In this document: one piece after another, positions 1 through 61,591 of the stretch
How positions within the stretch are numbered: the first letter of the stretch is position 1
Layout: every line of letters starts with the position of its first letter
NCBI GenBank assembly: GCA_018896815.1
Contig: JAHILY010000005.1
Span: forward strand, 1-61,591
Direction: 5' to 3'
Length of the DNA stretch: 61,591 bases
Source: Candidatus Omnitrophota bacterium
Lineage (GTDB): Bacteria; Omnitrophota; Gorgyraeia; Gorgyraeales; Gorgyraeaceae
Program-made: the position numbers and the translations under genes
Notes under the pieces: generated by a model
Told to the model about the DNA's origin: nothing
The model's input: only the letters and a program-made list of their open reading frames with translations
Databases searched by the model: none

Positions 1-117
1 ATTGCTACCTTTGTAATGCTGGTCAAAGAACTCGGCATAAAAGACATGCTCAAGGCGGCTGTAATCATGATGTTCGTAGCACTCATAGTAGGCACACTTC
101 TCAATATAATCCTATAA
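1..117 (+). CDS. 3' end of an upstream membrane-protein gene (partial)
   Basis: Frame 1 is open from base 1 to TAA at 115-117. The tail ...AAVIMMFVALIVGTLLNIIL* is a hydrophobic helix. Family cannot be assigned from 38 aa. Confidence 0.4.
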   Translation: MATFVMLVKELGIKDMLKAAVIMMFVALIVGTLLNIIL

Positions 118-137
118 ACATTTTTTTAATTTTTCCC

Positions 138-165
138 TTGACATCCCTAGGTTATATGTTATACT
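138..165 (+). promoter_or_regulatory. Sigma70-like promoter candidate upstream of the DUF2061/cysH operon
   Basis: CCCTTGACAT with TTGACA at 138-143, 16-nt spacer, TATACT at 160-165. The same CCCTTGACAT...TATACTT layout recurs at 48120-48149. Confidence 0.35.
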
Positions 166-246
166 TCTAATTACTACTAATATGATTAGATTAGTAGAGA
201 TTAAAGTTGACAAGCATGATTGGAATAGTAATATAAAGGGGAAAGC

Positions 247-467
247 ATGGAACATCCAAAGAGATCACTTGCAAAGACAGTAACCTGGCGCGTAATAGCT
301 TTTGTGGTAACTATAGTCGCTGTTTATATCTATAGCAAGGATATAAAGGAGTCTCTTGTTGTTGGGATAAGCGCAAATGTCGTAAAGATTTTTTGTATTA
401 TGCACATGAACGAGTCTGGAACAGGGTGAAATTCGGTAGAATTAAAGCCCCAGACTACCAGATATAA
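247..467 (+). pseudogene. DUF2061-type small membrane protein, interrupted by a 1-nt frame shift in a T6 run (389-394)
   Basis: ORF 247-429 begins ...SLAKTVTWRVIAFVVT (DUF2061-like). The -1 frame after the T run reads YYAHERVWNRVKFGRIKAPDYQI* (stop 465-467), which restores the family C-terminus. Confidence 0.6.
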
Positions 468-482
468 TCAGAAGGGGGAGTT

Positions 483-1208
483 ATGAGTTTATTAGAGCCA
501 CAGGAAGACTTAAAGGTATTAGTAGAGACATTGAACTTCAAACAAAAGGTCGATCGTTCACTACAGCTTATAAAGGAAGGCTATGATAAATACGGAGACG
601 GTTTTGTAGTAGCCAATAGCCTTGGCAAGGATTCTGTTGCAGTTTGGCATCTTGCAAAACGCGTAGATCCGAAAATACGAGGGTTTATCGTAACTACCAG
701 GTTTAAACCCAAAGAGACGGTCAAGTTTATGAATGAAGAGGTGAGAAAATATCCTGAGCTTAAGGTTTATAAAAACGATGCGAAGATACCAGATAAGCTA
801 TATGAGACAGATCCGAACAAATGCTGCGATATATTAAAGGTCGAGCCTGTTAAGCACGCAGTTGAAGAGATGGGAGTTACGTGCTGGGTAACAGGCCTTC
901 GCTGCACAGAGGGTCGCACCAGGACAGATTTTAAAGAGGTCGAAGAGCGCGATAAAGGATTAATAAAATTAAACCCTATTCTCATATGGAAAGAACGCGA
1001 GGTCTGGCAATATCTGGCCTTATATGGTGTAAAGGTTAATCCTCTATATACTGAAGGTTACCGCTCTCTTGGATGCGCGCCTTGCACTAAGATCACCAAT
1101 GAGGATAATGAACGTGCAGGACGATGGATAGGCACGAGTAAATGTGGAGGCGAATGCGGTATTCATACACGGCCTTTGAAGGTAAACGTTAACGGAGACG
1201 GCATCTAA
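483..1208 (+). CDS. cysH: Phosphoadenosine/adenosine phosphosulfate reductase (CysH family, Cys-rich Fe-S type)
   Basis: ANSLGKDSVAVWH PP-loop-like motif, CCDILKVEP, GYRSLGCAPCT, C-terminal ECGIH. RBS GGGGGAG lies 5' of the ATG. Confidence 0.85.
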   Translation: MSLLEPQEDLKVLVETLNFKQKVDRSLQLIKEGYDKYGDGFVVANSLGKDSVAVWHLAKRVDPKIRGFIVTTRFKPKETVKFMNEEVRKYPELKVYKNDAKIPDKLYETDPNKCCDILKVEPVKHAVEEMGVTCWVTGLRCTEGRTRTDFKEVEERDKGLIKLNPILIWKEREVWQYLALYGVKVNPLYTEGYRSLGCAPCTKITNEDNERAGRWIGTSKCGGECGIHTRPLKVNVNGDGI

Positions 1209-2174
1209 GTGGTTATTACGCTGGTATTAATCATAGTCTCTGTTTTTGTGGCATTAAATATGGGGGCGAGCGGTTTTTCAGTTTCTTTTACTCCCTCATA
1301 TGGCAGCCGTTTGCTGAAAAAGTCCAGGGCAGTTGTTCTTTATGGACTTTGTGTTTTTGCCGGTGGGTTGCTCATAGGGCCGAGGGTTGTAAGTACCCTG
1401 GTCAATAAGATCTCGCTAGCGCAGCTTAACCCATATTCCGGTCTTTTGATCTTGTTTTCGGCAGGGGCCATGATGTTTTTAAGTAACATGCTGAAAATTC
1501 CGCAGTCCACGAGTTTTGTAACTGTGGCGAGTTTTCTGGGGGCGGGCTTATATTACGGAAAGGTAAACTGGCATACGGTTTCAAAGATTATAATCGTAGC
1601 AGCTGTTTTTTCAGCCCTTTCGTTTATAATCACGTATCTTATTAAAAGAAAGATCTACCCGCCGCACAGGGGCAACCTGCATCTTTATGAGAAGTTTCAT
1701 ATTCACAGGAATAAATTTAAAAATTTTATAATCTGGACTGATATGTATTCGGCCTTTGGGATAGGCACGAATAATGTCGCAAATGTTGTGGCTCCCCTGG
1801 TAGGTTCATTGGGCATAAGCCCGTTTTTAGCCCTTGGATTGTCTGCTCCTCTTTTTGGGTTGGGGGCATATTTCTTTGGAGAGAGGGTCTTGAAGACAGT
1901 GTCCAGGGACATAGTGCCGATCGGTGAAATGTCAGCGGCCATTGTTTCATCGATCACAGCGACCTTTGTCATTATCGCGTCGTTATTAGGATTACCTGCG
2001 CCTTATGTCCAGTTTACTACTTTTTCAGTACTTGCGATAAGTTCTGTCAAAGACGGCACAAGGCATACAGCAGGAAAATCTGTTTTTAAAAGGATAATAT
2101 CCGCATGGATATGCGTGCCCGTAGCCACAGTTTTTTTGAGTTTTTTATTACACTTATTTTTTATTAAAAGGTAA
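1209..2174 (+). CDS. PiT (PHO4) family anion permease, CysP-like putative sulfate permease
   Basis: Polytopic membrane protein with the PiT signatures ALNMGASGFS and GTNNVANVVAPL. GTG start abuts the cysH stop. The sulfate role is inferred from context. Confidence 0.7.
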   Translation: MVITLVLIIVSVFVALNMGASGFSVSFTPSYGSRLLKKSRAVVLYGLCVFAGGLLIGPRVVSTLVNKISLAQLNPYSGLLILFSAGAMMFLSNMLKIPQSTSFVTVASFLGAGLYYGKVNWHTVSKIIIVAAVFSALSFIITYLIKRKIYPPHRGNLHLYEKFHIHRNKFKNFIIWTDMYSAFGIGTNNVANVVAPLVGSLGISPFLALGLSAPLFGLGAYFFGERVLKTVSRDIVPIGEMSAAIVSSITATFVIIASLLGLPAPYVQFTTFSVLAISSVKDGTRHTAGKSVFKRIISAWICVPVATVFLSFLLHLFFIKR

Positions 2175-2175
2175 C

Positions 2176-2574
2176 ATGATTTATATAAATAGAGATCTTA
2201 GAAAGGTGCTTATAGAACACTCTAAGGATGAATTTCCGAATGAGGCGTGCGGTCTTTTGGCTGGAAAAGATAACAGAGTCGAGAGGATTTATGGAATGAG
2301 AAATACCGATAAGAGCGCAACGTCATTTTTTATGGACCCGCAGGAACAGCTGAAGGTCATGAAAGAGATGCGCGCTTCTGGCCTTGATTTTATAGGCGTA
2401 TATCACTCTCATCCTGAGACAAAGGCATATCCTTCAGCTCACGATGTTGAGCTTGCATTTTATCCTGAAGTTTCGTATGTAATTGTCTCATTAAAGGATG
2501 GAGATAATCCAGATATATGTTCATTTAAGATTGTAGAAGGGAAGATCACAAAAGAGGAAGTGAGAGTCGAATGA
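2176..2574 (+). CDS. JAMM/MPN+ metallopeptidase (Mec/HcyD/QbsD-like)
   Basis: EACGLL plus HSHPETKAYPSAHD, which fits the H-x-H-x7-S-x2-D JAMM motif. Confidence 0.8.
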   Translation: MIYINRDLRKVLIEHSKDEFPNEACGLLAGKDNRVERIYGMRNTDKSATSFFMDPQEQLKVMKEMRASGLDFIGVYHSHPETKAYPSAHDVELAFYPEVSYVIVSLKDGDNPDICSFKIVEGKITKEEVRVE

Positions 2575-3605
2575 GTTTTGTAGTAGTTGGCACAAATCAC
2601 AGATATAGCCATATTGAGCTAAGAGAGGAAATATCTTTCTCAAAGAGAGGGCTCCAGGATGCCTTTAATTTCTTGAGAGAGACAGGTGTCTTGAAGTCCA
2701 GCGTTATCCTTTCTACCTGCAACAGGGTAGAGATATATGCTTCTACAGGTACGGCTGAGTCTGGAATACACCAGATAAAGGATTTTCTCTCTAGATTTTA
2801 CGAGATCAATGGCAAAGACCTCTGGCCTTACCTTTATATATATAGGGATGAAGACGCCTTAAGGCATTTATTCAGGGTCGCATCAGGCTTGGATTCCCTG
2901 ATCTTGGGTGAATCGCAGATCTTGGGTCAGGTGAACTCTGCATTTCATGAGTCAGGAAAGAATGGCTTTGTAGATCCTTCTTTAGGAGAGATTTTTAATT
3001 CTGCGATCTCATCAGCAGGAAAGGTACATTTACAAACCAGCATATCTGAAGGGAAGGTGTCTATAGGGAGCGTGGCTGTAGATTTTATAAAGGAAAGAAT
3101 AGGAAGTTTTTTAAGTAAAAATATCTTAATTATAGGCGTTGGCAAGGTTACAGAATTGGTTTTGAAGTATCTGGAGAAAGAAGGCAAAAACGTAGTTTTT
3201 ATTTCTAATAGGACTTTTGAACGGGCTCAGTCTCTGGCTCGTCAGATTGGCGCAAAGGCGGTTAAATTTGACAATTTAAAGGAGTATTTAAGTAAAGCAG
3301 ATGTAGTCATCACAGCAACAAAGAGCCCGCATTTTATTATTAATAAACAGATTATAGAAGAAGCTGTCAGTCAAAAACGCTTACTAATTGTAGATCTGGC
3401 TCTGCCAAGAGATGTCGATCCTCGGATAAAAGAGATAGATAGGATAGAATTATTCGATATAGAGGACTTAACGAAAGTTATTCAGAGGAATAGAGATAAG
3501 AAGAAACATGAGGCTCTTAAGGCCGAGCAGATTATAGAAGACGAGGTACAGAGATTATGCCAGGAACTGTCAGGGTTGGGACAAGAAAGAGCCCTCTTGC
3601 GCTGA
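2571..3605 (+). CDS. hemA: Glutamyl-tRNA reductase, short form lacking the usual C-terminal dimerisation domain
   Basis: STCNRVEIY active-site motif, IIGVGKVTEL NADPH fold, LPRDVDP. Only 344 aa. The 3' end overlaps the next gene by 49 nt. Confidence 0.85.
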   Translation: MSFVVVGTNHRYSHIELREEISFSKRGLQDAFNFLRETGVLKSSVILSTCNRVEIYASTGTAESGIHQIKDFLSRFYEINGKDLWPYLYIYRDEDALRHLFRVASGLDSLILGESQILGQVNSAFHESGKNGFVDPSLGEIFNSAISSAGKVHLQTSISEGKVSIGSVAVDFIKERIGSFLSKNILIIGVGKVTELVLKYLEKEGKNVVFISNRTFERAQSLARQIGAKAVKFDNLKEYLSKADVVITATKSPHFIINKQIIEEAVSQKRLLIVDLALPRDVDPRIKEIDRIELFDIEDLTKVIQRNRDKKKHEALKAEQIIEDEVQRLCQELSGLGQERALLR

Positions 3606-5629
3606 AACAAGTGGAAGAAGTTCTAGTTGGGCTAAAAAAATTTCATCCTGATGTAGGATTTGATATTGTTACCATAGATACATATGGAGATATGGATAAA
3701 AAAACACCTATATCAAATATAGAAGGAACGGATTTTTTTACAAGAGAAATAGACCATGCGCTTTTAAGAGACGAGATTGATATTGCTGTTCACAGCGCTA
3801 AGGATTTACCTGACAACTTAAAAGAGGGGATCAAGATAGCGCTTATTACTGAATCAATCGATCCATACGACTGTTTAGTTTCAAAATCCGGGTTAAAACT
3901 TAGCGAACTTCCTCCAGGGGCAAAGATAGGGACGAGCAGTTCGCGCCGCAAGACACAATTGAAGAAATACAGGAGTGATTTTCAGATCGTAGATATACGA
4001 GGAAATATTGAAGAACGTTTAAGATTACTTGATGATCGCGAGCGACGAGTGACGAACGACGAGCGACGAATAGATGCCATTGTTATTGCAGCTTGTGCGC
4101 TGTTGAGATTAGGTTTAAAACAACGCATAACCGAAAGATTGCCTTTTGAGATTCTAAGGCCACATCCTTTACAGGGTTCGTTGGCAGTAGTAACAAGAAA
4201 GGACAAGGTTGATTTGATAAATCTCGTAAAGACAAAGAAGGTCTATATTGTTGGTGCAGGGCCAGGAAGGCCGGATTTAATAAGTGTGAGAGGATTGCGC
4301 ATTCTTAAAGAGGCCGATGTAGTCATATATGATTATCTTGTCGATAAGGCCCTTTTGGATGAGACTAAGCCAGAATCTGAGCTCATATCTTGCGGCAAGC
4401 TTGGCAAGAATAGATTTTCAGGAAAGTCTATCGAGGCACAGGCAAGGATAAGTGAGCTAATTGTTGAGAAGGCTAAAGAGGGAAGGCGTGTTGTAAGACT
4501 TAAGAATGGTGATGCAACTATTTTTAGCCGCCTAAGAGAAGAGCTCGAGGCATTAACTAGAAATAAGATAGAATTTGAAATAGTGCCTGGCGTTACAGCT
4601 GCAAGCGCAGCAGCAGGTTTTAGCGGCATACCACTTACAGATAGGCATGATTCATCCAGCGTTATTTTTTTAACAGGACACGAATCTGATGATAAGAGAA
4701 AAACTAGTATAGATTGGAATAGAGTGGCTGATTTTGAATCCTTGGTTATATACATGGGTGTTGATAGTATCTCAAAAATAGTCTCAGAGTTAATAAAATC
4801 AGGAAAATCCGGCAACACTCCAGCAGCCGTAGTATCAAAGGCAACAGACATAAACCAGAAAACAGTCAGGGGCAAGTTGAAAAATATTGCTGAAAAGGTA
4901 AGGACAGGAGATATTGAGCCGCCAGCGATATTTATTATTGGAAAAACCGCAGAGCTGGAAAAGGATTTTAACTGGTTCAGGAAGAATAAAAGGGTTTTAT
5001 TTACAGGTCTGTCTAAGGAGAGATTCTTTACAGACGGGACCTATTACCACCTGCCTTTGATTGACATAGGGCCACTCGATGACTATAAGGAATTTGACAG
5101 CCATTTGAAGAAAATCAGACAATTTGACTGGATAGTATTTGCAAGCCGCTATGGCGTGGAGTATTTCTTCGGAAGACTTAAAAAAATTGGGCATGACTCG
5201 AGAATACTTAACAACATAAAAATCGCAGGTGTAGGAAATTCTACAAAGGCAAGGCTTCTTGATTTTGGCATTTCAGCGGATCTGGTGCCGCAAAAGGAAT
5301 CTTCAGAAGGGTTGATCGAGGAGTTTGAGAAGATAGATATCAGAGGGAAGAACATATTTTTGCCCCGCTCTGATATATCTGATAAAGGCTTGGAAAAGGC
5401 CTTTCAGAAACTCGGAGCAATAATAGCCACTTCGTCCGCATATAGAAATAGAATTTCCAGAGATTTGCCTGATTTGGACCTGACCAGCTTTGATGAGGTC
5501 ATGTTTACGAGCCCTTCTACAGTAAGGAATTTTAGAAAAAGATATGGAAGATTGCCCGAGCATGTCAAGGCAAAGTGCATAGGGGATGTGACTTTGAGGG
5601 AGGCAAAGAGATGCCGGTTAATAGATTAA
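3557..5629 (+). CDS. Fusion protein: porphobilinogen deaminase (domains 1-2 only) / uroporphyrinogen-III C-methyltransferase / uroporphyrinogen-III synthase
   Basis: N-terminus VRVGTRKSPLALKQ...HSAKDLP...IGTSSSRR...RGNIEERL (HemC). Middle VYIVGAGPGRPDLISVRG...VRLKNGD (CobA/SUMT). C-terminus ...WIVFASRYGV...FTSPSTV (HemD). Confidence 0.8.
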   Translation: MPGTVRVGTRKSPLALKQVEEVLVGLKKFHPDVGFDIVTIDTYGDMDKKTPISNIEGTDFFTREIDHALLRDEIDIAVHSAKDLPDNLKEGIKIALITESIDPYDCLVSKSGLKLSELPPGAKIGTSSSRRKTQLKKYRSDFQIVDIRGNIEERLRLLDDRERRVTNDERRIDAIVIAACALLRLGLKQRITERLPFEILRPHPLQGSLAVVTRKDKVDLINLVKTKKVYIVGAGPGRPDLISVRGLRILKEADVVIYDYLVDKALLDETKPESELISCGKLGKNRFSGKSIEAQARISELIVEKAKEGRRVVRLKNGDATIFSRLREELEALTRNKIEFEIVPGVTAASAAAGFSGIPLTDRHDSSSVIFLTGHESDDKRKTSIDWNRVADFESLVIYMGVDSISKIVSELIKSGKSGNTPAAVVSKATDINQKTVRGKLKNIAEKVRTGDIEPPAIFIIGKTAELEKDFNWFRKNKRVLFTGLSKERFFTDGTYYHLPLIDIGPLDDYKEFDSHLKKIRQFDWIVFASRYGVEYFFGRLKKIGHDSRILNNIKIAGVGNSTKARLLDFGISADLVPQKESSEGLIEEFEKIDIRGKNIFLPRSDISDKGLEKAFQKLGAIIATSSAYRNRISRDLPDLDLTSFDEVMFTSPSTVRNFRKRYGRLPEHVKAKCIGDVTLREAKRCRLID
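4038..4070. repeat. In-frame short tandem/direct repeat (GAGCGACGA units) inside the HemC domain
   Basis: gcGAGCGACGAgtgacgaacgacGAGCGACGAa encodes RERRVTNDERR. This lies where E. coli HemC has only about 3 residues between LD and YDAI. Confidence 0.6.
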
Positions 5630-6627
5630 GAAGACTCAGGAGGAACAGTGCTATAAGAGACTGGGTCAGCGAGACTGTGCTAAGACCCAAGGATCTCATT
5701 TTGCCTTATTTTGTCATCGATGGAAAGGGTGTTGATAGACCTATTAAATCTCTGCCGGAAGTTAGTCATCTATCGATTGACAAATTGCTCAAAGAAATAG
5801 CTAAGGTGGAAAAAAGAGGGATAAGGTCTATTCTTTTGTTTGGAGTACCTAAGAAAAAGGACAAAATAGGATCTGAGGCGTATAATAAGGACGGCATTGT
5901 TCAAAGAGCGACAAAAGCAATAAAGAAAGAATTCGAAGATTTGGTCGTAATAACAGATGTGTGTCTGTGTAGTTATACGTCTCACGGACATTGTGGTATC
6001 ATTAAGGGACAAGGGACCCCATACCACAAGGGTACGGAGCAGGCAAGTGACAAGAGACAAGGGTATATTATAGATAATGACAAGACTTTAAAGATTTTGG
6101 CGAAGATCGCTCTATCTCATGCTGAAGCTGGTGCTGATCTAGTGGCGCCTTCAGCAATGATGGACGGACAGGTAATGTCAATAAGAGAAGGCTTAGACAA
6201 AAATGGATTTAAGGATATAGGGATAATGGCCTATGCAGCTAAATATGCGTCGAATTTTTATGGCCCTTTTAGAGAGGCATTAGATTCTGGTCCACACTTC
6301 GGAGACAGAAAGACCTATCAGATGGATTTTAGAAATTCAGACCAGGCCCTGAGAGAGATAGGCCATGATATTGAAGAGGGCGCTGATATTGTAATGGTAA
6401 AACCAGCCCTTTCATATCTGGATATTATTTATCGGGCAAAAGAGAAGTTTAATGTACCTGTAGCCGCGTATAATGTAAGCGGTGAATATGCGATGGTGAA
6501 GGCATATTCTCAGGGACAGGGGATTGAAAAAGAGTTGGCTCTGGAGATTTTGACGAGCATAAAGCGTGCTGGGGCGGATTTTATAATTACATACTGGGCA
6601 AAAGAGGCAGCGGGATGGTTAAACTGA
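5611..6627 (+). CDS. hemB: Porphobilinogen synthase (delta-aminolevulinate dehydratase), Zn type
   Basis: DVCLCSYTSHGHCG Cys triad, SAMMDGQV, YAAKYASNFYGPFR, MVKPA. ATG 5611 preferred because GGGAGG lies upstream and the N-terminus MPVNRLRRLRR is typical. Confidence 0.9.
   Translation: MPVNRLRRLRRNSAIRDWVSETVLRPKDLILPYFVIDGKGVDRPIKSLPEVSHLSIDKLLKEIAKVEKRGIRSILLFGVPKKKDKIGSEAYNKDGIVQRATKAIKKEFEDLVVITDVCLCSYTSHGHCGIIKGQGTPYHKGTEQASDKRQGYIIDNDKTLKILAKIALSHAEAGADLVAPSAMMDGQVMSIREGLDKNGFKDIGIMAYAAKYASNFYGPFREALDSGPHFGDRKTYQMDFRNSDQALREIGHDIEEGADIVMVKPALSYLDIIYRAKEKFNVPVAAYNVSGEYAMVKAYSQGQGIEKELALEILTSIKRAGADFIITYWAKEAAGWLN
6004..6063. repeat. In-frame repeat-rich insertion (3 x ACAAGGG plus GACAAG) inside hemB
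   Basis: ACAAGGG at 6009, 6026 and 6057; GACAAG at 6049. Encodes KGQGTPYHKGTEQASDKRQG between HCG and IDND, about 15-18 aa more than the E. coli enzyme has there. Confidence 0.55.
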
Positions 6628-7865
6628 GCGACAAGCGACAAGCGACAAGCGACAAGGAGCTTTTTAGCGAAGCCAGACGATTTATTCCTGGGGGCGTAAA
6701 TAGTCCGGTGAGATCTTTTAAGGCTGTTGGGGGAAGTCCTGTCTTTATAAAGAAGGCCTACGGGGATAAGATTTATAGTGAATGCGGCGAAGAGTTTATT
6801 GATTACTGTCTTTCCTGGGGCGCTTTGATCTTAGGGCATACTCACAGGGAAGTAATCAAGGCTATAGAGAGCTCATTAAAGAACGGAACAAGTTTTGGCG
6901 CAGCTACAAGATTGGAGACAGAATTGGCAATGCTTATTGCAGAGGCTGTTCCTTCAATCGAACAGATTAGATTAACAAATTCAGGCACTGAGGCAGTTAT
7001 GGGCGCGGTCAGACTTGCAAGGGCATACACTGGGAAAAATAAGATTATAAAATTTCAAGGCTCGTATCATGGGCACGCAGATTATCTTTTGGATTGCACA
7101 GGCGTGCCAGAGGACTTTAAGAGACATACAATTGTAGTTCCGTATAACGATATAGGCGCTGTTTTAGAAGCAGCTGAGTTGCACAGGGAAGATTTAGCTG
7201 CGATAATAGTTGAGCCAGTTTCCGGGAATTGCGGAGTGGTATTGTCAGACATTGGTTTTTTGCAGGGTTTGAGAAAGATCGCTGATAAATACAACACAGT
7301 TCTTATTTTCGATGAAGTTATTACTGGATTCAGGGTTTCATACAGCGGCGCGCAGGGAATTTTTGGAATAAAAGCAGATATTACCTGCTTAGGTAAGGTT
7401 ATAGGCGGGGGATTGCCGGTAGGCGCCTTTGGAGGAAGAAGGGAAATTATGGATCTTTTAGCGCCCGAAGGAGACGTCTATCAGGCAGGGACATTGTCAG
7501 GTAATCCAGTCGCGGTCACAGCCGGGATCACGACCTTGAAAATACTGAAAGAAATAAATCCATACCCAGATCTGGAAACCAAAACAAAGAAACTATGTGA
7601 AGGGATTATGGCGAGCGCTAAAAAATATGATATAAAGCTGAGGGCTAATTATATTAGTTCTATGTTTAGCATATTTTTTGGAGAAAATGGACAGGATAAG
7701 GGATTATTTAAAAAGTTTTTCCACGGATTATTAAAAAGAGGTATTTATTTTTCACCATCTGGTTTTGAGGCAAATTTTTTGTCAACCGCGCATAGTAATG
7801 AAGATGTAAAGAAGACATTAGATGTGATCGATGAGACATTTGAAAGTTTAAGGAGGTCAGAATGA
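6615..7865 (+). CDS. hemL: Glutamate-1-semialdehyde 2,1-aminomutase
   Basis: [12 protein letters not shown], class-III aminotransferase body, [14 protein letters not shown]-lysine region. ATG overlaps the hemB stop. Confidence 0.9.
6628..6655. repeat. Perfect tandem heptamer repeat (GCGACAA x4) in the first codons of hemL
   Basis: gcgacaa gcgacaa gcgacaa gcgacaa starts directly after the hemB stop (6625-6627). Translated as ...DKRQATSDK... Confidence 0.85.
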
Positions 7866-8995
7866 ATATTCTAATCAATGGTAAAAAAGAAGAGTTAAAA
7901 GATGTTGTTACAGTGGCTAAGCTTTTAGAGCAGAAAAAGATCAGACCTGAGGTCGTGACTGTAGAATTGAACGATAAGATCATAGAAAAGAGCAAATATA
8001 ATGAAATCCAGCTCAAGGACAATGACAGAGTGGAGTTTGTCTATTACATGGGAGGCGGATCCGGAAATAATTCCAAGCTGATGGAAAATGTCCTGGAGTC
8101 GATAGGCAATACGCCCATGGTGAAACTTAATAAGATTGTAACCGAAGATATGGCCCGCATATTCGCAAAACTCGAGTTTTTTAACCCAGGCAGCAGCGTC
8201 AAAGACAGGATATGCCTTTCTATGATCGAGGATGCTGAAAACAAGGGGCTTCTTTCCAAGGGTTCCACCATAATCGAGCCCACAAGCGGAAATACCGGGA
8301 TAGGTCTTGCAATGATTTGTGCTGTCAAAGGCTATAAATGCATAATCACTATGCCCGAGACAATGAGTCTCGAGAGAATCTATATACTCAGGTCTTTCGG
8401 CGCCGAGGTCATTCTTACTTCGGGCGCAGAAGGCATGAAGGGCTCTATTAAAAAAGCTGAAGAGTTACTAAAGAAGACACCAGTGAGTTTTATGCCCCAG
8501 CAGTTCAAGAATAAGGCAAATCCTGCTATTCATAGAGAGACAACGGCCAAAGAGATATTGGATAGCACTGATGGCAAAGTGGATGCGTTTGTTGCCGGCA
8601 TAGGAACAGGGGGGACTATAACAGGCGTAGGAGAAGTTTTAAAGAAACATAACCCTGATGTTAAGATAATAGGGGTCGAACCAGCATCGAGTGCTGTGTT
8701 GTCTGGAAAAGGACCTGGGCCGCATAAGATTCAGGGAATCGGCGCGGGATTTGTACCGGATGTTTTAAATCGTCAGGTAATCGATGAGATAATTCAGGTT
8801 AAGGACAGTGATGCTTTTAAAACCTCAAGGAGATTAGCCAGGGAAGAAGGATTGTTTGTCGGTATATCAGCAGGCGCAGCAGCATGGGCAGCTATAAAGG
8901 TGGCAAAAAATCTTGACAAAGAAAAAAGGGTGGTCGTGATTTTTCCTGATACTGGTGAGAGATATTTTTCAATGCAGCAGTATTTCGAGGCATAG
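7862..8995 (+). CDS. ThiS-like sulfur-carrier domain fused to cysteine synthase (CysK/CysM family)
   Basis: Residues 1-66 are ThiS-sized and end ...[10 protein letters not shown] (8051-8059). Linker SGNNSKL, then [12 protein letters not shown]...NPGSSVKDR...GIGTGGT. Confidence 0.8.
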
Positions 8996-9006
8996 GGAGC
9001 AATTAT

Positions 9007-9864
9007 ATGACTGAATATAATATAAAAGAACTCAAGAGTGGTGGGTTGATGAAGCAGAAAGAAAAGGATATATTTTCTCTTCGTCTGCGTATAGTTGGAG
9101 GTTTTGTCAAATCCGAACAGCTGATCAAGCTTTCGGAGATAGCCGATAGATTTGGTAAAGGATATATACATTTGACCACAAGACAAGGCATTGAGATCCC
9201 GAACGTAAACATCAAAGACTTTGAGAAAGTTAAAAAGGAATTAAACGAAGCTGAGCTTCAGATGGGCGCATGTGGCCAGAGGGTAAGGACAGTAACTGCA
9301 TGCCAGGGAAAGGAATGCAGTCATGGCTTAATAGATTGTCTAATGCTCGCAAGAGAGATCGATCATAAATATTTTGGCATAGGCGGCCACCCTCATAAAT
9401 TTAAGATAGGGATTACTGGCTGTCCAAATGCATGTATTAAACCTCATGAAAATGACTTGGGCATATTAGGCAGATTAAAGAAAAGGTTCGTAAGAGAAAA
9501 GTGTAACTATTGCGGGCTCTGCGCAGAGATCTGTCCAGTAGGCGCAATAGAGGTGGATAAGGACGATGAGAAGATAGTATTTAATGCAGAGAAATGCATT
9601 GGATGCGGAGATTGTGTGTATTCCTGCCCGACTGATGCGTGGCAAAAAAGGCAGGAGGGCTATACTATTTTTGTCGGTGGCAAGATGGGAAAATTCCCGA
9701 AGCTCGGCATAAAGGCCTTTGACTTTATTGAGACAAAAGAAAAGGTCTTTGAGGTCATAGAAAAGACATTAGAGTTTTATAAAAAGTTCGGCAATAAAGG
9801 CGAGAGATTCAGGGAGACATTGGACAGAGTAGGAGTGGAGAAATACAAGGAGACGGTTTCATGA
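9007..9864 (+). CDS. Small sulfite/nitrite-reductase-like protein with ferredoxin insert (Dsr-like/AsrC-like)
   Basis: LTTRQGIEIPNV, CQGKECSHG, TGCPNACIKP siroheme/4Fe-4S-type motifs. Also 2 x CxxCxxCxxxCP (CNYCGLCAEICP, CIGCGDCVYSCP). Confidence 0.7.
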   Translation: MTEYNIKELKSGGLMKQKEKDIFSLRLRIVGGFVKSEQLIKLSEIADRFGKGYIHLTTRQGIEIPNVNIKDFEKVKKELNEAELQMGACGQRVRTVTACQGKECSHGLIDCLMLAREIDHKYFGIGGHPHKFKIGITGCPNACIKPHENDLGILGRLKKRFVREKCNYCGLCAEICPVGAIEVDKDDEKIVFNAEKCIGCGDCVYSCPTDAWQKRQEGYTIFVGGKMGKFPKLGIKAFDFIETKEKVFEVIEKTLEFYKKFGNKGERFRETLDRVGVEKYKETVS

Positions 9865-10097
9865 GTGATGCAGTGCCAAACGAAGTCTTGAACTTGGAGA
9901 ATATAGCGTGTCCGAATAATTTTGTCAGGACAAAATTGAAACTTGAGGAGATGGAAACTGGTCAGACACTGGAGGTAATTTTGGATGATGGCGAGCCCAT
10001 CAGAAATGTGCCTCGAGCCGTAAAGGAAGAAGGCCACGAGATTCTAAAGGCAGAAAAGATAGATAATAAATGGAAGATATTGATTAAAAAAATATGA
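9861..10097 (+). CDS. TusA/SirA-like sulfur-transfer protein
   Basis: 78 aa. N-terminal Cys in LENIACPNNFVRTKLKLEEM and ...LEVILDDGEPIRNVPRAVKEEGH, as in the TusA fold. Confidence 0.6.
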   Translation: MSDAVPNEVLNLENIACPNNFVRTKLKLEEMETGQTLEVILDDGEPIRNVPRAVKEEGHEILKAEKIDNKWKILIKKI

Positions 10098-10107
10098 GGT
10101 GATTACA

Positions 10108-11334
10108 ATGAGTTATGTAAAAGGATTAAAGTGCAGAGAATGCGGCAGGGAGTTTCCTAAAGAGGCCCTCTATGTATGCGAATATTGCTTTGGGCCATTA
10201 GAGGTAGACTATGATTATGAGAATATAAAGAAAAAGCTGACCAGGCAGGTTATAGAATCCCGACCCAAGAATCTCTGGCGCTACAGAGAGCTCCTGCCTA
10301 TTGATGGAGAGCCTACTGACGGCTTGAAATCAGGGTTTACTCCTTTGATAAGGGCAAGGAATCTGGAAAAGGTGCTCGGTGTAAAAGAGCTTTACTTAAA
10401 GGACGACTCTGTAAATCATCCCACGCTTTCCTTTAAGGATAGAGTGGTTGCAGTCGCCCTTTCAAAGGCGAAGGAGTTCGGCTTTAAGACTGTTGCATGC
10501 GCCTCAACAGGAAACCTTGCAAATTCTGTAGCAGCCCAGTCTGCTGTAGCTGGCCTGGAAAGATTTATATTTATACCAGCTGACCTTGAATCAGGCAAGG
10601 TTATAGGCACATTGATTTATAATCCTACTCTTATAGCAGTAGAGGGGAATTATGACCAGGTAAACAGGCTCTGTTCAGAGGTTGCAACAAAATATAAGTG
10701 GGCATTTGTGAATATAAATATAAGGCCTTATTATGCAGAGGGTTCAAAGACATATGGTTATGAGATTGCAGAGCAGTTAGGCTGGAGGACTCCTAAGCAT
10801 ATAATTGTCCCTTGCGCAGGAGGTTCTCTTATTACAAAGATCTGGAAGGGACTAAAGGAATTTAAAAATTTAGGACTGATAAATAAGGTTGATACTAAGA
10901 TTTATGCAGCCCAGGCAACTGGCTGTGCGCCAATTGTTACAGCGATAAAGGAGAATTCTGAGATCATAAAGCCTATCAAGCCCAATACCATTGCCAAATC
11001 ACTCGCAATAGGAAATCCTGCTGATGGCATGTATGCTGCTGCGACTGTAAAAGACTCTGGAGGCACTGCCGAAGATGTTACAGATGATGAAATCGTAGAG
11101 GCAATAAAGCTTTTGGCAGTTACAGAAGGTGTATTTACTGAGACAGCAGGAGGCGTGACACTCGGAGTTACAAAGAAACTCATCGAACAGGGAAAGATCC
11201 CCAAAGACGAAGCAATAGTCGTGTGCATAACAGGAAATGGCTTAAAGACACAGGAAGCAGTGGCTAAAAAAATAGGAAGACCTATAAAGATAAAACCAAA
11301 TATTGCTTCATTTGAAGAACATGTGAAGCTATAA
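10108..11334 (+). CDS. Threonine-synthase-like PLP enzyme with N-terminal Cys4 zinc ribbon
   Basis: CRECGREF...[10 protein letters not shown] ribbon, [11 protein letters not shown] lysine, [17 protein letters not shown] 10108 follows GAGGTG. Confidence 0.8.
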
Positions 11335-11344
11335 AGGAGGTAAT

Positions 11345-11626
11345 ATGTCAGTTAAGGTAAGGATACCAACGCCTTTACAGAAACACACGAATAATCAAGG
11401 AGAGGTCAGTGCGGATGCCACGAATATAAGGAATCTCATCGAGACCCTTGAGAAGAATTTTCCAGGCATTAAAGAGAGGATCTGCGATGAGAGTGGCAAT
11501 ATCCGCAGATTTATCAATATCTATGTCAATGAAGAGGATGTGCGGTTTTTGCAAAAAGACGAAACCCCTCTTAAGGATGGCGATGAGGTCTCAATAATTC
11601 CAGCAATAGCAGGAGGCAGTCAATGA
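11345..11626 (+). CDS. CysO/MoaD-type sulfur-carrier protein with masked C-terminal Gly-Gly (..AIAGGSQ*)
   Basis: [14 protein letters not shown]...[14 protein letters not shown] closely resembles my recollection of M. tuberculosis CysO. Two extra residues follow the GG. Confidence 0.75.
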
Positions 11627-12453
11627 AACTTACAGATGCGCAGATAGAGCGCTATTCAAGACAATTGATATTGCCTAACATAGGCGGCAAGGGCCAGGAA
11701 AAGATTTTAAACGCAAAGGTCCTGGTGATCGGCGCAGGAGGACTTGGTTCGCCTGCGTCGTTATATCTTGCGTCAGCTGGCGTGGGAAAGATCGGCATTG
11801 TGGATTCTGACAAGGTCGAGGTAAACAATCTCCAGAGACAGATAGTGCATTCCACAAGTACTGTTGGGAAGCCAAAGGTAGATTCTGCAAAAGAAAGACT
11901 CAATGCAATAAATCCCGAGATAGAGATAGTGCCTTTCAATCTACGGCTAACCTCTGCCAATATCATGGACATCATAAAGGACTATGATATTGTCGTGGAT
12001 GGCTCTGATAATTTTCCGACGAGGTTTCTTGTAAATGACGCATGTGTTCTGGCTAAGAAGCCTCTTTCGCACGGCGGCATATTCAGGTTTGACGGCCAGG
12101 CAATTACAATCTTGCCAGGTGAAAGTGCATGCTACAGGTGTCTTTTTCCTGAGCCGCCTCCGCCAGGCCTTGTTCCGAGCTGTCAGGAGGCAGGCATATT
12201 AGGTGTAGTTGCTGGGATAATAGGGACTATCCAGGCAAACGAGGTATTGAAATATATACTGAAAACAGGGGATCTTTTGACAGGAAGATTATTGGTGTTT
12301 AACGCGCTGGATTCGAGCTTCAGGCAGGTCAAGGTCCCTAAGGATCCGAATTGTCCGGTATGCGGCAAGAATCCGACTGTTACAGAATTGATAGATTATG
12401 AACAATTCTGTCAAGTGAAACCCAGGTCCGCCGCAGGCGGATCTGATGGCTGA
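11623..12453 (+). CDS. ThiF/MoeB/HesA-family E1-like adenylyltransferase
   Basis: [34 protein letters not shown] and CPVC zinc motifs. Confidence 0.85.
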
Positions 12454-12459
12454 ACTTGT

Positions 12460-12568
12460 CCCCCCTGTTTTCTTTGTTTTCATCCCTAGAAATCGCGAAT
12501 GCGATTTCAGGGATTAAATCCCGGAAATTCTCCGAATTTCACGGGACAAAGAAAACAAAGAAGGGGGG
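12460..12568. repeat. Nested palindromic element, two-hairpin subtype (C6 ... G6 clamp)
   Basis: CCCCCCTGTTTTCTTTG... / ...CAAAGAAAACAAAGAAGGGGGG outer arms. Inner hairpins CCCTAGAAATCGC-GAAT-GCGATTTCAGGG and CCCGGAAATTC-TCC-GAATTTCACGGG. Same architecture as 44656-44766. Confidence 0.8.
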
Positions 12569-12605
12569 ATAATTCGCACCTTCATAGAAGTTAACCAGAG
12601 AAGAT

Positions 12606-12638
12606 GTAGTTACGAAAATCAAAGATTTTCATAACTAC
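12606..12638. repeat. GAAAATC-type hairpin module
   Basis: GTAGTTACGAAAATC-AAA-GATTTTCATAACTAC: 15-bp arms with one mismatch. Confidence 0.7.
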
Positions 12639-12665
12639 AGTGCTCATTAAAAAAAGGAGGAGGAC

Positions 12666-12905
12666 ATGCCAAAACTCATTGTACATCTAATATATCCACA
12701 GAAATTAATCAAAGAACCTGTAATCTACACCATGGCTAAAAAATATGATGTAATCCCGAATATCAGAAGGGCCAAGGTCACAGAGGAAATAGGCGAGATG
12801 ACACTGGAACTCAACGGCACAAAGGAAAACCTTGAGGCCGGCAGAAAGTATTTAGAAAAGACAGGAGTCAAAGTCGAACCAGTCGTAGGAGATATTGTTG
12901 AATAA
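12666..12905 (+). CDS. Stand-alone NIL-domain protein
   Basis: 79 aa, LIYPQKLIKEPVIY...NIRRAKV...GEMTLELNG resembles the MetN C-terminal NIL domain. Strong RBS AGGAGGAGG. Confidence 0.55.
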   Translation: MPKLIVHLIYPQKLIKEPVIYTMAKKYDVIPNIRRAKVTEEIGEMTLELNGTKENLEAGRKYLEKTGVKVEPVVGDIVE

Positions 12906-13827
12906 GAGAAAATTGTTGTTAGGTTGTTTTATTTTTTTAGCGGGAATCTCTTTTGTCGGTTGCAACCGCATGGAAAGCCTGGAGAAGATAGATCTAAGCG
13001 ATACGGTAGAGTTAGAAGAGATAAAATCCCTTCAAAGGCCTGAGATTAATATATGCGTAGGCTCTATGATTACGCCAGAAGAAGGCTACGCATATTACAA
13101 GAGACTGCTGGATTATATCGGGCAGAAACTGCACCTGAAAATAAATTTTGTTGAAAAAAGGACTTATAGAGAAGTGAACTCTTCTTTAAAAAATGGCAAT
13201 ATTGATGTGGCATTTGTATGTGGCGGGCCGTATGTAATGGGTCATGATGAGTTTGGCTTGGAACTTTTAACTGCTCCAGTGGTAAATGGCAAGCCATTAT
13301 ATTACTCTTATGTTATTGTTGGAAAGGACAGTAAGATTAATGACCTTCATGGATTAAAGGGAAAGACATTTGCCTTTGTGGACCCGATATCCAATACAGG
13401 CAAATTGATCCCTACCTATATGTTATATGAATTAGGAGAGACCCCTCAGAGTTTTTTCAAGGAATACTCGTATACCTATGGCCATGACAGATCAATCAAG
13501 GCCGTGGCTCAGGGCATAGTTAATGGGGCAGCTGTTGACAGTCTTATATGGGACTATATGGATAAAAATGGCAGCATCTATACCCAAAAGACAAGTATAA
13601 TCAAGGTTTCCGAGCCCTATGGTATTCCTCCGGTAGTGGTGCGGCCAGGGCTGGATGAGGGCCTAAAAGCAAAAATAAAAGATATTCTGTTGAATATGCA
13701 TAATAACGAAGAAGGAAAAGAGATACTTAAGGGCATGTTCATTGATAGATTCATCGAGATAGACGATTCCAGCTATGATACAATAAGACACGTCAGGGAG
13801 AGTGTTATAAAAAGAGATCCTGATTAG
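12895..13827 (+). CDS. PhnD-like periplasmic substrate-binding lipoprotein
   Basis: Lipobox LAGISFVGC. FVCGGPYV...YYSYVIVGKDS...LKGKTFAFVDPISNTGKL matches phosphonate/phosphite-type binding proteins. Confidence 0.6.
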   Translation: MLNKRKLLLGCFIFLAGISFVGCNRMESLEKIDLSDTVELEEIKSLQRPEINICVGSMITPEEGYAYYKRLLDYIGQKLHLKINFVEKRTYREVNSSLKNGNIDVAFVCGGPYVMGHDEFGLELLTAPVVNGKPLYYSYVIVGKDSKINDLHGLKGKTFAFVDPISNTGKLIPTYMLYELGETPQSFFKEYSYTYGHDRSIKAVAQGIVNGAAVDSLIWDYMDKNGSIYTQKTSIIKVSEPYGIPPVVVRPGLDEGLKAKIKDILLNMHNNEEGKEILKGMFIDRFIEIDDSSYDTIRHVRESVIKRDPD

Positions 13828-13836
13828 AGGTAACTT

Positions 13837-15192
13837 GTGAAGAGCATACGGTCAAAACTTATTTTCTGGGTCGCGGTATTGTTTATATTTATAGGCCTGT
13901 CTATATATCTGCCTCTTTCGATCATACTGCCGGAGAAAATTACGTCCCAGGTCATTAAAAGGGATGTGGATATTGCGAAATTCCTCTCCAATGAAACGAA
14001 GAGTCTTTTGCTACTCGACGACAAAATTGCACTTTCAATACTCCTGCATGATAATCTGGATAGATTAGAGGATGTGCAGTATTTATTTGTTCGCGGTCCT
14101 GAGGAAAAAATAATATCCCATACATTTAATAAAGGATTTCCAAAAGGACTTTTGTCATTTAATCCAGGTTCATATCCGCATAGCGTGAAAGGGTTTTTAA
14201 GCAATAACAGGCGTCTTTACGACATAGCTATACCGATATTAGAAGGAGAGCTGGGAACCCTTCATATGGGCATTTCTTTAGAGTCTGGCAAAAAGGATAT
14301 CGCGGAGATTGCAAAGATAAATTATTATGTAGCGATTGTTATTCTTATAGGTCTAGGCATAGGCATCGTTGTATTTTTAATCATAGGGATTTTATTTTCA
14401 AACCAGATCATAAGATTGAAAAACTTCGCTTCCAGGATCGGAGGCGGGGATTTAGAGGCAAAGATCGACATAAAATCAAAGGACGAGATAGGGGAATTGA
14501 CAACGGCATTTAATGAAATGGTCGGGCACTTAAAGGAGAACATACAGGAAATCAAGAGACTAAATACAGTGGAAGAACGTAACAGGATCGCCCTTGACCT
14601 GCACGATGGTTGCGCGCAGGACCTGGCCAATATTATAAAAAGGATCGAGCTCAGCGAGAGACTTTATAAGATCGACCCTGCGAAGGCTATCGAGGAGCTG
14701 GCGTTATTAAGAGAAAGCACAAAGGACCTTTTAAACAGGACGCGTCAGGTGATATTTGATCTCAAGTCGCCAGAAGAGACAGATTTTAATATAGTGGATA
14801 ATTTAAATAGTTATCTCATAGAGTATAAGAAAAGTAACAACATAGATGTTAATCTAAATATCTCCGGCTCAATAGATGGTATCGTGAACAAAAAATCAGT
14901 TTTTTATATCATTCGAGAGGCGCTTGCCAATGTAAAGAAGCATAGCATGGCAAGAAAAGTGGACCTGAGTTTAGTGGCAAATAATGGCAGCAACCTAAAG
15001 ATATTTATCAAGGATGACGGAAAGGGTTTTAATGTAAATCGCACAGAACTATCTGGTTCAAGTTCTGGCAAGTGGGGCCTTGCAGGTATGCGCCAGAGGG
15101 CAAGTTCTTTAGGCGGGACATTTGTTATTGAGTCTGTACCCGAACAAGGTACAATGGTTTCTATAGATATCCCTCTTAAGGAGAGGAGTTAG
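13837..15192 (+). CDS. Sensor histidine kinase (HAMP, HisKA_3, HATPase; NarX/DegS type)
   Basis: Two TM segments, HAMP (ELTTAFNEM), ERNRIALDLHDGCAQDL H-box, HATPase G-boxes. Confidence 0.8.
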   Translation: MKSIRSKLIFWVAVLFIFIGLSIYLPLSIILPEKITSQVIKRDVDIAKFLSNETKSLLLLDDKIALSILLHDNLDRLEDVQYLFVRGPEEKIISHTFNKGFPKGLLSFNPGSYPHSVKGFLSNNRRLYDIAIPILEGELGTLHMGISLESGKKDIAEIAKINYYVAIVILIGLGIGIVVFLIIGILFSNQIIRLKNFASRIGGGDLEAKIDIKSKDEIGELTTAFNEMVGHLKENIQEIKRLNTVEERNRIALDLHDGCAQDLANIIKRIELSERLYKIDPAKAIEELALLRESTKDLLNRTRQVIFDLKSPEETDFNIVDNLNSYLIEYKKSNNIDVNLNISGSIDGIVNKKSVFYIIREALANVKKHSMARKVDLSLVANNGSNLKIFIKDDGKGFNVNRTELSGSSSGKWGLAGMRQRASSLGGTFVIESVPEQGTMVSIDIPLKERS

Positions 15193-15194
15193 AT

Positions 15195-15848
15195 ATGTCA
15201 GATACTATAAGAGTATTTTTGTGCGATGATCATACGTTGTTTCGGCAGGGCATAAGGAAACTATTAACATTAGAAAATGATATCAAGGTAGTAGGCGAAG
15301 CAGATAATGGTCTGGATATGATCCCGATGCTGAAGAAAAAAGGGCCTGATGTGATACTGCTGGATATTGGCATGCCTAAAATGGATGGGGTTACTGCTAC
15401 CTATAAGGTTAAAAAACTCATGCCGCATTTGGAAATCATCATCCTCACGGTGTATGAAGACGAGCCGCACATCTTTGAGGCAATTAAGGCAGGCGCAAAG
15501 GGATATTTATTAAAGGACGTTTCCATAGATGACCTTTTAAAGGCGATCCGCAGGGTCTATAAAGGCGAGGCCTTGATTCAGCCTGTAATAGCAGCCAAGG
15601 TCTTAAAAGAGTTTGCCATGCTTGATAAGAGGAAGATAAAAGAAGGCGACAGGTTTTATAACGAGCTGACAGAAAGAGAAAAAGAGATCCTGCGCTTGAT
15701 CGCACTGGGAGGAGCCAATAAAGAAATAGCCAAAAAACTCGGAATCGTAGAAAAGACTGTAAAAAACCATATTTCTAATATCTTTCAAACCCTCCATGTC
15801 AATAACCGCACCAAGGCCGCCCTGTACGTCATAGACAAGAAGCTATAG
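15195..15848 (+). CDS. NarL/FixJ-family response regulator (REC plus LuxR HTH)
   Basis: VFLCDDH...VILLDIGMPKMDG receiver. LTEREKEILRLIALGGANKEIAKKLGIVEKTVKNH HTH. Confidence 0.85.
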   Translation: MSDTIRVFLCDDHTLFRQGIRKLLTLENDIKVVGEADNGLDMIPMLKKKGPDVILLDIGMPKMDGVTATYKVKKLMPHLEIIILTVYEDEPHIFEAIKAGAKGYLLKDVSIDDLLKAIRRVYKGEALIQPVIAAKVLKEFAMLDKRKIKEGDRFYNELTEREKEILRLIALGGANKEIAKKLGIVEKTVKNHISNIFQTLHVNNRTKAALYVIDKKL

Positions 15849-15977
15849 GACTAAAGTCCCAGAGGAAGCTAGGTCTTTATATTTTGGCTAAATGGGACCT
15901 TTGCCTCTTGTTGGTATTCTTTATATATATACAATATAGCTAATATTCCTATTTTATATTAGGGAGAGTAGTGTTTC

Positions 15978-16631
15978 ATGAAGTGGTTTATCTCACATAA
16001 TACAATACGATCATCTTTTCAACTAACACTTGAGAAAGAGTGTGGCGAGAAAGTCAGCCACTGTTATCAGTGCGGCAAGTGCTCTGCAGGATGTCCTATT
16101 GCTTTCCAGATGGATTATCTCCCAAACCAGATTATACGAATGACCCAGCTCGGCATGGAACAACAGGTACTGTCCAGCAGGACCATATGGCTTTGTGCAT
16201 CATGTCTTACCTGCACTGTCAGATGCCCTCGCGAGATAGATATAGCAGAGATAATGGATTATCTAAGGCGGCAGGCGTATAAAAAAGGCATTATCCCTGT
16301 GGAAGAGACCGAGATACCTCTTTTCAATAAGATTTTTTTGAGAAATATCGAACTTTTTGGGAGACTTTATGAGATGGGCCTGATAGGCATGTTTAATATG
16401 TTGAGCGGGGAGTTTTTTAAAGACGTGTTTCTGGCCCCAAAGATGTTTCTTAAACAAAAGATCAGTATCTTCCCTCCAAGGGTTAAAAACATAAAAGAGA
16501 CAAGGGCTATTTTTAAAAGATCAGGAAAATTAGGCAAGGCGCACAGAGACAAGCTTCTTAATCCAAGGCTTTTATTTTTGAATCTATCCAGAAAGATCAT
16601 AGGAAAGATAGCTAAGCGAGATAATTCATGA
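15978..16631 (+). CDS. hdrC: Heterodisulfide reductase subunit C-like
   Basis: CYQCGKCSAGCP and CASCLTCTVRCP motifs. Precedes hdrB and hdrA. Confidence 0.75.
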   Translation: MKWFISHNTIRSSFQLTLEKECGEKVSHCYQCGKCSAGCPIAFQMDYLPNQIIRMTQLGMEQQVLSSRTIWLCASCLTCTVRCPREIDIAEIMDYLRRQAYKKGIIPVEETEIPLFNKIFLRNIELFGRLYEMGLIGMFNMLSGEFFKDVFLAPKMFLKQKISIFPPRVKNIKETRAIFKRSGKLGKAHRDKLLNPRLLFLNLSRKIIGKIAKRDNS

Positions 16632-17509
16632 AATACGCGTATTTTCCAGGATGTTCACTTCATTCAACCGCAAAAGAGTACGACCTGTCTACTAAAGAAG
16701 TAGCCAGGGCCCTTGGTATCGAGCTTATAGAAATCCCTGATTGGATATGCTGTGGCGCCACACCTGCCCATATCACAATGCACCTTTTATCATTGGCCCT
16801 TCCGGTAAAAAATCTCCTTAAGGCAAAAGAGATGGATTCATTTGAGGTAGTCACTTGCTGCGCCGCCTGTTTTAGCCGCCTTAAAATAGCCAATCACTTT
16901 ATGCAAAATGATAACAAGCATAGAAAAAATGTCGAAGAGATAGTAGGCGAGCCTTATAAGGGTGAGGTCAAGGTAAGGCATTTCTTGGATGTTTTGATAA
17001 ATGTTTTTGGATTAAAAAACCTGACCGAGAGGGTGACTAATAAATTGAGCGGCCTAAAGGTGGCGTGTTATTATGGATGCCTTTTAACCAGGCCCCCGGA
17101 GATTACACAGCTTGATGATCTTGAAGAGCCGCATCTCATGGACGATTTAATGAAGGTATTAGATGCCGAGCCAGTAAAGTGGCCGTATAAGACAGAATGC
17201 TGCGGCGCGAGTTTCTCACTTACAAAGACAGATATAGTGCTTAAATTATCCGGGGACATACTGCAGATGGCCCATGATGAAGGCGCACAGGCAATAGTAG
17301 TGGCTTGTCCTTTGTGCCAGTCAAATCTGGATTTAAGACAGGCAGCAATAAAGAAAAAATACAAGAAAGATTTTAATATACCGATTCTTTATTTTACACA
17401 ACTTGTGGGGCTGAGTTTAGGTATTGAGCCGAAAAAATTAGGACTAGATAAGCATATCGTCAACCCTCTTCCATTGCTGAAGGAGAGAAAGGTCTTGGTC
17501 GATAAATAG
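16628..17509 (+). CDS. hdrB: Heterodisulfide reductase subunit B-like (two CCG domains)
   Basis: WICCGATP, YYGCLLTRP, TECCGASF, ACPLCQSNLD. Confidence 0.8.
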   Translation: MKYAYFPGCSLHSTAKEYDLSTKEVARALGIELIEIPDWICCGATPAHITMHLLSLALPVKNLLKAKEMDSFEVVTCCAACFSRLKIANHFMQNDNKHRKNVEEIVGEPYKGEVKVRHFLDVLINVFGLKNLTERVTNKLSGLKVACYYGCLLTRPPEITQLDDLEEPHLMDDLMKVLDAEPVKWPYKTECCGASFSLTKTDIVLKLSGDILQMAHDEGAQAIVVACPLCQSNLDLRQAAIKKKYKKDFNIPILYFTQLVGLSLGIEPKKLGLDKHIVNPLPLLKERKVLVDK

Positions 17510-17511
17510 CC

Positions 17512-19476
17512 ATGAAAATAGGAGTATTTGTCTGCCATTGCGGAACTAATATTGCCGGCACTGTTGATGTAGAGCGCGTTAGCCAAGCTGCCTCTAAGTT
17601 TCCAAAGGTCAAGCACTCTGCTTCGTATAAATACATGTGTTCCAACCCTGGCCAGAATCTGGTAAAGGACGCTATTAAGAAACATAAATTAGACAGGATC
17701 GTCATTGCCTCTTGTAGTCCCAGCCTTCACGAAAAGACCTTTAGAAAGTGTGTAGAAGCAGCCGGGATAAATCCATATTTGATAGAGATGGCCAATATCA
17801 GGGAGCATTGTTCATGGGTCCACAAGGATAGAGAAAAGGCTACTCAGAAGGCGATAGAGCTTACAAGGCTCGCAGTTTCCAAGGTTTCACGAAACAAGCC
17901 GTTAGAAAAGACTTATACCACGATAGAAAAAAAGGTTTTGATTATAGGAGGAGGTATTTCCGGGATTCAGGCGGCAATAGATATCGCGTTTGCAAATTAT
18001 CCGGCTGTCATAGTAGAAAGAGAGCCTTCTATCGGCGGCAGGATGGCGCGTTTTGATAAGACCTTCCCGACGCTTGACTGCGCTGCCTGTATTTTAACTC
18101 CAAAGATGGTAACTGTTTCTCAGAGCGAACATGTCACCATGCACACCTATTCTGAAATAGAAGAAGTCTCAGGCTTCGTAGGAAATTTTACCGTAAAGAT
18201 CAGGAAAAAGGCGCGGTCAGTCGATATTAATAAATGCACTGGCTGCGGCGCCTGTTACAATAAGTGTCCTGTCAAGGTCCCCTCAGAATTTGACATGGGA
18301 CTTGGTAAGAGAAAGGCTATTTACACCCCTTTTCCCCAGGCTGTTCCCAATGTACCTGTTATAGACCGTGAGAATTGTTTGTATTTCAAGACAAAAAAAT
18401 GCGGCATCTGTAAAAAGATCTGTACGGTCGGCGCGATAGATTATGATATGAAAGACGAGGTTATAGAAGAGAAATTCGGCGCGATTATTGTAGCAACTGG
18501 CTTTAACCAGTTTGACCATTCAGTTTATGGTGAATACGGCTATGGTAAACATAAGGATATGATAACAGGACTGCATTTTGAGCGCATGGTAAATTCCTCT
18601 GGACCAACAGGCGGCAAGATCATCAGGCCTTCTGACGGAAAGGAAGTGCGCGACGTTGTTTTTATTCAATGCGTTGGCTCGCGCGATGAACAGAAGGGCC
18701 TTCCTTATTGTTCAAGGCTATGCTGTATGTACACGGCAAAACACGCGCTTCTTTTAAGAGAGCATAATAAGGATAGCCAGGCCTATGTCTTTTATATCGA
18801 CATAAGGGCAGCAGGCAAAAATTATGAGGAATTTGTAAAAAAGGTCCAGGACGAGTATGGCGCGATATATTTAAGAGGAAGGGTCTCGCGCATATTTGAG
18901 AAGGGCGGAAAGCTTATTGTAAGGGGAGCTGACACATTAAGCGGCGCGCAGATCGAGATAAAGGCGGATTTAGTGGTTCTGGCAACAGGATTGGTTGCGC
19001 AAAAGGATGCACCAAGCTTAGCGCAGATGCTGCATATACCGTATGATAAGAATAATTTGTTCACAGAGGCGCATCCAAAGCTTGCGCCTGTCGAGACAAT
19101 AACAAGCGGGATATTTTTGACAGGGGCGTGCCAGTCGCCAAAAGATATTCCAGATACAGTGGCTACTGCGTCAGCTGCGTCAGTCAAGGCCCTGGGTCTA
19201 ATGGTGCAGGATAAGCTGGCAAGAGAGCCCTTGATCGCCAGTGTCAATCAGGATCTATGCTCTGGGTGCCTGGCTTGTCTAAAGGCATGCCCATTTAGCG
19301 CAATAGAAGAAGACGAGATCGAGGATCGCAAGCTCAGGAGAAAAAGAACAGTTGCAAAGGTGCGTGAAGCTGTTTGCACAGGCTGCGGCAACTGTACAGC
19401 TGTTTGCAGGATGGCTGCTATAGATCTAGAGGGATTTACTAACACTCAGATTATGGAAGAGGTAGAAACATTATGA
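17512..19476 (+). CDS. hdrA: Heterodisulfide reductase subunit A-like (FAD plus multiple Fe-S)
   Basis: VLIIGGGISGIQAA FAD fold, CTGCGACYNKCP, CGICKKIC, CSGCLACLKACP, CTGCGNCTAVC. Confidence 0.85.
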   Translation: MKIGVFVCHCGTNIAGTVDVERVSQAASKFPKVKHSASYKYMCSNPGQNLVKDAIKKHKLDRIVIASCSPSLHEKTFRKCVEAAGINPYLIEMANIREHCSWVHKDREKATQKAIELTRLAVSKVSRNKPLEKTYTTIEKKVLIIGGGISGIQAAIDIAFANYPAVIVEREPSIGGRMARFDKTFPTLDCAACILTPKMVTVSQSEHVTMHTYSEIEEVSGFVGNFTVKIRKKARSVDINKCTGCGACYNKCPVKVPSEFDMGLGKRKAIYTPFPQAVPNVPVIDRENCLYFKTKKCGICKKICTVGAIDYDMKDEVIEEKFGAIIVATGFNQFDHSVYGEYGYGKHKDMITGLHFERMVNSSGPTGGKIIRPSDGKEVRDVVFIQCVGSRDEQKGLPYCSRLCCMYTAKHALLLREHNKDSQAYVFYIDIRAAGKNYEEFVKKVQDEYGAIYLRGRVSRIFEKGGKLIVRGADTLSGAQIEIKADLVVLATGLVAQKDAPSLAQMLHIPYDKNNLFTEAHPKLAPVETITSGIFLTGACQSPKDIPDTVATASAASVKALGLMVQDKLAREPLIASVNQDLCSGCLACLKACPFSAIEEDEIEDRKLRRKRTVAKVREAVCTGCGNCTAVCRMAAIDLEGFTNTQIMEEVETL

Positions 19477-19895
19477 GTGAGTGGGAACCGAAGATAGTAG
19501 GCTTTCTCTGTAATTGGTGTAGCTATGCTGGAGCGGATTTAGCCGGGACCTCCAGGCTTGAATATCCGCCTAATATAAGGATTATCAGGCTCCCCTGTTC
19601 AGGCAGGGTCAACCCTTTATTTATCTTAAAGTGTCTTTCCAATGGCGCTGACGGGGTATTGATATCCGGCTGTCATATTGGTGACTGTCACTATTCAGAG
19701 GGAAATTTTTACGCGCGCAGGAGATTTGCAGTCTTAAAGAAACTTTTGGAATATCTGGGCATAGACCCGAGGAGATTCCAGATGTCATGGGTATCTGCTT
19801 CTGAAGGCGACAAATGGGCAAGACTCGTGACAGAATTAGTAGAAGAGATCAAACAGGCCGGGCCAAACAAGGATTTCGTTAGGAAAAATGATTGA
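19473..19895 (+). CDS. mvhD: MvhD/FlxD-type hydrogenase delta-subunit-like protein
   Basis: IVGFLCNWCSYAGADLAG...RLPCSGRV...ISGCHIGDCHY. Confidence 0.8.
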   Translation: MSEWEPKIVGFLCNWCSYAGADLAGTSRLEYPPNIRIIRLPCSGRVNPLFILKCLSNGADGVLISGCHIGDCHYSEGNFYARRRFAVLKKLLEYLGIDPRRFQMSWVSASEGDKWARLVTELVEEIKQAGPNKDFVRKND

Positions 19896-20751
19896 CCAGA
19901 TAAAAACTAAGGCAAAAGAGTTATTAAAGACGAAAAAAGTAGACATAGTTATTGGTTATAAGAAGGCCAGTGACAGGATAGGCGCTATACCTGCTTTTAT
20001 TGATAAGGAAGGGGATATTGATAAATTAATATGGGATGGGTATTGCGTCTATAATCTTAGCAATTATCTAAAAGACTTTCCAGGCAAAAAAATAGGAATA
20101 GTGACAAAGGGTTGCGACGCAAAGTCAATGACAGTGTTATTGCAGGAAAATCAATTGAAGAGGGAGGACATATTTATAATCGGCATCGAGTGTTCAGGCA
20201 TAGTTGATGAAAAGAGGAAAGGCGGGGATATAGCCTATGATGAAAGATGCAAGGGATGTAAGCCCGCGACGCCGCCCATTTACGATGTTTTGATAAAAGA
20301 GGAAGAAAAGAAACAGGCCCCAAGATTGGAACAGGATCCTTATGAGAGCGTGCGTAAATTAGAGACAAAATCTATCGAAGAAAAGTTTAAGTTCTGGCAG
20401 GATGAATTTTCAAGATGTATCCGTTGTTATGCCTGTAGACAGATCTGTCCCTTATGTTATTGCCCGAGATGCGTGGCTGAGCAGACGCAGCCTGCCTGGT
20501 TTTCAAAGGCGGTTTCTGTAGAGGGCAATTTCAGCTGGAACGTGAACCGCGCGATGCATCTGGCTGGAAGATGTATTGACTGCGGAGAATGCGAAAGGGC
20601 CTGCCCTGCGGGGATACCCTTAAGAGATATAAATAAAAAGATAGAAAAGGATGTAAAAGAGCTTTTTAGTTATGAGGCAGGAGTAGACACTGAACAGAAA
20701 CCTTTATTCAGCTCGTTTGACAAAAACGACCCAGAGGATTTTATCAAGTAA
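19888..20751 (+). CDS. Fe-S subunit (FlxC-like / F420-hydrogenase-beta-like)
   Basis: KGCDAKS, CIRCYACRQICPLCYCPRC, CIDCGECERACP. Position after mvhD as in hdrCBA-flxDCBA loci. Confidence 0.5.
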   Translation: MIDQIKTKAKELLKTKKVDIVIGYKKASDRIGAIPAFIDKEGDIDKLIWDGYCVYNLSNYLKDFPGKKIGIVTKGCDAKSMTVLLQENQLKREDIFIIGIECSGIVDEKRKGGDIAYDERCKGCKPATPPIYDVLIKEEEKKQAPRLEQDPYESVRKLETKSIEEKFKFWQDEFSRCIRCYACRQICPLCYCPRCVAEQTQPAWFSKAVSVEGNFSWNVNRAMHLAGRCIDCGECERACPAGIPLRDINKKIEKDVKELFSYEAGVDTEQKPLFSSFDKNDPEDFIK

Positions 20752-20777
20752 GTCCGCTTACAGCGGACTTACTTGAT
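20743..20777 (+). terminator. Perfect 15-bp stem-loop overlapping the stop codon of the preceding gene
   Basis: ATCAAGTAAGTCCGC-TTACA-GCGGACTTACTTGAT. No T-tract follows, so it may be an mRNA-processing or stability element rather than a terminator. Confidence 0.45.
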
Positions 20778-20814
20778 CCCCCCTGTTTAGTTTTGTGAAG
20801 CAAAACTAGGGGGG
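20778..20814. repeat. Minimal member of the C6...G6 palindromic element family
   Basis: CCCCCCTGTTTAGTTTTG-TGAAG-CAAAACTAGGGGGG. Confidence 0.7.
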
Positions 20815-20830
20815 ATTAATTTAATATATT

Positions 20831-21802
20831 ATGCAAAGACTTATTACTAAACAAGATTTGGTTAACAAGTTAACAGAGCTCTTGAAAGACTTCGAGGTCG
20901 TAGGGCCAAAAGAGCTCTCTAATAAAGGTATATTCTATCAGGTCATAGAGGATGCAAAGGAGTTATATCTGGGGCAAGATTTTGCAATAGAGCCGATAAA
21001 GAAATTCTTTTTAGAGCCGTCTTCCTGGATCCTAAGACACGCTAAGGACGATGTAAGCTTAGAAAGTTTTCCCCAGTCAGATAAAAAGAGAATAGTTATT
21101 GGAGCCCGGCCGTGCGAGGCAAAAGGGTTGGCATTATTGGATAAGCTGTTCGATTCCGAATACAAGGACGATTTTTATATAAATAACCGCAAGAGGACTA
21201 TTGTTGTGGGCCTTGCCTGCGCTAAACCTGACATGAGCTGTTTTTGCACATCAATGCAGGGGTCGCCAGCAGAAACCTCTGGGATGGATGCGTTGATCTT
21301 TGAATCAGGCGATGGATTTATCATAGAGCTGGTTACTGATAAGGCAAAGCATATTCTCGGCTCTATAGGAGAGGATATTAAAGAAGATCAGAAATTAAAT
21401 AAAGACAAAATGAAAGCCCTGGTCAAGAAAGTGATAAAGACACCTGAAAGCCTGGACAAGGTCTTTGAGAGCGATTATTGGGACGAGGTCTCCAGGCCGT
21501 GTATAAGTTGCGGCGTGTGCACATTTTTATGCCCGACCTGTCATTGCTTTGATCTGGTGGATGAAGAGAAAAAGAGGATGAGGTGTTATGACGGATGCAG
21601 CTTTCCGGATTTTACGCTCGAGGCGTCTGGCGTGAATCCCAGGCCTACAAAAAAGGAACGCTACAGGCAGAGGGTATTTCACAAATTCGATTATTTTAAG
21701 AAAAATTTTGGGGAAAATCTCTGTGTAGGCTGTGGGAGATGCATCAGGCATTGTCCGGTGAAAATCGATATAGCAGATATTGTGGATAAAGCGCCTATTT
21801 AA
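20831..21802 (+). CDS. Fe-S subunit (FlxB-like / AsrA / sulfhydrogenase-beta-like)
   Basis: GARPCEAKG, CISCGVCTFLCPTCHCFD, CVGCGRCIRHCP. Confidence 0.55.
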   Translation: MQRLITKQDLVNKLTELLKDFEVVGPKELSNKGIFYQVIEDAKELYLGQDFAIEPIKKFFLEPSSWILRHAKDDVSLESFPQSDKKRIVIGARPCEAKGLALLDKLFDSEYKDDFYINNRKRTIVVGLACAKPDMSCFCTSMQGSPAETSGMDALIFESGDGFIIELVTDKAKHILGSIGEDIKEDQKLNKDKMKALVKKVIKTPESLDKVFESDYWDEVSRPCISCGVCTFLCPTCHCFDLVDEEKKRMRCYDGCSFPDFTLEASGVNPRPTKKERYRQRVFHKFDYFKKNFGENLCVGCGRCIRHCPVKIDIADIVDKAPI

Positions 21803-21805
21803 AAG

Positions 21806-22630
21806 ATGAAAAATATTTATTTACCTCATATAGCTGAAATAGTCGACGTAAAGCAGGAGACATCTGATATAAAGACGTTCACGCTCAGGTTCAAGGATAA
21901 GGCAGTTGGGAAGGCCTTTACCTATAAACCAGGCCAGTTTGTGGAGTTCTCGATATTTGGCGAGGGTGAATCGCCTTTCTGCATCTCGAATTCGCCCACG
22001 AGAGATTCCATAGAATGCAGTGTCAAGAAAATGGGCAAGGTCACCCAGGTCTTGCATGAGATGGATATAGGCGATGAGGTAGGCATAAGAGGGCCTTACG
22101 GCAATGGCTTTCCCCTTGATGAATTAAAAGGCAAGAATCTTTTATTTGTTGCCGGCGGAATAGGGCTCGCGCCCTTACGCTCCTTAATAAATTATTGTTT
22201 TGATAATAGAAAAGACTATAAGACTATTACTATCGTGAATGGCGCGCGCACGTCAAAAGACCTTGTCTATAAGGATGAATATAAGACATGGGAAAAGGCA
22301 AAGGATGCGCACCTACATTTAACTGTTGACTGCCAGGAGGATAACTGGACATGCATGGTAGGCGTGGTGCCAAAGATCCTGGAAGAGATAAAACCAACCT
22401 GTAAGGACAGCATAGCTATTGTCTGCGGCCCGCCAATAATGATAAAGTTCACGCTGCCTGTTCTTATGAGATTGGGTTTTTGCCCCGAGTCTATTCTTAC
22501 TACGTTAGAGATGAAGATGAAATGCGGCCTGGGTAAATGCGGCAGATGTAATATCGGAAATCTATATATTTGCAAGGATGGACCTGTTTTTAGTTATGCT
22601 CAATTAAATGGTATGAACTATGATCATTAA
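21806..22630 (+). CDS. FAD/NAD(P)-binding oxidoreductase with C-terminal 2Fe-2S (FlxA-like / AsrB / PyrK-like)
   Basis: Ferredoxin-reductase fold (RGPYGNGF, FVAGGIGLAPLRS) and MKCGLGKCGRCNIG cluster motif. Confidence 0.65.
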   Translation: MKNIYLPHIAEIVDVKQETSDIKTFTLRFKDKAVGKAFTYKPGQFVEFSIFGEGESPFCISNSPTRDSIECSVKKMGKVTQVLHEMDIGDEVGIRGPYGNGFPLDELKGKNLLFVAGGIGLAPLRSLINYCFDNRKDYKTITIVNGARTSKDLVYKDEYKTWEKAKDAHLHLTVDCQEDNWTCMVGVVPKILEEIKPTCKDSIAIVCGPPIMIKFTLPVLMRLGFCPESILTTLEMKMKCGLGKCGRCNIGNLYICKDGPVFSYAQLNGMNYDH

Positions 22631-23536
22631 GATTTGGTTAAAAGCCATAAGGGCGCCATTTTTTACCGCGACCATAATCCCGGTTACTCTGGGCTCAGTG
22701 ATTGCCTGGCATGATACCAATGATTTTATGTGGCTGAGATTCTGGCTTACGATGCTTGGTGTGCTGTTTGTGCACACAGGGACAAATCTAGCCAATGATT
22801 ATTTTGACCATGTCTCTGGATGCGATGAGGCAAATTCTACGCCTACGCCTTTTAGCGGAGGAAGCAGGGTGATCCAGAATGGACTTATTGCTCCCAGGAA
22901 GATTTTATATGTCTCCCTGGTCTCATTTATTATTGGCAGCGCAATCGGCCTTTATCTAAATCATTTGTGTAAAGGGAATATAATCCTCGTCTTAGGTATG
23001 ATCGGTGTATCTTTAGGATTTTTTATAGCGTCAAGTCATTCCGTATAGGATACGGGGGCTTCGGAGAGATGGCAGTAGGGATTGGCTTTGGTCCGCTGAT
23101 AGTATTGGGCTCATATTATGTACAAGCGCAGATTTTACCTTTCAGGATATTCCTGATATCAATCCCTGTCGGCATTTTAATTGCCCTGGTAGTATTCATA
23201 AACGAATTTCCAGATTACCTTGCTGATAAGTCAGCAGGGAAAAGGACTATCGTGGTCAGGCTGGGGAAGAAAAACGCCATGGTTTTATATCATATTCTGT
23301 TAGTTAGTGTATATGCGGCCATAGTATTTTTAGTAATATTTAAATTTTTACCAGTAGCGTCTTTGATCGTTTTTTTAAGCCTTCCTTTAACTATAAAGGC
23401 ATTCACAGTGTCCAGGAAAAATTTTGACAAGGTTTACGAATTATTACCAGCAAATGCCTCGACTATAGGGCTGCATATGGCAATAGGTGCACTATTATCC
23501 ATAGGCATAGCGTTAGACAGGATCTTATGCGCTTAA
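22620..23536 (+). pseudogene. menA: UbiA-family prenyltransferase (MenA-like), split by a 1-nt frame shift in a T6 run (23019-23024)
   Basis: NLANDYFDHVSGCD motif in ORF 22620-23048. Reading -1 after the T run gives ...GFFYSVKSFRIGYGGFGEMAVGIGFGPL..., contiguous with ORF 23069-23536. Confidence 0.65.
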
Positions 23537-24504
23537 AAGATATCTATAAACCGATCGAGAAAGAACTGATGGGCGTGGAAGACCTATTGAGAGACTCTCT
23601 TAATAGCACCACGAATAAATCCATATCCCGGGTCTGCAATTATTTATTGGATGCGAAAGGCAAAAGACTCAGGCCGGCCCTGGTTCTGCTGTCAGGTAAG
23701 GCCACTAGCGACGCTGCTGTCGCGACCCCGATACTTATAAAGATCGCCTGCGGCATAGAGCTGATCCATGCTGCTTCTTTGGTCCATGATGATGTAATCG
23801 ACCATTCCAATCTCCGTCACAATAAACCCACGATTAATTTTAAATGGGGCCAGGATCTTTCTATTGCCCTTGGAGACTACCTTTATTCTGTGGCGTATGA
23901 ATTGATCTCCCAGTGCAACAATATAGATATCCTCCAGTGTATAAGTTCTGCCACAAAGGCAATGTGCGAGGGCGAGCTTGTTCAGGTCTCAGAAAGGGAT
24001 AATCTGGACCTATTAAAGAGGAGGTACATCGTTATTGTAAAAAAGAAGACAGCCAGCCTTTTTGCCGCGAGCTGCCAGTCAGGCAGCCTGGTTTCTAAAA
24101 GCAAAAGATCTTTACAGGTTGCCATGAAGGCGTATGGCTTGAATTTTGGCATCGGGTTTCAGATAACAGATGATTATCTGGATATCGTGAGCGAGGAAAA
24201 GAGATTGGGCAAAAAACCAGGACAGGATATAAGCGTGGGAGAGATGACCTTACCCTTATTAAATCTATTAAAATCAGTACCGGCACATGAAAAAGAGAAA
24301 TTTAAGACATTGGTTTCCAAGGGATCTTTGAATGCGGTGAAGACGAGGCTTATTCATTCCGGGGCAGCAGAAAAGACAAGACAAGAGGTTTCCTCATATA
24401 TGGGGCTTGCGAAGAAGAGCTTGGATACTCTACCAGAAACAGTCTTTAAAAGAAGCCTGGTTAATTTAACAGATTTTATAATAGAGAGAAATTTTAACCT
24501 GTAA
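23527..24504 (+). CDS. Long-chain polyprenyl diphosphate synthase
   Basis: LVHDDVIDHSNLRHNKP (first DDxxD) and QITDDYLD (second Asp-rich motif). Confidence 0.85.
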   Translation: MRLKDIYKPIEKELMGVEDLLRDSLNSTTNKSISRVCNYLLDAKGKRLRPALVLLSGKATSDAAVATPILIKIACGIELIHAASLVHDDVIDHSNLRHNKPTINFKWGQDLSIALGDYLYSVAYELISQCNNIDILQCISSATKAMCEGELVQVSERDNLDLLKRRYIVIVKKKTASLFAASCQSGSLVSKSKRSLQVAMKAYGLNFGIGFQITDDYLDIVSEEKRLGKKPGQDISVGEMTLPLLNLLKSVPAHEKEKFKTLVSKGSLNAVKTRLIHSGAAEKTRQEVSSYMGLAKKSLDTLPETVFKRSLVNLTDFIIERNFNL

Positions 24505-24518
24505 AAAAAAGGGGGGGG
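24503..24518 (+). repeat. A8G8 double homopolymer forming the RBS of the next gene
   Basis: taAAAAAAAAGGGGGGGGtggaaacATG. The G8 ends 7 nt before ATG 24526. Confidence 0.8.
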
Positions 24519-24525
24519 TGGAAAC

Positions 24526-24924
24526 ATGAAGCTAGATTTGAAGTTAGCTGGCGTAGTTGTTTTGCTTGCCTTGGTTTTCAATGTTTGGACAAGCGAGGCA
24601 TACGCTAGTTGTGGAGGATGTGGCGCAGGAGGAGAATCGGTAGATGCAGTGACAGAGGCCTTGCCTGTAAGTTTTAAGGCCGAGGTTATTTGTTTGGGTT
24701 GTGCTTTGAAAAAAGGGCAGGGTGCAAAGACGCAGTGTTCTCTGTACGGACATGTAAATGCACTTAAGAGTGAAGACGGCAGGATCTGGACGATATTGGA
24801 GAACGATGCATCTACAGGACTTATTAATTCACATGAGTACGCGGGAAAACAGGTTGAGATCACAGGAAAAAAATTCGGCGGCACTCAGATAATAGAAATA
24901 GAAAATTTTAAACTTGTAGAATAA
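24526..24924 (+). CDS. Secreted Cys-rich small protein, unknown function
   Basis: Signal peptide (LAGVVVLLALVFNVWTSEAYA), then SCGGCGAGGE and CLGC...C motifs. Confidence 0.5.
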   Translation: MKLDLKLAGVVVLLALVFNVWTSEAYASCGGCGAGGESVDAVTEALPVSFKAEVICLGCALKKGQGAKTQCSLYGHVNALKSEDGRIWTILENDASTGLINSHEYAGKQVEITGKKFGGTQIIEIENFKLVE

Positions 24925-24941
24925 CAGAAAGGAGGACGTAA

Positions 24942-26258
24942 ATGCGGTTTTTAAGAGTATGTTTGATTTTAATATTCAGTGCAGGAATTATTTTTACATC
25001 AGTGCCTGGTTTATATGCTGATGAGACAAGCGAGATTATTTTAAAACTTCTTGTGAAAAAAGGCATAATCACCCAGGAAGACGTAGACGAGATAAAAAGC
25101 CAGGTGGTGAAAGAAAAATCATTGGTACCTCAAGGAATAGAAGAGAGAGTAACATTACTTGAGGAGAAGTCAGAAGAAACAGGATTTCTTTCAGCGAAAG
25201 GTTATAAGATTGACGTAAAAGGCGGGGCAGAGATCGAATTTGTAAACATACAGGATGATGATGCGGGGGTAGCGCTAGATACTACAAGTAGCCCAGATGA
25301 CTCTGAAAATCCTAGACTCCAGGTAGATAAAGTTACAATGAGATTTACTGTAACAGGGGAAGATGAGACAGTCGGATTTTCTACTGAGCTGGAAATGGAT
25401 GAGGGAGATAAGGCCTTTTTTGACGATGCCTATATTTTTGTAAAAGATTTAGAATGGCTTCAGGCTGCTCACTCGTTTACAGTGGGTTTACAGAATAGGT
25501 TTATAGTGCCAAAGCAGATTTTCGAAAGCTATCCCTTGAATGGATTTGCTTGGTATGAGGACGAAGAATACATGGCACTCTATAAAGGTGAGCATGATGA
25601 CTGGTTATACTGGTATGGCGAACTTGCCCGCGCAAATGAAATAGATGACAAGGCGCCAACAGAAAATGGTCAGTTTGAAATGATCCATGACAACAGGCGT
25701 ACCAGTAATTCTGCAGAGATAGGAAATAAATTTGCTGCTGGTGGTGGTCTTGGGCTCAAGCTTAAATTAAAAGATCTTGGGAAGGTTAATATCCTTGGAT
25801 TTGGCCGTAGTGGAACATTAACTGATGATGATGTTTCATTTATGCAGGGTTTAACTGGTTACTCTTCCTCAGAAACAAGCACTGATTATTTGAGGACAGG
25901 TGTAAATTTAGATTATAAGCATAAAAATTGTGGGTTAAGAGGTCAGTTTATGTATGCAGAGGATGGAACTTTAGACAGAAAGGGTTGGTATATAGAGCCT
26001 TACTACAATATTCATGTTGGTTGGAGGTATTTGGATAGCATAACTCCAGCGGTACAGTTAAGCTGGTTGGATGTTGATCTTGCAAATACGACAGCTGATG
26101 CCAGAACTTGGGATCGCGAAAAGTACACACTTGGAGCAGTATTCAAGATTAACAAGAATCTTCAGTGGAAAAACGAGTACTCAATTAATGAAGAGGATAC
26201 TGGCGGAGCAGAAGTTGATAACAATGAATTTATTAGTCAGTTGAAATTTAGTTTCTAA
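24942..26258 (+). CDS. Outer-membrane beta-barrel porin-like protein
   Basis: Signal peptide, alternating amphipathic strands, C-terminal ...ISQLKFSF (terminal aromatic residue). Confidence 0.55.
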   Translation: MRFLRVCLILIFSAGIIFTSVPGLYADETSEIILKLLVKKGIITQEDVDEIKSQVVKEKSLVPQGIEERVTLLEEKSEETGFLSAKGYKIDVKGGAEIEFVNIQDDDAGVALDTTSSPDDSENPRLQVDKVTMRFTVTGEDETVGFSTELEMDEGDKAFFDDAYIFVKDLEWLQAAHSFTVGLQNRFIVPKQIFESYPLNGFAWYEDEEYMALYKGEHDDWLYWYGELARANEIDDKAPTENGQFEMIHDNRRTSNSAEIGNKFAAGGGLGLKLKLKDLGKVNILGFGRSGTLTDDDVSFMQGLTGYSSSETSTDYLRTGVNLDYKHKNCGLRGQFMYAEDGTLDRKGWYIEPYYNIHVGWRYLDSITPAVQLSWLDVDLANTTADARTWDREKYTLGAVFKINKNLQWKNEYSINEEDTGGAEVDNNEFISQLKFSF

Positions 26259-26286
26259 GAGGTAATGGAAAAAAAGTTAAATGTAT

Positions 26287-26319
26287 CAAGGTAGGCAAGG
26301 CTTGGCCTTGCCTACCTTG
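26287..26319 (+). terminator. 15-bp perfect stem-loop after the porin gene
   Basis: CAAGGTAGGCAAGGC-TTG-GCCTTGCCTACCTTG. No clear T-tract. Confidence 0.45.
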
Positions 26320-26389
26320 AAGAGAAGGATGAGTTAAAAAATAGACTCGACTTGTAAAATGGTGGTAAATAAGAAAGGGGGCGGGTACA

Positions 26390-27238
26390 TTGACTGAATA
26401 TAAAATTTTTACACATCTTTCATATGACTGGATGATTGTCAGCTATTTTTTTCTTGGTGGTTTAGCTGCTGGCGCGTACTTTTTTTCAGTAGCGGCAAAT
26501 TATTGGATAAAGGAGTTTAAGTCACTGGCAAAGACAGCAGCGATTTTGACTCCTATAGCGCTTGCCATTGGACTGGCATTTCTCCTGCTTGATCTAGGAC
26601 AGCCATTTAGGTCCTGGCGAATTTTCCTGCATTTCAATCCTACCTCGGCTATTTCATATGGCATCTGGTTTTTAAATATTTTCTTCATCCTGAGTTTGGT
26701 CTATGCGTGGTTTACCTCAAGAGGTGAAAACGAGAAGGCAAAAAAGTTTGCCTATCTTGGCTTGCCTTTTGGTTTATTAGTAGCTATATATACAGGCGTA
26801 CTTTTGGCTCAGGCGCCGGGCAAGGCATTGTGGCATTCTGCGCTTTTGCCAGTACTATTTCTTATAGGAGGAGTAATTTCCGGCATTGCATTGGTGATGC
26901 TGGTTTCTTCAGGCGCAGCAGAAAAAGCAGTTTCGGTTAAAGTCGGTAGACTTCTCGTCGGGCTTCTTTTAGTTGAATTAGGACTGATTTTAACGGAACT
27001 TATTATTCTTGCTAATGGAGACGCTGAGGCCATAATGACAGTCAAAGTGATTTTGACAGGCCAGTATAGTTTTTTGTTCTGGATAGTAGAGATCCTCCTT
27101 GGAGCCATAATACCGATATTTATTCTTTTTAAGACTGAGGTATCCTCCAGGGCTCAAGCAGTGGCTGCAATGCTTATTTTAGTGGGGATATTTGCGATGC
27201 GTTTTATTATAGTAGTCGGTGGGCAGATTGTTAGTTAA
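26390..27238 (+). CDS. NrfD/PsrC-family integral membrane (quinol-interacting) subunit
   Basis: 8 predicted TM helices and NrfD-like N-terminus (WMIVSYFFLGGLAAGAYFF). TTG start. Confidence 0.75.
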   Translation: MTEYKIFTHLSYDWMIVSYFFLGGLAAGAYFFSVAANYWIKEFKSLAKTAAILTPIALAIGLAFLLLDLGQPFRSWRIFLHFNPTSAISYGIWFLNIFFILSLVYAWFTSRGENEKAKKFAYLGLPFGLLVAIYTGVLLAQAPGKALWHSALLPVLFLIGGVISGIALVMLVSSGAAEKAVSVKVGRLLVGLLLVELGLILTELIILANGDAEAIMTVKVILTGQYSFLFWIVEILLGAIIPIFILFKTEVSSRAQAVAAMLILVGIFAMRFIIVVGGQIVS

Positions 27239-27256
27239 AAAGTGAGAGGTGAACCA

Positions 27257-28138
27257 ATGGCAAAGGCTCATAATGATAAGAAGACGTTAGTTGTAGAGAA
27301 AGGGATTACCCGCCGGCAGTTTTTTAAGTTGGGGGGAGCTGGCGTAGCAGCTGCGGCTGTTAGTATGATTGCCGGTGAAGTCTCTGCTTCAGAAAGTTCG
27401 TTAAAGGGTAAAAGGCTCGCTATGGTGATCGACCTTCAGGGGTGCACTGGATGTGGTGGATGCATGATATCCTGTAAGAACGAGAACAATGTACAGGAAG
27501 GCGTTGCCTGGTCCTATAAAAAAAGCAGCACTACTGGTACATTTCCTAACGTAAGATATGAATATATTCCTACGTTGTGTAATCATTGTGAGAAGGCGCC
27601 GTGCGTTAGGGCTTGTCCTACAGGGGCTATGCAAAAGATAGATGGCGACATAACCATGCATGATCCAGAGAAATGCATAGGTTGCAAGACTTGTATTGCC
27701 ATGTGCCCGTATGGAGTGATCTCCCGTAACTCAAAAAGGACTCACGGGTTCTGGAGAAAAGACAAGGCCTTGATAAAGGGTTGCACTGAATCGCCTAAAG
27801 AGGTCGTGAAAAAGGTCAAAGGAACAGTCGTTCCTTATTATAATCCGGATAGAGAAAAAAATATTAAGGGATCAGGTTTAAGATATAAAGGTATTGTGGA
27901 GAAGTGCACTTTCTGTGACCACAGGGTAAAAAGAGGAAAATTGCCATACTGTGTCTTGAGGTGCCCGGCGCAGGCGAGGATATTCGGAGACCTGAATGAT
28001 ACTAAGAGTAAGGTGAATGAGATCCTTGGAAAGTACAAGCCGATGAGACTCAAGGAACATCTTGGAACAGAACCCAAAGTGTTTTATGTAAGAGACTATA
28101 ATCCCGGTAATTATAAAAGAAGTTATGGAAGTATCTAG
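27257..28138 (+). CDS. 4x[4Fe-4S] electron-transfer subunit (PsrB/DmsB family) with its own Tat signal
   Basis: TRRQFFKLGGAGVAAAA. CTGCGGCMISC, CNHCEKAPCVRACP, CIGCKTCIAMCP, CTFCDHR...CVLRCP. Confidence 0.8.
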   Translation: MAKAHNDKKTLVVEKGITRRQFFKLGGAGVAAAAVSMIAGEVSASESSLKGKRLAMVIDLQGCTGCGGCMISCKNENNVQEGVAWSYKKSSTTGTFPNVRYEYIPTLCNHCEKAPCVRACPTGAMQKIDGDITMHDPEKCIGCKTCIAMCPYGVISRNSKRTHGFWRKDKALIKGCTESPKEVVKKVKGTVVPYYNPDREKNIKGSGLRYKGIVEKCTFCDHRVKRGKLPYCVLRCPAQARIFGDLNDTKSKVNEILGKYKPMRLKEHLGTEPKVFYVRDYNPGNYKRSYGSI

Positions 28139-28158
28139 GTAAAAAAGGAGGACGAGAG

Positions 28159-30750
28159 ATGGACACGAAGAATAGTAAAATGACCCGTAGAGATTTCGTA
28201 AAAAGCGCTGTGCTTACAGGCGCAGCTGTCGCAGTCGGCTCTAATCTTAAACCGGCATTAAGGGCTTTTGCGGCAACAGCTGAGCCCCCATTTACTGAAT
28301 CCGGGAAATGGAAACCAACTACATGTCAGGGGTGTACTTCCTGGTGTTCTGTGCAGGCGTATGTAGTGGATGGAAGGGCTATAAAGGTAAGAGGCAACCC
28401 GAATTCCAAGGTAAATGGAAAGGCTGGTTGTCCCCGCTCGCATATGTCTCTCCAGCAGGTCTATGACCCTGACAGGATCAAGGTCCCGATGAAGAGGACC
28501 AATCCTAAAAAAGGTAAAAATGAGGATCCTGGATTTGTCCCTATATCATGGGATGAGGCGCTTAATACGATTGCTGACAAGATAATGGAGCTCAGGAACG
28601 CCGACGAGACATATAAATATATGCTTATGAGAGGCAGATATTCATATATGCGGGACATACTCTATGATCGCATGACCAAGATCATAGGTTCTCCCAATAA
28701 TATCTCCCACAGCGCAATCTGCGCCGAGGCAGAAAAATTTGGACCTTATTATACAGAAGGATTATGGGATTATAGGCAATACGATATTAAAAACACCAGA
28801 TATGTAATTTTGTGGGGAGCTGATCCTATTTCAGCCAACAGGCAGGTTTCCTATTATCTGAGTGAATGGGGCGATATGCTTGACAGGGCGCAGGTAGCTG
28901 TCATAGATCCGAGATTGTCTGCTACTGCTACTAAGGCGGATGAATGGTTGCCTATTAAGCCTGGTCAAGACGGGGCATTGGCTTCTGCAATGGCTCATGT
29001 AATTCTGACTGAGGGCCTGTGGTACAAGGACTTTGTCGGAGATTTTGATGTAAACTCTCCTGTAAAAAAGTTTGAGAAGGACAAGACAATACCAGAAGAA
29101 TTTGCTTCTACCCAGTCTGACGGCAGCACGTTAAATTCACAAACTTTCAAGGAAAAATACACGCATGGCCTTATTAAGTGGTGGAATATAGAGCTTTATG
29201 ATAAAACACCGGAGTGGGCAGAAAAGAGGACTGGCATAACGGCTGATCAAATAAGAAGAGTAGCGATAGGATACGGAAAAGCAGCGCCGCATGCTATTTG
29301 CTGGGTCGGTGGCGGTCCGGTTATGCAGGTCAGAGGCGGGTATACTAGCATGGCTGCGCATGCCTTAAATGGACTTGTTGGTTCAGTGGATAATGTAGGC
29401 GGGACACTCCAGGCCAATAAAGAGTATACGAAAGCATTTCCAAAACCAGATGACTTCATGGATGATATAGCAAAGGAAGGCAAAAAGCATAAGAAGATAG
29501 ACCATAGAGGGAGAAAGGAATTCCCGAGCCTTAAGAAAGGAAAACCAGGTTCAGCGGTTGTTACCAACAGGGCAGCGGATGGGATATTGAACGAAGACCC
29601 TAGTGAAATAAAGGTTGCGATAGGCTACATGAATAACTTTGCATTTTCATGTCCTGGCTCAGAAAGATGGGAAAAGGCCTTGAGTAAGATCCCTTTTCTC
29701 GTCCATATTACCACGCATGCAGCAGAATTTACGTGGTTTTCTGATATAGCGCTGCCTTCCACTCATCATATGTTCGAGAAATGGGGATGGGTGAAGTCAC
29801 ACGGTAATGGATATCGCCACGTTACTCTGCTACAGCCAGTGAATGATAGAGTGTGGGATGTGAAGACAGACGAAACCGAGATACCATGGCTTATAGCTGA
29901 AAAGCTTGCGCAAAGAGGATTTGATAACTTATTGCGCCACTACAAGGAATACAAGGATCCGGAAACTGGTAAGGCGCCTACCAATGAAAAAGAGTTTGCC
30001 CTTTACGCGCTTAAATATGCCACTGAGAAACTCTGGGATCCTTCTAAATATGAAGGCGGAGATAAGTTAAGCGGCTGGCAGGAACTTGTAGAAAAGGGCG
30101 TTTGGAATTCAGACCCTTACCCCTATAAAAAGAGATGGGGAAAGATGAAGACCAAGACCGAGAAGTTCGAGTTTTATAGCGAGACACTAAAAGAGGCCCT
30201 GACCGCGCACGCAGAAAAACATAATACCAGCACAGATGATATACTTTCTACTTGTAACTACCAGGCCAGGGGTGAGAAGGCATTTGTTCCACACTACGAG
30301 GAGCCGGTTACGTGGGGCAGCAAAAAAGAATATCCGTTTGTTCTGGTTGATTACAAGTCCAGGCTTAACAGGGAAGGCAGGTCTGCTAATTGTTCGTGGT
30401 ATCAGGAATTTAAGGATATTGACCCTGGGGATGAGGCATGGAATGACGTGGCCAAGATAAATCCTGTGGATGCAAAGGCATTAGGGATAAGGGATGGCGC
30501 CAGGATCAAGTTGACATCCAAGATAGGAGAGATCGAGTGCACCGCGAAGTTATGGGAAGGTGCGCGCCCCGGAACCATTGCAAAGTGTTATGGACAGGGG
30601 CACTGGGCTTATGGTAAGCTGGCAGCTAAGAGGTTTGGTAAAGTGCCCAGAGGAGGAAACAATAATCAAATAATCCCTGCTGATTACGATCGCCTGAGCG
30701 GTTCCACAGCGTTTTATGGATTGGCAAGGATTAAGGTCAGTAGGGCATAG
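28159..30750 (+). CDS. Molybdopterin (bis-MGD) oxidoreductase catalytic subunit, Psr/Phs/Ttr/Arr clade; substrate unknown
   Basis: Tat signal TRRDFVKSAVLTGAA. C-x2-C-x3-C-x27-C (CQGCTSWC...GCPR). HSAICAEA region. C-terminal MGD-binding barrel. Confidence 0.8.
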   Translation: MDTKNSKMTRRDFVKSAVLTGAAVAVGSNLKPALRAFAATAEPPFTESGKWKPTTCQGCTSWCSVQAYVVDGRAIKVRGNPNSKVNGKAGCPRSHMSLQQVYDPDRIKVPMKRTNPKKGKNEDPGFVPISWDEALNTIADKIMELRNADETYKYMLMRGRYSYMRDILYDRMTKIIGSPNNISHSAICAEAEKFGPYYTEGLWDYRQYDIKNTRYVILWGADPISANRQVSYYLSEWGDMLDRAQVAVIDPRLSATATKADEWLPIKPGQDGALASAMAHVILTEGLWYKDFVGDFDVNSPVKKFEKDKTIPEEFASTQSDGSTLNSQTFKEKYTHGLIKWWNIELYDKTPEWAEKRTGITADQIRRVAIGYGKAAPHAICWVGGGPVMQVRGGYTSMAAHALNGLVGSVDNVGGTLQANKEYTKAFPKPDDFMDDIAKEGKKHKKIDHRGRKEFPSLKKGKPGSAVVTNRAADGILNEDPSEIKVAIGYMNNFAFSCPGSERWEKALSKIPFLVHITTHAAEFTWFSDIALPSTHHMFEKWGWVKSHGNGYRHVTLLQPVNDRVWDVKTDETEIPWLIAEKLAQRGFDNLLRHYKEYKDPETGKAPTNEKEFALYALKYATEKLWDPSKYEGGDKLSGWQELVEKGVWNSDPYPYKKRWGKMKTKTEKFEFYSETLKEALTAHAEKHNTSTDDILSTCNYQARGEKAFVPHYEEPVTWGSKKEYPFVLVDYKSRLNREGRSANCSWYQEFKDIDPGDEAWNDVAKINPVDAKALGIRDGARIKLTSKIGEIECTAKLWEGARPGTIAKCYGQGHWAYGKLAAKRFGKVPRGGNNNQIIPADYDRLSGSTAFYGLARIKVSRA

Positions 30751-30763
30751 AGACGGGAGCTAG

Positions 30764-31360
30764 TTGAAAACAGAAGAAACTTTACTACATGAAAATGCTC
30801 GCGCTGAGCAGTACAAGTTTCTATCGGAATGTTATCATGCACCTGATGAGAAACTGATAGAGATGCTGTGCTCAAGGAAGGATTCTGTTCAGGACTTGCT
30901 TAAAAACATTCCGACTATTGATGATCTCGAGCAATTAAAAATTGAATACTCAAGGCTTTTTCTTGGGCCATTTAAAGTCCTTGTGCCACCCTATGGTTCT
31001 GTGTATCTTGAACATGAGAGAAGGGTCATGGGTGAATCAACCATAGATGTGAAGAGGTGGTATGAGAAGGAAAAGCTCGATATATTGATTAGAGAGGTCC
31101 CGGATCACATAGCCATAGAATTGGAGTTTATGTATCTCCTTGTTTTTAAGCAAATAGAGGCAACCAAAGACTCTGATTCTGTCGGTGCCTGGAATTATCA
31201 GAAAAAACAGGCTTCTTTTTTGAATACCCATCTGGGAAAGTGGGCCCCTGAATTTTCTGAAAAGTTGGAGGCAAGCGCCAGAAACGGGTTTTACAAAAAT
31301 TTAGCCCGGTACACGAGATTATTTGTCGAAGAAGACGCAAAAGGCCTATCGACCTTATAG
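30764..31360 (+). CDS. TorD/DmsD-family redox-enzyme maturation chaperone
   Basis: About 200 aa all-helical protein with YSRLFLGP and PDHIAIELEFM motifs typical of the family. Confidence 0.6.
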   Translation: MKTEETLLHENARAEQYKFLSECYHAPDEKLIEMLCSRKDSVQDLLKNIPTIDDLEQLKIEYSRLFLGPFKVLVPPYGSVYLEHERRVMGESTIDVKRWYEKEKLDILIREVPDHIAIELEFMYLLVFKQIEATKDSDSVGAWNYQKKQASFLNTHLGKWAPEFSEKLEASARNGFYKNLARYTRLFVEEDAKGLSTL

Positions 31361-31387
31361 TGCTGATTGAAGAAGGGGGTGGATCGA

Positions 31388-31786
31388 ATGAGCAATAAGT
31401 CAAAGATCCTGATTATCGACGACGATCCGGATATTTCAGAGGCGATGAAGGTAGTTCTGGAGAGTAAGCAATATCAGGTCGCTACTGCCAAGACCGGGGA
31501 ACAGGGCCTGAAAAAAGTAAAACAGGAAAAGCCGGATCTTGTCATACTGGACGTCATGATGGAAACACAGGGCAAGGGTTTTGACGTCGCAAGGGCTATT
31601 AAAGGAGACGAAGATACCAAAGACACTCCTATCCTTATGCTCACAGCTGTCAAAGAAAAGACAGGATTGGATTTCAAGAAAGAGGCAGGCGATGATGCCT
31701 GGCTTCCAGTTGACGCTTATCTTGACAAACCGCTCAAACCCGAAGAATTGATTTCAAAGGTCGGACTGCTTTTAGGAAAGAGTTAG
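31388..31786 (+). CDS. Single-domain response regulator (receiver only)
   Basis: KILIIDDDPD...DLVILDVMM...PILMLTA...KP. Confidence 0.75.
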   Translation: MSNKSKILIIDDDPDISEAMKVVLESKQYQVATAKTGEQGLKKVKQEKPDLVILDVMMETQGKGFDVARAIKGDEDTKDTPILMLTAVKEKTGLDFKKEAGDDAWLPVDAYLDKPLKPEELISKVGLLLGKS

Positions 31787-31799
31787 AATATAAGATGTT

Positions 31800-33113
31800 A
31801 TGGAGAGCTTGAATTCGCGTGAGGGTCTCTTTGAAAGGATCCATTGGCTCATTAAGCTGCGATGGATAGCTGTTACAGGGGTCTTTCTGTCTGTATTCAT
31901 AGCAGTTAATGTACTCAAGATTCCTGTTCCAGATATACCTTTATATGCTATAGCGCTTATACTCGGGATATATAATCTCACATCCCTTGTCTATGTAAAC
32001 AGGTCAAGGGCGAATTTTCCCGCACTAGCCAACAGGATCGCCAATACGCAGATAGCCATTGATCTTTTTATCCTTGCCAGCCTCGTGCATTTTTCCGGAG
32101 GCATAGAGAATCCTTTTATATTTTATTTTATCTTTCATATGATCATCGCGAGCATACTTCTTTCGCGGCGCGCATCTTTCCTACAGGCCACGTTCGCGGT
32201 CATATTGTTTTCCATGATGGTGGCCTTAGAGTATCTTGGGATCTTGCCACATTATTGTTTAGTTGGGTTTGTTTCCTCTGATCTCCACAACAATGCTATT
32301 CACATTAGCGGCATAGCCTTTGTTTTTGTTTCTACCTTGTATATAGCAGTGTATATGGCCACGTCTATTTCAAGGAGATTAAGAGAACGCGAGGCAAGTT
32401 TAAAAGAGGCAAACGCACTTTTAAAGCAGAAGGACAGAATAAAAAGCGAGTATGTCTTAAGAGTTACACATGATATAAAGGAACACCTGGCAGCGATCCA
32501 GAGCTGTATCGAGCCGGTAACAGGCGGCATAGTGGGTTCACTCAATGAAAAACAAATGAACCTGCTCCAGAGGGCTGATGAACGCGCGGGAAAACTCATG
32601 TTTTTTGTAAAGGCACTATTAGAGGTCACGAGCATAAAATTGAGTAAAGAGATCCGCATGGGACATTTTGATTTTAGCGACATGCTGAAAGACGCCATCC
32701 ATACTATTGCGCGCAAGGCAGGAAACAAAAACATATTCCTCAGCTCCACTGTGGAACCTGGCATACAGAAGATACGTGGGGCCAGGGAATATATACAGGA
32801 ACTTATCTCAAACCTTTTGGCAAATTCCGTGAAATACACGCCCCGCAATGGAAAGGTAGATATCGATGTTATTGATAAAGGCAATTCTATTCTTATACAG
32901 ATTAAGGACACCGGCATAGGAATACCTGGGGAGGAGCTATCAAAGGTATTTGACGAGTTTTACAGGGCATCCAATGCCAGGGAAATCGAAAAAGACGGCA
33001 CAGGTCTGGGGCTTTCAATAGCAAAGCAGGTGGTGGCTAGGCACAATGGAAAGATCTGGGTAGAGTCAGTCCAGGGCAAAGGCACCACGTTCTTTATAAT
33101 GTTACCTAAATAG
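31800..33113 (+). CDS. Membrane sensor histidine kinase (polytopic N-terminus, HisKA, HATPase)
   Basis: 5-6 TM helices. [13 protein letters not shown]-box, NSVKYTP N-box, [15 protein letters not shown]. Confidence 0.8.
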
Positions 33114-33129
33114 AAACAAGGAGGGTGAG

Positions 33130-33306
33130 ATGTTTAAGTTTGGAATGGGTGAGCTTGTTGTAATTTTATTGATCGTGCTTCTTTTATTTGGCGCGTCAAG
33201 GCTGCCTGAGATAGCACGTTCATTGGCTAAATCAGTCAAGGAATTCAAAAAGGCGGGGAAAGAGCTAAAGGGCGACATAGAAGACGTTACAAAAGACGAA
33301 ACATGA
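33130..33306 (+). CDS. tatA: Twin-arginine translocase TatA/E
   Basis: 58 aa, below the ORF-track cutoff: [42 protein letters not shown]... RBS GGAGGGTGAG. Confidence 0.75.
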
Positions 33307-33307
33307 T

Positions 33308-34003
33308 ATGGATGAACGGCTCACACTAGTAGAACATCTGGACGAGGTCAGGACAAGACTCCTGAAGTCAGTCGTGTTCGTGATCATTATATCGTGTGTG
33401 CTTTATAGCATCATAGACGTGCTTATCCCTATGCTTGCCAGGCCTGTTAAGCGGCTCATATTCATAGCGCCGCAAGAGGCATTCGTAGTAAATATTAAAA
33501 TAGCTTTTATGGGAGGACTTTTTTTTTCTTCGCCGTATCTTCTATACCATATCTGGGAATTTGTCTCAGTGGGCCTGGAGAAAAAGGAAAGGAGATACGT
33601 CCTCATATTCGGACTATTGTCTTTTGTGCTTTTTATATCGGGGTGTGGCTTCGGGTATTTCGTAATCTTACCTATTGCCATAAAGTTTCTCCTGGGGTTT
33701 GCGACGGATGTCATAAGCCCCATGATAACAGTGAGCAACTACGTCTCTTTTGTCGGGACTATAATCTTTGCCTTTAGTCTCGTGTTCCAGCTGCCTCTAA
33801 TAATGCTTTTTCTCACAAAGATCAATATAGTTACGCCTGTGTTTCTGTCAAAGAAAAGAAGACATGCAATAGTCGCCATGTTTGTAGTGGCAGCGATTCT
33901 AACGCCGCCAGACGTAATCACCCAGCTTTTAATGGCAGGACCGCTACTGATTTTATACGAAATCGGTATTATGTTTTCCAAATGGGCATATAGGCCAGCA
34001 TGA
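33308..34003 (+). CDS. tatC: Twin-arginine translocase TatC (copy 1)
   Basis: LVEHLDEVRTRL..., six TM helices, TPPDVITQ motif. Confidence 0.85.
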   Translation: MDERLTLVEHLDEVRTRLLKSVVFVIIISCVLYSIIDVLIPMLARPVKRLIFIAPQEAFVVNIKIAFMGGLFFSSPYLLYHIWEFVSVGLEKKERRYVLIFGLLSFVLFISGCGFGYFVILPIAIKFLLGFATDVISPMITVSNYVSFVGTIIFAFSLVFQLPLIMLFLTKINIVTPVFLSKKRRHAIVAMFVVAAILTPPDVITQLLMAGPLLILYEIGIMFSKWAYRPA

Positions 34004-35235
34004 TAAAAGTCAAAGATGCACTGAAGATAATATTGAGTAGTATAAAACCGCTAGGAAACGAGAAGGTCAGGCTCCTGGATGGCCTGGATAGGGTGTTGGC
34101 TGATGATATTCATGCAAACTGCAATTTGCCGCCATTTGATAATTCTGCAATGGACGGGTATGCAGTTAGGGCAAAGGATACTAAAGGCGCCTCTGGAATC
34201 CGTCCAAAGATCTTAAAGGTAATAGAGGATGTAGCCGCAGGTTATACAGCAAAAAACAAGGTTTGTGATAATCAGGCCATAAGAATAATGACAGGCGCGC
34301 CAGTTCCAAATGGGGCTGACAGCGTGATTATGGTGGAGTTTACAAAAAAAGATAAAAATCTAGTCGAGATATTTAAGCAGACTAAAAAAGGGGAGAATAT
34401 TCGTAGAGCTGGTGAGGATGTAAAGAAAAAGCAAAAGGTTTTATCCAAAGGCACTATCTTGAGGCCGCAGGAAATAGGCATGCTCGCTTCACTCGGCATA
34501 GCCAGGATAAATGTGGCAAAAAGGCCAAGGGTTGGGATACTGGCTACAGGAGATGAGCTGGTGGGGGTGGAAGAGAGATTAACAAAAGGTAAGATCAGGA
34601 ATAGTAATACCTATATAGTCCATGGCCAGATACTAAAGTGTGGGGCCACACCAGTTGATTTAGGCATTGCAAGGGACTACAGGACAAAGGTAAGGAAAAA
34701 AATCGAGGCAGGTTTCGCCAAACGTCTGGATATGCTCCTGGTCATAGGAGGGATTTCTGTTGGCGATTATGATTTAGTAAAGGATGTCTTATTGGACATG
34801 GGAATGAAGATGAAATTTTGGAAGGTTTGCCAGAGGCCGGGAAAACCCCTGGCATTTGGGATTATAAGAGGTATCCCTGTGTTTGGCCTGCCAGGTAATC
34901 CCGTATCCTCCACAATAAGCTTTGAGGAATTTGTCAGGCCCTCGCTACTAAAGATGCAGGGTTCAAAGAATCTGTTCAGGCCAGGCGTTTGGGCGATCCT
35001 GACTCAGGATTTTCAGAAGAAAAAAGACCTCAGGTATTTTATCCGTGCGAGGCTTAAAAATATAGATGGAAAGTTTTACGCCTCGATTACCGGGCCGCAG
35101 GGTTCAGGTATTATAAATTCGCTTGTTTTAGCTGACGGCATAATAGTGGCACCTGAAGAAAAGACGTTTCTTAAAAAAGGACATAAGGTATATGTCCAGC
35201 TTTTAAGGCATGGATTTGACGGAGGCGCGATTTGA
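34000..35235 (+). CDS. moeA: Molybdopterin molybdenumtransferase MoeA
   Basis: PPFDNSAMDGYAV, IMTGAPVP, GGISVGDYD, GLPGNPVS. Confidence 0.85.
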   Translation: MIKVKDALKIILSSIKPLGNEKVRLLDGLDRVLADDIHANCNLPPFDNSAMDGYAVRAKDTKGASGIRPKILKVIEDVAAGYTAKNKVCDNQAIRIMTGAPVPNGADSVIMVEFTKKDKNLVEIFKQTKKGENIRRAGEDVKKKQKVLSKGTILRPQEIGMLASLGIARINVAKRPRVGILATGDELVGVEERLTKGKIRNSNTYIVHGQILKCGATPVDLGIARDYRTKVRKKIEAGFAKRLDMLLVIGGISVGDYDLVKDVLLDMGMKMKFWKVCQRPGKPLAFGIIRGIPVFGLPGNPVSSTISFEEFVRPSLLKMQGSKNLFRPGVWAILTQDFQKKKDLRYFIRARLKNIDGKFYASITGPQGSGIINSLVLADGIIVAPEEKTFLKKGHKVYVQLLRHGFDGGAI

Positions 35236-35810
35236 ATCCGGCTACTGGAATAATATTGGCAGGCGGCAAAAGCACTCGCATGAAAACTGACAAGGCGTTT
35301 TTAAAACTCGGCCCAAAGACAATGATCGAAGAACTTGTTTCAAAGTTGGAGAAAAAATTTTCAAAACTCATGATTATCGCCAATGATAAAGAAAGATACT
35401 CGAGGTTTGACATGCAGGTCATAGAGGATATTATACCTGATAAAGGGCCGTTAGGCGGCATATACACTGGTCTCGTTAAATCAGATAGCTTTTATAATTT
35501 CATCTTTAGCTGCGACGCGCCTTTTGTAAATCCTGATTTAATAGATTATATGATCAGTAAAGCAAAAGACTTTGATATAGTAGTGCCTAAATGGCAAGAT
35601 CGATTCGAACCACTTCATGCTATTTATTCGAAGGACTGCATAGAAGCAATTGAGAGCCAGCTAGGAAAGAATGAATTGAAAGTAACGAATTGCCTCCAAT
35701 ATGTTAAAGTCAGGGTGATAAACGAGAAAGAGATCTCTCGATTTGTCTCCAGCCAGCCTTTCTTCGCTAATATAAATACACCTCAGGATCTTTATATGTT
35801 GTCACAGTAG
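35232..35810 (+). CDS. mobA: Molybdenum cofactor guanylyltransferase MobA
   Basis: GIILAGGKSTRM...DK, GPLGGIYTGL, SCDAPF. Confidence 0.8.
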   Translation: MNPATGIILAGGKSTRMKTDKAFLKLGPKTMIEELVSKLEKKFSKLMIIANDKERYSRFDMQVIEDIIPDKGPLGGIYTGLVKSDSFYNFIFSCDAPFVNPDLIDYMISKAKDFDIVVPKWQDRFEPLHAIYSKDCIEAIESQLGKNELKVTNCLQYVKVRVINEKEISRFVSSQPFFANINTPQDLYMLSQ

Positions 35811-35891
35811 CTTAGCCTTGAATAGAGTTTAGTCAATGACAAAATGCCAAAGTTATTGTAAACTAATACTAATGGCAAAGCAGGAGTTATT

Positions 35892-36335
35892 ATGGGGAAT
35901 TTTTTAAGCGCTATTTTATCATCCTATGAGGGAAAAGAGGATGAATTAATACCTATTTTACAGCAGGTTCAGGAGAAACTTGGTTATCTCCCTGAAGAGG
36001 CCATGCTTGAGATAGCCAAATTTACTGGTGTATCGGAAAGTAAGATATATGGCGTGGCGTCGTTTTATGCGCAGTTTCGCTTTACACCGGTAGGCAAGAA
36101 CAAAGTCACGGTATGTCGTGGGACTGCCTGCTATGTTCGTGGTGCGCCACGGATCCTGGAAGAAGTAGAAAGACGTTTAGGTATCCGGGATGGAGAGACT
36201 ACAAAAGACCTGGAATACACCATCGATACTGTGGCGTGTATTGGTTGCTGCGCACTATCTCCTTGCATGATGATCAATAAAGAGGTACATATCAAGTTAA
36301 CCCCACCGAAGATAGACAAGATCTTCTCCAAATAA
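35892..36335 (+). CDS. NuoE/HoxE-like 2Fe-2S subunit
   Basis: CRGTACYVRG ... CIGCCALSPC thioredoxin-like [2Fe-2S] motif. Confidence 0.8.
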   Translation: MGNFLSAILSSYEGKEDELIPILQQVQEKLGYLPEEAMLEIAKFTGVSESKIYGVASFYAQFRFTPVGKNKVTVCRGTACYVRGAPRILEEVERRLGIRDGETTKDLEYTIDTVACIGCCALSPCMMINKEVHIKLTPPKIDKIFSK

Positions 36336-36346
36336 GGTAATAGCTT

Positions 36347-38335
36347 ATGTTGTTTAAGGAACTACAAGAGCGCGCAAAAAAAGAGTGGGAAGGGATAAAA
36401 CAAAGTGAACCCCTGGTGATCTCAGTGGGTGCTGCTACTTGCGGTAGGTCTGCGGGCGCGCTATCTGTGCTTCAAGCCTTCAAAGATGAATTAAATACTC
36501 GTCGTATTCGTGCCCGCATCGTTGAGGTAGGATGTATCGGCCTATGTTACAGAGAGCCCATTGTTACTATTACTAAATCCGGACATCCTGGCATATGTTA
36601 TGGCAATATAACGCCTCCAAAGGTTATAGAACTCATCGAAGGTCATATTATCAATGACAAGGTCTTAGAAGATTATGCGCTGGGTACTATCGGAGAGGGC
36701 AGCATTGACAAAGTCCCTAGCCTCTTTCAGATCCCAGTGCTTAAGCCGCAAGTGAGACGTATCATGAATAATTTCGGGTTCATTGACCCTACAAATATAA
36801 ATCATTATATTGCTAATGGCGGCTATAGTGGCCTGGCAAAGGCCCAAAAGATGAAACCAGGACAAATAATTAATGAACTAAAGAAATCCGGCTTGAGAGG
36901 CAGGGGTGGCGCTGGTTTTCCTACCTGGCAAAAATGGCAGTTTTGCTTAAATGCAAAAGGTAGACATAGATATATTATCTGCAATGCTGACGAGGGCGAC
37001 CCAGGCGCTTTTATGAACAGGTCTCTTCTTGAAAGCGACCCGCATTCTGTATTGGAGGGACTACTTATAGCTGGTTATGCTATTGGAGCAGAAAAAGGCT
37101 ATATCTACTGTCGCGCAGAATATCCCTTAGCATTGGATAGACTAAAAATAGCTCTTAAAGAGATGGAAAAAAACATGTTTTCAGGAAACAATTGTGATTC
37201 CGGGTTTAATTTTCATATAGAGATAAAGCAGGGCGCAGGCGCTTTTGTTTGCGGCGAGGAGACCGCTCTTATTGCCTCTATCGAAGGCAAACGTGGCATG
37301 CCTAACCCCCGGCCACCTTTTCCTGCAATATCCGGGCTATGGGGAGAGCCTACTATTATCAATAACGTGGAGACCCTGGCGTCTGTAGCTTCTATATTTA
37401 AGAATAATGCTGATTGGTTTGGCCAATATGGTACGCAAAAAAGCAAGGGTACTAAGACTTTTGCGTTAGCAGGCAAGATAAGGCGCACTGGTCTTATTGA
37501 AGTGCCGTTAGGTGTTACGCTAAGAGAGGTAATATACGAGATAGGCGGCGGGATTCAGAACGATAAAAAATTCAAGGCAGTTCAGACAGGCGGCCCCTCA
37601 GGCGGATGCTTACCCGCTTCTCTTTTAGATGAACCTATTGATTACGAGTCACTCGCTCAAGCCGGCTCAATTATGGGTTCCGGCGGCATGGTGGTAATGG
37701 ACGAAGATACCTGCATGGTGGATATTGCCCGCTATTTTCTTGATTTTACGCAAAAAGAATCCTGCGGAAAATGTGTTCCCTGCAGGCTCGGCACAAAACA
37801 GATGCTTGATATTCTTAATGATATAACTCAAGGAAAAAGTAGATCTGAAGATATTGATCTTCTTCTCGAATTAGCTGAAGGGATAAAGGCAGGTTCACTC
37901 TGTGGTCTCGGCCAGACAGCGCCAAATACAGTACTTACTACTATTCGTTATTTTCGGGATGAGTACGAGGCGCATATAAAACATAGGAAATGTCCGGCAG
38001 GTGTTTGTAAAGCACTGATCCGCTATTCTATTGACGAAGCTAAGTGTACTGGATGCGGTGTTTGTAAAAAAGAGTGTCCAGGGGACGCCATCTCGCGGTA
38101 TAGGAAAGTATATCCCCCCTTGTTTCCTTCCCCGCAGATTTGCTGGTGCAAATCTAATCGCGGGGACAGGTCGGAAACAAAACAGGGGGGACGGCGAAAA
38201 TCGCTTAAAAATTATCGCCGCAAGGCGATTTTCTTGGGAGAAAAGAAAAAACCTCATAAGATAGATCAGGCAACCTGTATTAAATGCGGGGTCTGTAAAG
38301 AGGTCTGCAGATTTGAGGCTGTGAAGATAGAATAA
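36347..38335 (+). CDS. NuoF/HydB-like NAD(H)- and FMN-binding subunit with N-terminal 2Fe-2S domain and C-terminal 2x[4Fe-4S] domain (interrupted by a repeat element)
   Basis: GLRGRGGAGFPT, ICNADEGDPGAFM, ESCGKCVPCRLG, SLCGLGQ, CTGCGVCKKECP, CIKCGVCKEVC. Confidence 0.85.
   Translation: MLFKELQERAKKEWEGIKQSEPLVISVGAATCGRSAGALSVLQAFKDELNTRRIRARIVEVGCIGLCYREPIVTITKSGHPGICYGNITPPKVIELIEGHIINDKVLEDYALGTIGEGSIDKVPSLFQIPVLKPQVRRIMNNFGFIDPTNINHYIANGGYSGLAKAQKMKPGQIINELKKSGLRGRGGAGFPTWQKWQFCLNAKGRHRYIICNADEGDPGAFMNRSLLESDPHSVLEGLLIAGYAIGAEKGYIYCRAEYPLALDRLKIALKEMEKNMFSGNNCDSGFNFHIEIKQGAGAFVCGEETALIASIEGKRGMPNPRPPFPAISGLWGEPTIINNVETLASVASIFKNNADWFGQYGTQKSKGTKTFALAGKIRRTGLIEVPLGVTLREVIYEIGGGIQNDKKFKAVQTGGPSGGCLPASLLDEPIDYESLAQAGSIMGSGGMVVMDEDTCMVDIARYFLDFTQKESCGKCVPCRLGTKQMLDILNDITQGKSRSEDIDLLLELAEGIKAGSLCGLGQTAPNTVLTTIRYFRDEYEAHIKHRKCPAGVCKALIRYSIDEAKCTGCGVCKKECPGDAISRYRKVYPPLFPSPQICWCKSNRGDRSETKQGGRRKSLKNYRRKAIFLGEKKKPHKIDQATCIKCGVCKEVCRFEAVKIE
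38096..38236. repeat. Palindromic element copy inserted in frame (47 codons) in the nuoF-like gene
   Basis: TATAGGAAAGTATAT-C6 ... inner hairpin ... G6-ACGGCGAAAATCGC...GCGATTTTCTTG. The core is the reverse complement of 44767-44842 with about 7 differences (manual alignment). Confidence 0.75.
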
Positions 38336-38339
38336 AATA

Positions 38340-38365
38340 GTAGGCCAGGTTTAAACCTGGCCTAC
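38340..38365 (+). terminator. Perfect 26-bp palindrome between the nuoF-like gene and fdhA
   Basis: GTAGGCCAGGTTT|AAACCTGGCCTAC. No T-tract; probably an intercistronic structure. Confidence 0.4.
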
Positions 38366-38366
38366 G

Positions 38367-41084
38367 GTGATGATTATGATAAAGATAACCATTGATAATA
38401 TACAAGTAAAAGCTAAAGCAGGGACGACAATATTAGAAACAGCGCTTGAAAATGATATTTACATCCCGCATCTTTGCTATTACCCTGATCTGAAACCAGT
38501 TGGCGCGTGCCGATTGTGTATGGTAGAGATCCCTGGAAGAGGGTTAACGATTTCATGCAAGACCTTGGTAGAAAAAGGAATGGTTGTAAGGACAGAAAGC
38601 CCCCAGACCAGTAAGGTGCGGAGAACTGCTGTAGAGCTGCTTATTGTAAATCACCATGCGGATTGTCTTTCCTCCACCAAAGATACTCAGTGTAAATTAA
38701 AGGAGATAGCTACTTATGTTGGCATTGAGGAAGAGCGGTTAAAGCGATTGAGGGCCACGACTAAAACTACTCCTATTGACAGATCCAATCCTTTTTTTGA
38801 CCGCGAACCTGATAGGTGCGTACTTTGTGGTATTTGCGTAAGAACCTGTGAAGAGATACAAGGCGCGAGTGCTATAGATTTTGCGTTTAGAAGCTATGAC
38901 ACTACTATTAGTACTTTTGGAAACAAACCTATCCTGGAATCCAGATGCGAGTCCTGTGGCGAGTGCGTAGTGAGATGTCCTGTAGGCGCATTAAGGCCTA
39001 AGGATTACCAAAAGCCTTCCCGTGAGGTAAAGAGCGTGTGTACCTATTGCGGCGTTGGCTGCGGGATCTACCTGGGCGTCAGGGATAACTCTATTGTTAG
39101 TGTACGGGGCAATACTGATAGCCCTGCAAATGAAGGCAGGCTTTGCGTCAAGGGGCGATTTGGCTATAATTTTGTTAATCACCCTGACCGGTTGACTACG
39201 CCCCTTATCAAGAAAAATGGCAAATTTGTTGAAGCTACATGGACAGAGGCGCTGGAACTTATTGCAAAAAAATTCTCTCTTTATAAAAAGGAGCAGTTTG
39301 CTGCTATTGCTTCAGCCAGGTGCACTAACGAAGAAAACTATCTTGTTCAAAAATTTACCAGGGCGGTAATGGGAACAAATAATGTTGACCACTGCGCGCG
39401 GCTTTGCCACGCGCCTACTGTTGCAGGCCTGGCTCAATCCTTAGGTAGCGGCGCGATGACCAATACCATCAGCGAGATCGGCCTTACCGCATGTATCTTA
39501 GCCATAGGCACCAATACCACATCCGCCCACCCTGTAATCGGGCTGCAGGTAAGAAAAGCAGCTAAGCACTCTGCAAAGCTTATCGTGGCCAATCCTAAAG
39601 AGATCGACCTTTGTCGCTTCGCTGATGTATTCATACGACACCGGCCCGGTACTGATATAGCCCTCTTGATGGGTATGATGCGAGTTATTCTCGATGAAGG
39701 GCTATATGACTTACCCTTTATTGAAAAACGTACCGAGGGTTTCGAGGCCTTTAAGAAGACGCTTTCTAATTTTGACATGGATTTTGTAGAGAAGACAACA
39801 GGCGTAGACCGAAAGACGATTATTAAAGCAGCCAGGATCTATGCTACCTCTAAACCCAGCACTATTCTATATGCTATGGGTATCTGCCAGCATTCTCATG
39901 GCACTGATAATGTACTGGCTATCAGTAATCTATCGCTCATCACGGGGAACATCGGCAAGCCCTCATCAGGGGTCAACCCGTTACGGGGGCAGAACAATGT
40001 TCAGGGCGCCTGTGATATGGGATCTTTGCCTAATGTCTATCCCGGTTACCAGAAAGTGGATGACCCTGAGGTAAAAAAGAAATTTGAATCAGCCTGGGGT
40101 GTTCCTTTAGATCCATCGCGCGGGTTGACTCATTTTGAGATATCTGATGCCGCGTATGACAAGAAAATAAAAGCCCTTTATCTTGTCGGTGAAAATCCGA
40201 TCTTAAGCGAAGCAAATGCCAGTCATGTCGAAGACGCTATAAAAAGATTGGAATTTTTTGTGGTCCAGGATATATTCCTTACAGAAACCGCTGAATTGGC
40301 TGATGTAGTCTTGCCTGCAGCAAGCTTTGCTGAGAAGGACGGGACTTTCACGAACAGCGAGCGACGCGTTCAGAGGATACATAAGGCAATAGAGCCTGTT
40401 GGAAATGCAAAGCCTGACTGGTGGATCACATGCCAGATCGGTAAAAAACTGGGAGGTAAAGGATTTGATTTTTCAGATCCTGGAGAGATCATGGATGAGA
40501 TCGCTTCTTTAGTCCCGAATTATAAAGGCATATCCTATGATCGGCTGGAAAAAGGGGGACTCCAGTGGCCCTGTCTTGATTATAAACATAAAGGGACACA
40601 GATCCTTCACACCGAACGCTTCGCTACAAAAAGCGGCAAGGCTAAATTTATATCACTTGAATATAGGCCATCACAAGAAATCCCTGATAGCGAGTATCCG
40701 CTCGTCCTCACTACTGAGAGCAGTCTTTACCACTATACCTCAGGCGCTATGACGCGAAGAGTGGATGGCCTTAATATATTAAGGAAGCAGGAACTGGTAG
40801 AGATCAACCCGGAAGATGCGAATAGGCTTGGGATCAGTGATGGCCAGACAGTGCGTATAACTTCCCGGCGGGGCGAGGTGCAGGCTAAAGCAAAGGTAAC
40901 AGATGTTCCGTTGCCAGGCGTGATCTCTATGAGCATTCATTTTGCCGAAACAAAGACCAATCTAGTTACCAATGCTGCTTTGGATCCTATATCAAAGACA
41001 CCTGAGACAAAGGTATGCGCGGTGAAAGTCTGCCCTGTTAAAAGCTTTAACCACAGAGAACACAGAGGAAAAGATATAGTTTAA
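38367..41084 (+). CDS. fdhA: NAD-linked formate dehydrogenase alpha subunit (FdsA/FdhA type, Cys active site)
   Basis: N-terminal 2Fe-2S (C36, C47, C50, C64), NuoG-like clusters, CTYCGVGC, HCARLCHAPT (Cys, no in-frame TGA), MGD domains. Confidence 0.85.
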   Translation: MMIMIKITIDNIQVKAKAGTTILETALENDIYIPHLCYYPDLKPVGACRLCMVEIPGRGLTISCKTLVEKGMVVRTESPQTSKVRRTAVELLIVNHHADCLSSTKDTQCKLKEIATYVGIEEERLKRLRATTKTTPIDRSNPFFDREPDRCVLCGICVRTCEEIQGASAIDFAFRSYDTTISTFGNKPILESRCESCGECVVRCPVGALRPKDYQKPSREVKSVCTYCGVGCGIYLGVRDNSIVSVRGNTDSPANEGRLCVKGRFGYNFVNHPDRLTTPLIKKNGKFVEATWTEALELIAKKFSLYKKEQFAAIASARCTNEENYLVQKFTRAVMGTNNVDHCARLCHAPTVAGLAQSLGSGAMTNTISEIGLTACILAIGTNTTSAHPVIGLQVRKAAKHSAKLIVANPKEIDLCRFADVFIRHRPGTDIALLMGMMRVILDEGLYDLPFIEKRTEGFEAFKKTLSNFDMDFVEKTTGVDRKTIIKAARIYATSKPSTILYAMGICQHSHGTDNVLAISNLSLITGNIGKPSSGVNPLRGQNNVQGACDMGSLPNVYPGYQKVDDPEVKKKFESAWGVPLDPSRGLTHFEISDAAYDKKIKALYLVGENPILSEANASHVEDAIKRLEFFVVQDIFLTETAELADVVLPAASFAEKDGTFTNSERRVQRIHKAIEPVGNAKPDWWITCQIGKKLGGKGFDFSDPGEIMDEIASLVPNYKGISYDRLEKGGLQWPCLDYKHKGTQILHTERFATKSGKAKFISLEYRPSQEIPDSEYPLVLTTESSLYHYTSGAMTRRVDGLNILRKQELVEINPEDANRLGISDGQTVRITSRRGEVQAKAKVTDVPLPGVISMSIHFAETKTNLVTNAALDPISKTPETKVCAVKVCPVKSFNHREHRGKDIV

Positions 41085-41190
41085 TATAGTAGGAAAGTAT
41101 ATCCCCCTAGATTTACTCCTTATAGTCGTAAATCTAAGCAGGGGGGACTGCGAAAATTGCAGAAAGTTATTGCCGAGGGCAATTTTCTTG
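41085..41190. repeat. Palindromic element copy filling the fdhA-mobB intergenic gap
   Basis: TATAGTAGGAAAGTATAT-C5-TAGATTTAC..GTAAATCTA-AGCA-G6-ACTGCGAAAATTGC...GGCAATTTTCTTG. Confidence 0.75.
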
Positions 41191-41666
41191 TGAAGACGAT
41201 AGTGATATCAGGTAGTCATAGCAATATTGGCAAGACCTCCGTGGCTGAGGTTATGCTCAGCAGTTTAAATGGCTGGTCAGGGCTCAAGGTAACAACAGTA
41301 AAAGAGAAGTCTGGATGCGAGCGTGGTAGTAATTGTACGGTGTGTTCTGAATTAAAAGATGATTTTGATATTATTACGGATAAAAAGATAATCAACGAGA
41401 AAAATACAGACACTGCCCGAATGAAAAGCTCAGGCGCGAAGAAAGTAGTTTGGCTCAAGGCGAATACGAGTGGTCTGAAGCAGGGTTTAAAAAAGGCGCT
41501 TTACTGTTTGCGGGGTTCGAAAGGCGTGGTAATCGAAGGGACAAGTGTTTTAAAATATATAAATCCGGATCTGGCAATATATCTAAAGGATGGCGCAACG
41601 CGACCGAAACCAAGCGCTAAACAGACAGAGAAAAAGGCAGATATAGTTTATGACATTAATAGATAA
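41190..41666 (+). CDS. mobB: MobB-like P-loop protein
   Basis: VISGSHSNIGKTS Walker A. GTG 41190 preferred because the upstream TTG start (41157) lies inside the repeat element. Confidence 0.55.
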   Translation: MKTIVISGSHSNIGKTSVAEVMLSSLNGWSGLKVTTVKEKSGCERGSNCTVCSELKDDFDIITDKKIINEKNTDTARMKSSGAKKVVWLKANTSGLKQGLKKALYCLRGSKGVVIEGTSVLKYINPDLAIYLKDGATRPKPSAKQTEKKADIVYDINR

Positions 41667-42636
41667 TTTCAATCGCAGGATAGATTATTTGCGCATCTCA
41701 GTCACAGACAGGTGTAACTTGAGGTGTAAATATTGTATGCCTGCATGTGGTATTGCGAATAAACTTCACAGCGATCTTCTATCATTTGAAGAGATTGCAA
41801 AGATTGTGAGGATAGGAGTTTCTTTAGGTGTAGATAAGGTCCGTCTTACAGGTGGCGAGCCATTAGTGAGGAAGGATATTGTAGGACTTGTGAAGATCTT
41901 AGCTAATATAGAAGGCCTAAAGGATATTTCCATGACAACTAATGGCATTCTCTTAAAGAATTATGCGTCACAACTTAAAAAAGCCGGACTCAAAAGACTA
42001 AATATAAGTTTAGACACATTGCAAGAAGAGAAATATAGAGATATAACAAGGGGAGGAGAATTAAAAGAGGTAAAAGAGGCGATCAAACTTTCTCTAGAAG
42101 CAGGATTTCATCCATTAAAGATAAACATGCTTCTTTTGGCCGGCATAAATGAGGACGAGATCATTGATTTTTTAAGATTGACGATAAACCTGCCTATACA
42201 CGTCAGGTTCCTGGAGTTTATGCCGACCAAGAATAATGAGTTCTGGCATTCCAGGGAGGATTTTATATCGTATAAAGAGGTAGTGGGTATCTCTAAAGGG
42301 TTAGGGCACGTGGAAGACATCGATGTTCATGGCAATGGACCGGCAAAAAACTTCAGGATCAAACACGCAAGAGGCACATTTGGATTTATTGCTCCTTTGA
42401 GCGAAAGTTTTTGTTCAAGCTGTAACAGGCTCAGACTTACATCAGATGGATTCTTAAAGGCATGTCTGCATTCAGACCTTAAGATCAATCTAAAAGATCC
42501 TATAAGGCGGGGCATGGATGAAAAAAGTCTTATCCAGCTCATAAACCTGGCAGTAAATACAAAACTAAAAGAACACATTCTTAGCGAGAATCCGATTTCA
42601 TCATCAGAATATCTGATGTGTCAGATAGGGGGATAA
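41650..42636 (+). CDS. moaA: GTP 3',8-cyclase MoaA (radical SAM)
   Basis: YLRISVTDRCNLRCKYCMP, LTGGEPL, C-terminal CSSCNRLRLTSDG. Confidence 0.9.
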   Translation: MTLIDNFNRRIDYLRISVTDRCNLRCKYCMPACGIANKLHSDLLSFEEIAKIVRIGVSLGVDKVRLTGGEPLVRKDIVGLVKILANIEGLKDISMTTNGILLKNYASQLKKAGLKRLNISLDTLQEEKYRDITRGGELKEVKEAIKLSLEAGFHPLKINMLLLAGINEDEIIDFLRLTINLPIHVRFLEFMPTKNNEFWHSREDFISYKEVVGISKGLGHVEDIDVHGNGPAKNFRIKHARGTFGFIAPLSESFCSSCNRLRLTSDGFLKACLHSDLKINLKDPIRRGMDEKSLIQLINLAVNTKLKEHILSENPISSSEYLMCQIGG

Positions 42637-42640
42637 AGCA

Positions 42641-43099
42641 GTGGACAGTGGCGATATAAGAATGGCGGATATAAGTGAAAAGTCACAGACTAAGAGGATG
42701 GCTATTGCGCAGGCAAAGGTTTTTATGAAAAGGGATACTTTGTCAAAGCTGATCAAGGGTAAGATTCCCAAGGGTAATGTCCTTGCTTGCGCAAATATAG
42801 CAGGTATTATGGCTGCTAAGAAGACGAGTGAGCTTCTTCCCCTGTGCCATCCTTTAGAGATCACTGATGTAAAATTGGAGTTTGATATCGATGAGAAAAA
42901 GGCCTGTATATTAGTAAAGGCAATAGTTTCTGTTCTTGGTAGGACTGGCGTTGAAATGGAGGCATTGACTGCAGCCTCTATTGCATCTCTAACTATCTAT
43001 GATATGTGTAAGCCGGTGGATAAAGATATAGTGATTTCGGATATCATGCTTTTAGAAAAAAGCGGGGGAAAGAGTGGCGCCTATAAAAGGCAGGGTTAA
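42641..43099 (+). CDS. moaC: Cyclic pyranopterin monophosphate synthase MoaC
   Basis: KGNVLACANIAGIMAAKKTSELLPLCHPL, GVEMEALTA, IYDMCK. Confidence 0.85.
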   Translation: MDSGDIRMADISEKSQTKRMAIAQAKVFMKRDTLSKLIKGKIPKGNVLACANIAGIMAAKKTSELLPLCHPLEITDVKLEFDIDEKKACILVKAIVSVLGRTGVEMEALTAASIASLTIYDMCKPVDKDIVISDIMLLEKSGGKSGAYKRQG

Positions 43100-43538
43100 G
43101 TCTATCTCCACATCCTCAAAAAAAGGCTGCAAGAAAAAGAACACGCAGATCGCTGTATTAAAAGAGGATTTTGGTATTGTGGGCGACGCGCATGGAGGAG
43201 GCGAGAGACAGGTGAGTTTGCTCGCAATCGAGTCTATTGAAAAGATGCGAAAAAAAGGCGTGGATGTAACTTCAGGTGATTTTGCAGAAAATATTACAAC
43301 CTCTGGCATGGACTTGATGAGCTTAAAACTTGGCTCTCATTTAAAGATAGGTAAATCTGCCTTGTTAGAGATCACGCATATCGGCAAGGTGTGTCATGAT
43401 AGATGCGAGATCTTTCGTCAGGTAGGAGACTGTGTCATGCCAAGAGAAGGAATATTCGCAAAGGTCTTAAAAGGAGGCGTTATTAAACCAAGAGATAGAA
43501 TGGAGGTAGTGAAGCAATGGAAAAGCCATACACTGTAG
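43074..43538 (+). CDS. MOSC-domain protein
   Basis: GIVGDAHGG..RQVSLL, GDFAENITTSG, IGKVCH. Confidence 0.65.
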   Translation: MAPIKGRVKSISTSSKKGCKKKNTQIAVLKEDFGIVGDAHGGGERQVSLLAIESIEKMRKKGVDVTSGDFAENITTSGMDLMSLKLGSHLKIGKSALLEITHIGKVCHDRCEIFRQVGDCVMPREGIFAKVLKGGVIKPRDRMEVVKQWKSHTL

Positions 43539-44002
43539 CGGTATTAACGATAAGTGATAAATGTTCTAAAGGTCAGCGTGAGGACGAGAGCGGAAAGATC
43601 ACCCAGGACCTTATTAAGAAGCTTCCTGGTGATGTCGTGAAATACGAGATCATCCCTGACGAATCTGAGATGATCAAGGAGCGTATTAAAAATTATTGTG
43701 ATGAATTGAAGGTAGACCTGGTCCTTACAAATGGCGGCACTGGGTTTACTACAAGGGATGTTACCCCTGAGGCCACAAAAGAGGTTATTGAGAAAGAGAT
43801 CCCTGGCATTCCTGAAGCGATGCGCACGCTTTGTCTCGGCCTCACCAAAAGGGCAATGCTTTCAAGAGGCATCTCGGGCATTAGAGGAAAGACATTGATA
43901 CTTAATTTACCAGGCAGCACCAGGGGCGCTAAAGAATCCTTGGAAGCTATACTTGATGGCCTGGCTCATGGCCTGGATATGGTTATCGGAAGGGAACACT
44001 AA
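43517..44002 (+). CDS. moaB: MoaB/MogA-family molybdopterin adenylyltransferase-like protein
   Basis: VAVLTISDK...DESG, LVLTNGGTGFTTRDVTPEA, PGSTRGA. Confidence 0.8.
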   Translation: MEKPYTVAVLTISDKCSKGQREDESGKITQDLIKKLPGDVVKYEIIPDESEMIKERIKNYCDELKVDLVLTNGGTGFTTRDVTPEATKEVIEKEIPGIPEAMRTLCLGLTKRAMLSRGISGIRGKTLILNLPGSTRGAKESLEAILDGLAHGLDMVIGREH

Positions 44003-44524
44003 GTGATTCTACTAAATCTTTTCCTTTCATTCCTTAGAATAGGATTATTCGCAATAGGCGGGGCGTATTCGTTCCTGCCCCTCATTGAAAAAGAAGTTGT
44101 TGTGAAGTATGAGTGGCTGACAAAGAGTGAGTTTCTGGATGTGTTGGGGATGGTGAAGATATTGCCAGGTGCTATATCAATCAAGTTTGCCACCTATACT
44201 GGTTTTAAGATCGCAGGCATCCCCGGCGCTATTATAGCGAACCTCGGCAACATCCTTGGCCCAGCCAGCCTGATTATCATTGCGTCCAGCATATACGCTA
44301 AATACAAGGACGTCCCCAGTGTCCAGGGCGCGTTCAACGTGATCCAACTCGTGATTTTTGCCATGATCCTCGCCGTAGCTTTCCAGCTAGTAAGCTCATC
44401 CCAACTCCTGTCACTGCGAAACATACTGATTATCGTTGTCTCGTTCCTGCTCTTTTCCTTTACCAAGATTCACCCCGCTATCATAATCATCGCCGCCGCT
44501 CTTCTCGGCGCTTTTTTGAAATAA
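44003..44524 (+). CDS. chrA: Short-chain CHR (chromate-ion transporter) family protein, single half-size gene
   Basis: FLRIGLFAIGGAYSFLPLIEKEVV...WLTKSEFLD. 173 aa. GTG start abuts the moaB stop. Confidence 0.7.
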   Translation: MILLNLFLSFLRIGLFAIGGAYSFLPLIEKEVVVKYEWLTKSEFLDVLGMVKILPGAISIKFATYTGFKIAGIPGAIIANLGNILGPASLIIIASSIYAKYKDVPSVQGAFNVIQLVIFAMILAVAFQLVSSSQLLSLRNILIIVVSFLLFSFTKIHPAIIIIAAALLGAFLK

Positions 44525-44640
44525 TATAAACCTGGCGGCCCAGGGTATTCATTCCAAGAAAAAATCAAAAACTTCCCTTGACCCGCCAAAGAGCTGGAGA
44601 GGTCTACACAAAATGTTCAAAGAACATTTTGCTTGATAGC

Positions 44641-44903
44641 ATAGGAAATTATATGCCCCCCTGTTTTGTTTCGCTTCACCCCTAGAAATTGCAAAGCAAT
44701 TTCAGGGACTTTAGTCCTGGGAATTCTTCGAATTCCTCAGGGCTCAACAAAACAAAGCAGGCCTGTCCCCCCTGCTTTGTTTTTGACCTGTCCCCGCGAT
44801 TAGATTTGCGCCAGCAAATCTGCGGGGAAAAAACAAGGGGGGAGGGGACTGCGAAAAATCTCTTTGAGTCACCGAGCTCGCTGAAAGGCGGGCGAGATTT
44901 TTC
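44641..44903. repeat. Composite of the palindromic repeat family: two-hairpin unit, C6..G6 unit and GAAAAATCTC hairpin
   Basis: ATAGGAAATTATATG-C6 (44656); inner hairpins as at 12460-12568; second C6 (44767) ... G6 (44837); then GAAAAATCTC (44853) .. GAGATTTTTC (44894). Confidence 0.8.
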
Positions 44904-44931
44904 TTGAGTTTGTTGTTTTTAGGAGTATAAT
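44904..44931 (+). promoter_or_regulatory. Promoter candidate for the Spy-like gene
   Basis: TTGAGT-16 nt-TATAAT. The 13-mer TAGGAGTATAATA is repeated at 57346-57358. Confidence 0.4.
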
Positions 44932-44953
44932 ACAGAAAAAGAAAGGGGGATGT

Positions 44954-45403
44954 ATGTGGAAAAGGTTAATTGTTTTACTGCTCGTGGTTTCTTTTGGTTT
45001 GATGGCGAGCTATGTTTATGCAGGAGGGTGTGAAAAAGGAAAAAGCGACAAGCATAATATGGAGGACAAGGTATTTCACAAGGCCATGATGCTGATTAAA
45101 AATCAGGAAGAATTAGGTCTTACAGACGAACAAATAAAGAAGGTAAAGGATCTGAAGATTGCTACTAAGAAGGACGTGATAAAGAAAAAGGCTGATATTG
45201 AGATACTTGGTCTGGATATAAAGGCAGCCTTGTGGGATGATGTAGTAGATTTAAACGCACTAAATGCATTGATTGACACGAAGTATGAGCTTAAAAAAGA
45301 AAAGACAAAGTCTTTGGTAGCTGCATATGTGGAGCTCAAAGGCGTTTTGACAGAAGAACAAAAGACAAAACTCAAAGATCTTTGCAAAAAAGATAAAAAG
45401 TAA
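44954..45403 (+). CDS. Spy/CpxP-family periplasmic protein (LTxxQ repeats)
   Basis: Signal peptide. LGLTDEQIKKVKDL and VLTEEQKTKLKDL motifs. Confidence 0.6.
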   Translation: MWKRLIVLLLVVSFGLMASYVYAGGCEKGKSDKHNMEDKVFHKAMMLIKNQEELGLTDEQIKKVKDLKIATKKDVIKKKADIEILGLDIKAALWDDVVDLNALNALIDTKYELKKEKTKSLVAAYVELKGVLTEEQKTKLKDLCKKDKK

Positions 45404-45408
45404 AACTT

Positions 45409-45446
45409 AGTAACAGAGGAAGGTTTAAAAACCTTCCTCTGTTACT
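45409..45446 (+). terminator. Stem-loop terminator candidate
   Basis: AGTAACAGAGGAAGGT-TTAAAA-ACCTTCCTCTGTTACT: 16-bp perfect stem. Confidence 0.55.
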
Positions 45447-45514
45447 GTAAATAATCCTGCCTGACTTAACTATTCTGATCTATCTGAAAATCTAAAATTT
45501 TTTCTATATTCTTA

Positions 45515-45557
45515 TCGACAGTTTCTTGACGCCGGTATATAATGCACATATGTGCAT
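45515..45557 (+). promoter_or_regulatory. Promoter plus 16-bp perfect palindromic operator candidate
   Basis: TCGACA-17 nt-TATAAT (45538-45543), overlapping ATGCACATATGTGCAT (45542-45557). Confidence 0.5.
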
Positions 45558-45572
45558 AACTACGAGGACGAT

Positions 45573-45878
45573 ATGAGACCGAAAAAGACACGGTGGGTTA
45601 AATGCGAGCCTGGCGAAAGGTGTTTTAGGCCGCAGTGTAAGCCACTGAATAAATTAGAAGGTGTTAATTTGACTATTGATGAATTTGAGGCAATACGACT
45701 TTCAGACCTGGAAGGATTAACACAGCATGAAGTGGCCAGGAAGATGAAAGTGCATCGCTCAACAATATCAAGGGTTCTTGCATCAGGCCATAAAAAGGTA
45801 GCAGACGCATTGGTAAATATAAAAGCTATAAAGATTGAAGGCGGATGCTGCAAGATCATAATGAAAGAGAAAAGATAA
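45573..45878 (+). CDS. DUF134 (UPF0251) predicted DNA-binding protein
   Basis: RPKKTRWV...P....F.P, LTIDEFEAIRLSDLEGLTQHEVARKMKVHRSTISRVL HTH. Confidence 0.7.
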   Translation: MRPKKTRWVKCEPGERCFRPQCKPLNKLEGVNLTIDEFEAIRLSDLEGLTQHEVARKMKVHRSTISRVLASGHKKVADALVNIKAIKIEGGCCKIIMKEKR

Positions 45879-45900
45879 AAGGACAGGTAAGGGTGTCAGG

Positions 45901-46335
45901 ATGAGAGGTTTTATATTTTTATTTTTCTTATTTTTTATTTTAGCGCCTAATCTTATAGCTGAAGAAAATGTTTCAGATAATATGGACTATCTCGGTGTGT
46001 ATTATTTTCGCAGTAATTTCCGCTGTAGCAACTGCTATAAGATAGAAGAATACACGAAAGAATCTGTAGAAGGATTCTTCGAAAAAGAACTGTCTTCGGG
46101 TGAACTGGTTTACAAAGTTATAAATATTGATGAAAAAGAAAATAGTCATTTTATTGAGGGTTATCAGCTTTACACAAAATCAGTGGTGCTTTCTAGGGTA
46201 GTAAGCGGGGAAGAAACAGAGTACAAGAATCTTCAAAAGATCTGGGAATACCTTGATGATAAAGACAAATTTCGTAACTACATAAAAGAAGAAATAAATA
46301 GTTTCTTGCATAAGAAAAAAGAAGAGGAAATATGA
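45901..46335 (+). CDS. Secreted thioredoxin-fold-like protein with CxxC
   Basis: Signal peptide. FRCSNCYKIEEY motif. Paired with a DsbD-like membrane protein. Confidence 0.4.
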   Translation: MRGFIFLFFLFFILAPNLIAEENVSDNMDYLGVYYFRSNFRCSNCYKIEEYTKESVEGFFEKELSSGELVYKVINIDEKENSHFIEGYQLYTKSVVLSRVVSGEETEYKNLQKIWEYLDDKDKFRNYIKEEINSFLHKKKEEEI

Positions 46336-47009
46336 TATTTATTTCTGCATTGTGGTTAGGAATACTTGCTTCAATAAGCCCATGCCCTCTTGCTAGTAAC
46401 ATTGAAGCTGTCTCATTTTTATCCAAAAAGATCACGCGTCCAAAGATTGTGTTGTCGACAGGTATGGCTTACACGCTTGGTCGCATGATTAGTTATGCAC
46501 TAGTAGGCTCTATTATTGTAATGTCGCTTGTAAGCGTGCCGATTGTGGCTAATTTTCTTCAGAAATATATGAATAGAATAATGGGACCTATTCTTCTCAT
46601 TGTAGGGTTTTTTCTCCTGGATATTATAAGGTTTAATATACCGAGAATTTCTTGTTCCCAGAGAACAAAGGAAAGTATGGCGAATTCTGGAGCCAAGGGA
46701 GCGTTCACACTCGGTGTAATATTCGCGCTTTCATTTTGTCCTATATCCGCGGCACTATTCTTTGGCAGTTTAATTCCCATGGCTTTAAATAACAGTTGCG
46801 GTATTGCGCTGCCTTTTATTTATGGTCTAGGCACAGGTCTTCCGGTTGTTGTTTTTTCTTTAGGTATAGCCCTGGGAGTGAAGTCTTTTTCATATTGGTT
46901 TTCTAAAGTGAAGCAATTCGAGCCGTATGCAAGGAAGGTTACAGGAGGAATATTTATTCTTGTCGGCCTGTATTACATATGGGCATATATTCTTGTTGGA
47001 ATGTTTTAG
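46332..47009 (+). CDS. DsbD/CcdA-family thiol-disulfide transporter-like membrane protein
   Basis: LASISPCPLASN and SFCPISAALF Cys-Pro motifs in TM helices. Confidence 0.6.
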   Translation: MIFISALWLGILASISPCPLASNIEAVSFLSKKITRPKIVLSTGMAYTLGRMISYALVGSIIVMSLVSVPIVANFLQKYMNRIMGPILLIVGFFLLDIIRFNIPRISCSQRTKESMANSGAKGAFTLGVIFALSFCPISAALFFGSLIPMALNNSCGIALPFIYGLGTGLPVVVFSLGIALGVKSFSYWFSKVKQFEPYARKVTGGIFILVGLYYIWAYILVGMF

Positions 47010-47018
47010 GGGGCATCA

Positions 47019-48095
47019 GTGGAAACAGTTGTTCACGAAGAGCGTGGGTTAAGTTTTTTTGAGAAATATCTCACTATATGGGTGATCGCCTGTATTGGTA
47101 TAGGGATTTTGCTTGGGAAATTATTTCCACAGGTCGCTGTCAAACTGGACAGTATCTCGATTTATCAGGTATCAATACCCATAGCAATATGTCTTTTTTT
47201 CATGATGTATCCTATCATGGTGAAGATCGATTTTAGAGAGGTTATTAAGGCAGGTAAGGCGCCCAAGCCAGTTCTTCTTACATTATTTGTCAACTGGTGC
47301 ATCAAGCCGTTCACCATGCTTTTTATAGCCAGTTTATTTTTAGGCGTATTTTTTAAGAAAATGCTTCCTGGTTTTGAGATAGTTAGGGGAGGACAGGAGG
47401 TAGAATTATACCGGTCTTATATTTCAGGGTGTATATTACTGGGTATTGCGCCGTGCACAGCCATGGTGCTTATCTGGGGACATCTATCTAAAGGTAATGA
47501 CGGCCACACCCTGGTCATGGTGGCAATAAATTCCCTGACCATGCTTTTTCTTTATGCGCCTTTAGGCGGCTGGCTTTTGGGCGTGAACAAGATGCCTATT
47601 CCATGGCAGACGATCGTACTTTCGGTCGTGATGTATGTGGGTGTGCCGCTTTTTCTGGGCTATCATACGCGAAAATGGATTATTGCCAGGAAAGGCCTTA
47701 AGTGGTTTCAAGAGAAATTCATTCGTTATCTAACTCCGGTCTCAATCACTGCATTACTTTTTACGCTCATTCTTTTATTTTCATTTAAAGGAGAGCTGAT
47801 TATCAATCAACCCCAGACAATAGTCTTAATCGCGATCCCGCTTTTTATCCAGACCTGTCTAATATTTGGCCTGACCTATGCACTGGCAAGGTGGCTCAAG
47901 CTTCCATACATGGATGCTGCGCCATCTGCATTGATAGGAGCGAGCAATCATTTTGAAGTAGCTATTGCCACTTCCACAGTGCTCTTTGGCCTTTCTTCAG
48001 GCGCATCCCTGGCAACAGTAGTAGGGGTATTAATAGAGGTACCAGTCATGCTGATGTTGGTGAAGGTATGTTTACGGACTCGACATCTATTTTAG
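47019..48095 (+). CDS. acr3: ACR3-family arsenite efflux permease
   Basis: [26 protein letters not shown], 10 TM helices. Confidence 0.8.
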
Positions 48096-48119
48096 AAAGG
48101 TATTATTTTTTTATTCCCC

Positions 48120-48149
48120 TTGACATAGGGTAGGGGGGCAGGGTATACT
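48120..48149 (+). promoter_or_regulatory. Promoter with G-tract spacer (candidate CsoR operator)
   Basis: CCCCTTGACAT; TTGACA 48120-48125; spacer tAGGGTAggggggcAGGGTA; TATACT 48144-48149. Confidence 0.45.
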
Positions 48150-48169
48150 TGTAATGGGAGGATAATGAT

Positions 48170-48454
48170 ATGAGACAAAAGACCGTACATCAGGAACAAG
48201 TGCCAGCGCTAAAAAGGATCGAGGGGCAGGTCAAGGGAATACAGAGGATGATAGAGGAAAAAAGATATTGCGTGGATATCATTACTCAGATACACTCTAT
48301 TATAGGTGCACTTTATACGGTGGAGAGCAATGTATTCCACAAGCATATTGATGGTTGCGTTGTACATGCCTTGAAAGGAAAATCCGAGGCTGAAAAACAA
48401 AAGAAGATAGATGAGATTATTAGCTTGATTCAGAGATTCAGAAGGAGTCCTTGA
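48170..48454 (+). CDS. csoR: CsoR/RcnR/FrmR-family metal-sensing repressor
   Basis: LKRIEGQVKGIQRMIEEKRYCVDIITQIHSI...HIDGCV (x-C-H-C-type ligands). Confidence 0.8.
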   Translation: MRQKTVHQEQVPALKRIEGQVKGIQRMIEEKRYCVDIITQIHSIIGALYTVESNVFHKHIDGCVVHALKGKSEAEKQKKIDEIISLIQRFRRSP

Positions 48455-48455
48455 A

Positions 48456-49709
48456 ATGAGAATTCCACACTTTATTTTCGTAATAGCTATATTGGCCATT
48501 AGCGCAGGATATGCTTATTCTGAAGAAGCAGTAACGCTTGATTTATTGATTGAAGAGGCATTGAGTAATAATCCAAATATACAATCTGCCTATAGCGATT
48601 GGAAGGCTCAGGAATATAAGGCAAGATATGTAAGAGGGCTTCCTGATCCGCAAGCAAGCTATGGATATTTTGGCGAGAGCGTTGAGACAAGGGTCGGGCC
48701 TCAGGAGCAAAAGTACGGTGTTTCCCAGAAGATCCCGTTTCCGGGAAAGTTAAACCTTAAAGGTAAGGCGCAGGCCAAGCTTGCCAGCATATTGGAAGAA
48801 AAGTACGAAGCTGCAAAGCGCGAGATCATAAAGGAAATAAAGTTTTTATATTATGACATTTATTGGGTGGATAAGGCGATTAAAATAACAGAGGAAGAAA
48901 AGGCAATAATAGAGGGCCTGGAAAAGGTAGCGCAGCGCAAGTATGAATCAAATCTTACGCCCCAGCAGGATGTCATCAAGGCGCAGGTGGAGCTTTCAAA
49001 ATTGATCGATAAGTTATTCCTTTTAAGGCAGAATAGAAAGAGCTTGGAGGCGAAGGCGAATAGGCTCCTTAACAGGCCAAGGGGCAAAGAATTAGGTAAG
49101 ACCAGTGACGTTGAACCAGTAGAATTTATCTATGAACTTGACGAGCTTCACAGGATATCAGACGCGTCCAGTCAGCAGCTACTCGCTTCTAAGTTGGATA
49201 TAGAAAGAGCTGAGTACGAAAGGTCTCTGGCAAGATTGGATTATCTTCCAGATTTTACATTTGGTATTGACTACACCGAGATAGGAAGCGGCAGCACCAC
49301 TCAGCCAAATGATGGTGACGATACGTGGATGGGCAAGATCTCTGTAAATGTTCCAATATGGTTTGGTAAATTAAACGCCCAGGTCAAGGAGAAAAAGGCG
49401 CTTTTAGAGTCAAGTAAGAAAAACCACGAAGACACGGAAAATGTCGTGGATTATGAGGTTGAGGATTTATATTTTAAAATCACGACCTATAAAGATATAA
49501 TCTCGCTTTATAAGACAGCGCTGGTGCCGCAGGCAGAGCAGGCCTATGATGCAGCAAGGACCAGCTATGAAACAGGTAAAGTAGATTTTCTAAACTGGCT
49601 TGATGCCGAGAGGGTACTTTTACAGACAAGGCTTGCGCATTACAAGGCGATCGTAGATTATGAGAAGTCGATTGCGTATTTAGAGCGTGTCGTAGGGAGA
49701 GATTTGTAA
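48456..49709 (+). CDS. cusC: TolC-like outer-membrane efflux protein (CusC-like)
   Basis: Signal peptide, two OEP repeats, ...AIVDYEKSIAYLERVVG. Confidence 0.8.
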   Translation: MRIPHFIFVIAILAISAGYAYSEEAVTLDLLIEEALSNNPNIQSAYSDWKAQEYKARYVRGLPDPQASYGYFGESVETRVGPQEQKYGVSQKIPFPGKLNLKGKAQAKLASILEEKYEAAKREIIKEIKFLYYDIYWVDKAIKITEEEKAIIEGLEKVAQRKYESNLTPQQDVIKAQVELSKLIDKLFLLRQNRKSLEAKANRLLNRPRGKELGKTSDVEPVEFIYELDELHRISDASSQQLLASKLDIERAEYERSLARLDYLPDFTFGIDYTEIGSGSTTQPNDGDDTWMGKISVNVPIWFGKLNAQVKEKKALLESSKKNHEDTENVVDYEVEDLYFKITTYKDIISLYKTALVPQAEQAYDAARTSYETGKVDFLNWLDAERVLLQTRLAHYKAIVDYEKSIAYLERVVGRDL

Positions 49710-49717
49710 CTGGTTCT

Positions 49718-49789
49718 GTCATTGCGAGGCGCGAAGCGCCGAAGCAATCTCAAAAAGAGATTGCTTCGCTTCGCTTCGCTCGCAATGAC
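49718..49789. repeat. Nested palindrome with heptamer repeats between cusC and cusB
   Basis: GTCATTGCGAG...CTCGCAATGAC outer stem. Inner GGCGC-GAA-GCGCC and GAAGCAATCTC-AAAAA-GAGATTGCTTC. GCTTCGC repeated about 2.5 times. Confidence 0.75.
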
Positions 49790-49803
49790 AAAAAGGAGTA
49801 ACC

Positions 49804-51219
49804 ATGAAAAATATTCTTATAATAGTATTTATTTCTACCTTGATTCTCGCGGGTTGCAGCCAAAGCAAAACAGACGAAATACGGAATACGGATGACGGAA
49901 TACGATATTATACCTGTGGCATGCATCCGAGTGTAAAGGTCTCTGTGGAAGAGTATAATAAAGGTAACAAGAGTTGCCCGATCTGCAATATGAATCTAAC
50001 TCCGGTCTATAAAGAAACAAAAGAATCTAAAGAGAGAAAAATACTTTTCTATCGCAATCCAATGAATCCCAGTATAACATCAGATGTGCCGACCAAGGAT
50101 GAGATGGGTATGGACTATATCCCGGTGTATGAATCAGAAGGAGCCGATGACGCTTATTATGGCTGTGGGATGGAAGGCGTGGAGCATGTGTTTTTGATAA
50201 AAGAAATTCCAGGCATGAAGTTTTGCCCTATATGCGGTATGCCCCTTAAGAAATTATCAAAAGATGAGGCGGATAAATTAAAAGGAGTAGTGAGCACGGT
50301 TAAGATAAAGGGTAATGAAATAAGGCTGGCAGGCGTTCAGACTGAATCTGTAAAAAAACTCCATCTCTATAAAGAAATCCGCACAGTAGGCAGGGTTGCC
50401 TATGACCCAGAACTCGCGATTGCCCAGGAGGAATTTATCGCGGCCCTGGAGGTCTCTGATAAGATCCAGCAAGGGAACATTGAAGAGATAAATGAGAGGG
50501 CCTTGAATCTGGTCGAGTCTTCAAAGAGAAAATTGAGACTATTGGGCTTGAGTGAAGGCCAGATCGTAGGATTGGAGGAGAAAAGAGAGGTCCAGACAAG
50601 CTTGATTCTTCCAGAAGAAAAGATGTGGATTTATGGCGATGTTTATGAATATGAACTGGGCTGGGTAAAGGTAGATGGAGAAGTAAAGGTCACTACGTCC
50701 AGTCTACCTGGCGAGGAATTTCATGGAGTTATAATCTCTATAAATCCTGTGCTTGATCCGAAGACGCGCTCTTTAAGGTTCAGAGTAGAAGTTGATAATC
50801 CTGGCCTGAAGTTAAAACCAGAGATGTATGTAGATGTTATTATTATGAGCATGTACAAGGGCCAAAATGAAGAAGATGAAGTTCTGGCTATCCCCAAGGA
50901 CGCGGTTCTAGATACAGGCATGCGTAAAATTGTCTGGATTAATCAGGGTAATGATATATATGAAGGAAGGATTATTAAGATAGGGCCAGAATCTACTTCT
51001 GTTATTGATGGAGCAGAATCTAAATTCTATCCTGTCTTGAGCGGCCTGAGAGAAGGCGAGATGGTTGTGACAAAGGCAAACTTTCTTATTGATTCGCAGA
51101 GCCAACTTTCAGGTGTGGCAGCAGCAGCGTATGGCGGGGCGCTTGGCGCTGAAGAGAAATCCGCCGAAGGCGAGATCTCGCCGCAAAGCGGCGGAAAGGC
51201 ACCGGTACATCAGCATTGA
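49804..51219 (+). CDS. cusB: RND efflux periplasmic adaptor (CusB-like) with duplicated N-terminal metal-binding motifs
   Basis: Lipobox LILAGC. YYTCGMHPSV...CPICNM and YGCGMEG...FCPICGMPLKK. HlyD-type barrel. Confidence 0.8.
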   Translation: MKNILIIVFISTLILAGCSQSKTDEIRNTDDGIRYYTCGMHPSVKVSVEEYNKGNKSCPICNMNLTPVYKETKESKERKILFYRNPMNPSITSDVPTKDEMGMDYIPVYESEGADDAYYGCGMEGVEHVFLIKEIPGMKFCPICGMPLKKLSKDEADKLKGVVSTVKIKGNEIRLAGVQTESVKKLHLYKEIRTVGRVAYDPELAIAQEEFIAALEVSDKIQQGNIEEINERALNLVESSKRKLRLLGLSEGQIVGLEEKREVQTSLILPEEKMWIYGDVYEYELGWVKVDGEVKVTTSSLPGEEFHGVIISINPVLDPKTRSLRFRVEVDNPGLKLKPEMYVDVIIMSMYKGQNEEDEVLAIPKDAVLDTGMRKIVWINQGNDIYEGRIIKIGPESTSVIDGAESKFYPVLSGLREGEMVVTKANFLIDSQSQLSGVAAAAYGGALGAEEKSAEGEISPQSGGKAPVHQH

Positions 51220-51324
51220 TTAGGGAGTTCTCGACTCGGCCACTTCGTAACCTCGCTCGAACAATATTAATATTCTTCGAGCCCCTCGGCTTCGCTCGGG
51301 ATAAACTCCGTCGAGAAGAATTAT
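51220..51324. repeat. Nested palindromic intergenic element between cusB and cusA
   Basis: TTCTCGAC ... GTCGAGAA outer arms. CTCGCTCGAA-CAATATTAATATTC-TTCGAGC centre containing the AATATTAATATT palindrome. Confidence 0.6.
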
Positions 51325-54300
51325 ATGATTAACAAAATAATCGAAACCTGTCTTAAAAATAGATTCCTGGTCATAGCGGCTTTCGCGCTTTTGATAGTGT
51401 GGGGTTTTTCTTCCATGAAGGAGACGCCTATAGATGCAATACCGGATATAGGCGAGCTCCAGGTTATTGTCTATGCTGATTGGCCGGGAAGAAGCCCCAA
51501 AGATATAGAAGACCAGGTGATATATCCATTGACAACAGGACTGATGGGTACGCCGAAAGTAAAGGTGGTGCGTTCGACATCTGCGTTCGGATTTGGCCTT
51601 GTGAATATGATCTTTAAGGAGGGGACAGATTATTACTGGGCAAGGACCAGGGTTCTGGAAAGGTTGGATTTTGCAAAAAGAGATATTCCTAATGACGCAA
51701 GAGTTACCTTGGGCCCAGACGCAACTGCATTAGGCCAGATCTTCTGGTATACAGTCGAGGGCGATGGCTATGATTTAGCAGAGCTTCGCTCAATCCAGGA
51801 TTGGTACGTGCGTTATCAGTTGACCGCGGTTGAAGGCGTATCAGAAGTTGCCTCTGTGGGCGGATATGTAAAGCAGTATCAGATCGATGTAGACCCGAAT
51901 AAACTTTTAGCGCATGATATAAAAATCCATGAAGTCATAAGCTCTGTCCAGAAGTCTAATATAGATGTAGGAGCAAAGGTATTTGAAGAAGGAGGCGCAG
52001 AGTTCATTGTCCGCGGCATTGGTTTTATAAAAAAGGTTTCTGATATAGAGAACATTGTCGTAGGTGTTAAAGAGGGCATACCTATATATATAAAGAATAT
52101 CGCGAATGTGACAATAGGCCCTGAATTTCGTAGAGGAGCGTTAGATAAAGAAGGGAAAGAAGTCACAGGCGGCGTTATTTTAATGAGGTATGGAGAAAAT
52201 CCCCTTAAGGTAATAGAGAATATTAAGAAAAAAATAGATGAACTCTCAGTAGGCCTTCCTGAAGGAGTAAAAATAGTCCCATTTTATGATAGAACAGGCC
52301 TTATCATGCGGGCCATCAATACATTAAAAAGTGCCTTGATCCAGGAAATAATAATTACAGTTTTTGTAATCCTTGTATTCTTGCTGCATTTTGGAGGAAG
52401 CGTTGTTATATCCATGGTATTGCCGATAGGCGTACTCCTTTCCTTTATATTAATGCGCCAGTATGGCGTGGATGCCAACATAATGTCTTTAGGCGGTATT
52501 GCGATAGCCATAGGCGTCATGGTGGATTCTGGCTGCGTGCTGGTCGAGAATATTTACAGGAGATTGGCTACGAGGCTCAAAGAATTAGGCGTAGAGCGCC
52601 TTGCGCCAGACGAAAGGCTGAATGTCTGCATATCTGGAGCGCAAGAAGTTGGAAAGCCTGTTCTTTTTGCATTGCTCACGACTATCGTAGGATTTATCCC
52701 TGTTTTTGTTTTAACAGGCCAGGCAGGAAAACTTTTCAGGCCGCTCGCATTTACAAAGACATTTGCCATGGGTGCTGCTGCTGTGATTGCTTTGATGCTT
52801 TTACCAACACTTTGCTATTATTTTTTAAGGGGCAGATTGCGCCCTGTTGAGGAAAATAGGACAGCTCAGGTTTTGTATAAAGGCTATAATCCCATGATTC
52901 GCTGGTCCCTTGCACACAAGGGGATAATAATCCTTATTTCCATTGGGATTATAATAATAGGTTTACTATGTGGCTCTATGATGAAACAGGAATTTATGCC
53001 TCCTTTGAACGAGGGGGATCTTTTATTTATGCCTGTATTTTTACCTGGCGCATCGCTGACACAGGTAATGGAGGTAATGAGAAAACAGGATGTAATAATC
53101 AAAAATGAGTTTCCTGAGGTGGAATGGGTAGTAGGCAAGTTAGGACGAGCTGAAACTGCAACTGATCCTGCGCCCGTAGTTATGATCGAAAGCATTATAC
53201 ATCTTAAAGACAAAAAATTCTGGCGCAAGGGCATGACCAGAGAGAAACTCATTCAGGAGATTCAGGAAAAGACCAGGATGCCCGGGGTAAGTCCTATAAT
53301 GACACAGCCAATACGAAATAGAATTGATATGCTGGCCACAGGCATACAGACACCAGTGGGTATCAAAGTCTTTGGAACTGATCTAGGAAAGATAGTTGAG
53401 ATTGCAGTTAAGATAGAAGAGATAGTAAGCGGGGTAGAAGGTGCGGTGAGTCCGTATGCCGAACGCACATCAAATAGGCCGTATTTTGAGATAGATATAG
53501 ACAGAGAAAAGGCCGCCCGTTTTGGCGTAAAAATAGGAGATATACAGCATATCATAATGACAGCCATAGGCGGCATGAACCTGACTACCACGGTCGAAGG
53601 AAGAGAGAGGTATCCGGTAAGGGTGAGATACCTGAGGGAATTAAGAGATTCGCCAGAAGCATTGGAGAGAATCTTTATTCCAACTCCGGGCGGTGAACAC
53701 ATACCTTTAACCCAGGTAGCGACTTTAAAAAGAGTGCCTGGTCCGGCAGTTATTAATTCAGAGGACACCCAGACTTACGCAAGGGTCTTTGTAAATGTCA
53801 ATCAGGACAAAATTGGGTTGATAGATTTTGTAAACGCTGCGCAAAAAAGAGTAAAAGAAAAGATTGATAGCGGAGAATTAAAACTGCCTCCGGGATATTT
53901 TATTTCCTGGTCAGGCCAGTTTGAATCAGAGATGGAATCGCGGAAGAAACTCGTGCCTTCGCTTATCATAGCGCTGGCCGTGATCCTGATGCTGCTTTAC
54001 GTGGCATTTAAGAATTTCAGCAGCCTGTTGATTTTATCAACAGGTATCCCTGTATCTCTGATGGGAGGCATAATATTGCTTTTTATCCTGGGCTTTAAAT
54101 TTTCAACAGCTGTGTGGGTAGGGTTTATTGCGCTGTTTGGAGTAGCTACAGATAATGCAGTGGTCTTGCTTTCGACCTTCGATGATTTATTCAGAAAAAA
54201 AGTTCCAAAGACCGTAGAGGATATTAGGAAGACTGTTATTGAAGGCGGGCTTTTAAGGGTAAGGCCGGCAATGATGACTACCACGACGACGATTATTGCG

Positions 54301-54468
54301 CTTATTCCAGTAATGCTTTCTACCGGCACTGGCTCTGAGATAATGAAACCTATGGCGTCTCCGACAGTAGGAGGTCTTATTACAGCAACGCTTTCTAATT
54401 TGATCCTTGTGCCTGTTTTGTATTGCTGGATCAAGGAAAAGCAGTTAAAAAAAAGAGGTAGTATATGA
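51325..54468 (+). CDS. cusA: Heavy-metal RND efflux pump (CusA/CzcA family)
   Basis: 1047 aa, 12 TM helices, typical HME-RND N-terminus (IIETCLKNRFLVI...) and periplasmic loops. Confidence 0.9.
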   Translation: MINKIIETCLKNRFLVIAAFALLIVWGFSSMKETPIDAIPDIGELQVIVYADWPGRSPKDIEDQVIYPLTTGLMGTPKVKVVRSTSAFGFGLVNMIFKEGTDYYWARTRVLERLDFAKRDIPNDARVTLGPDATALGQIFWYTVEGDGYDLAELRSIQDWYVRYQLTAVEGVSEVASVGGYVKQYQIDVDPNKLLAHDIKIHEVISSVQKSNIDVGAKVFEEGGAEFIVRGIGFIKKVSDIENIVVGVKEGIPIYIKNIANVTIGPEFRRGALDKEGKEVTGGVILMRYGENPLKVIENIKKKIDELSVGLPEGVKIVPFYDRTGLIMRAINTLKSALIQEIIITVFVILVFLLHFGGSVVISMVLPIGVLLSFILMRQYGVDANIMSLGGIAIAIGVMVDSGCVLVENIYRRLATRLKELGVERLAPDERLNVCISGAQEVGKPVLFALLTTIVGFIPVFVLTGQAGKLFRPLAFTKTFAMGAAAVIALMLLPTLCYYFLRGRLRPVEENRTAQVLYKGYNPMIRWSLAHKGIIILISIGIIIIGLLCGSMMKQEFMPPLNEGDLLFMPVFLPGASLTQVMEVMRKQDVIIKNEFPEVEWVVGKLGRAETATDPAPVVMIESIIHLKDKKFWRKGMTREKLIQEIQEKTRMPGVSPIMTQPIRNRIDMLATGIQTPVGIKVFGTDLGKIVEIAVKIEEIVSGVEGAVSPYAERTSNRPYFEIDIDREKAARFGVKIGDIQHIIMTAIGGMNLTTTVEGRERYPVRVRYLRELRDSPEALERIFIPTPGGEHIPLTQVATLKRVPGPAVINSEDTQTYARVFVNVNQDKIGLIDFVNAAQKRVKEKIDSGELKLPPGYFISWSGQFESEMESRKKLVPSLIIALAVILMLLYVAFKNFSSLLILSTGIPVSLMGGIILLFILGFKFSTAVWVGFIALFGVATDNAVVLLSTFDDLFRKKVPKTVEDIRKTVIEGGLLRVRPAMMTTTTTIIALIPVMLSTGTGSEIMKPMASPTVGGLITATLSNLILVPVLYCWIKEKQLKKRGSI

Positions 54469-54836
54469 AAAAACTTATACTATTATCAATGCTGATTTTT
54501 GTGTTTGTATCTTTTGCATCATCCGGCATTGCGTTTGCGCATTGCGGCATGTGCCAGTCAGAGTCTGGCGAAGAGGGCGAACCAATCAATGCTGTCTGTC
54601 CTGTTATGGGAGGCGAGGTCAGTAAAGATACACCGTACAAGACAGAATACAACGGAAAGACAATAGGATTCTGCTGTCCTGGCTGCATAGAGACCTTCAA
54701 TAGCGACCCGGAAAAATACATGGCCAAGATCGAGAAAAAATGCATAATCAAATGCCCGGAATGCGGTGTTGAAATAGATGTCATGGAAGAATGCAAAAAA
54801 GCAGATACAGGCGCATGCGGCCCTGCTTTTAAATAG
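54465..54836 (+). CDS. Secreted YHS/TRASH-domain metal-binding protein
   Basis: Signal peptide, HCGMCQSE, CPVMGGEV...YNGKTIGFCCPGCIETFNSDPEKY. Confidence 0.65.
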   Translation: MKKLILLSMLIFVFVSFASSGIAFAHCGMCQSESGEEGEPINAVCPVMGGEVSKDTPYKTEYNGKTIGFCCPGCIETFNSDPEKYMAKIEKKCIIKCPECGVEIDVMEECKKADTGACGPAFK

Positions 54837-54887
54837 TACCTTGTCATAAATTAATATTGACACCAGCTGATAGCCGTGGTTTAATTA

Positions 54888-55022
54888 GTTGAAAGCGGGG
54901 AGGTCGTGACTGGCCTGAGAGTTCCGTGAGAGCGGATTACCCGATGAACCTGAACTGGATAATGCCAGCGGAGGGAAAAGAGGTTGTATAAGCCCTATGC
55001 CTGCATAGGGCCTTTTATTTTT
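54888..55022 (+). promoter_or_regulatory. TPP (THI-box) riboswitch with intrinsic terminator expression platform
   Basis: GGGGAGGTC..TGGCCTGAGA..ACCCGATGAACCTGAACTGGATAATGCCAGCGGAGGGA. Then GCCCTATGC..GCATAGGGC plus T-tract (54992-55022), and AGGAGG-ATG of thiM. Confidence 0.85.
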
Positions 55023-55032
55023 AGGAGGAAAC

Positions 55033-55818
55033 ATGGATATATATTCTGTGTTAGAAAGGGTGAGGGCCCAGAAACCCCTCGTGCATCACCTGACAAACTG
55101 GGTGACGATCTACGATTGCGCCAATATAGTAAAGGTATTCGGAGCTGCGCCTGTTATGGCGCACGCAGCTGAGGAGGTCGAGGATATGGCTGCGCTTGCC
55201 TCAGCCCTTGTGCTTAATATAGGTACCCTGACCCCTGATTTTATTGAGTCAATGAAGCTGGCTGCGAAGTCAGCCAATAAAAAGGGCATCCCTGTCACGC
55301 TGGATGTGTGCGGCGCAGGCGCTACAAAATTAAGGGACGAAAAGTGCTTTGAACTCCTCGACCAGGTTAAAATAGACGTGATCAAAGGCAATGCCTCAGA
55401 AGTCGCAAGGATCGCTGGCGAAAAGGTCAGGACAAAAGGCGTGGATTCAAGCGAGGTGGAGAAGGATCTGGTAGAGCTGGCAAAAACCCTTGCTGCAAAA
55501 AGAAACGCGACAGTCGTAATAACAGGAAAAGAAGATATAGTGGCTGATAAGGCGAAACATTTCATTGTAAAAAACGGATGTGAGATGATGGCGCATGTGG
55601 TGGGGACTGGATGCATGGCCGCATCAGTCATAGGGGCATTTAGTGCGGTAGAAAAGGATCTGGCCAAGGCAGCTACAGCCGGACTTTGTTGCTATGAAAT
55701 CGCGGCAGAGATCGCTTCTAAGGACAGCGCCGGGCCAGGCACATTTAAAGAAAAACTTTTTGATAATATTTACAGTTTAGATAAAGGCAAAATAGAAAAA
55801 CTACAGAGGGTAGAGTGA
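55033..55818 (+). CDS. thiM: Hydroxyethylthiazole kinase
   Basis: PLVHHLTNWVTIYDCANIVKVFGAAPVMA, VLNIGTL, VIKGNASE, GTGCM. Confidence 0.85.
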   Translation: MDIYSVLERVRAQKPLVHHLTNWVTIYDCANIVKVFGAAPVMAHAAEEVEDMAALASALVLNIGTLTPDFIESMKLAAKSANKKGIPVTLDVCGAGATKLRDEKCFELLDQVKIDVIKGNASEVARIAGEKVRTKGVDSSEVEKDLVELAKTLAAKRNATVVITGKEDIVADKAKHFIVKNGCEMMAHVVGTGCMAASVIGAFSAVEKDLAKAATAGLCCYEIAAEIASKDSAGPGTFKEKLFDNIYSLDKGKIEKLQRVE

Positions 55819-56429
55819 TAAAAGGTTATTATTTTATAACAGACGCAGATATTAGCAAAAGCGGCAATGCGAGCGACGTAAGAGCTGCTATAACTACAGG
55901 GGTAACTGTCGTGCAGTACAGAAGCAAGCTCGATTCGACCGAGCATATGATTAAAGAGGCAAAGGAGTTAAAAAGGATCTGCGCCGGGAAAGCATTATTC
56001 ATTATTAACGATAGGGTCGGGATCTGTCTTTCAGTGGATGCAGACGGCGTTCATCTGGGCCAGGGCGACATGTCCTATGAGACAGCCCGGGATCTTCTTG
56101 GCAGGGACAAAATAATCGGCGTGACCGTGCATGACCTTAAGGAGGCAGTCATGGCGGAGAAAAAAGGCGCTGACTATTTAGGGGTGAGCCCTATATTTTC
56201 TACGACGACAAAGGATGACGCAGGAAGGCCCTGCGGCGCAGCGCTGATAAAAGAGATAAAAAAGGCATGCAGGGTGCCTGTTACCGCAATAGGCGGGATC
56301 GATCTCGATAATGCAAAGGAGGTCATTGACGCCGGCGCTGACGCCATATGCGCGATATCAGCTGTAATAACAAAGGATGATGTAAAGGGCGAAGTCGAGA
56401 AGTTCCAGGCGTTGTTTAAACAAAGATGA
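55815..56429 (+). CDS. thiE: Thiamine-phosphate synthase
   Basis: GYYFITD, VVQYRSK, INDRVGICLSVDADGVHLGQGD, GVSPIFSTTTK, AIGGI. Confidence 0.85.
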   Translation: MIKGYYFITDADISKSGNASDVRAAITTGVTVVQYRSKLDSTEHMIKEAKELKRICAGKALFIINDRVGICLSVDADGVHLGQGDMSYETARDLLGRDKIIGVTVHDLKEAVMAEKKGADYLGVSPIFSTTTKDDAGRPCGAALIKEIKKACRVPVTAIGGIDLDNAKEVIDAGADAICAISAVITKDDVKGEVEKFQALFKQR

Positions 56430-56441
56430 AGGGAGGTCTGT

Positions 56442-57254
56442 ATGTTTCATGAAGTGAGCGAAGCAAAGATCACAAGGGCGATTCTAAGAGAATTTGCCGG
56501 ATGGTTCGAAGAGTATATTACATCAGACGTAATAATCGTAGGCGGTGGGCCGAGCGGACTTACAGCTGCCAGGGATCTGGCAAGGGATGGAATTAAAACC
56601 CTGATTATTGAGGCAAACAATTATTTAGGCGGCGGCTTCTGGATCGGCGGGTATTTGATGAACACATTGACCTTCCGCGCGCCGGCAAATGAGATCCTGG
56701 ATGAATTAAAGATCCCATACAAGGAGGCCGAGCCAGGACTTTTTACCGCAGACGGCCCGAATGCATGTTCAAAGCTTATATCAGCTGCCTGCGATGCAGG
56801 GGTAAAGATTTTAAACATGACCAAGTTCGACGACGTGGTTTTAAGAAACAGCAGGGTAGAAGGCACGGTTATAAACTGGACGCCTGTTTCAGCGCTTCCT
56901 CGGCAGATTACATGCGTGGATCCTGTTTCTCTGGAATCCAAGATCGTTATTGACGCCACTGGTCATGACGCGCATGTCTGCAGGAGCTTGGAAAAAAGAA
57001 ATATCCTGAAATTGAAAGAGTTTGGCCCAATGGATGCAAATACCTCTGAGGACCTGGTAGTGGAGAAGACAGGCGAGATCTATCCAGGACTTTTGGTCTG
57101 CGGCATGGCAGTCTCCACTGCCTACGGCATCCCGCGCATGGGCCCGACATTCGGAGGCATGCTGGTTTCAGGCAAGAAGGTGGCAGAACTCGCAAAAGAT
57201 ATGATACTCGGCGTCGGTAAGGTATCACCCCGACCAGCCGTACTCACCAACTAA
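56442..57254 (+). CDS. thi4: Thi4-family thiazole synthase
   Basis: DVIIVGGGPSGLTAA, GGGFWIGG, VIDATGHDA, GMAV...PRMGPTFGGMLVSG. Confidence 0.85.
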   Translation: MFHEVSEAKITRAILREFAGWFEEYITSDVIIVGGGPSGLTAARDLARDGIKTLIIEANNYLGGGFWIGGYLMNTLTFRAPANEILDELKIPYKEAEPGLFTADGPNACSKLISAACDAGVKILNMTKFDDVVLRNSRVEGTVINWTPVSALPRQITCVDPVSLESKIVIDATGHDAHVCRSLEKRNILKLKEFGPMDANTSEDLVVEKTGEIYPGLLVCGMAVSTAYGIPRMGPTFGGMLVSGKKVAELAKDMILGVGKVSPRPAVLTN

Positions 57255-57333
57255 ATGCTTTACACTTTAGTCCTGGACTAAAGTGTAAAGCATTCTCAGG
57301 GATCCCAAGCAAGGCTGAGGTTTTGCTTGGGAT
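57254..57333 (+). terminator. Two consecutive strong stem-loops after thi4
   Basis: AATGCTTTACACTTTAGT-CCTGG-ACTAAAGTGTAAAGCATT (18-bp stem). ATCCCAAGCAA-N10-TTGCTTGGGAT followed by a T-rich stretch. Confidence 0.6.
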
Positions 57334-57355
57334 TTCTTATTTCTAGGAGTATAAT
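57327..57355 (+). promoter_or_regulatory. Promoter candidate for tatC copy 2
   Basis: TTGGGA-17 nt-TATAAT within the shared TAGGAGTATAATA 13-mer. Confidence 0.4.
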
Positions 57356-57425
57356 ATTCAGGGATACAGATTATGGAGGTGGGTTATGGATGTATTGAGT
57401 AATCTAGGTGTTATGTTGGGAGGGT

Positions 57426-58121
57426 ATGCTTAAAAAGCTTACATTTATCCAACATTTGGAAGAACTCAGGGCCGGGATACTCAAGTCAATTATCTTTATA
57501 ATTTTTGTCTCGGCCATTCTTTATGCATTTACAGATGTAATACTTGGCTTTATGGTCAGGCCTGTTGGCAGGCTTGTATTTATATCTCCCCCCGAGGCAT
57601 TTATTACCACTATAAAGATAGCGCTTTTTGGCGGGCTCTTTTTGTCATCGCCGTTTGTGCTTTATGAGGTATGGCAGTTTATTTCGGCAGGGCTGGGAAA
57701 GGACGAGAGGGGATACGCATTATTATTTGGATTTTTCTCGTTTATCCTATTTCTGGCGGGCTGTTTCTTCGGATATTTTATCATTGTACCCATAGGCATG
57801 AAGTTCCTTTTGGGATTCGGAAGCGATTTTGTCAGTCCAATGATAAGCGTGGGGCGCTATGTTTCTTTTATAGGAACCTTAACGTTTGTATTCGGGATGG
57901 CCTTTCAGCTGCCCATAGTAATCCTTTTTCTTTCAAAGATAGGCGTGGTCACGCCGCACTATTTGTCCAGGAACAGGAAATATGCAGTAGTTATCATGTT
58001 TATCGCAGGGGCTATCTTTACCCCGCCTGATGTAATCACTCAATGCCTTCTGGCAATACCGCTTTTATTACTTTACGAGTTGAGCATAATCCTTTCCAGG
58101 TTGATTAATAGAAAAAGATAA
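57426..58121 (+). CDS. tatC: Twin-arginine translocase TatC (copy 2)
   Basis: Collinear with copy 1; similarity is high by eye, for example FTPPDVITQ and YVSFIGT. ATG 57426 gives the canonical N-terminus. Confidence 0.85.
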   Translation: MLKKLTFIQHLEELRAGILKSIIFIIFVSAILYAFTDVILGFMVRPVGRLVFISPPEAFITTIKIALFGGLFLSSPFVLYEVWQFISAGLGKDERGYALLFGFFSFILFLAGCFFGYFIIVPIGMKFLLGFGSDFVSPMISVGRYVSFIGTLTFVFGMAFQLPIVILFLSKIGVVTPHYLSRNRKYAVVIMFIAGAIFTPPDVITQCLLAIPLLLLYELSIILSRLINRKR

Positions 58122-58128
58122 AAAATAC

Positions 58129-58168
58129 TTGACAGGAGCCTTTAATAATACTAAAATAGTATTATTAA
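58129..58168 (+). promoter_or_regulatory. Promoter overlapped by an 11-5-11 perfect palindrome (candidate Rrf2 operator)
   Basis: TTGACA 58129-58134, 17 nt, TAAAAT 58152-58157. TTAATAATACT-AAAAT-AGTATTATTAA at 58142-58168. Confidence 0.55.
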
Positions 58169-58181
58169 GAAAGGGGCCGAT

Positions 58182-58589
58182 ATGAATTTTATTTCCAGGG
58201 ATACGGATTACGCGGTAAGGGCGCTTATCTATATGGCAAGGCATCCGAAGGCCGAGGTAGTCACAGTGGATGACATTGTAAAAAAAGAACGCCTGCCGGA
58301 AAGATTTTTAAGGAGGATACTTCAGAAATTAGCCGGGAAGGGGTTTCTGGCCTCAAATAAGGGAAAAGGCGGAGGTTTTTCCCTGGTACGTTCGCCAGGG
58401 AGCATAAGATTGACAGATCTTATGGAGACGTTTCAGGGAAAGATGAATCTTACCAATTGCCTTTTAAAAGGCAGGATCTGCCCGAATGTAATGAGAGGGT
58501 GTTTGCTGAGGAAAAAGTTGAGGACCATAGGCAAGGAGCTGGATGCTAAGTTAAACAAGATAACTATTGCCAGTTTGATGAAAGAGTAG
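58182..58589 (+). CDS. Rrf2-family transcriptional regulator (NsrR/IscR-like)
   Basis: ISRDTDYAVRALIYMA, wHTH, and C-terminal Cys triad (C..C.....C: NCLLKGRICPNVMRGC). Confidence 0.85.
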   Translation: MNFISRDTDYAVRALIYMARHPKAEVVTVDDIVKKERLPERFLRRILQKLAGKGFLASNKGKGGGFSLVRSPGSIRLTDLMETFQGKMNLTNCLLKGRICPNVMRGCLLRKKLRTIGKELDAKLNKITIASLMKE

Positions 58590-58593
58590 ATTT

Positions 58594-59298
58594 ATGTCAA
58601 AAAGAAAGATCTTGACAGCTCCCCATCCGCCTCAGGCGGAGGGGATTCTCCAACTTATACCCCGAGGGGCTTTCGTGTTTGGAGTTCCTGTTTCTCTGTG
58701 GGGACCAACGTCCCCACTCCGCAGGCTGACACCGAATGTCCTTCGGCCAAAAAACAGTATAGCAAGTTGCGATATGAATATCAAGAGAAAAAAACAGAAA
58801 GAACAGCACCTTATATCCCCACAGCTAATGCTGGGGGCTTTACGGTGCAAGGTGGTAAATATAGATGGGCTGTCCCGGGACAGCAGTCAAAACCCTCAAA
58901 AGACGAACCACGAATCACGAATCACGAAAAGCGAGTCCGAACTTGGCAACTGGCCCGTGCAGTTGATGCTGGTGCCTACCCAGGCTCCGTATCTAAAGGA
59001 TGCGGACCTATTGATAGCTGCGGATTGCACGGCATTTTCATATCCTGATTTTCATCAGGATTTTCTGAAGGGCAGGGTGCTTCTCCTGGGTTGTCCGAAA
59101 CTGGACGCAGCCACGATATACGAGGAAAAATTGGCAGAGATCTTTAAGGTGAATAATATAAAAAGCATAACAGTGCTGCACATGGAGGTGCCGTGCTGTT
59201 TTGGCCTGATCCAGATTGTTAATGAGGCATTGAGGCTGTCTGGTAAAAAAATCCCTTTAAAGGAAGTCACTATTGGCATCAAGGGGGACGTGAAATGA
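58594..59298 (+). CDS. Conserved Cys-containing protein (NWPVQL...ADC...GCPKLD...VPCC domain). The N-terminal ~115 codons are repeat-derived and of doubtful coding status.
   Basis: The C-terminal 120 aa look like a conserved redox-protein domain. Bases 58610-58940 are packed with mini-hairpins and are open in several frames. Alternative start ATG 58966. Confidence 0.45.
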   Translation: MSKRKILTAPHPPQAEGILQLIPRGAFVFGVPVSLWGPTSPLRRLTPNVLRPKNSIASCDMNIKRKKQKEQHLISPQLMLGALRCKVVNIDGLSRDSSQNPQKTNHESRITKSESELGNWPVQLMLVPTQAPYLKDADLLIAADCTAFSYPDFHQDFLKGRVLLLGCPKLDAATIYEEKLAEIFKVNNIKSITVLHMEVPCCFGLIQIVNEALRLSGKKIPLKEVTIGIKGDVK

Positions 59299-59534
59299 GT
59301 TTTTTTGACGGATGCCCTGGATCAAAAAGGATCAAGGAGCCTTTTCCTGAAAATATCAGGTGCGCTTGCGGAAAGGAAATAGAGATCTGGTCTGATGAAA
59401 CAGAGACTGCGTGTCTATATTGCAAGAAAAAGGTCTCAAGGAATATGCCCCAGTCATGCCTTGACTGGTGCAGTATGGCCAAGGACTGTATCGGCCAGGA
59501 GAAATATAAAAAATACAAGAAGCAGAAAAAATAG
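59295..59534 (+). CDS. Small Cys-rich (zinc-ribbon-like) protein
   Basis: 79 aa with C-x..CAC..., CLYC, C...C...C and a Lys-rich tail. Start overlaps the previous stop (ATGA). Confidence 0.45.
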   Translation: MSFFDGCPGSKRIKEPFPENIRCACGKEIEIWSDETETACLYCKKKVSRNMPQSCLDWCSMAKDCIGQEKYKKYKKQKK

Positions 59535-59615
59535 TGAAAGGTCCCTCGCCGTATGATGGAAAAAATCAAGGCGGCTCGGGATCAAATTTTGCAAAGCAAA
59601 ATTTGGGAGGTTAAG

Positions 59616-60911
59616 ATGTTTTGTTATCAATGTGAGCAGACAGTCGGTGGTACGGGGTGTACAAAGATAGGGGTATGCGGTAAGAACGAAGATATCCAGA
59701 GCCTGCAGGATACATTGCTTTTCGGCCTGAAGGGTATAGCTGCCTATGCCTATCACGCGAGGAAACTGGGAGCAAAGGATGAGGCAGTGGACGCGTTTAT
59801 GCACGAAGGGCTATTTACAACATTGACAAATACAAACTTTGATCTGAATCAGCACCTCGCAACAGTTTTAAAATGCGGAGAGATGAATATAAAGGTAATG
59901 GAGCTTCTGGACAAGGCTAATACAGGGAAGTTTGGCAATCCTGTGCCTACCGAGGTCGAGACAGGCACTAAAAAAGGCCCTGGGATTATAGTTACGGGTC
60001 ATGATCTTTTGGATTTGCTTGAACTCTTAAAACAGACCGAAGGGACAGGAGTCAATGTATATACCCATGGCGAGATGCTTCCTGCTCATGGATATCCTGG
60101 ACTTAAGAAATTCAAGCATTTGGTAGGCAATTATGGAGGGGCGTGGCAAAATCAGAAAAAAGAGTTCAAGGAATTTACAGGCGCGATATTTGCCACTACG
60201 AATTGCGTTCAGGCGCCTCCGGAAAATTCATATCTGGATAGATTTTTTACTACAGGGGTTGTTGGCATAGCCGGCGCTCAGCGCATAGACGGCCATGACT
60301 TTAGCAAGTTGATTGAAAAGGCAAACGCTCTGCCGCCATTGCCGGAGAAGCCAGGCAAAAAGATCATGACCGGCTTTCACCATTCAGCTGTCCTGGGCCT
60401 GGCAGAAAAGATAGTGGGAGCAGTAAAATCCGGCAAGATCAGGCATTTCTTCCTGATCGGCGGCTGCGACGGCGCAAAGCCCGGACGCGATTATTATACG
60501 GAATTTGCCGAAATGGTCCCAAAGGATTGCGTTATCCTTACCTTGGCCTGCGGCAAGTACCGTTTTAACAATCTTGATTTCGGGGCCATTGACGGCATCC
60601 CCAGGCTTCTGGATGTGGGGCAGTGCAATAATGCGTATTCTGCAATAAAGATCGCAGCGGCCCTGGCAGAGGTATTTAAGACAGACGTAAATGGCCTGCC
60701 ATTGACTCTGGTCCTGTCCTGGTTTGAGCAGAAAGCAGTTGCAATACTGCTTTCTTTATTGTATCTTAATATAAAAGGCATGTATGTAGGCCCTACGCCG
60801 CCAGCCTTTATCTCAAAGAATGTATTTAAGGTGCTTCAGGAGAAATTCGATCTTAGATTGATCAGCGAGCCGAAAAAGGATTTGGAAGCGGCATTAAAGA
60901 AAGGTCTTTAA
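59616..60911 (+). CDS. hcp: Hybrid cluster protein (hydroxylamine reductase), short class
   Basis: [19 protein letters not shown]-terminus directly after GGGAGG. GHDL, NCVQ, GGCDG, QCNN motifs. Confidence 0.9.
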
Positions 60912-60919
60912 GGGATTCA

Positions 60920-61591
60920 ATGGATCCTAATGTATTGCATAATGTTGGTTACGGCATGTATGTGGTCGCCTCTAACAAGGGCGATGCGCTGAATGCCCAG
61001 ATAGCGAATACCCTGTTTCAGATAACCAGCGAGCCTGTTACAATAGCAGTCAGCATAAACAAAAAGAACCTCACCCACGAATACATTGAGAACAGTTCGC
61101 GATTTACTGTATCGATATTATCAGAGGATGCGCCGCTTAATTTCATAGGCAGGTTCGGATTCCGCTCAGGCAGGGACGGGGATAAATTTAAAGACGTTAA
61201 ATTTAAAAAGCTGGCGTCTGGATGCCCGGTGGCCTTGGACCACGCGATCGGCTATCTGGAGGCAAAGGTGATAAATAGACTTGATTGCGGCACGCATACG
61301 CTTTTTCTCGGGGAAATGACAGATTCGCAGATCTTAAAAGCCGGCAGGCCGATGACATACGCCTATTATCATCAGGTAAAACGCGGCGCTACCCCGGAGA
61401 CAGCCCCTACCTTTATTAAAGAAGAGGCAATGGCCACAGGAGGCACAGAGATGCAAAAATACAGATGCACTGTTTGTAATTATATATATGACCCAACAGT
61501 CGGCGACCCTGACAGCGGGGTCCAGCCAGGCACAGCATTTGAAGACATACCTGATGCATGGGTGTGCCCTGTATGCGGGGTGGGCAAAGAC
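60920..61591 (+). CDS. Flavin-reductase-domain / rubredoxin fusion (high-molecular-weight rubredoxin-like), 3' partial
   Basis: GMYVVAS...NAQIANT...TVSI flavin-reductase fold. C-terminal [12 protein letters not shown]...[11 protein letters not shown] rubredoxin. Runs off the window end. Confidence 0.8.

What the first reader, a model, noticed from the sequence alone, without database searches (positions are those of the whole stretch)
38096..38236. Palindromic repeat element inserted in frame inside the NuoF-like Fe-S subunit
A ~141-nt (47-codon) segment sits between the two C-terminal ferredoxin motifs of the 662-aa NuoF/HydB-like protein (CTGCGVCKKECPGDAIS | ... | GEKKKPHKIDQATCIKCGVCKEVC). 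It encodes RYRKVYPPLFPSPQICWCKSNRGDRSETKQGGRRKSLKNYRRKAIFL. Its DNA is a copy of the intergenic repeat family seen at 41085-41190 and 44641-44903. It has the same left flank (TAGGAAAGTATAT followed by C6). Its inner hairpin CCCCGCAGATTTGC..GCAAATCTAATCGCGGGG is the reverse complement of 44792-44827 with one substitution. It ends with G6 and the GCGAAAATCGC..GCGATTTTCTTG module. The length is a multiple of three, there is no stop in the host frame, and the downstream cluster motif stays in frame. In-frame colonisation of genes by palindromic elements is known for Rickettsia palindromic elements. Here it hits a redox enzyme at the linker between two [4Fe-4S] sites.
Basis: partly seen in the sequence, partly recalled or inferred. 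Interest (0 to 1): 0.78.

Follow-up and report, generated by a model that had tools for sequence, protein, structure and literature searches.

The report
Palindromic repeat inserted in-frame in NuoF
A 141-base copy of a small hairpin-forming repeat, found across the uncultivated phylum Omnitrophota, has landed exactly between two codons of an iron-sulfur flavoprotein gene and adds a 47-residue loop without breaking the reading frame. This behaviour is known from Rickettsia and a few other bacteria but has not been described for this phylum.

Summary
Window 38096-38236 is a clean 47-codon insertion in the NuoF/HydB-like gene (36347-38335). It sits between the two CxxCxxCxxxC motifs of the C-terminal 2x[4Fe-4S] domain. 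It is absent from 14 aligned orthologues, from the solved homologue whose alignment was printed (9bov_B), and from a syntenic locus that is 89% identical in DNA.

The insert belongs to a modular repeat family with three parts: a left module (CAGTA-TAGGAAAKTATAT), a C5-6...G5-6 hairpin that can hold nested hairpin units in either orientation, and a terminator-like right hairpin ending ...GATTTTCTTG. Two more full copies lie in the window, and about 20 more were found in other Omnitrophota assemblies.

A second independent case was found. The same element, in the same frame, sits inside YbeY in another metagenome.

No target-site duplication, no convincing terminal inverted repeats, no Rfam match and no transposase in the window were found. 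The element is not built to be coding. Both host proteins are predicted to keep their folds, with the insert as a low-confidence loop. NuoF shows no sign of decay.

The kind of event is known (RPE, intragenic REP/ERIC/BOX), but the family is new. The mobilisation mechanism is unresolved. An IS200/IS605- or REP-like single-strand route is my leading guess.

The parts
36347..38335 (+). Host gene: NuoF/HydB-like flavoprotein subunit with a C-terminal 2x[4Fe-4S] ferredoxin domain. It is the second gene of a nuoE-nuoF-fdhA operon.
   Evidence: Pfam domains. 100% match to a protein annotated NuoF of a Candidatus Omnitrophica MAG. Solved homologues are HydB/HoxF/NfnB-type subunits.
38096..38236 (+). 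The inserted repeat copy: 141 nt = 47 codons, encoding RYRKVYPPLFPSPQICWCKSNRGDRSETKQGGRRKSLKNYRRKAIFL (pI 11.0).
   Evidence: Clean gap in protein and DNA alignments. Profile matches. Peptide properties.
38096..38113 (+). Left module CGGTA-TAGGAAAGTATAT (family consensus CAGTA-TAGGAAAKTATAT).
   Evidence: Conserved in about 25 copies from several genomes.
38114..38190 (+). Long hairpin C6-TTGTTTCC...GGAAACAAAACA-G6. It carries a nested 36-nt unit at 38130-38165 (CCCCGCAGATTTGC-TGGT-GCAAATCT-AATC-GCGGGG).
   Evidence: RNA fold z = -6.1. Consensus fold has 3 compensatory pairs. The same unit occurs inverted at 44765-44842.
38191..38236 (+). Right module ACGGCGAAAATCGC...ATCGCC-GCAA-GGCGAT-TTTCTTG. 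This is an A-tract/hairpin/T-tract that looks like an intrinsic terminator, and the element ends at ...CTTG.
   Evidence: Terminator-like site at 38214-38229 plus T run. Outer stem GAAAATCGC/GCGATTTTC is kept in all copies, with compensatory changes in copy 2 (ATTGC/GCAAT) and in copy 3 and L026 (ATCTC/GAGAT).
41084..41190 (+). Copy 2, short form. It lies between the fdhA stop codon and the next gene, whose GTG start uses the last G of the element. In L001 these two genes overlap by 4 nt.
44636..44906 (+). Copy 3, composite form: left module, two hairpin units (the second, 44765-44842, inverted relative to the nuoF copy), and right module. The terminal TTG forms a TTGAGT-N16-TATAAT promoter-like site.
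12460..12569 (+). Stand-alone C6...G6 hairpin unit without the left and right modules, in an intergenic position.
   Evidence: 71% direct match to 44656-44741. Sequence read.

Best explanation
**What it is**
A copy of a non-autonomous, modular palindromic repeat family of Omnitrophota was inserted between codons 583 and 584 (orthologue numbering) of the nuoF-like gene. The family consists of a left module, a C-run/G-run hairpin that can hold nested hairpin units, and a terminator-like right hairpin ending in CTTG.

**Why the gene survived**
- This copy is 141 nt long.
- It entered between two codons.
- It is stop-free in that frame.
The gene therefore stays open and now encodes a 47-residue, very basic extra loop. 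The loop sits in the turn between the two short strands (AIS / KID) that link the two [4Fe-4S] motifs.

**Shown**
- The insertion, its family membership, its exact boundaries, and the absence of a target-site duplication.
- A second independent in-frame case in YbeY.

**Inferred**
- The protein still works. The insert loops out at the surface, all eight cluster cysteines are intact, and there is no excess of substitutions.
- In-frame copies are simply the survivors of a filter. The element is not designed to code.
- The family spreads as single-stranded DNA by an IS200/IS605- or REP/RAYT-like enzyme encoded elsewhere. It would insert 3' of a YTTR-like site in a fixed orientation. About 35-40% of my belief is on this step.
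For: **Insertion**
- Clean 47-aa gap against 14 orthologues.
- The alignment to solved chain 9bov_B is split at the same point.
- Empty site in syntenic locus L001 at 89% nt identity.

**Family**
- Left 18-mer occurs 3 times against 0.1 expected.
- nhmmer E-values of 1e-11 to 1e-17 for the three modules.
- The same architecture occurs in other Omnitrophota MAGs and metagenomes, often at contig ends.
- There are up to 3 modules or copies on one 2.8-kb contig.

**Hairpins**
- Fold z = -6.1.
- Compensatory pairs are present in both hairpins.

**Second case**
- phmmer with the 47-aa peptide finds one YbeY (E 4e-11, 74% identity).
- That YbeY has a clean 45-47 aa insertion against 11 orthologues in the printed alignment (64 more aligned, summary only).
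- Its DNA is the same element in the same frame.
- Two separately deposited assemblies give identical sequence.

**Tolerance**
- AlphaFold models keep the host folds. In NuoF the pLDDT is 78-95 around the insert and 31-36 inside residues 587-631. YbeY behaves likewise.
- dN/dS for nuoF is 0.18, against 0.17 for fdhA.
- There are fewer window-specific than L001-specific substitutions, including in the ferredoxin domain.

**Filter**
- Frame +0 is open in only 9 of 17 copies, and length is a multiple of 3 in 8 of 17.

**Mechanism hints**
- No duplication at the nuoF junctions.
- Constant right end ...CTTG.
- Left flank YTTR in about 24 of 27 sites.
- The empty site in L001 already reads TCTCA.
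- A tandem junction reads ...TTCTTG|CAGTATAGG.
- All copies are in one orientation on a contig whose + strand is the leading strand.
Against: - Function of the modified NuoF is not shown. If the insertion is recent, substitution tests have no power.
- The Fer4 domain has a somewhat higher dN/dS (0.36, n = 70 codons).
- The insert adds two cysteines (CWC) and a terminator-like hairpin inside an operon. Either could be harmful.
- Reads could not be inspected for this contig.
- For the single-strand model: the left and right hairpins are unrelated in sequence, unlike IS608-type ends.
- Only one filled/empty pair defines the boundaries.
- Copy 2 has 41 extra unexplained bases on its left.
- No HUH/Y1 transposase was found in the window, and the rest of the genome was not available.
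Confidence: 0.8

Rival explanations
1. The insertion is real but inactivating. The ferredoxin domain, or the whole subunit, no longer works and the gene is a young pseudogene. The open frame is luck.
For: - The chance of an open in-frame result is not small. Two of the three forward frames of this copy are open, and 8 of 17 copies have a length divisible by 3.
- dN/dS of the ferredoxin domain is 0.36 against 0.16 for the rest of the gene.
- The insert is strongly basic, contains CWC next to cluster ligands, and has pLDDT below 50.
- A neighbouring gene (UbiA, 22620-23536) is split by a frameshift, so the contig does carry damaged genes or sequence errors.
Against: - All eight cluster cysteines are intact and the 32 residues after the insert remain in frame.
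- The window lineage shows no excess of substitutions.
- The same element in the same frame sits in YbeY, a widely conserved RNase, with the rest of the fold confidently predicted.
- The insertion lies in a turn between two strands of the domain.
Confidence: 0.15
2. Assembly artefact. A repeat copy was spliced into nuoF by the assembler or represents only a minor variant of the population.
For: - The contig comes from a metagenome-assembled genome.
- The repeat family breaks assemblies elsewhere, with copies at contig ends in L007, L012-L014, L022, L035 and L074.
- This protein has a single cluster member.
Against: - Both junctions are exact to the base, and the flanks continue the orthologous gene without loss.
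- The insert is not identical to any other copy in the window. The inner unit is 91% identical to copy 3 and in the opposite orientation.
- At 141 nt the copy is shorter than a typical read pair.
- The analogous YbeY insertion is identical in two separately deposited assemblies.
Confidence: 0.05
3. The family is primarily a functional RNA or regulatory cassette, such as a leader, terminator or promoter module. The nuoF copy would then act at RNA level, for example by attenuating transcription of the downstream fdhA or marking an mRNA processing site, rather than being mere selfish DNA.
For: - Every copy with a nearby downstream gene is in sense orientation, often a few bases before the start codon.
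- One copy lies between a TTGACA-N17-TATACT promoter and its gene.
- The right module is a hairpin plus T run, with compensatory changes that preserve two alternative pairings.
- In several loci the terminal TTG is part of a -35-like TTGACA followed by a -10-like box.
Against: - No Rfam family matches.
- The central hairpin varies from 35 to about 200 nt and accepts nested units in both orientations. That fits mobile DNA better than a specific RNA fold.
- Gene direction and replication direction are fully confounded on this contig: 58 of 60 ORFs are on the leading strand. Orientation is therefore not evidence for RNA function.
- Translation through the hairpin inside nuoF would normally suppress termination (established knowledge, not tested here).
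Confidence: 0.12
4. The 47 residues are an ancestral or lineage-specific linker of the protein, not a mobile insertion.
For: None beyond the open frame.
Against: - Absent from all 14 aligned orthologues, and the top listed full-length homologues are all shorter than the query.
- Absent from the printed solved homologue.
- The DNA is a member of a mostly intergenic repeat family.
- The empty site is seen at 89% nt identity.
Confidence: 0.01

Closest known systems
Rickettsia palindromic elements (RPE; Ogata et al. 2000/2002, as summarised in PMC10969869 and PMC3733652)
   Same: A roughly 100-150 bp palindromic repeat found both between genes and in frame inside unrelated housekeeping genes. It adds a peptide segment at a position compatible with the fold. 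The mobilising enzyme is unknown.
   Different: Different phylum and no shared sequence is known. RPEs carry a conserved open frame and nearly half of the copies are intragenic. Here no frame is systematically open and only 2 of about 19 sampled sites are intragenic. This family is modular and carries a terminator-like module.
REP / BIME elements of Proteobacteria, including intragenic REPs (PMC3733652)
   Same: Short GC-rich imperfect palindromes combined into mosaics, with units in either orientation. They are mostly extragenic and transcribed, sometimes supply stop codons, and occasionally lie inside ORFs. No target duplication.
   Different: No conserved GTAG or CGTC tag on the units. There are fixed non-palindromic left and right modules around the hairpins. 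No RAYT gene has been seen so far.
IS200/IS605-derived miniature elements (PATE-like), mobilised as single strands by a Y1 HUH transposase (established knowledge, from memory)
   Same: Subterminal hairpins rather than terminal inverted repeats, and no duplication. Insertion occurs next to a short conserved sequence that resembles the element's own 3' end. Orientation is uniform with respect to the replication strand. Seamless excision would be possible.
   Different: The left and right hairpins are unrelated to each other. No transposase partner was identified. The target rule rests on one empty site plus a flank consensus.
Pneumococcal SPRITE, BOX and RUP repeats, and intragenic ERIC/BOX copies (PMC3049150, PMC10969869)
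   Same: Small interspersed repeats, one of which (SPRITE) mimics a rho-independent terminator. BOX is modular. Some copies form in-frame fusions with genes.
   Different: Unrelated sequence and host. SPRITE has no left module or nested hairpins.

Membership tests
Rickettsia palindromic elements (RPE) | Small palindromic repeat inserted in frame inside functional protein genes | tested here: met
   nuoF and ybeY.
Rickettsia palindromic elements (RPE) | The element itself carries a conserved open reading frame, so that copies are generally coding-compatible | tested here: not met
   Frame +0 is open in 9 of 17 copies, +1 in 5 of 17 and +2 in 0 of 17. Lengths are variable.
Rickettsia palindromic elements (RPE) | Sequence belongs to one of the RPE families of Rickettsia | not testable with these tools
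   No RPE consensus was available in any library used. The host here is Omnitrophota.
MITE (classical, DDE-transposase derived) | Terminal inverted repeats of about 15-30 bp | tested here: not met
   The ends TAGGAAAGT and CAAGAAAAT (reverse complement of the right end) match at only 6 of 9 positions. The predicted closing stem needs G-U pairs.
MITE (classical, DDE-transposase derived) | Target-site duplication flanking the element | tested here: not met
   Filled versus empty site: ATCTC(G)|CGGTA...TTCTTG|GGAGAA against ATCTCA|GGAGAA. There is no repeat longer than the ambiguous single G. Only one site could be tested.
REP / BIME | 20-40 nt GC-rich imperfect palindromes assembled into mosaics with units in both orientations | tested here: met
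   36-nt units CCCYGC...GCRGGG and CCCTAGAAAT...ATTTCAGGG are nested or in tandem. One unit is inverted between copies.
REP / BIME | Conserved GTAG or CGTC tetranucleotide at one end of the palindrome | tested here: not met
   The units start with CCCC/CCCT and have no such tag. An unrelated GTAG...CTAC palindrome lies at 38340-38365.
REP / BIME | Associated RAYT (REP-associated tyrosine transposase) gene in the genome | not tested
   No transposase-like Pfam domain in the 60 ORFs of the window. The rest of the genome was not available.
IS200/IS605-derived miniature elements | Subterminal hairpins at both ends, no inverted terminal repeats, no target duplication | tested here: met
   Consensus fold gives one hairpin 18 nt from the left end and one 7 nt from the right end. 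No duplication was found.
IS200/IS605-derived miniature elements | Insertion immediately 3' of a short conserved target that is not duplicated | tested here: inconclusive
   Left flank YTTR in about 24 of 27 distinct sites. The empty site in L001 already reads TCTCA. Only one empty site is available, and the flank could be part of the element.
IS200/IS605-derived miniature elements | Left and right hairpins similar to each other (bound by one transposase) | tested here: not met
   The left hairpin is C-run/TTGTTTTC and the right hairpin is GAAAATCGC/ATCGCC. They share no similarity.
Intrinsic (rho-independent) terminator, for the right module only | GC-containing hairpin followed directly by a T run | tested here: met
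   Sites at 38214-38229, 41169-41183 and 44876-44893, each with a T-rich tail. Activity is not testable here.
Intein or self-splicing intron | Hint/intein motifs, or a group I/II intron RNA fold | tested here: not met
   No such Pfam domain in the protein. No Rfam match at gathering score or at E <= 5. 141 nt is too short for either (established knowledge).

The most novel reading that the evidence does not exclude
The family may be a phylum-wide, strand-specific single-stranded-DNA element that inserts and excises seamlessly, with no duplication and a right end that mimics its own target. In-frame copies in core genes such as nuoF and ybeY would then be reversible, or would be gradually exapted as basic surface loops. 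The same element would double as a mobile terminator / 5'-leader / -35 donor that rewires operon junctions. Three junctions of this one fdh operon differ from the 89%-identical relative by palindromic insertions.
Probability: 0.15. Interest if true: 0.6.

Novelty: new member of a known kind. Interest (0 to 1): 0.5.

Why it matters
- It extends in-frame colonisation of genes by palindromic repeats, best known from Rickettsia, to a free-living or episymbiotic candidate phylum known only from metagenomes. There are two independent cases in unrelated core proteins.
- It gives annotators a concrete signature: CAGTATAGGAAAKTATAT-C5/6...G5/6-ACNGCGAAAATCGC...GCGATTTTCTTG. This explains odd length outliers, C-terminal extensions, shifted start codons and contig breaks in Omnitrophota MAGs.
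- It marks a turn in the HydB/NuoF ferredoxin domain that apparently tolerates 47 extra residues.
- The family's modularity, its constant CTTG end and its lack of target duplication make it a tractable case for finding the enzyme that moves such elements.

Tried and rejected
**Searches with no result**
- Rfam, both at gathering thresholds over the whole window and at E <= 5 over 38000-45000, found nothing on any repeat copy. Only a TPP riboswitch elsewhere and a weak SECIS-like hit in fdhA appeared.
- The word-indexed protein search with the 47-aa peptide found nothing. The exhaustive phmmer search was needed.
- The exact NuoF protein is not in the contig index, so no second assembly of this locus could be fetched.
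- In viral contigs the left pattern gave two hits. One was a weak left-module-only match and the other showed no module match. The right pattern gave none. There is no sign of a phage vector.
- The GTDB representative scan did not return the source MAG itself, so the genome-wide copy number could not be counted.

**Ideas tested and dropped**
- A promoter reading of the left module (TTGATA...TATAT) was rejected because the spacing is about 10 nt.
- A closing stem between the two ends is predicted for single sequences but not in the consensus fold. The relevant positions do not vary, so it remains untested.
- The 41 extra bases to the left of copy 2 match nothing else.
- Site 3 could not be compared with L001 because synteny ends there.
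- A systematic open frame, as in RPEs, was looked for and not found.
- Element orientation as evidence for an RNA function was dropped once nearly all genes of the contig proved to be on the leading strand.
Full report
**1. The observation**

The window is a complete 61,591-nt contig of a Candidatus Omnitrophica MAG. The 662-aa product of 36347-38335 is 100% identical to a protein deposited under that name.

The ORF has the NuoF FMN and NADH_4Fe-4S domains. It ends in a two-cluster ferredoxin domain whose Pfam match is stretched over residues 561-654. It lies in a nuoE (35892-36335) - nuoF - fdhA (38367-41084) operon, followed by molybdenum-cofactor genes.

Aligning the C-termini of the query and 14 homologues gives a single clean gap of 47 columns, AIS|RYRKVYPP...RRKAIFL|GEKKK. 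The top listed full-length homologues with a ferredoxin tail are 608-645 aa long.

In the printed alignment to the best solved homologue (9bov_B), the match is split in two. Query 25-583 aligns to chain 3-552 and query 629-662 aligns to chain 551-584. The other top HydB/HoxF/NfnB chains also end their main matched stretch at query residues 582-586.

A syntenic locus from another Omnitrophota MAG (L001, GCA_042570105.1) is 89-90% identical in DNA across nuoE-nuoF-fdhA. It shows the empty site...GCTATCTC-A-GGAGAAAAG, against ...GCCATCTC-G[CGGTATAGGAAAG...GATTTTCTTG]GGAGAAAAG in the window. The net difference is +141 nt, with no duplicated flank.

**2. The insert is a repeat copy**

- The 18-mer TAGGAAAGTATATCCCCC occurs three times in the window with at most 2 mismatches, at 38101, 41090 and 44642. 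About 0.1 occurrences are expected by chance.
- Profiles built from the copies in the window and other genomes hit all three window copies, with E-values from 1e-7 to 1e-17 for the left, inner and right modules.
- The 78-nt hairpin unit 38115-38192 matches 44765-44842 only in reverse complement: 72/79 against 57/94 when aligned directly.
- A fourth, flank-less hairpin unit lies at 12460-12569.

**3. Anatomy of the family**

Scans of GTDB representative genomes and JGI metagenomes with the left-end pattern returned about 25 true copies. They come from several Omnitrophota MAGs and from one MAG labelled Planctomycetia. Many sit at contig ends, which shows that the repeat breaks assemblies.

The unit has three parts.
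- **(a) Left module.** CAGTA (or ATAGCA) followed by TAGGAAAKTATAT.
- **(b) Central hairpin.** It is closed by C5-6 and G5-6 and by TTGTTTTC/GAAAACAA. Its tip is either a tetraloop (96-nt form) or holds one or two nested 36-70-nt hairpin units of at least two types. In composite copies, extra units follow in tandem and in either orientation.
- **(c) Right module.** ACNGCGAAAATCGC-N-ATCGCC-GNRA-GGCGATTTTCTTG. This is an A-tract/hairpin/T-tract that the terminator scan picks up in all three window copies.

The consensus fold of ten long copies gives two hairpins with three compensatory pairs in the left one. The right stem shows compensatory changes in copy 2 (ATTGC/GCAAT) and in copy 3 and L026 (ATCTC/GAGAT).

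Solo right modules and tandem junctions (...GATTTTCTTG|CAGTATAGGAAAT) occur in L017 and L056.

Rfam has no match.

**4. Where copies sit**

Of 17 distinct full copies, 15 are intergenic and 2 are inside genes.

Every copy with a gene within about 110 nt downstream is in the sense orientation of that gene. Copies often end a few bases before the RBS or start codon, for example ahead of what read as pgk and rpsM from the first residues. One copy lies between a TTGACA-N17-TATACT promoter and a pilin-like gene, so it is part of a 5' UTR. In several loci the terminal TTG is part of a -35-like hexamer followed by a -10-like box.

In the window, copy 2 sits directly after the fdhA stop codon, and FdhA ends in 12 extra residues relative to L001. 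Copy 2 also supplies the G of the GTG start of the next gene. In L001 those two genes overlap by 4 nt.

Orientation cannot be read as evidence for an RNA role. 58 of 60 ORFs of the contig are on the + strand and GC skew is positive throughout, so transcription and replication direction are confounded.

**5. A second in-frame case**

An exhaustive phmmer search with the 47-aa peptide against 1.84 billion representatives found one real hit (E 4e-11, 74% identity). It is a 189-aa YbeY.

Against 11 Omnitrophota YbeY sequences of 141-169 aa in the printed alignment, it has a clean 45-47 aa insertion. The insertion lies between the AF(P/G)MRD... strand and LGDVVIS. A 65-sequence alignment was also made for the structure prediction, but only its summary was seen.

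Its DNA is the same element, CAGTATAGGAAATTATAT-C6-...-G6-ACGGCGAAAATCG...GCGATTTTCTTG. It is 138 nt long and is read in the same frame (QYRKLYPPLF...KQGGRRKS...AIFL). The contig is identical in a JGI and an ENA assembly.

Because the library holds one representative per 50% cluster, insertion-bearing proteins that cluster with normal orthologues are hidden. One hit is therefore a lower bound.

**6. Is the element made to code?**

No. Across 17 copies, frame +0 is open in 9, +1 in 5 and +2 in none. The reverse frames are open in 7-8. Length is divisible by three in 8.

The two intragenic copies are therefore best seen as the survivors of a filter requiring the right length, the right phase and no stop. 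They do not reflect a coding design as proposed for RPEs (PMC10969869).

**7. State of the host protein**

- All eight cluster cysteines and the 32 residues after the insert are intact.
- dN/dS against L001 is 0.18 for nuoF, 0.17 for fdhA and 0.33 for nuoE. The 70 alignable codons of the ferredoxin domain give 0.36.
- With six outgroups, the window lineage has fewer private substitutions than L001. Counts are 13-21 against 18-31 overall, and 0-3 against 3-8 in the C-terminal part.
- The AlphaFold2 model has mean pLDDT 85.7. It places the insert (residues 587-631, pLDDT 31-36, no secondary structure) between strands 582-584 and 637-639 of an otherwise confident domain.
- The YbeY model behaves the same way.
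- The peptide is very basic (pI 11.0, 14 K+R) and contains CWC.

These data fit a tolerated surface loop but do not prove function. A recent insertion would leave no trace in substitution rates.

**8. Mechanism**

Shown:
- Exact boundaries and no target-site duplication at the one testable site.
- No convincing terminal inverted repeats.
- An invariant right end ...CTTG.
- A left flank that reads YTTR in about 24 of 27 distinct sites.
- In the one empty site, this flank (TCTCA) was already present before insertion.
- No transposase-like domain exists in any of the 60 ORFs of the window.
- The element is not on viral contigs.

Inferred: the combination of subterminal hairpins, no duplication, a target resembling the element's own 3' end, uniform strand and nested or inverted hairpin units is what IS200/IS605-type and REP/RAYT-type single-strand systems produce (established knowledge; PMC3733652 for REPs).

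Against this inference:
- The two hairpins are unrelated to each other.
- Copy 2 carries 41 unexplained extra bases on its left.
- No enzyme partner is known.

I give this route roughly 35-40%. The remainder is split between an unknown recombinase and copy-paste by recombination or repair between copies.

**9. Comparison with known systems and novelty**

In-frame insertion of small palindromic repeats is documented for several families. RPEs are the extreme case. It is also documented for intragenic REP, ERIC, BOX, Coxiella and Anabaena MITEs (PMC10969869, PMC3733652, PMC2229807).

A full-text search listed no paper that mentions Omnitrophica or Omnitrophota together with these repeat terms.

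The event is therefore a new member of a known kind. The family is undescribed, modular and carries a terminator-like module. The phenomenon itself is not new.

**10. Verdict**

Interest is moderate (0.5). This is a clean, doubly attested example in an uncultivated phylum, with a tractable open question about how the element moves. It does not overturn anything known.

Noticed in passing
window 38340-38365: A perfect 26-nt palindrome, GTAGGCCAGGTTTAAACCTGGCCTAC (GTAG...CTAC, REP-like), fills a 31-nt nuoF-fdhA spacer. In the 89%-identical locus L001 the two genes overlap by 4 nt. A third junction of this operon has therefore been remodelled by a palindromic insertion.
   Followed up: partly
window 35828-41029 versus L001 9485-14516: nuoE-nuoF-fdhA is 89-90% identical in DNA to L001 (dS about 0.3). 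The flanking syntenic genes are 71-77% identical, and MoaA shows only 50% amino-acid identity. This suggests recent exchange of the formate-dehydrogenase operon between lineages.
   Followed up: partly
window 1-61591: 58 of 60 ORFs of at least 100 aa are on the + strand, and GC skew is positive in every 4-kb bin (0.10-0.26). Gene-strand bias on the leading strand is extreme.
   Followed up: partly
window 39402-39460: A weak SECIS_3 match (33.6 bits, gathering score 63) starts 3 nt before the TGC codon (39405-39407) of ...ARLCHAPTVAGL..., the position that I recall holds selenocysteine in Sec-type formate dehydrogenases. This would be a Cys-type FdhA with a SECIS-like remnant, or simply a coding constraint.
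   Followed up: partly
window 22620-23536: A UbiA prenyltransferase is split into two ORFs in different frames (22620-23048 and 23069-23536; Pfam profile positions 2-95 and 120-236). The break lies at a small palindrome, CCGTATAGGATACGG. It could be a frameshift, a pseudogene or a sequence error.
   Followed up: no
L024 330-366 (YbeY contig): Immediately upstream of the in-frame element, the YbeY coding sequence contains a perfect 20-nt palindrome, GGACGAGGCATGCCTCGTCC, preceded by GTAG. It covers residues CRDEACLVH, which diverge from the orthologue consensus MRDSRGLS. This may be a second small palindromic replacement.
   Followed up: no
window 45409-45446 and 57254-57294: Perfect 38-nt and 41-nt palindromes lie directly after gene ends. 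Their sequences are unique and do not belong to the repeat family. They are probably terminators.
   Followed up: no
L056 1-2773: One 2.8-kb contig carries two full copies and one solo right module, all in one orientation. One junction...GATTTTCTTG|CAGTATAGGAAAT, is a head-to-tail tandem.
   Followed up: yes
window 54886-54993: A TPP riboswitch (55.2 bits, above the gathering score) lies upstream of thiamine genes (ThiM-, ThiE- and Thi4-like ORFs at 55033-57254).
   Followed up: no

What the first reader, a model, noticed from the sequence alone, without database searches (positions are those of the whole stretch)
44641..44903. Modular nested palindromic repeat family with compensatory substitutions between copies
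This intergenic block strings together three modules that recur across the window. Module (i) is a C6...G6-clamped unit with two inner hairpins (44656-44766), collinear with 12460-12568. Module (ii) is a second C6...G6 unit (44767-44842), which is the reverse complement of 38114-38190. Module (iii) is a GAAAAATCTC...GAGATTTTTC hairpin (44853-44903), matching GAAAATCGC/GCGATTTTC (38196/38225), GAAAATTGC/GCAATTTTC (41153/41179) and GAAAATC/GATTTTC (12614/12624). Differences between copies are frequently paired. TT..AA in 44783-84/44830-31 corresponds to CC..GG in the 38xxx copy. AAATCGC/GCGATTT (12490) corresponds to AAATTGC/GCAATTT (44687). This covariation implies selection on a folded DNA or RNA structure, not just shared descent. 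No transposase, RAYT or integrase gene is in the window.
Basis: seen in the sequence. Interest (0 to 1): 0.68.

Follow-up and report, generated by a model that had tools for sequence, protein, structure and literature searches.

The report
Miniature rolling-circle (IS91-type) transposon copies
The hairpin-rich repeats are three copies of a small, gene-less mobile element that shares both ends with an IS91-family rolling-circle insertion sequence; one copy sits in frame inside an essential-looking redox gene, one splits a start codon, and one sits in a promoter.

Summary
The window is a 61.6-kb contig of a Candidatus Omnitrophica MAG. It holds three composite elements, all on the + strand: 38096-38236, 41084-41190 and 44636-44906. 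A solitary hairpin module lies at 12460-12568. Each composite element has a conserved 5' end (nAGYA-TAGGAAAKTATAT), one or two C-run/G-run clamped nested hairpins, and a conserved 3' module ending GATTTT(T)CTTG.

The family occurs in at least five other Omnitrophota MAGs, one MAG labelled Planctomycetia, and several metagenomes.

Both ends match the ends of a 1.66-kb insertion sequence that encodes an IS91-family transposase (Zn_Tnp_IS91 + Y2_Tnp). Element and IS both abut CTTG, TTTA, TTTG or CTCG on the left, both end in CTTG, and neither has a target duplication or terminal inverted repeats.

So these are non-autonomous, MITE-like derivatives of a rolling-circle IS, not REP/RAYT elements and not an RNA gene.

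- Copy A is a precise 141-nt in-frame insertion in a NuoF-like gene. It is absent from an 82%-identical orthologue.
- Copy B splits a start codon and supplies a new GTG.
- Copy C lies at a promoter's -35 box and appears to regenerate it.

Compensatory changes in the stems are real but few. I rate this a new variant of a known kind, of moderate interest.

The parts
38092..38095 (+). CTCG, flanking tetranucleotide to the left of copy A (inferred target / cleavage tetranucleotide)
   Evidence: Filled site GCCAT-CTCG-[element]-GGAG against empty site GCTATCTCA|GGAG in orthologue L029. Flank tally.
38096..38236 (+). Copy A: a 141-nt element inserted in frame (47 codons, no stop) in the NuoF-like gene
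   Evidence: (absent from 10 homologues, including P0002 at 82% identity).
38096..38113 (+). Copy A ori-type end, CGGTATAGGAAAGTATAT
   Evidence: Matches the IS terminus CAGTATAGGAAAGTATA.
38114..38190 (+).
38191..38236 (+). Copy A ter-type module, ACGGCGAAAATCGC...GGCGATTTTCTTG
   Evidence: Model R1, 70.9 bits. Alignment to IS ter ends.
36347..38335 (+). Host gene of copy A: NuoF-like subunit. The insert lies between the two 4Fe-4S motifs of the C-terminal ferredoxin domain.
   Evidence: Pfam Complex1_51K, NADH_4Fe-4S and Fer4. Alignment.
41080..41083 (+). TTTA, flanking tetranucleotide to the left of copy B
41084..41190 (+). Copy B: a 107-nt element between the formate-dehydrogenase-like gene and the MobB-like gene. 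Its first base completes the upstream TAA stop (41082-41084). Its last base is the G of the downstream GTG start (41190-41192).
   Evidence: In L029 the two genes overlap (ATGA) with no element.
44609..44635 (+). Hairpin CAAAATGTTC-AAA-GAACATTTTG followed by CTTG: a ter-like structure after which copy C is inserted
44636..44906 (+).
44636..44654 (+). Copy C ori-type end, ATAGCATAGGAAATTATAT
44656..44761 (+). Its 3' G-run is interrupted after CAGG.
44762..44843 (+). Inverted second hairpin module, nested in the G-run. It is the reverse complement of copy A's hairpin at 88%. L021 has the same junction.
44844..44906 (+). Copy C ter-type module, GGGGACTGCGAAAAATCTC...GAGATTTTTCTTG
   Evidence: Model R1, 32.5 bits, E 4e-05. 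Fold.
44904..44931 (+). Promoter-like site TTGAGT-16-TATAAT. Its TTG is the last three bases of copy C. It lies upstream of the LTXXQ-family gene at 44954.
   Evidence: (10 of 12 matches).
12460..12568 (+). Solitary C6...G6 hairpin module (module i type). It is preceded by CTTG (12455-12458) but lacks both IS-type ends.
   Evidence: z -9.15. No R1 hit.

Best explanation
The repeats are non-autonomous, MITE-like derivatives of an IS91-family rolling-circle insertion sequence of Omnitrophota.

Anatomy. An element has three parts:
- the IS's ori-type end (nAGYA-TAGGAAAGTATAT);
- one or more internal C/G-clamped hairpins;
- the IS's ter-type end (a hairpin, then an A/T-rich stretch, then CTTG).

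Inferred mechanism, by analogy with IS91:
1. A Y2 HUH transposase supplied in trans nicks the + strand just 3' of a CTTG-like tetranucleotide at the left junction.
2. Replication displaces the + strand until the element's own terminal CTTG.
3. The single strand is then inserted 3' of another YTYR tetranucleotide (CTTG, TTTA, TTTG or CTCG), without target duplication.

Inferred consequences. The element ends with the tetranucleotide it targets. Insertion into the cTTGaca -35 box of a promoter therefore rebuilds the box, and insertion at a gene junction can rebuild a start codon. These are reconstructions from the present-day sequence of copies B and C; neither has a usable empty site for comparison. 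The stems are kept paired because the transposase probably reads hairpins in single-stranded DNA. That would explain the compensatory changes.

Shown: the shared ends, the flanking tetranucleotides, one empty site matched to a filled site, and the multi-genome distribution.
Inferred: the nicking strand, mobilisation in trans, and the reason for orientation.
For: 1. IS link.
- L063 carries an ORF with Zn_Tnp_IS91 (5e-21) and Y2_Tnp (9e-17) next to an element.
- That ORF has 305 homologues of about 410-430 aa, mostly on 1.5-2 kb contigs.
- Five independent contexts (L070-L074) define a 1658-1659 bp IS. On the element's strand it starts CAGTATAGGAAAGTATA. It ends ...CATTGAAGGTCATGAGGAGCGAAGCGACGAATTAACTTG.
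- The start is identical to the element's 5' end. The end aligns with the element's 3' module.
- Two more distant IS lineages keep TAGGAAAGTATA at the same end. One of them ends ...GGAATTTTCTTG (L075; L077).

2. Flanks. Across 31 insertion contexts of elements and IS, the left flank is CTTG 13 times, TTTA 9, TTTG 3 and CTCG 2. All full copies end in CTTG. IS91-family hallmarks reported in PMC13181058 are: no target duplication, a CTTG/GTTC target next to oriIS, a CTCG/GTTC cleavage site at terIS, subterminal palindromes, and a single-strand circle intermediate.

3. Mobility.
- Copy A is a precise 141-nt insertion, absent from the 82%-identical orthologue and nine other homologues.
- The syntenic contig L029 has no element.
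- Copies differing by 1 nt sit at three different loci of one metagenome (L035, L059, L066).
- A second in-frame insertion sits in a YbeY gene (P0121 = L033).

4. Elements and IS insert right after each other's terminal CTTG (L059, L063, L070/L071).

5. In 5 of 17 full copies the terminal TTG starts a 10-11 of 12 sigma-70 match.

6. Stems are maintained.

7. No Rfam family matches.
Against: - No IS91-type transposase is in this 61.6-kb contig, and the rest of the MAG could not be examined. A source of transposase in this genome is therefore assumed.
- IS and element were seen together on one short contig only (L063).
- The internal C/G-clamped hairpins are not found in the L070-L074 IS. One occurs alone (12460-12568) and some are inverted, so part of the anatomy is not explained by simple internal deletion of the IS.
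- The only clean comparison of an empty and a filled site is copy A. There the flanks CTCG and CTTG could also be read as a degenerate 4-bp duplication.
- The strand convention for the IS91 tetranucleotide differs between the two papers read (CTTG/GTTC versus CAAG/GAAC). I could not fix identity of polarity with IS91.
- 15 of 15 downstream genes are co-oriented with the element. Selection at the RNA level could equally cause that.
Confidence: 0.8

Rival explanations
1. A structured cis-acting RNA (5'-UTR or intercistronic element) that the cell uses to stabilise, process or tune translation of the downstream gene. On this view the repeats spread because they are useful.
For: - Every copy with a called downstream gene is co-oriented with it (15 of 15). 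The 3' end lies 0-40 nt from many start codons.
- L059 has a canonical promoter about 25 nt upstream of a copy, so that copy is transcribed as a leader.
- Very stable folds, and a possible closing helix between AGGAAAG and UUUUCUU.
- Single-sided changes in the 3' helix are mostly G-T rather than A-C: 7 against 1.
- Loop sequences GAGGG/GAAGG could serve as ribosome-binding sites.
Against: - Downstream genes are unrelated: pgk, pyrF, rpsM, pilin-like, GDP-mannose dehydratase-like, MobB-like, LTXXQ.
- Copies are present or absent between close relatives.
- Two copies are translated inside proteins.
- Both ends are those of a transposase-bearing IS.
- No Rfam match.
- Exaptation of individual copies is not excluded.
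Confidence: 0.08
2. REP/BIME-type or IS200/IS605-type palindromic elements moved by a Y1 HUH enzyme (RAYT or TnpA), as the first reader leaned towards.
For: - Hairpin-rich, no target duplication, no terminal inverted repeats, strand-biased.
- Some left flanks read TTAC or TTGAT. From my own knowledge, these are the IS608 and ISDra2 targets.
- A separate GTAG-headed palindrome exists at 38340-38365.
Against: - The element's termini are those of an IS whose only ORF carries Zn_Tnp_IS91 and Y2_Tnp.
- No Y1 gene was seen in any locus examined.
- The conserved head is TAGGAAAGTATAT, 5-6 nt inside the boundary, not GTAG abutting a palindrome.
- The right end is CTTG, as in the IS91 family.
Confidence: 0.04
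3. Two independent repeat families. On this view the C/G-clamped hairpins are a separate mobile or self-propagating palindrome, and they merely nest inside the IS91-type miniature elements.
For: - A hairpin occurs alone at 12460-12568 without IS-type ends.
- Hairpins occur inverted at the same CAGG|GGGG junction in copy C and in L021.
- Hairpins occur in tandem in L013 and L026.
- A core without any C/G hairpin exists in L018 at 5515-5601.
- The L070-L074 IS has no such hairpin.
Against: - Almost every element carries the hairpin at the same position.
- The distant IS L075 has a small hairpin at that very position, next to TAGGAAAGTATAT. A subterminal ori palindrome is expected for the IS91 family.
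- This rival complements the main explanation rather than replacing it.
Confidence: 0.3

Closest known systems
IS91 family insertion sequences and their experimental or natural miniatures (mini-IS91 terIS-marker-oriIS; IS801 one-ended fragments of 229, 360 and 679 nt)
   Same: - No target duplication and no terminal inverted repeats.
- A CTTG-type tetranucleotide abuts the ori end, and a related tetranucleotide lies at the ter cleavage site.
- Subterminal palindromes at the ends.
- The ends suffice for mobilisation with transposase in trans (PMC13181058, PMC3189936).
- The partner IS here encodes Zn_Tnp_IS91 + Y2_Tnp.
   Different: - This is a natural, multi-copy family of 91-271 nt with both ends retained, spread over several Omnitrophota genomes and metagenomes.
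- It carries large internal nested hairpins absent from the closest IS.
- IS801 miniatures are right-end fragments from one-ended events.
- The 2024 review of prokaryotic MITEs that I read (PMC10969869) does not mention IS91 or rolling-circle parents.
Non-autonomous Helitrons of eukaryotes
   Same: Rolling-circle HUH-Y2 logic, a 3' subterminal hairpin acting as terminator (PMC4778049 abstract), no target duplication, and short gene-less derivatives that outnumber autonomous copies.
   Different: Helitron transposases carry a helicase domain and insert between A and T with 5'-TC/CTRR-3' ends (my own knowledge). The partner here is a bacterial IS91-type protein without a helicase.
Rickettsia palindromic elements (RPE)
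   Same: Palindromic elements of about 100-150 bp found in frame inside unrelated housekeeping genes and translated as extra peptide segments (PMC10969869). Here the cases are NuoF-like (47 aa) and YbeY (46 aa).
   Different: Unrelated sequence and host phylum. From my own knowledge, no parent transposase is established for RPEs. In-gene copies are rare here: 2 found, and only 1 hit besides self among 1.84 billion representative proteins.
REP/BIME elements and REPINs with RAYT
   Same: Mosaic, modular arrangement of extragenic palindromes; HUH-type single-strand logic; strand bias.
   Different: The partner enzyme family is Y2 IS91-type rather than Y1 RAYT. The conserved head and CTTG ends differ, and copies also occur inside genes.
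Classical bacterial MITEs (Correia, ERIC, MITEPsy1 and others)
   Same: Small, non-coding, multi-copy. They can carry promoter parts and alter neighbouring genes.
   Different: Classical MITEs have terminal inverted repeats and target duplications. This family has neither.

Membership tests
IS91-family (rolling-circle) element, non-autonomous derivative | Termini shared with an autonomous IS that encodes a Y2 HUH transposase (Zn_Tnp_IS91 + Y2_Tnp) | tested here: met
   - Pfam hits.
- IS boundaries come from five contexts.
- The 17-nt 5' end is identical, and the 3' module aligns.
- Two further IS lineages keep the motifs.
IS91-family (rolling-circle) element, non-autonomous derivative | Specific tetranucleotide (CTTG/GTTC type, T at position 2) abutting the ori end | tested here: met
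   CTTG 13, TTTA 9, TTTG 3, CTCG 2 of 31 contexts. Compare PMC13181058, Table 2.
IS91-family (rolling-circle) element, non-autonomous derivative | No target-site duplication | tested here: inconclusive
   Copy A: empty GCTATCTCA|GGAG against filled ...CTCG[141 nt ending CTTG]GGAG. Left and right tetranucleotides differ in most copies, for example TTTA...CTTG, which argues against a duplication. Only one orthologous empty site was available.
IS91-family (rolling-circle) element, non-autonomous derivative | No terminal inverted repeats; a ter end with a subterminal palindrome followed by a target-like tetranucleotide | tested here: met
   The ends are not complementary. Hairpin plus TTTTCTTG in elements; hairpin plus GAATTAACTTG or GAGGAATTTTCTTG in IS.
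IS91-family (rolling-circle) element, non-autonomous derivative | Mobilisation by the transposase in trans through a single-strand circle | not testable with these tools
   Needs transposition or cleavage assays.
IS91-family (rolling-circle) element, non-autonomous derivative | Transposase gene present in the same genome | not testable with these tools
   None in this contig. Co-residence was seen on L063 only.
Classical MITE | Terminal inverted repeats and a target-site duplication | tested here: not met
REP / REPIN (RAYT-associated) | GTAG tetranucleotide directly preceding a short palindrome, and association with a Y1 RAYT gene | tested here: not met
   The head is TAGGAAAGTATAT, set 5-6 nt in from the boundary. 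The only transposase found with these ends is of Y2 type. No genome-wide RAYT search was possible.
Any Rfam RNA family | Covariance-model match at the gathering score | tested here: not met
   The only hit in the window is the TPP riboswitch at 54886-54993. The best permissive hit on the block is 26 bits against a gathering score of 90.
Rickettsia palindromic elements | Sequence membership in RPE-1 to RPE-10 in Rickettsia genomes | not tested
   Behavioural resemblance only (in-frame insertions). The host is Omnitrophota.

The most novel reading that the evidence does not exclude
A natural, phylum-wide family of miniature IS91-type rolling-circle elements that is 'scarless by design'. The element ends in the same CTTG it targets, and its ter end mimics a T-tract plus -35 box or a terminator tail. 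It can therefore land in promoters, at gene junctions and even inside genes while rebuilding the -35 box or the start codon. Some copies may since have been taken over by the host as promoter, ribosome-binding-site or leader modules.
Probability: 0.25. Interest if true: 0.65.

Novelty: new variant of a known kind. Interest (0 to 1): 0.5.

Why it matters
- Rolling-circle IS91/ISCR elements matter for gene capture and the spread of antibiotic resistance, yet their end requirements are poorly defined. In the literature I could search, high-copy miniature derivatives are not described for bacteria.
- This family offers dozens of natural minimal substrates of 91-271 nt. They show which parts of ori and ter are kept, and they come with natural compensatory mutants of the stems.
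- It is a bacterial counterpart of non-autonomous Helitrons.
- It explains odd protein insertions in Omnitrophota annotations (NuoF-like, YbeY).
- It explains contig breaks in Omnitrophota MAGs, since several copies lie at contig ends.
- It gives a concrete case of a transposon whose end may rebuild the promoter element it lands in.

Tried and rejected
- Rfam at gathering and permissive thresholds gave nothing relevant.
- A word-indexed protein search with the 47-aa insert peptide returned nothing, even though P0001 contains the peptide. I take this as a tool limitation.
- The exhaustive search with the same peptide found only one true second case, YbeY, plus one repetitive protein I regard as spurious.
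- I considered a sigma-70 promoter in the 5' motif (TTGATA...TATAT). The spacer is 11 nt, so I rejected it.
- I considered an intrinsic terminator role for module iii, which the scan flags. I rejected it because copies lie in 5' leaders, within an operon and inside a reading frame.
- I considered translational bypassing or an intron for copy A. I rejected both: the insert is in frame without stops, too small for a group I or II intron, and has no matching take-off and landing codons.
- My first idea that only one of six frames of the element is open was wrong. Copy A is open in three frames.
- Looking up P0001's contig to reach the rest of the MAG failed.
- Literature searches for Omnitrophota repeats or MITEs found nothing relevant.
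- The local hairpin ATCGC/GCGAT in module iii is not better supported than shuffles.
- The upstream-structure test (p = 0.008) is confounded by intergenic location. I use it only as a hint.

Full report
**What is in the window.**

- Module (i), 44656-44741, matches 12460-12545 at 71% without gaps (D1).
- Module (ii), 44765-44842, is the reverse complement of 38115-38192 at 88% over 78 nt (I1).
- Module (iii) is a hairpin whose arms are GAAAAATCTC and GAGATTTTTC.

Reading the other loci showed more than loose modules. Three places share a 5' end TAGGAAAKTATATSCCCCC, at 38101, 41090 and 44642, where none is expected by chance. The same three share a 3' part GGGGGGACKGCGAAAAT...GATTTT(T)CTTG. They are whole elements, all on the + strand:
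- copy A, 38096-38236;
- copy B, 41084-41190;
- copy C, 44636-44906 (coordinates checked).

All fold far better than shuffled sequence, with z from -3.2 to -9.2. A covariance model of the 3' module finds exactly these three in the window. The hairpin at 12460-12568 stands alone, without either conserved end.

In copy C the first hairpin is not closed by a G6 run. Its G-run is split after CAGG by an inverted second hairpin (44762-44843). Locus L021 has the same junction.

**Copy A is inside a gene.**

ORF 36347-38335 is a NuoF-like protein (Complex1_51K, NADH_4Fe-4S, Fer4). The element reads through it in frame as 47 residues...CPGDAIS[RYRKVYPP...RRKAIFL]GEKKKPH....

The protein database holds this exact protein, from a MAG named Candidatus Omnitrophica bacterium, on a contig of 61591 nt. 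So the window is that whole contig.

Ten homologues, including P0002 at 82% identity and 616 aa, lack exactly these 47 residues. The syntenic contig of P0002 (L029) gives the empty site GCTATCTCA|GGAGAAAAG. The window has GCCATCTCG[141 nt]GGAGAAAAG. L029 has no copy of the element anywhere in 21.9 kb.

**Copy B is at a gene junction.**

In L029 the formate-dehydrogenase-like gene and the MobB-like gene overlap (ATGA). In the window, copy B sits between them.
- Its first base completes the upstream stop, TAA at 41082-41084.
- Its last base is the G of a GTG start at 41190-41192.
- The flanks read TTTA|...CTTG|TGAAGACG. My reconstruction is that the pre-insertion sequence read ...TTTATGAAGACG, so an ATG start was split and replaced by GTG. 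L029 differs too much at this junction to give a clean empty site, so this remains an inference.

**The family outside the window.**

An exact scan for the 18-mer in one genome per species gave 28 loci. True copies occur in five Omnitrophota MAGs (L001, L003, L018, L025, L026) and in five contigs of a MAG labelled Planctomycetia. Several of these lie at contig ends.

The same scan of metagenomes gave 40 loci with about 22 true copies. Nine of them come from one sample, Ga0265296.

After removing duplicates there are 25 anchored copies, 17 of them complete. The model found more copies with a diverged 5' motif (L059 at 1438-1570). It also found a core with no C/G hairpin at all (L018 at 5515-5601).

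Three copies from Ga0265296 (L035, L059, L066) differ by single bases but sit in front of different genes. That points to recent spread.

Neither Rfam nor the literature searches pointed to a described RNA or repeat family.

**The link to an insertion sequence.**

In L063 the element lies 118 nt from an ORF with Zn_Tnp_IS91 and Y2_Tnp domains. That protein has 305 homologues of about 410-430 aa. Nearly all are on contigs of 1.5-2 kb, which is how multi-copy IS assemble.

Five contigs (L070-L074) place the same 1658-1659 bp unit in five different flanks, so its ends are well defined. Written on the element's + strand, which is antisense to the transposase gene, the IS reads:

[CTTG or TTTA]|CAGTATAGGAAAGTATAAACGC ... 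GGTTTTCGCCATTGAAGGTCATGAGGAGCGAAGCGACGAATTAACTTG|

- The first 17 nt are the element's 5' end, with the same flanking tetranucleotides.
- The last 50 nt or so align with the element's 3' module: ACG.CG, TCGC, ATTGAAG.T.AT, GAAGCGA, CTTG.
- A 59%-identical IS lineage (L075) keeps TAGGAAAGTATAT followed by a small hairpin.
- Another lineage (L077) keeps AGTATAGGAAAGTATA at one end. At the other it has AAGCCC-GAAA-GGGCTT-GAGGAATTTTCTTG, whose last nine bases equal the element's.

Elements and IS also sit directly after one another's terminal CTTG:
- an element after the IS in L063;
- the IS after a module-iii-like hairpin in L070/L071;
- an element after a partial element in L059;
- copy C after a small hairpin plus CTTG.

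**Comparison with IS91.**

PMC13181058 reports the following for the IS91 family:
- no target duplication;
- a specific tetranucleotide next to oriIS (5'-CTTG or 5'-GTTC, with T always at position 2), which is essential;
- a related tetranucleotide at the terIS cleavage site (CTCG in IS91);
- subterminal imperfect palindromes;
- a single-stranded circular intermediate of one strand.

PMC3189936 shows that short right-end fragments of IS801 ending in a consensus tetranucleotide transpose in Pseudomonas syringae. It writes the targets as GAAC, GGAC, CAAG and CGAC. The strand convention therefore differs between the two papers, and I cannot say that the polarity here is identical to IS91.

In my data the left flank over 31 contexts is CTTG 13 times, TTTA 9, TTTG 3 and CTCG 2. 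The right end is always CTTG. The ends are not inverted repeats.

The junction CTTG|ATA in many copies is also the nick site of pC194-type plasmids and phiX174. This is from my own knowledge and was not tested here.

By position, the end distal to the transposase gene's 3' end corresponds to oriIS, and the end near its start corresponds to terIS.

**Mechanism.**

Shown:
- shared ends;
- flank specificity;
- one precise pair of empty and filled sites;
- near-identical copies at different loci;
- absence of a transposase in the window (tblastn).

Inferred:
- A Y2 transposase made elsewhere in the genome nicks the + strand 3' of the flanking tetranucleotide.
- The strand is displaced up to the element's own CTTG.
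- It is then inserted 3' of another YTYR.

**Orientation.**

All 15 copies with a called downstream gene are co-oriented with it, and 14 of 16 with the upstream gene. Three non-exclusive causes fit.
- The target sequences are themselves strand-specific features of the sense strand. In 5 of 17 complete copies the terminal TTG begins a 10-11 of 12 sigma-70 match:
  - L003, TTGACA-16-TAATAT;
  - L018, TTGACA-17-TATATT;
  - L021, TTGACA-17-TATACT;
  - L030, TTGACA-17-TAATAT;
  - copy C, TTGAGT-16-TATAAT at 44904-44931.
  With CTTG also on the left flank, the simplest reading is insertion into the cTTGaca box, which the element's own CTTG then rebuilds.
- Many copies follow a GC-rich hairpin and a T-rich tail. 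That arrangement resembles the ter end. The 50 nt upstream of insertion points are more structured than control YTYR sites: median -8.9 against -6.3 kcal/mol, p = 0.008. This is confounded by the sites being intergenic.
- The + strand is G-rich throughout (GC skew 0.12-0.23) and carries nearly all genes. A preference for the lagging-strand template, known for other HUH transposons (my own knowledge), would give the same bias.

**Covariation.**

- In eleven module-ii hairpins, one inner pair is T-A in six and C-G in five. Another pair is C-G in ten and T-A in one.
- The outer arm occurs in five forms, all compensated: TGTTTTC/GAAAACA, TGATTTC/GAAATCA, TGTTTCC/GGAAACA, TGTTTTT/AAAAACA and AGTTTTG/CAAAACT. 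There is one uncompensated case.
- In the 3' module the long helix GAAAATCGC/GCGATTTTC is paired in 94.2% of cells over 20 distinct sequences. Three pairs change on both sides, a value that 6-12 of 500 shuffles reach. The slid controls reach at most 59% pairing.
- The alternative local hairpin is no better than shuffles.
- Single-sided changes are mostly G-T, 7 against 1 C-A. This weakly favours folding of the + strand.

The numbers are small and many copies are close relatives. I read them as evidence that the stems are kept. That fits hairpin recognition in single-stranded DNA. Selection on an RNA is not required, and templated repair between palindrome arms could contribute.

**What remains unexplained.**
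- The C/G-clamped hairpins are absent from the closest IS (no significant fold at its ori end).
- They can be missing (L018), doubled in tandem (L013), inverted at a fixed junction (copy C, L021) or solitary (12460-12568).
- They may be an expanded ori subterminal palindrome, since the distant IS L075 has a small hairpin at that position. Or they may be a second palindromic unit nesting in the first.

**In-gene copies.**

An exhaustive search of 1.84 billion representative proteins with the 47-aa peptide found one more case: a 189-aa YbeY, which is L033 at 128-697. There the element adds 46 residues in the same frame. In-gene copies are thus real but uncommon. The resemblance to Rickettsia palindromic elements (PMC10969869) is one of behaviour, not of kinship.

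**Verdict.**

The suggested enzyme families are not; the partner is an IS91-family transposase.

I found no description of natural high-copy miniature IS91 derivatives. The principle, however, is established by mini-IS91 constructs and by the IS801 fragments. So I rate it a new variant of a known kind, interest 0.5.

Noticed in passing
window 54886-54993 (+): TPP riboswitch (RF00059), 55.2 bits, just above the gathering score of 54.3. It lies upstream of ORF 55033-55818.
   Followed up: no
window 38340-38365; L030 63-88: A second palindromic repeat, GTAGGCCAGGTTTAAACCTGGCCTAC: a GTAG head and a 10-bp stem. It fills the 31-nt gap between the NuoF-like and formate-dehydrogenase-like genes. The identical sequence occurs in an unrelated metagenome contig. 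In the orthologous contig L029 the two genes overlap and the palindrome is absent. It could be a REP-like family of its own.
   Followed up: partly
window 57254-57294: A perfect 20-bp inverted repeat, AATGCTTTACACTTTAGTCC / GGACTAAAGTGTAAAGCATT, with 1 nt between the arms. It begins at the last base of ORF 56442-57254.
   Followed up: no
window 12605-12639: A 15-bp-stem palindrome, TGTAGTTACGAAAATCAAAGATTTTCATAACTACA, 36 nt after the solitary hairpin module and 27 nt before the small ORF at 12666.
   Followed up: partly
L038 and L044 (Ga0265296), about 20-80 nt upstream of the element; also L035, L066, L045: Large GC-rich palindromes lie just upstream of many copies. L038 and L044 share one (GCAGAGCAAGCTCTGCAGCTACA...). 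These may be terminators or further repeat families ending in TAAYTTG.
   Followed up: no
L070 2453-3025 and L071 1938-2330 (- strand): A second, only 33%-identical Y2_Tnp fragment lies next to the IS. So different IS91-type elements cluster or nest.
   Followed up: no
L006, L012, L013, L015, L021 (CAZPSS01 contigs): A MAG labelled 'uncultured Planctomycetia bacterium' carries at least five copies, four of them at contig ends. Either the label is doubtful or the family has crossed phyla.
   Followed up: no
P0122 (967 aa): A protein made of about 11 tandem repeats matched the element peptide weakly (26% identity, E 2e-05). It is probably a compositional match.
   Followed up: no
L003 (rc) about 4260-4300; L061, L065: After the element's TTGACA-16-TAATAT, the ATG of an AAA_14/DUF4143 ATPase gene follows the -10 box by only 6 nt. 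That suggests a leaderless transcript.
   Followed up: no
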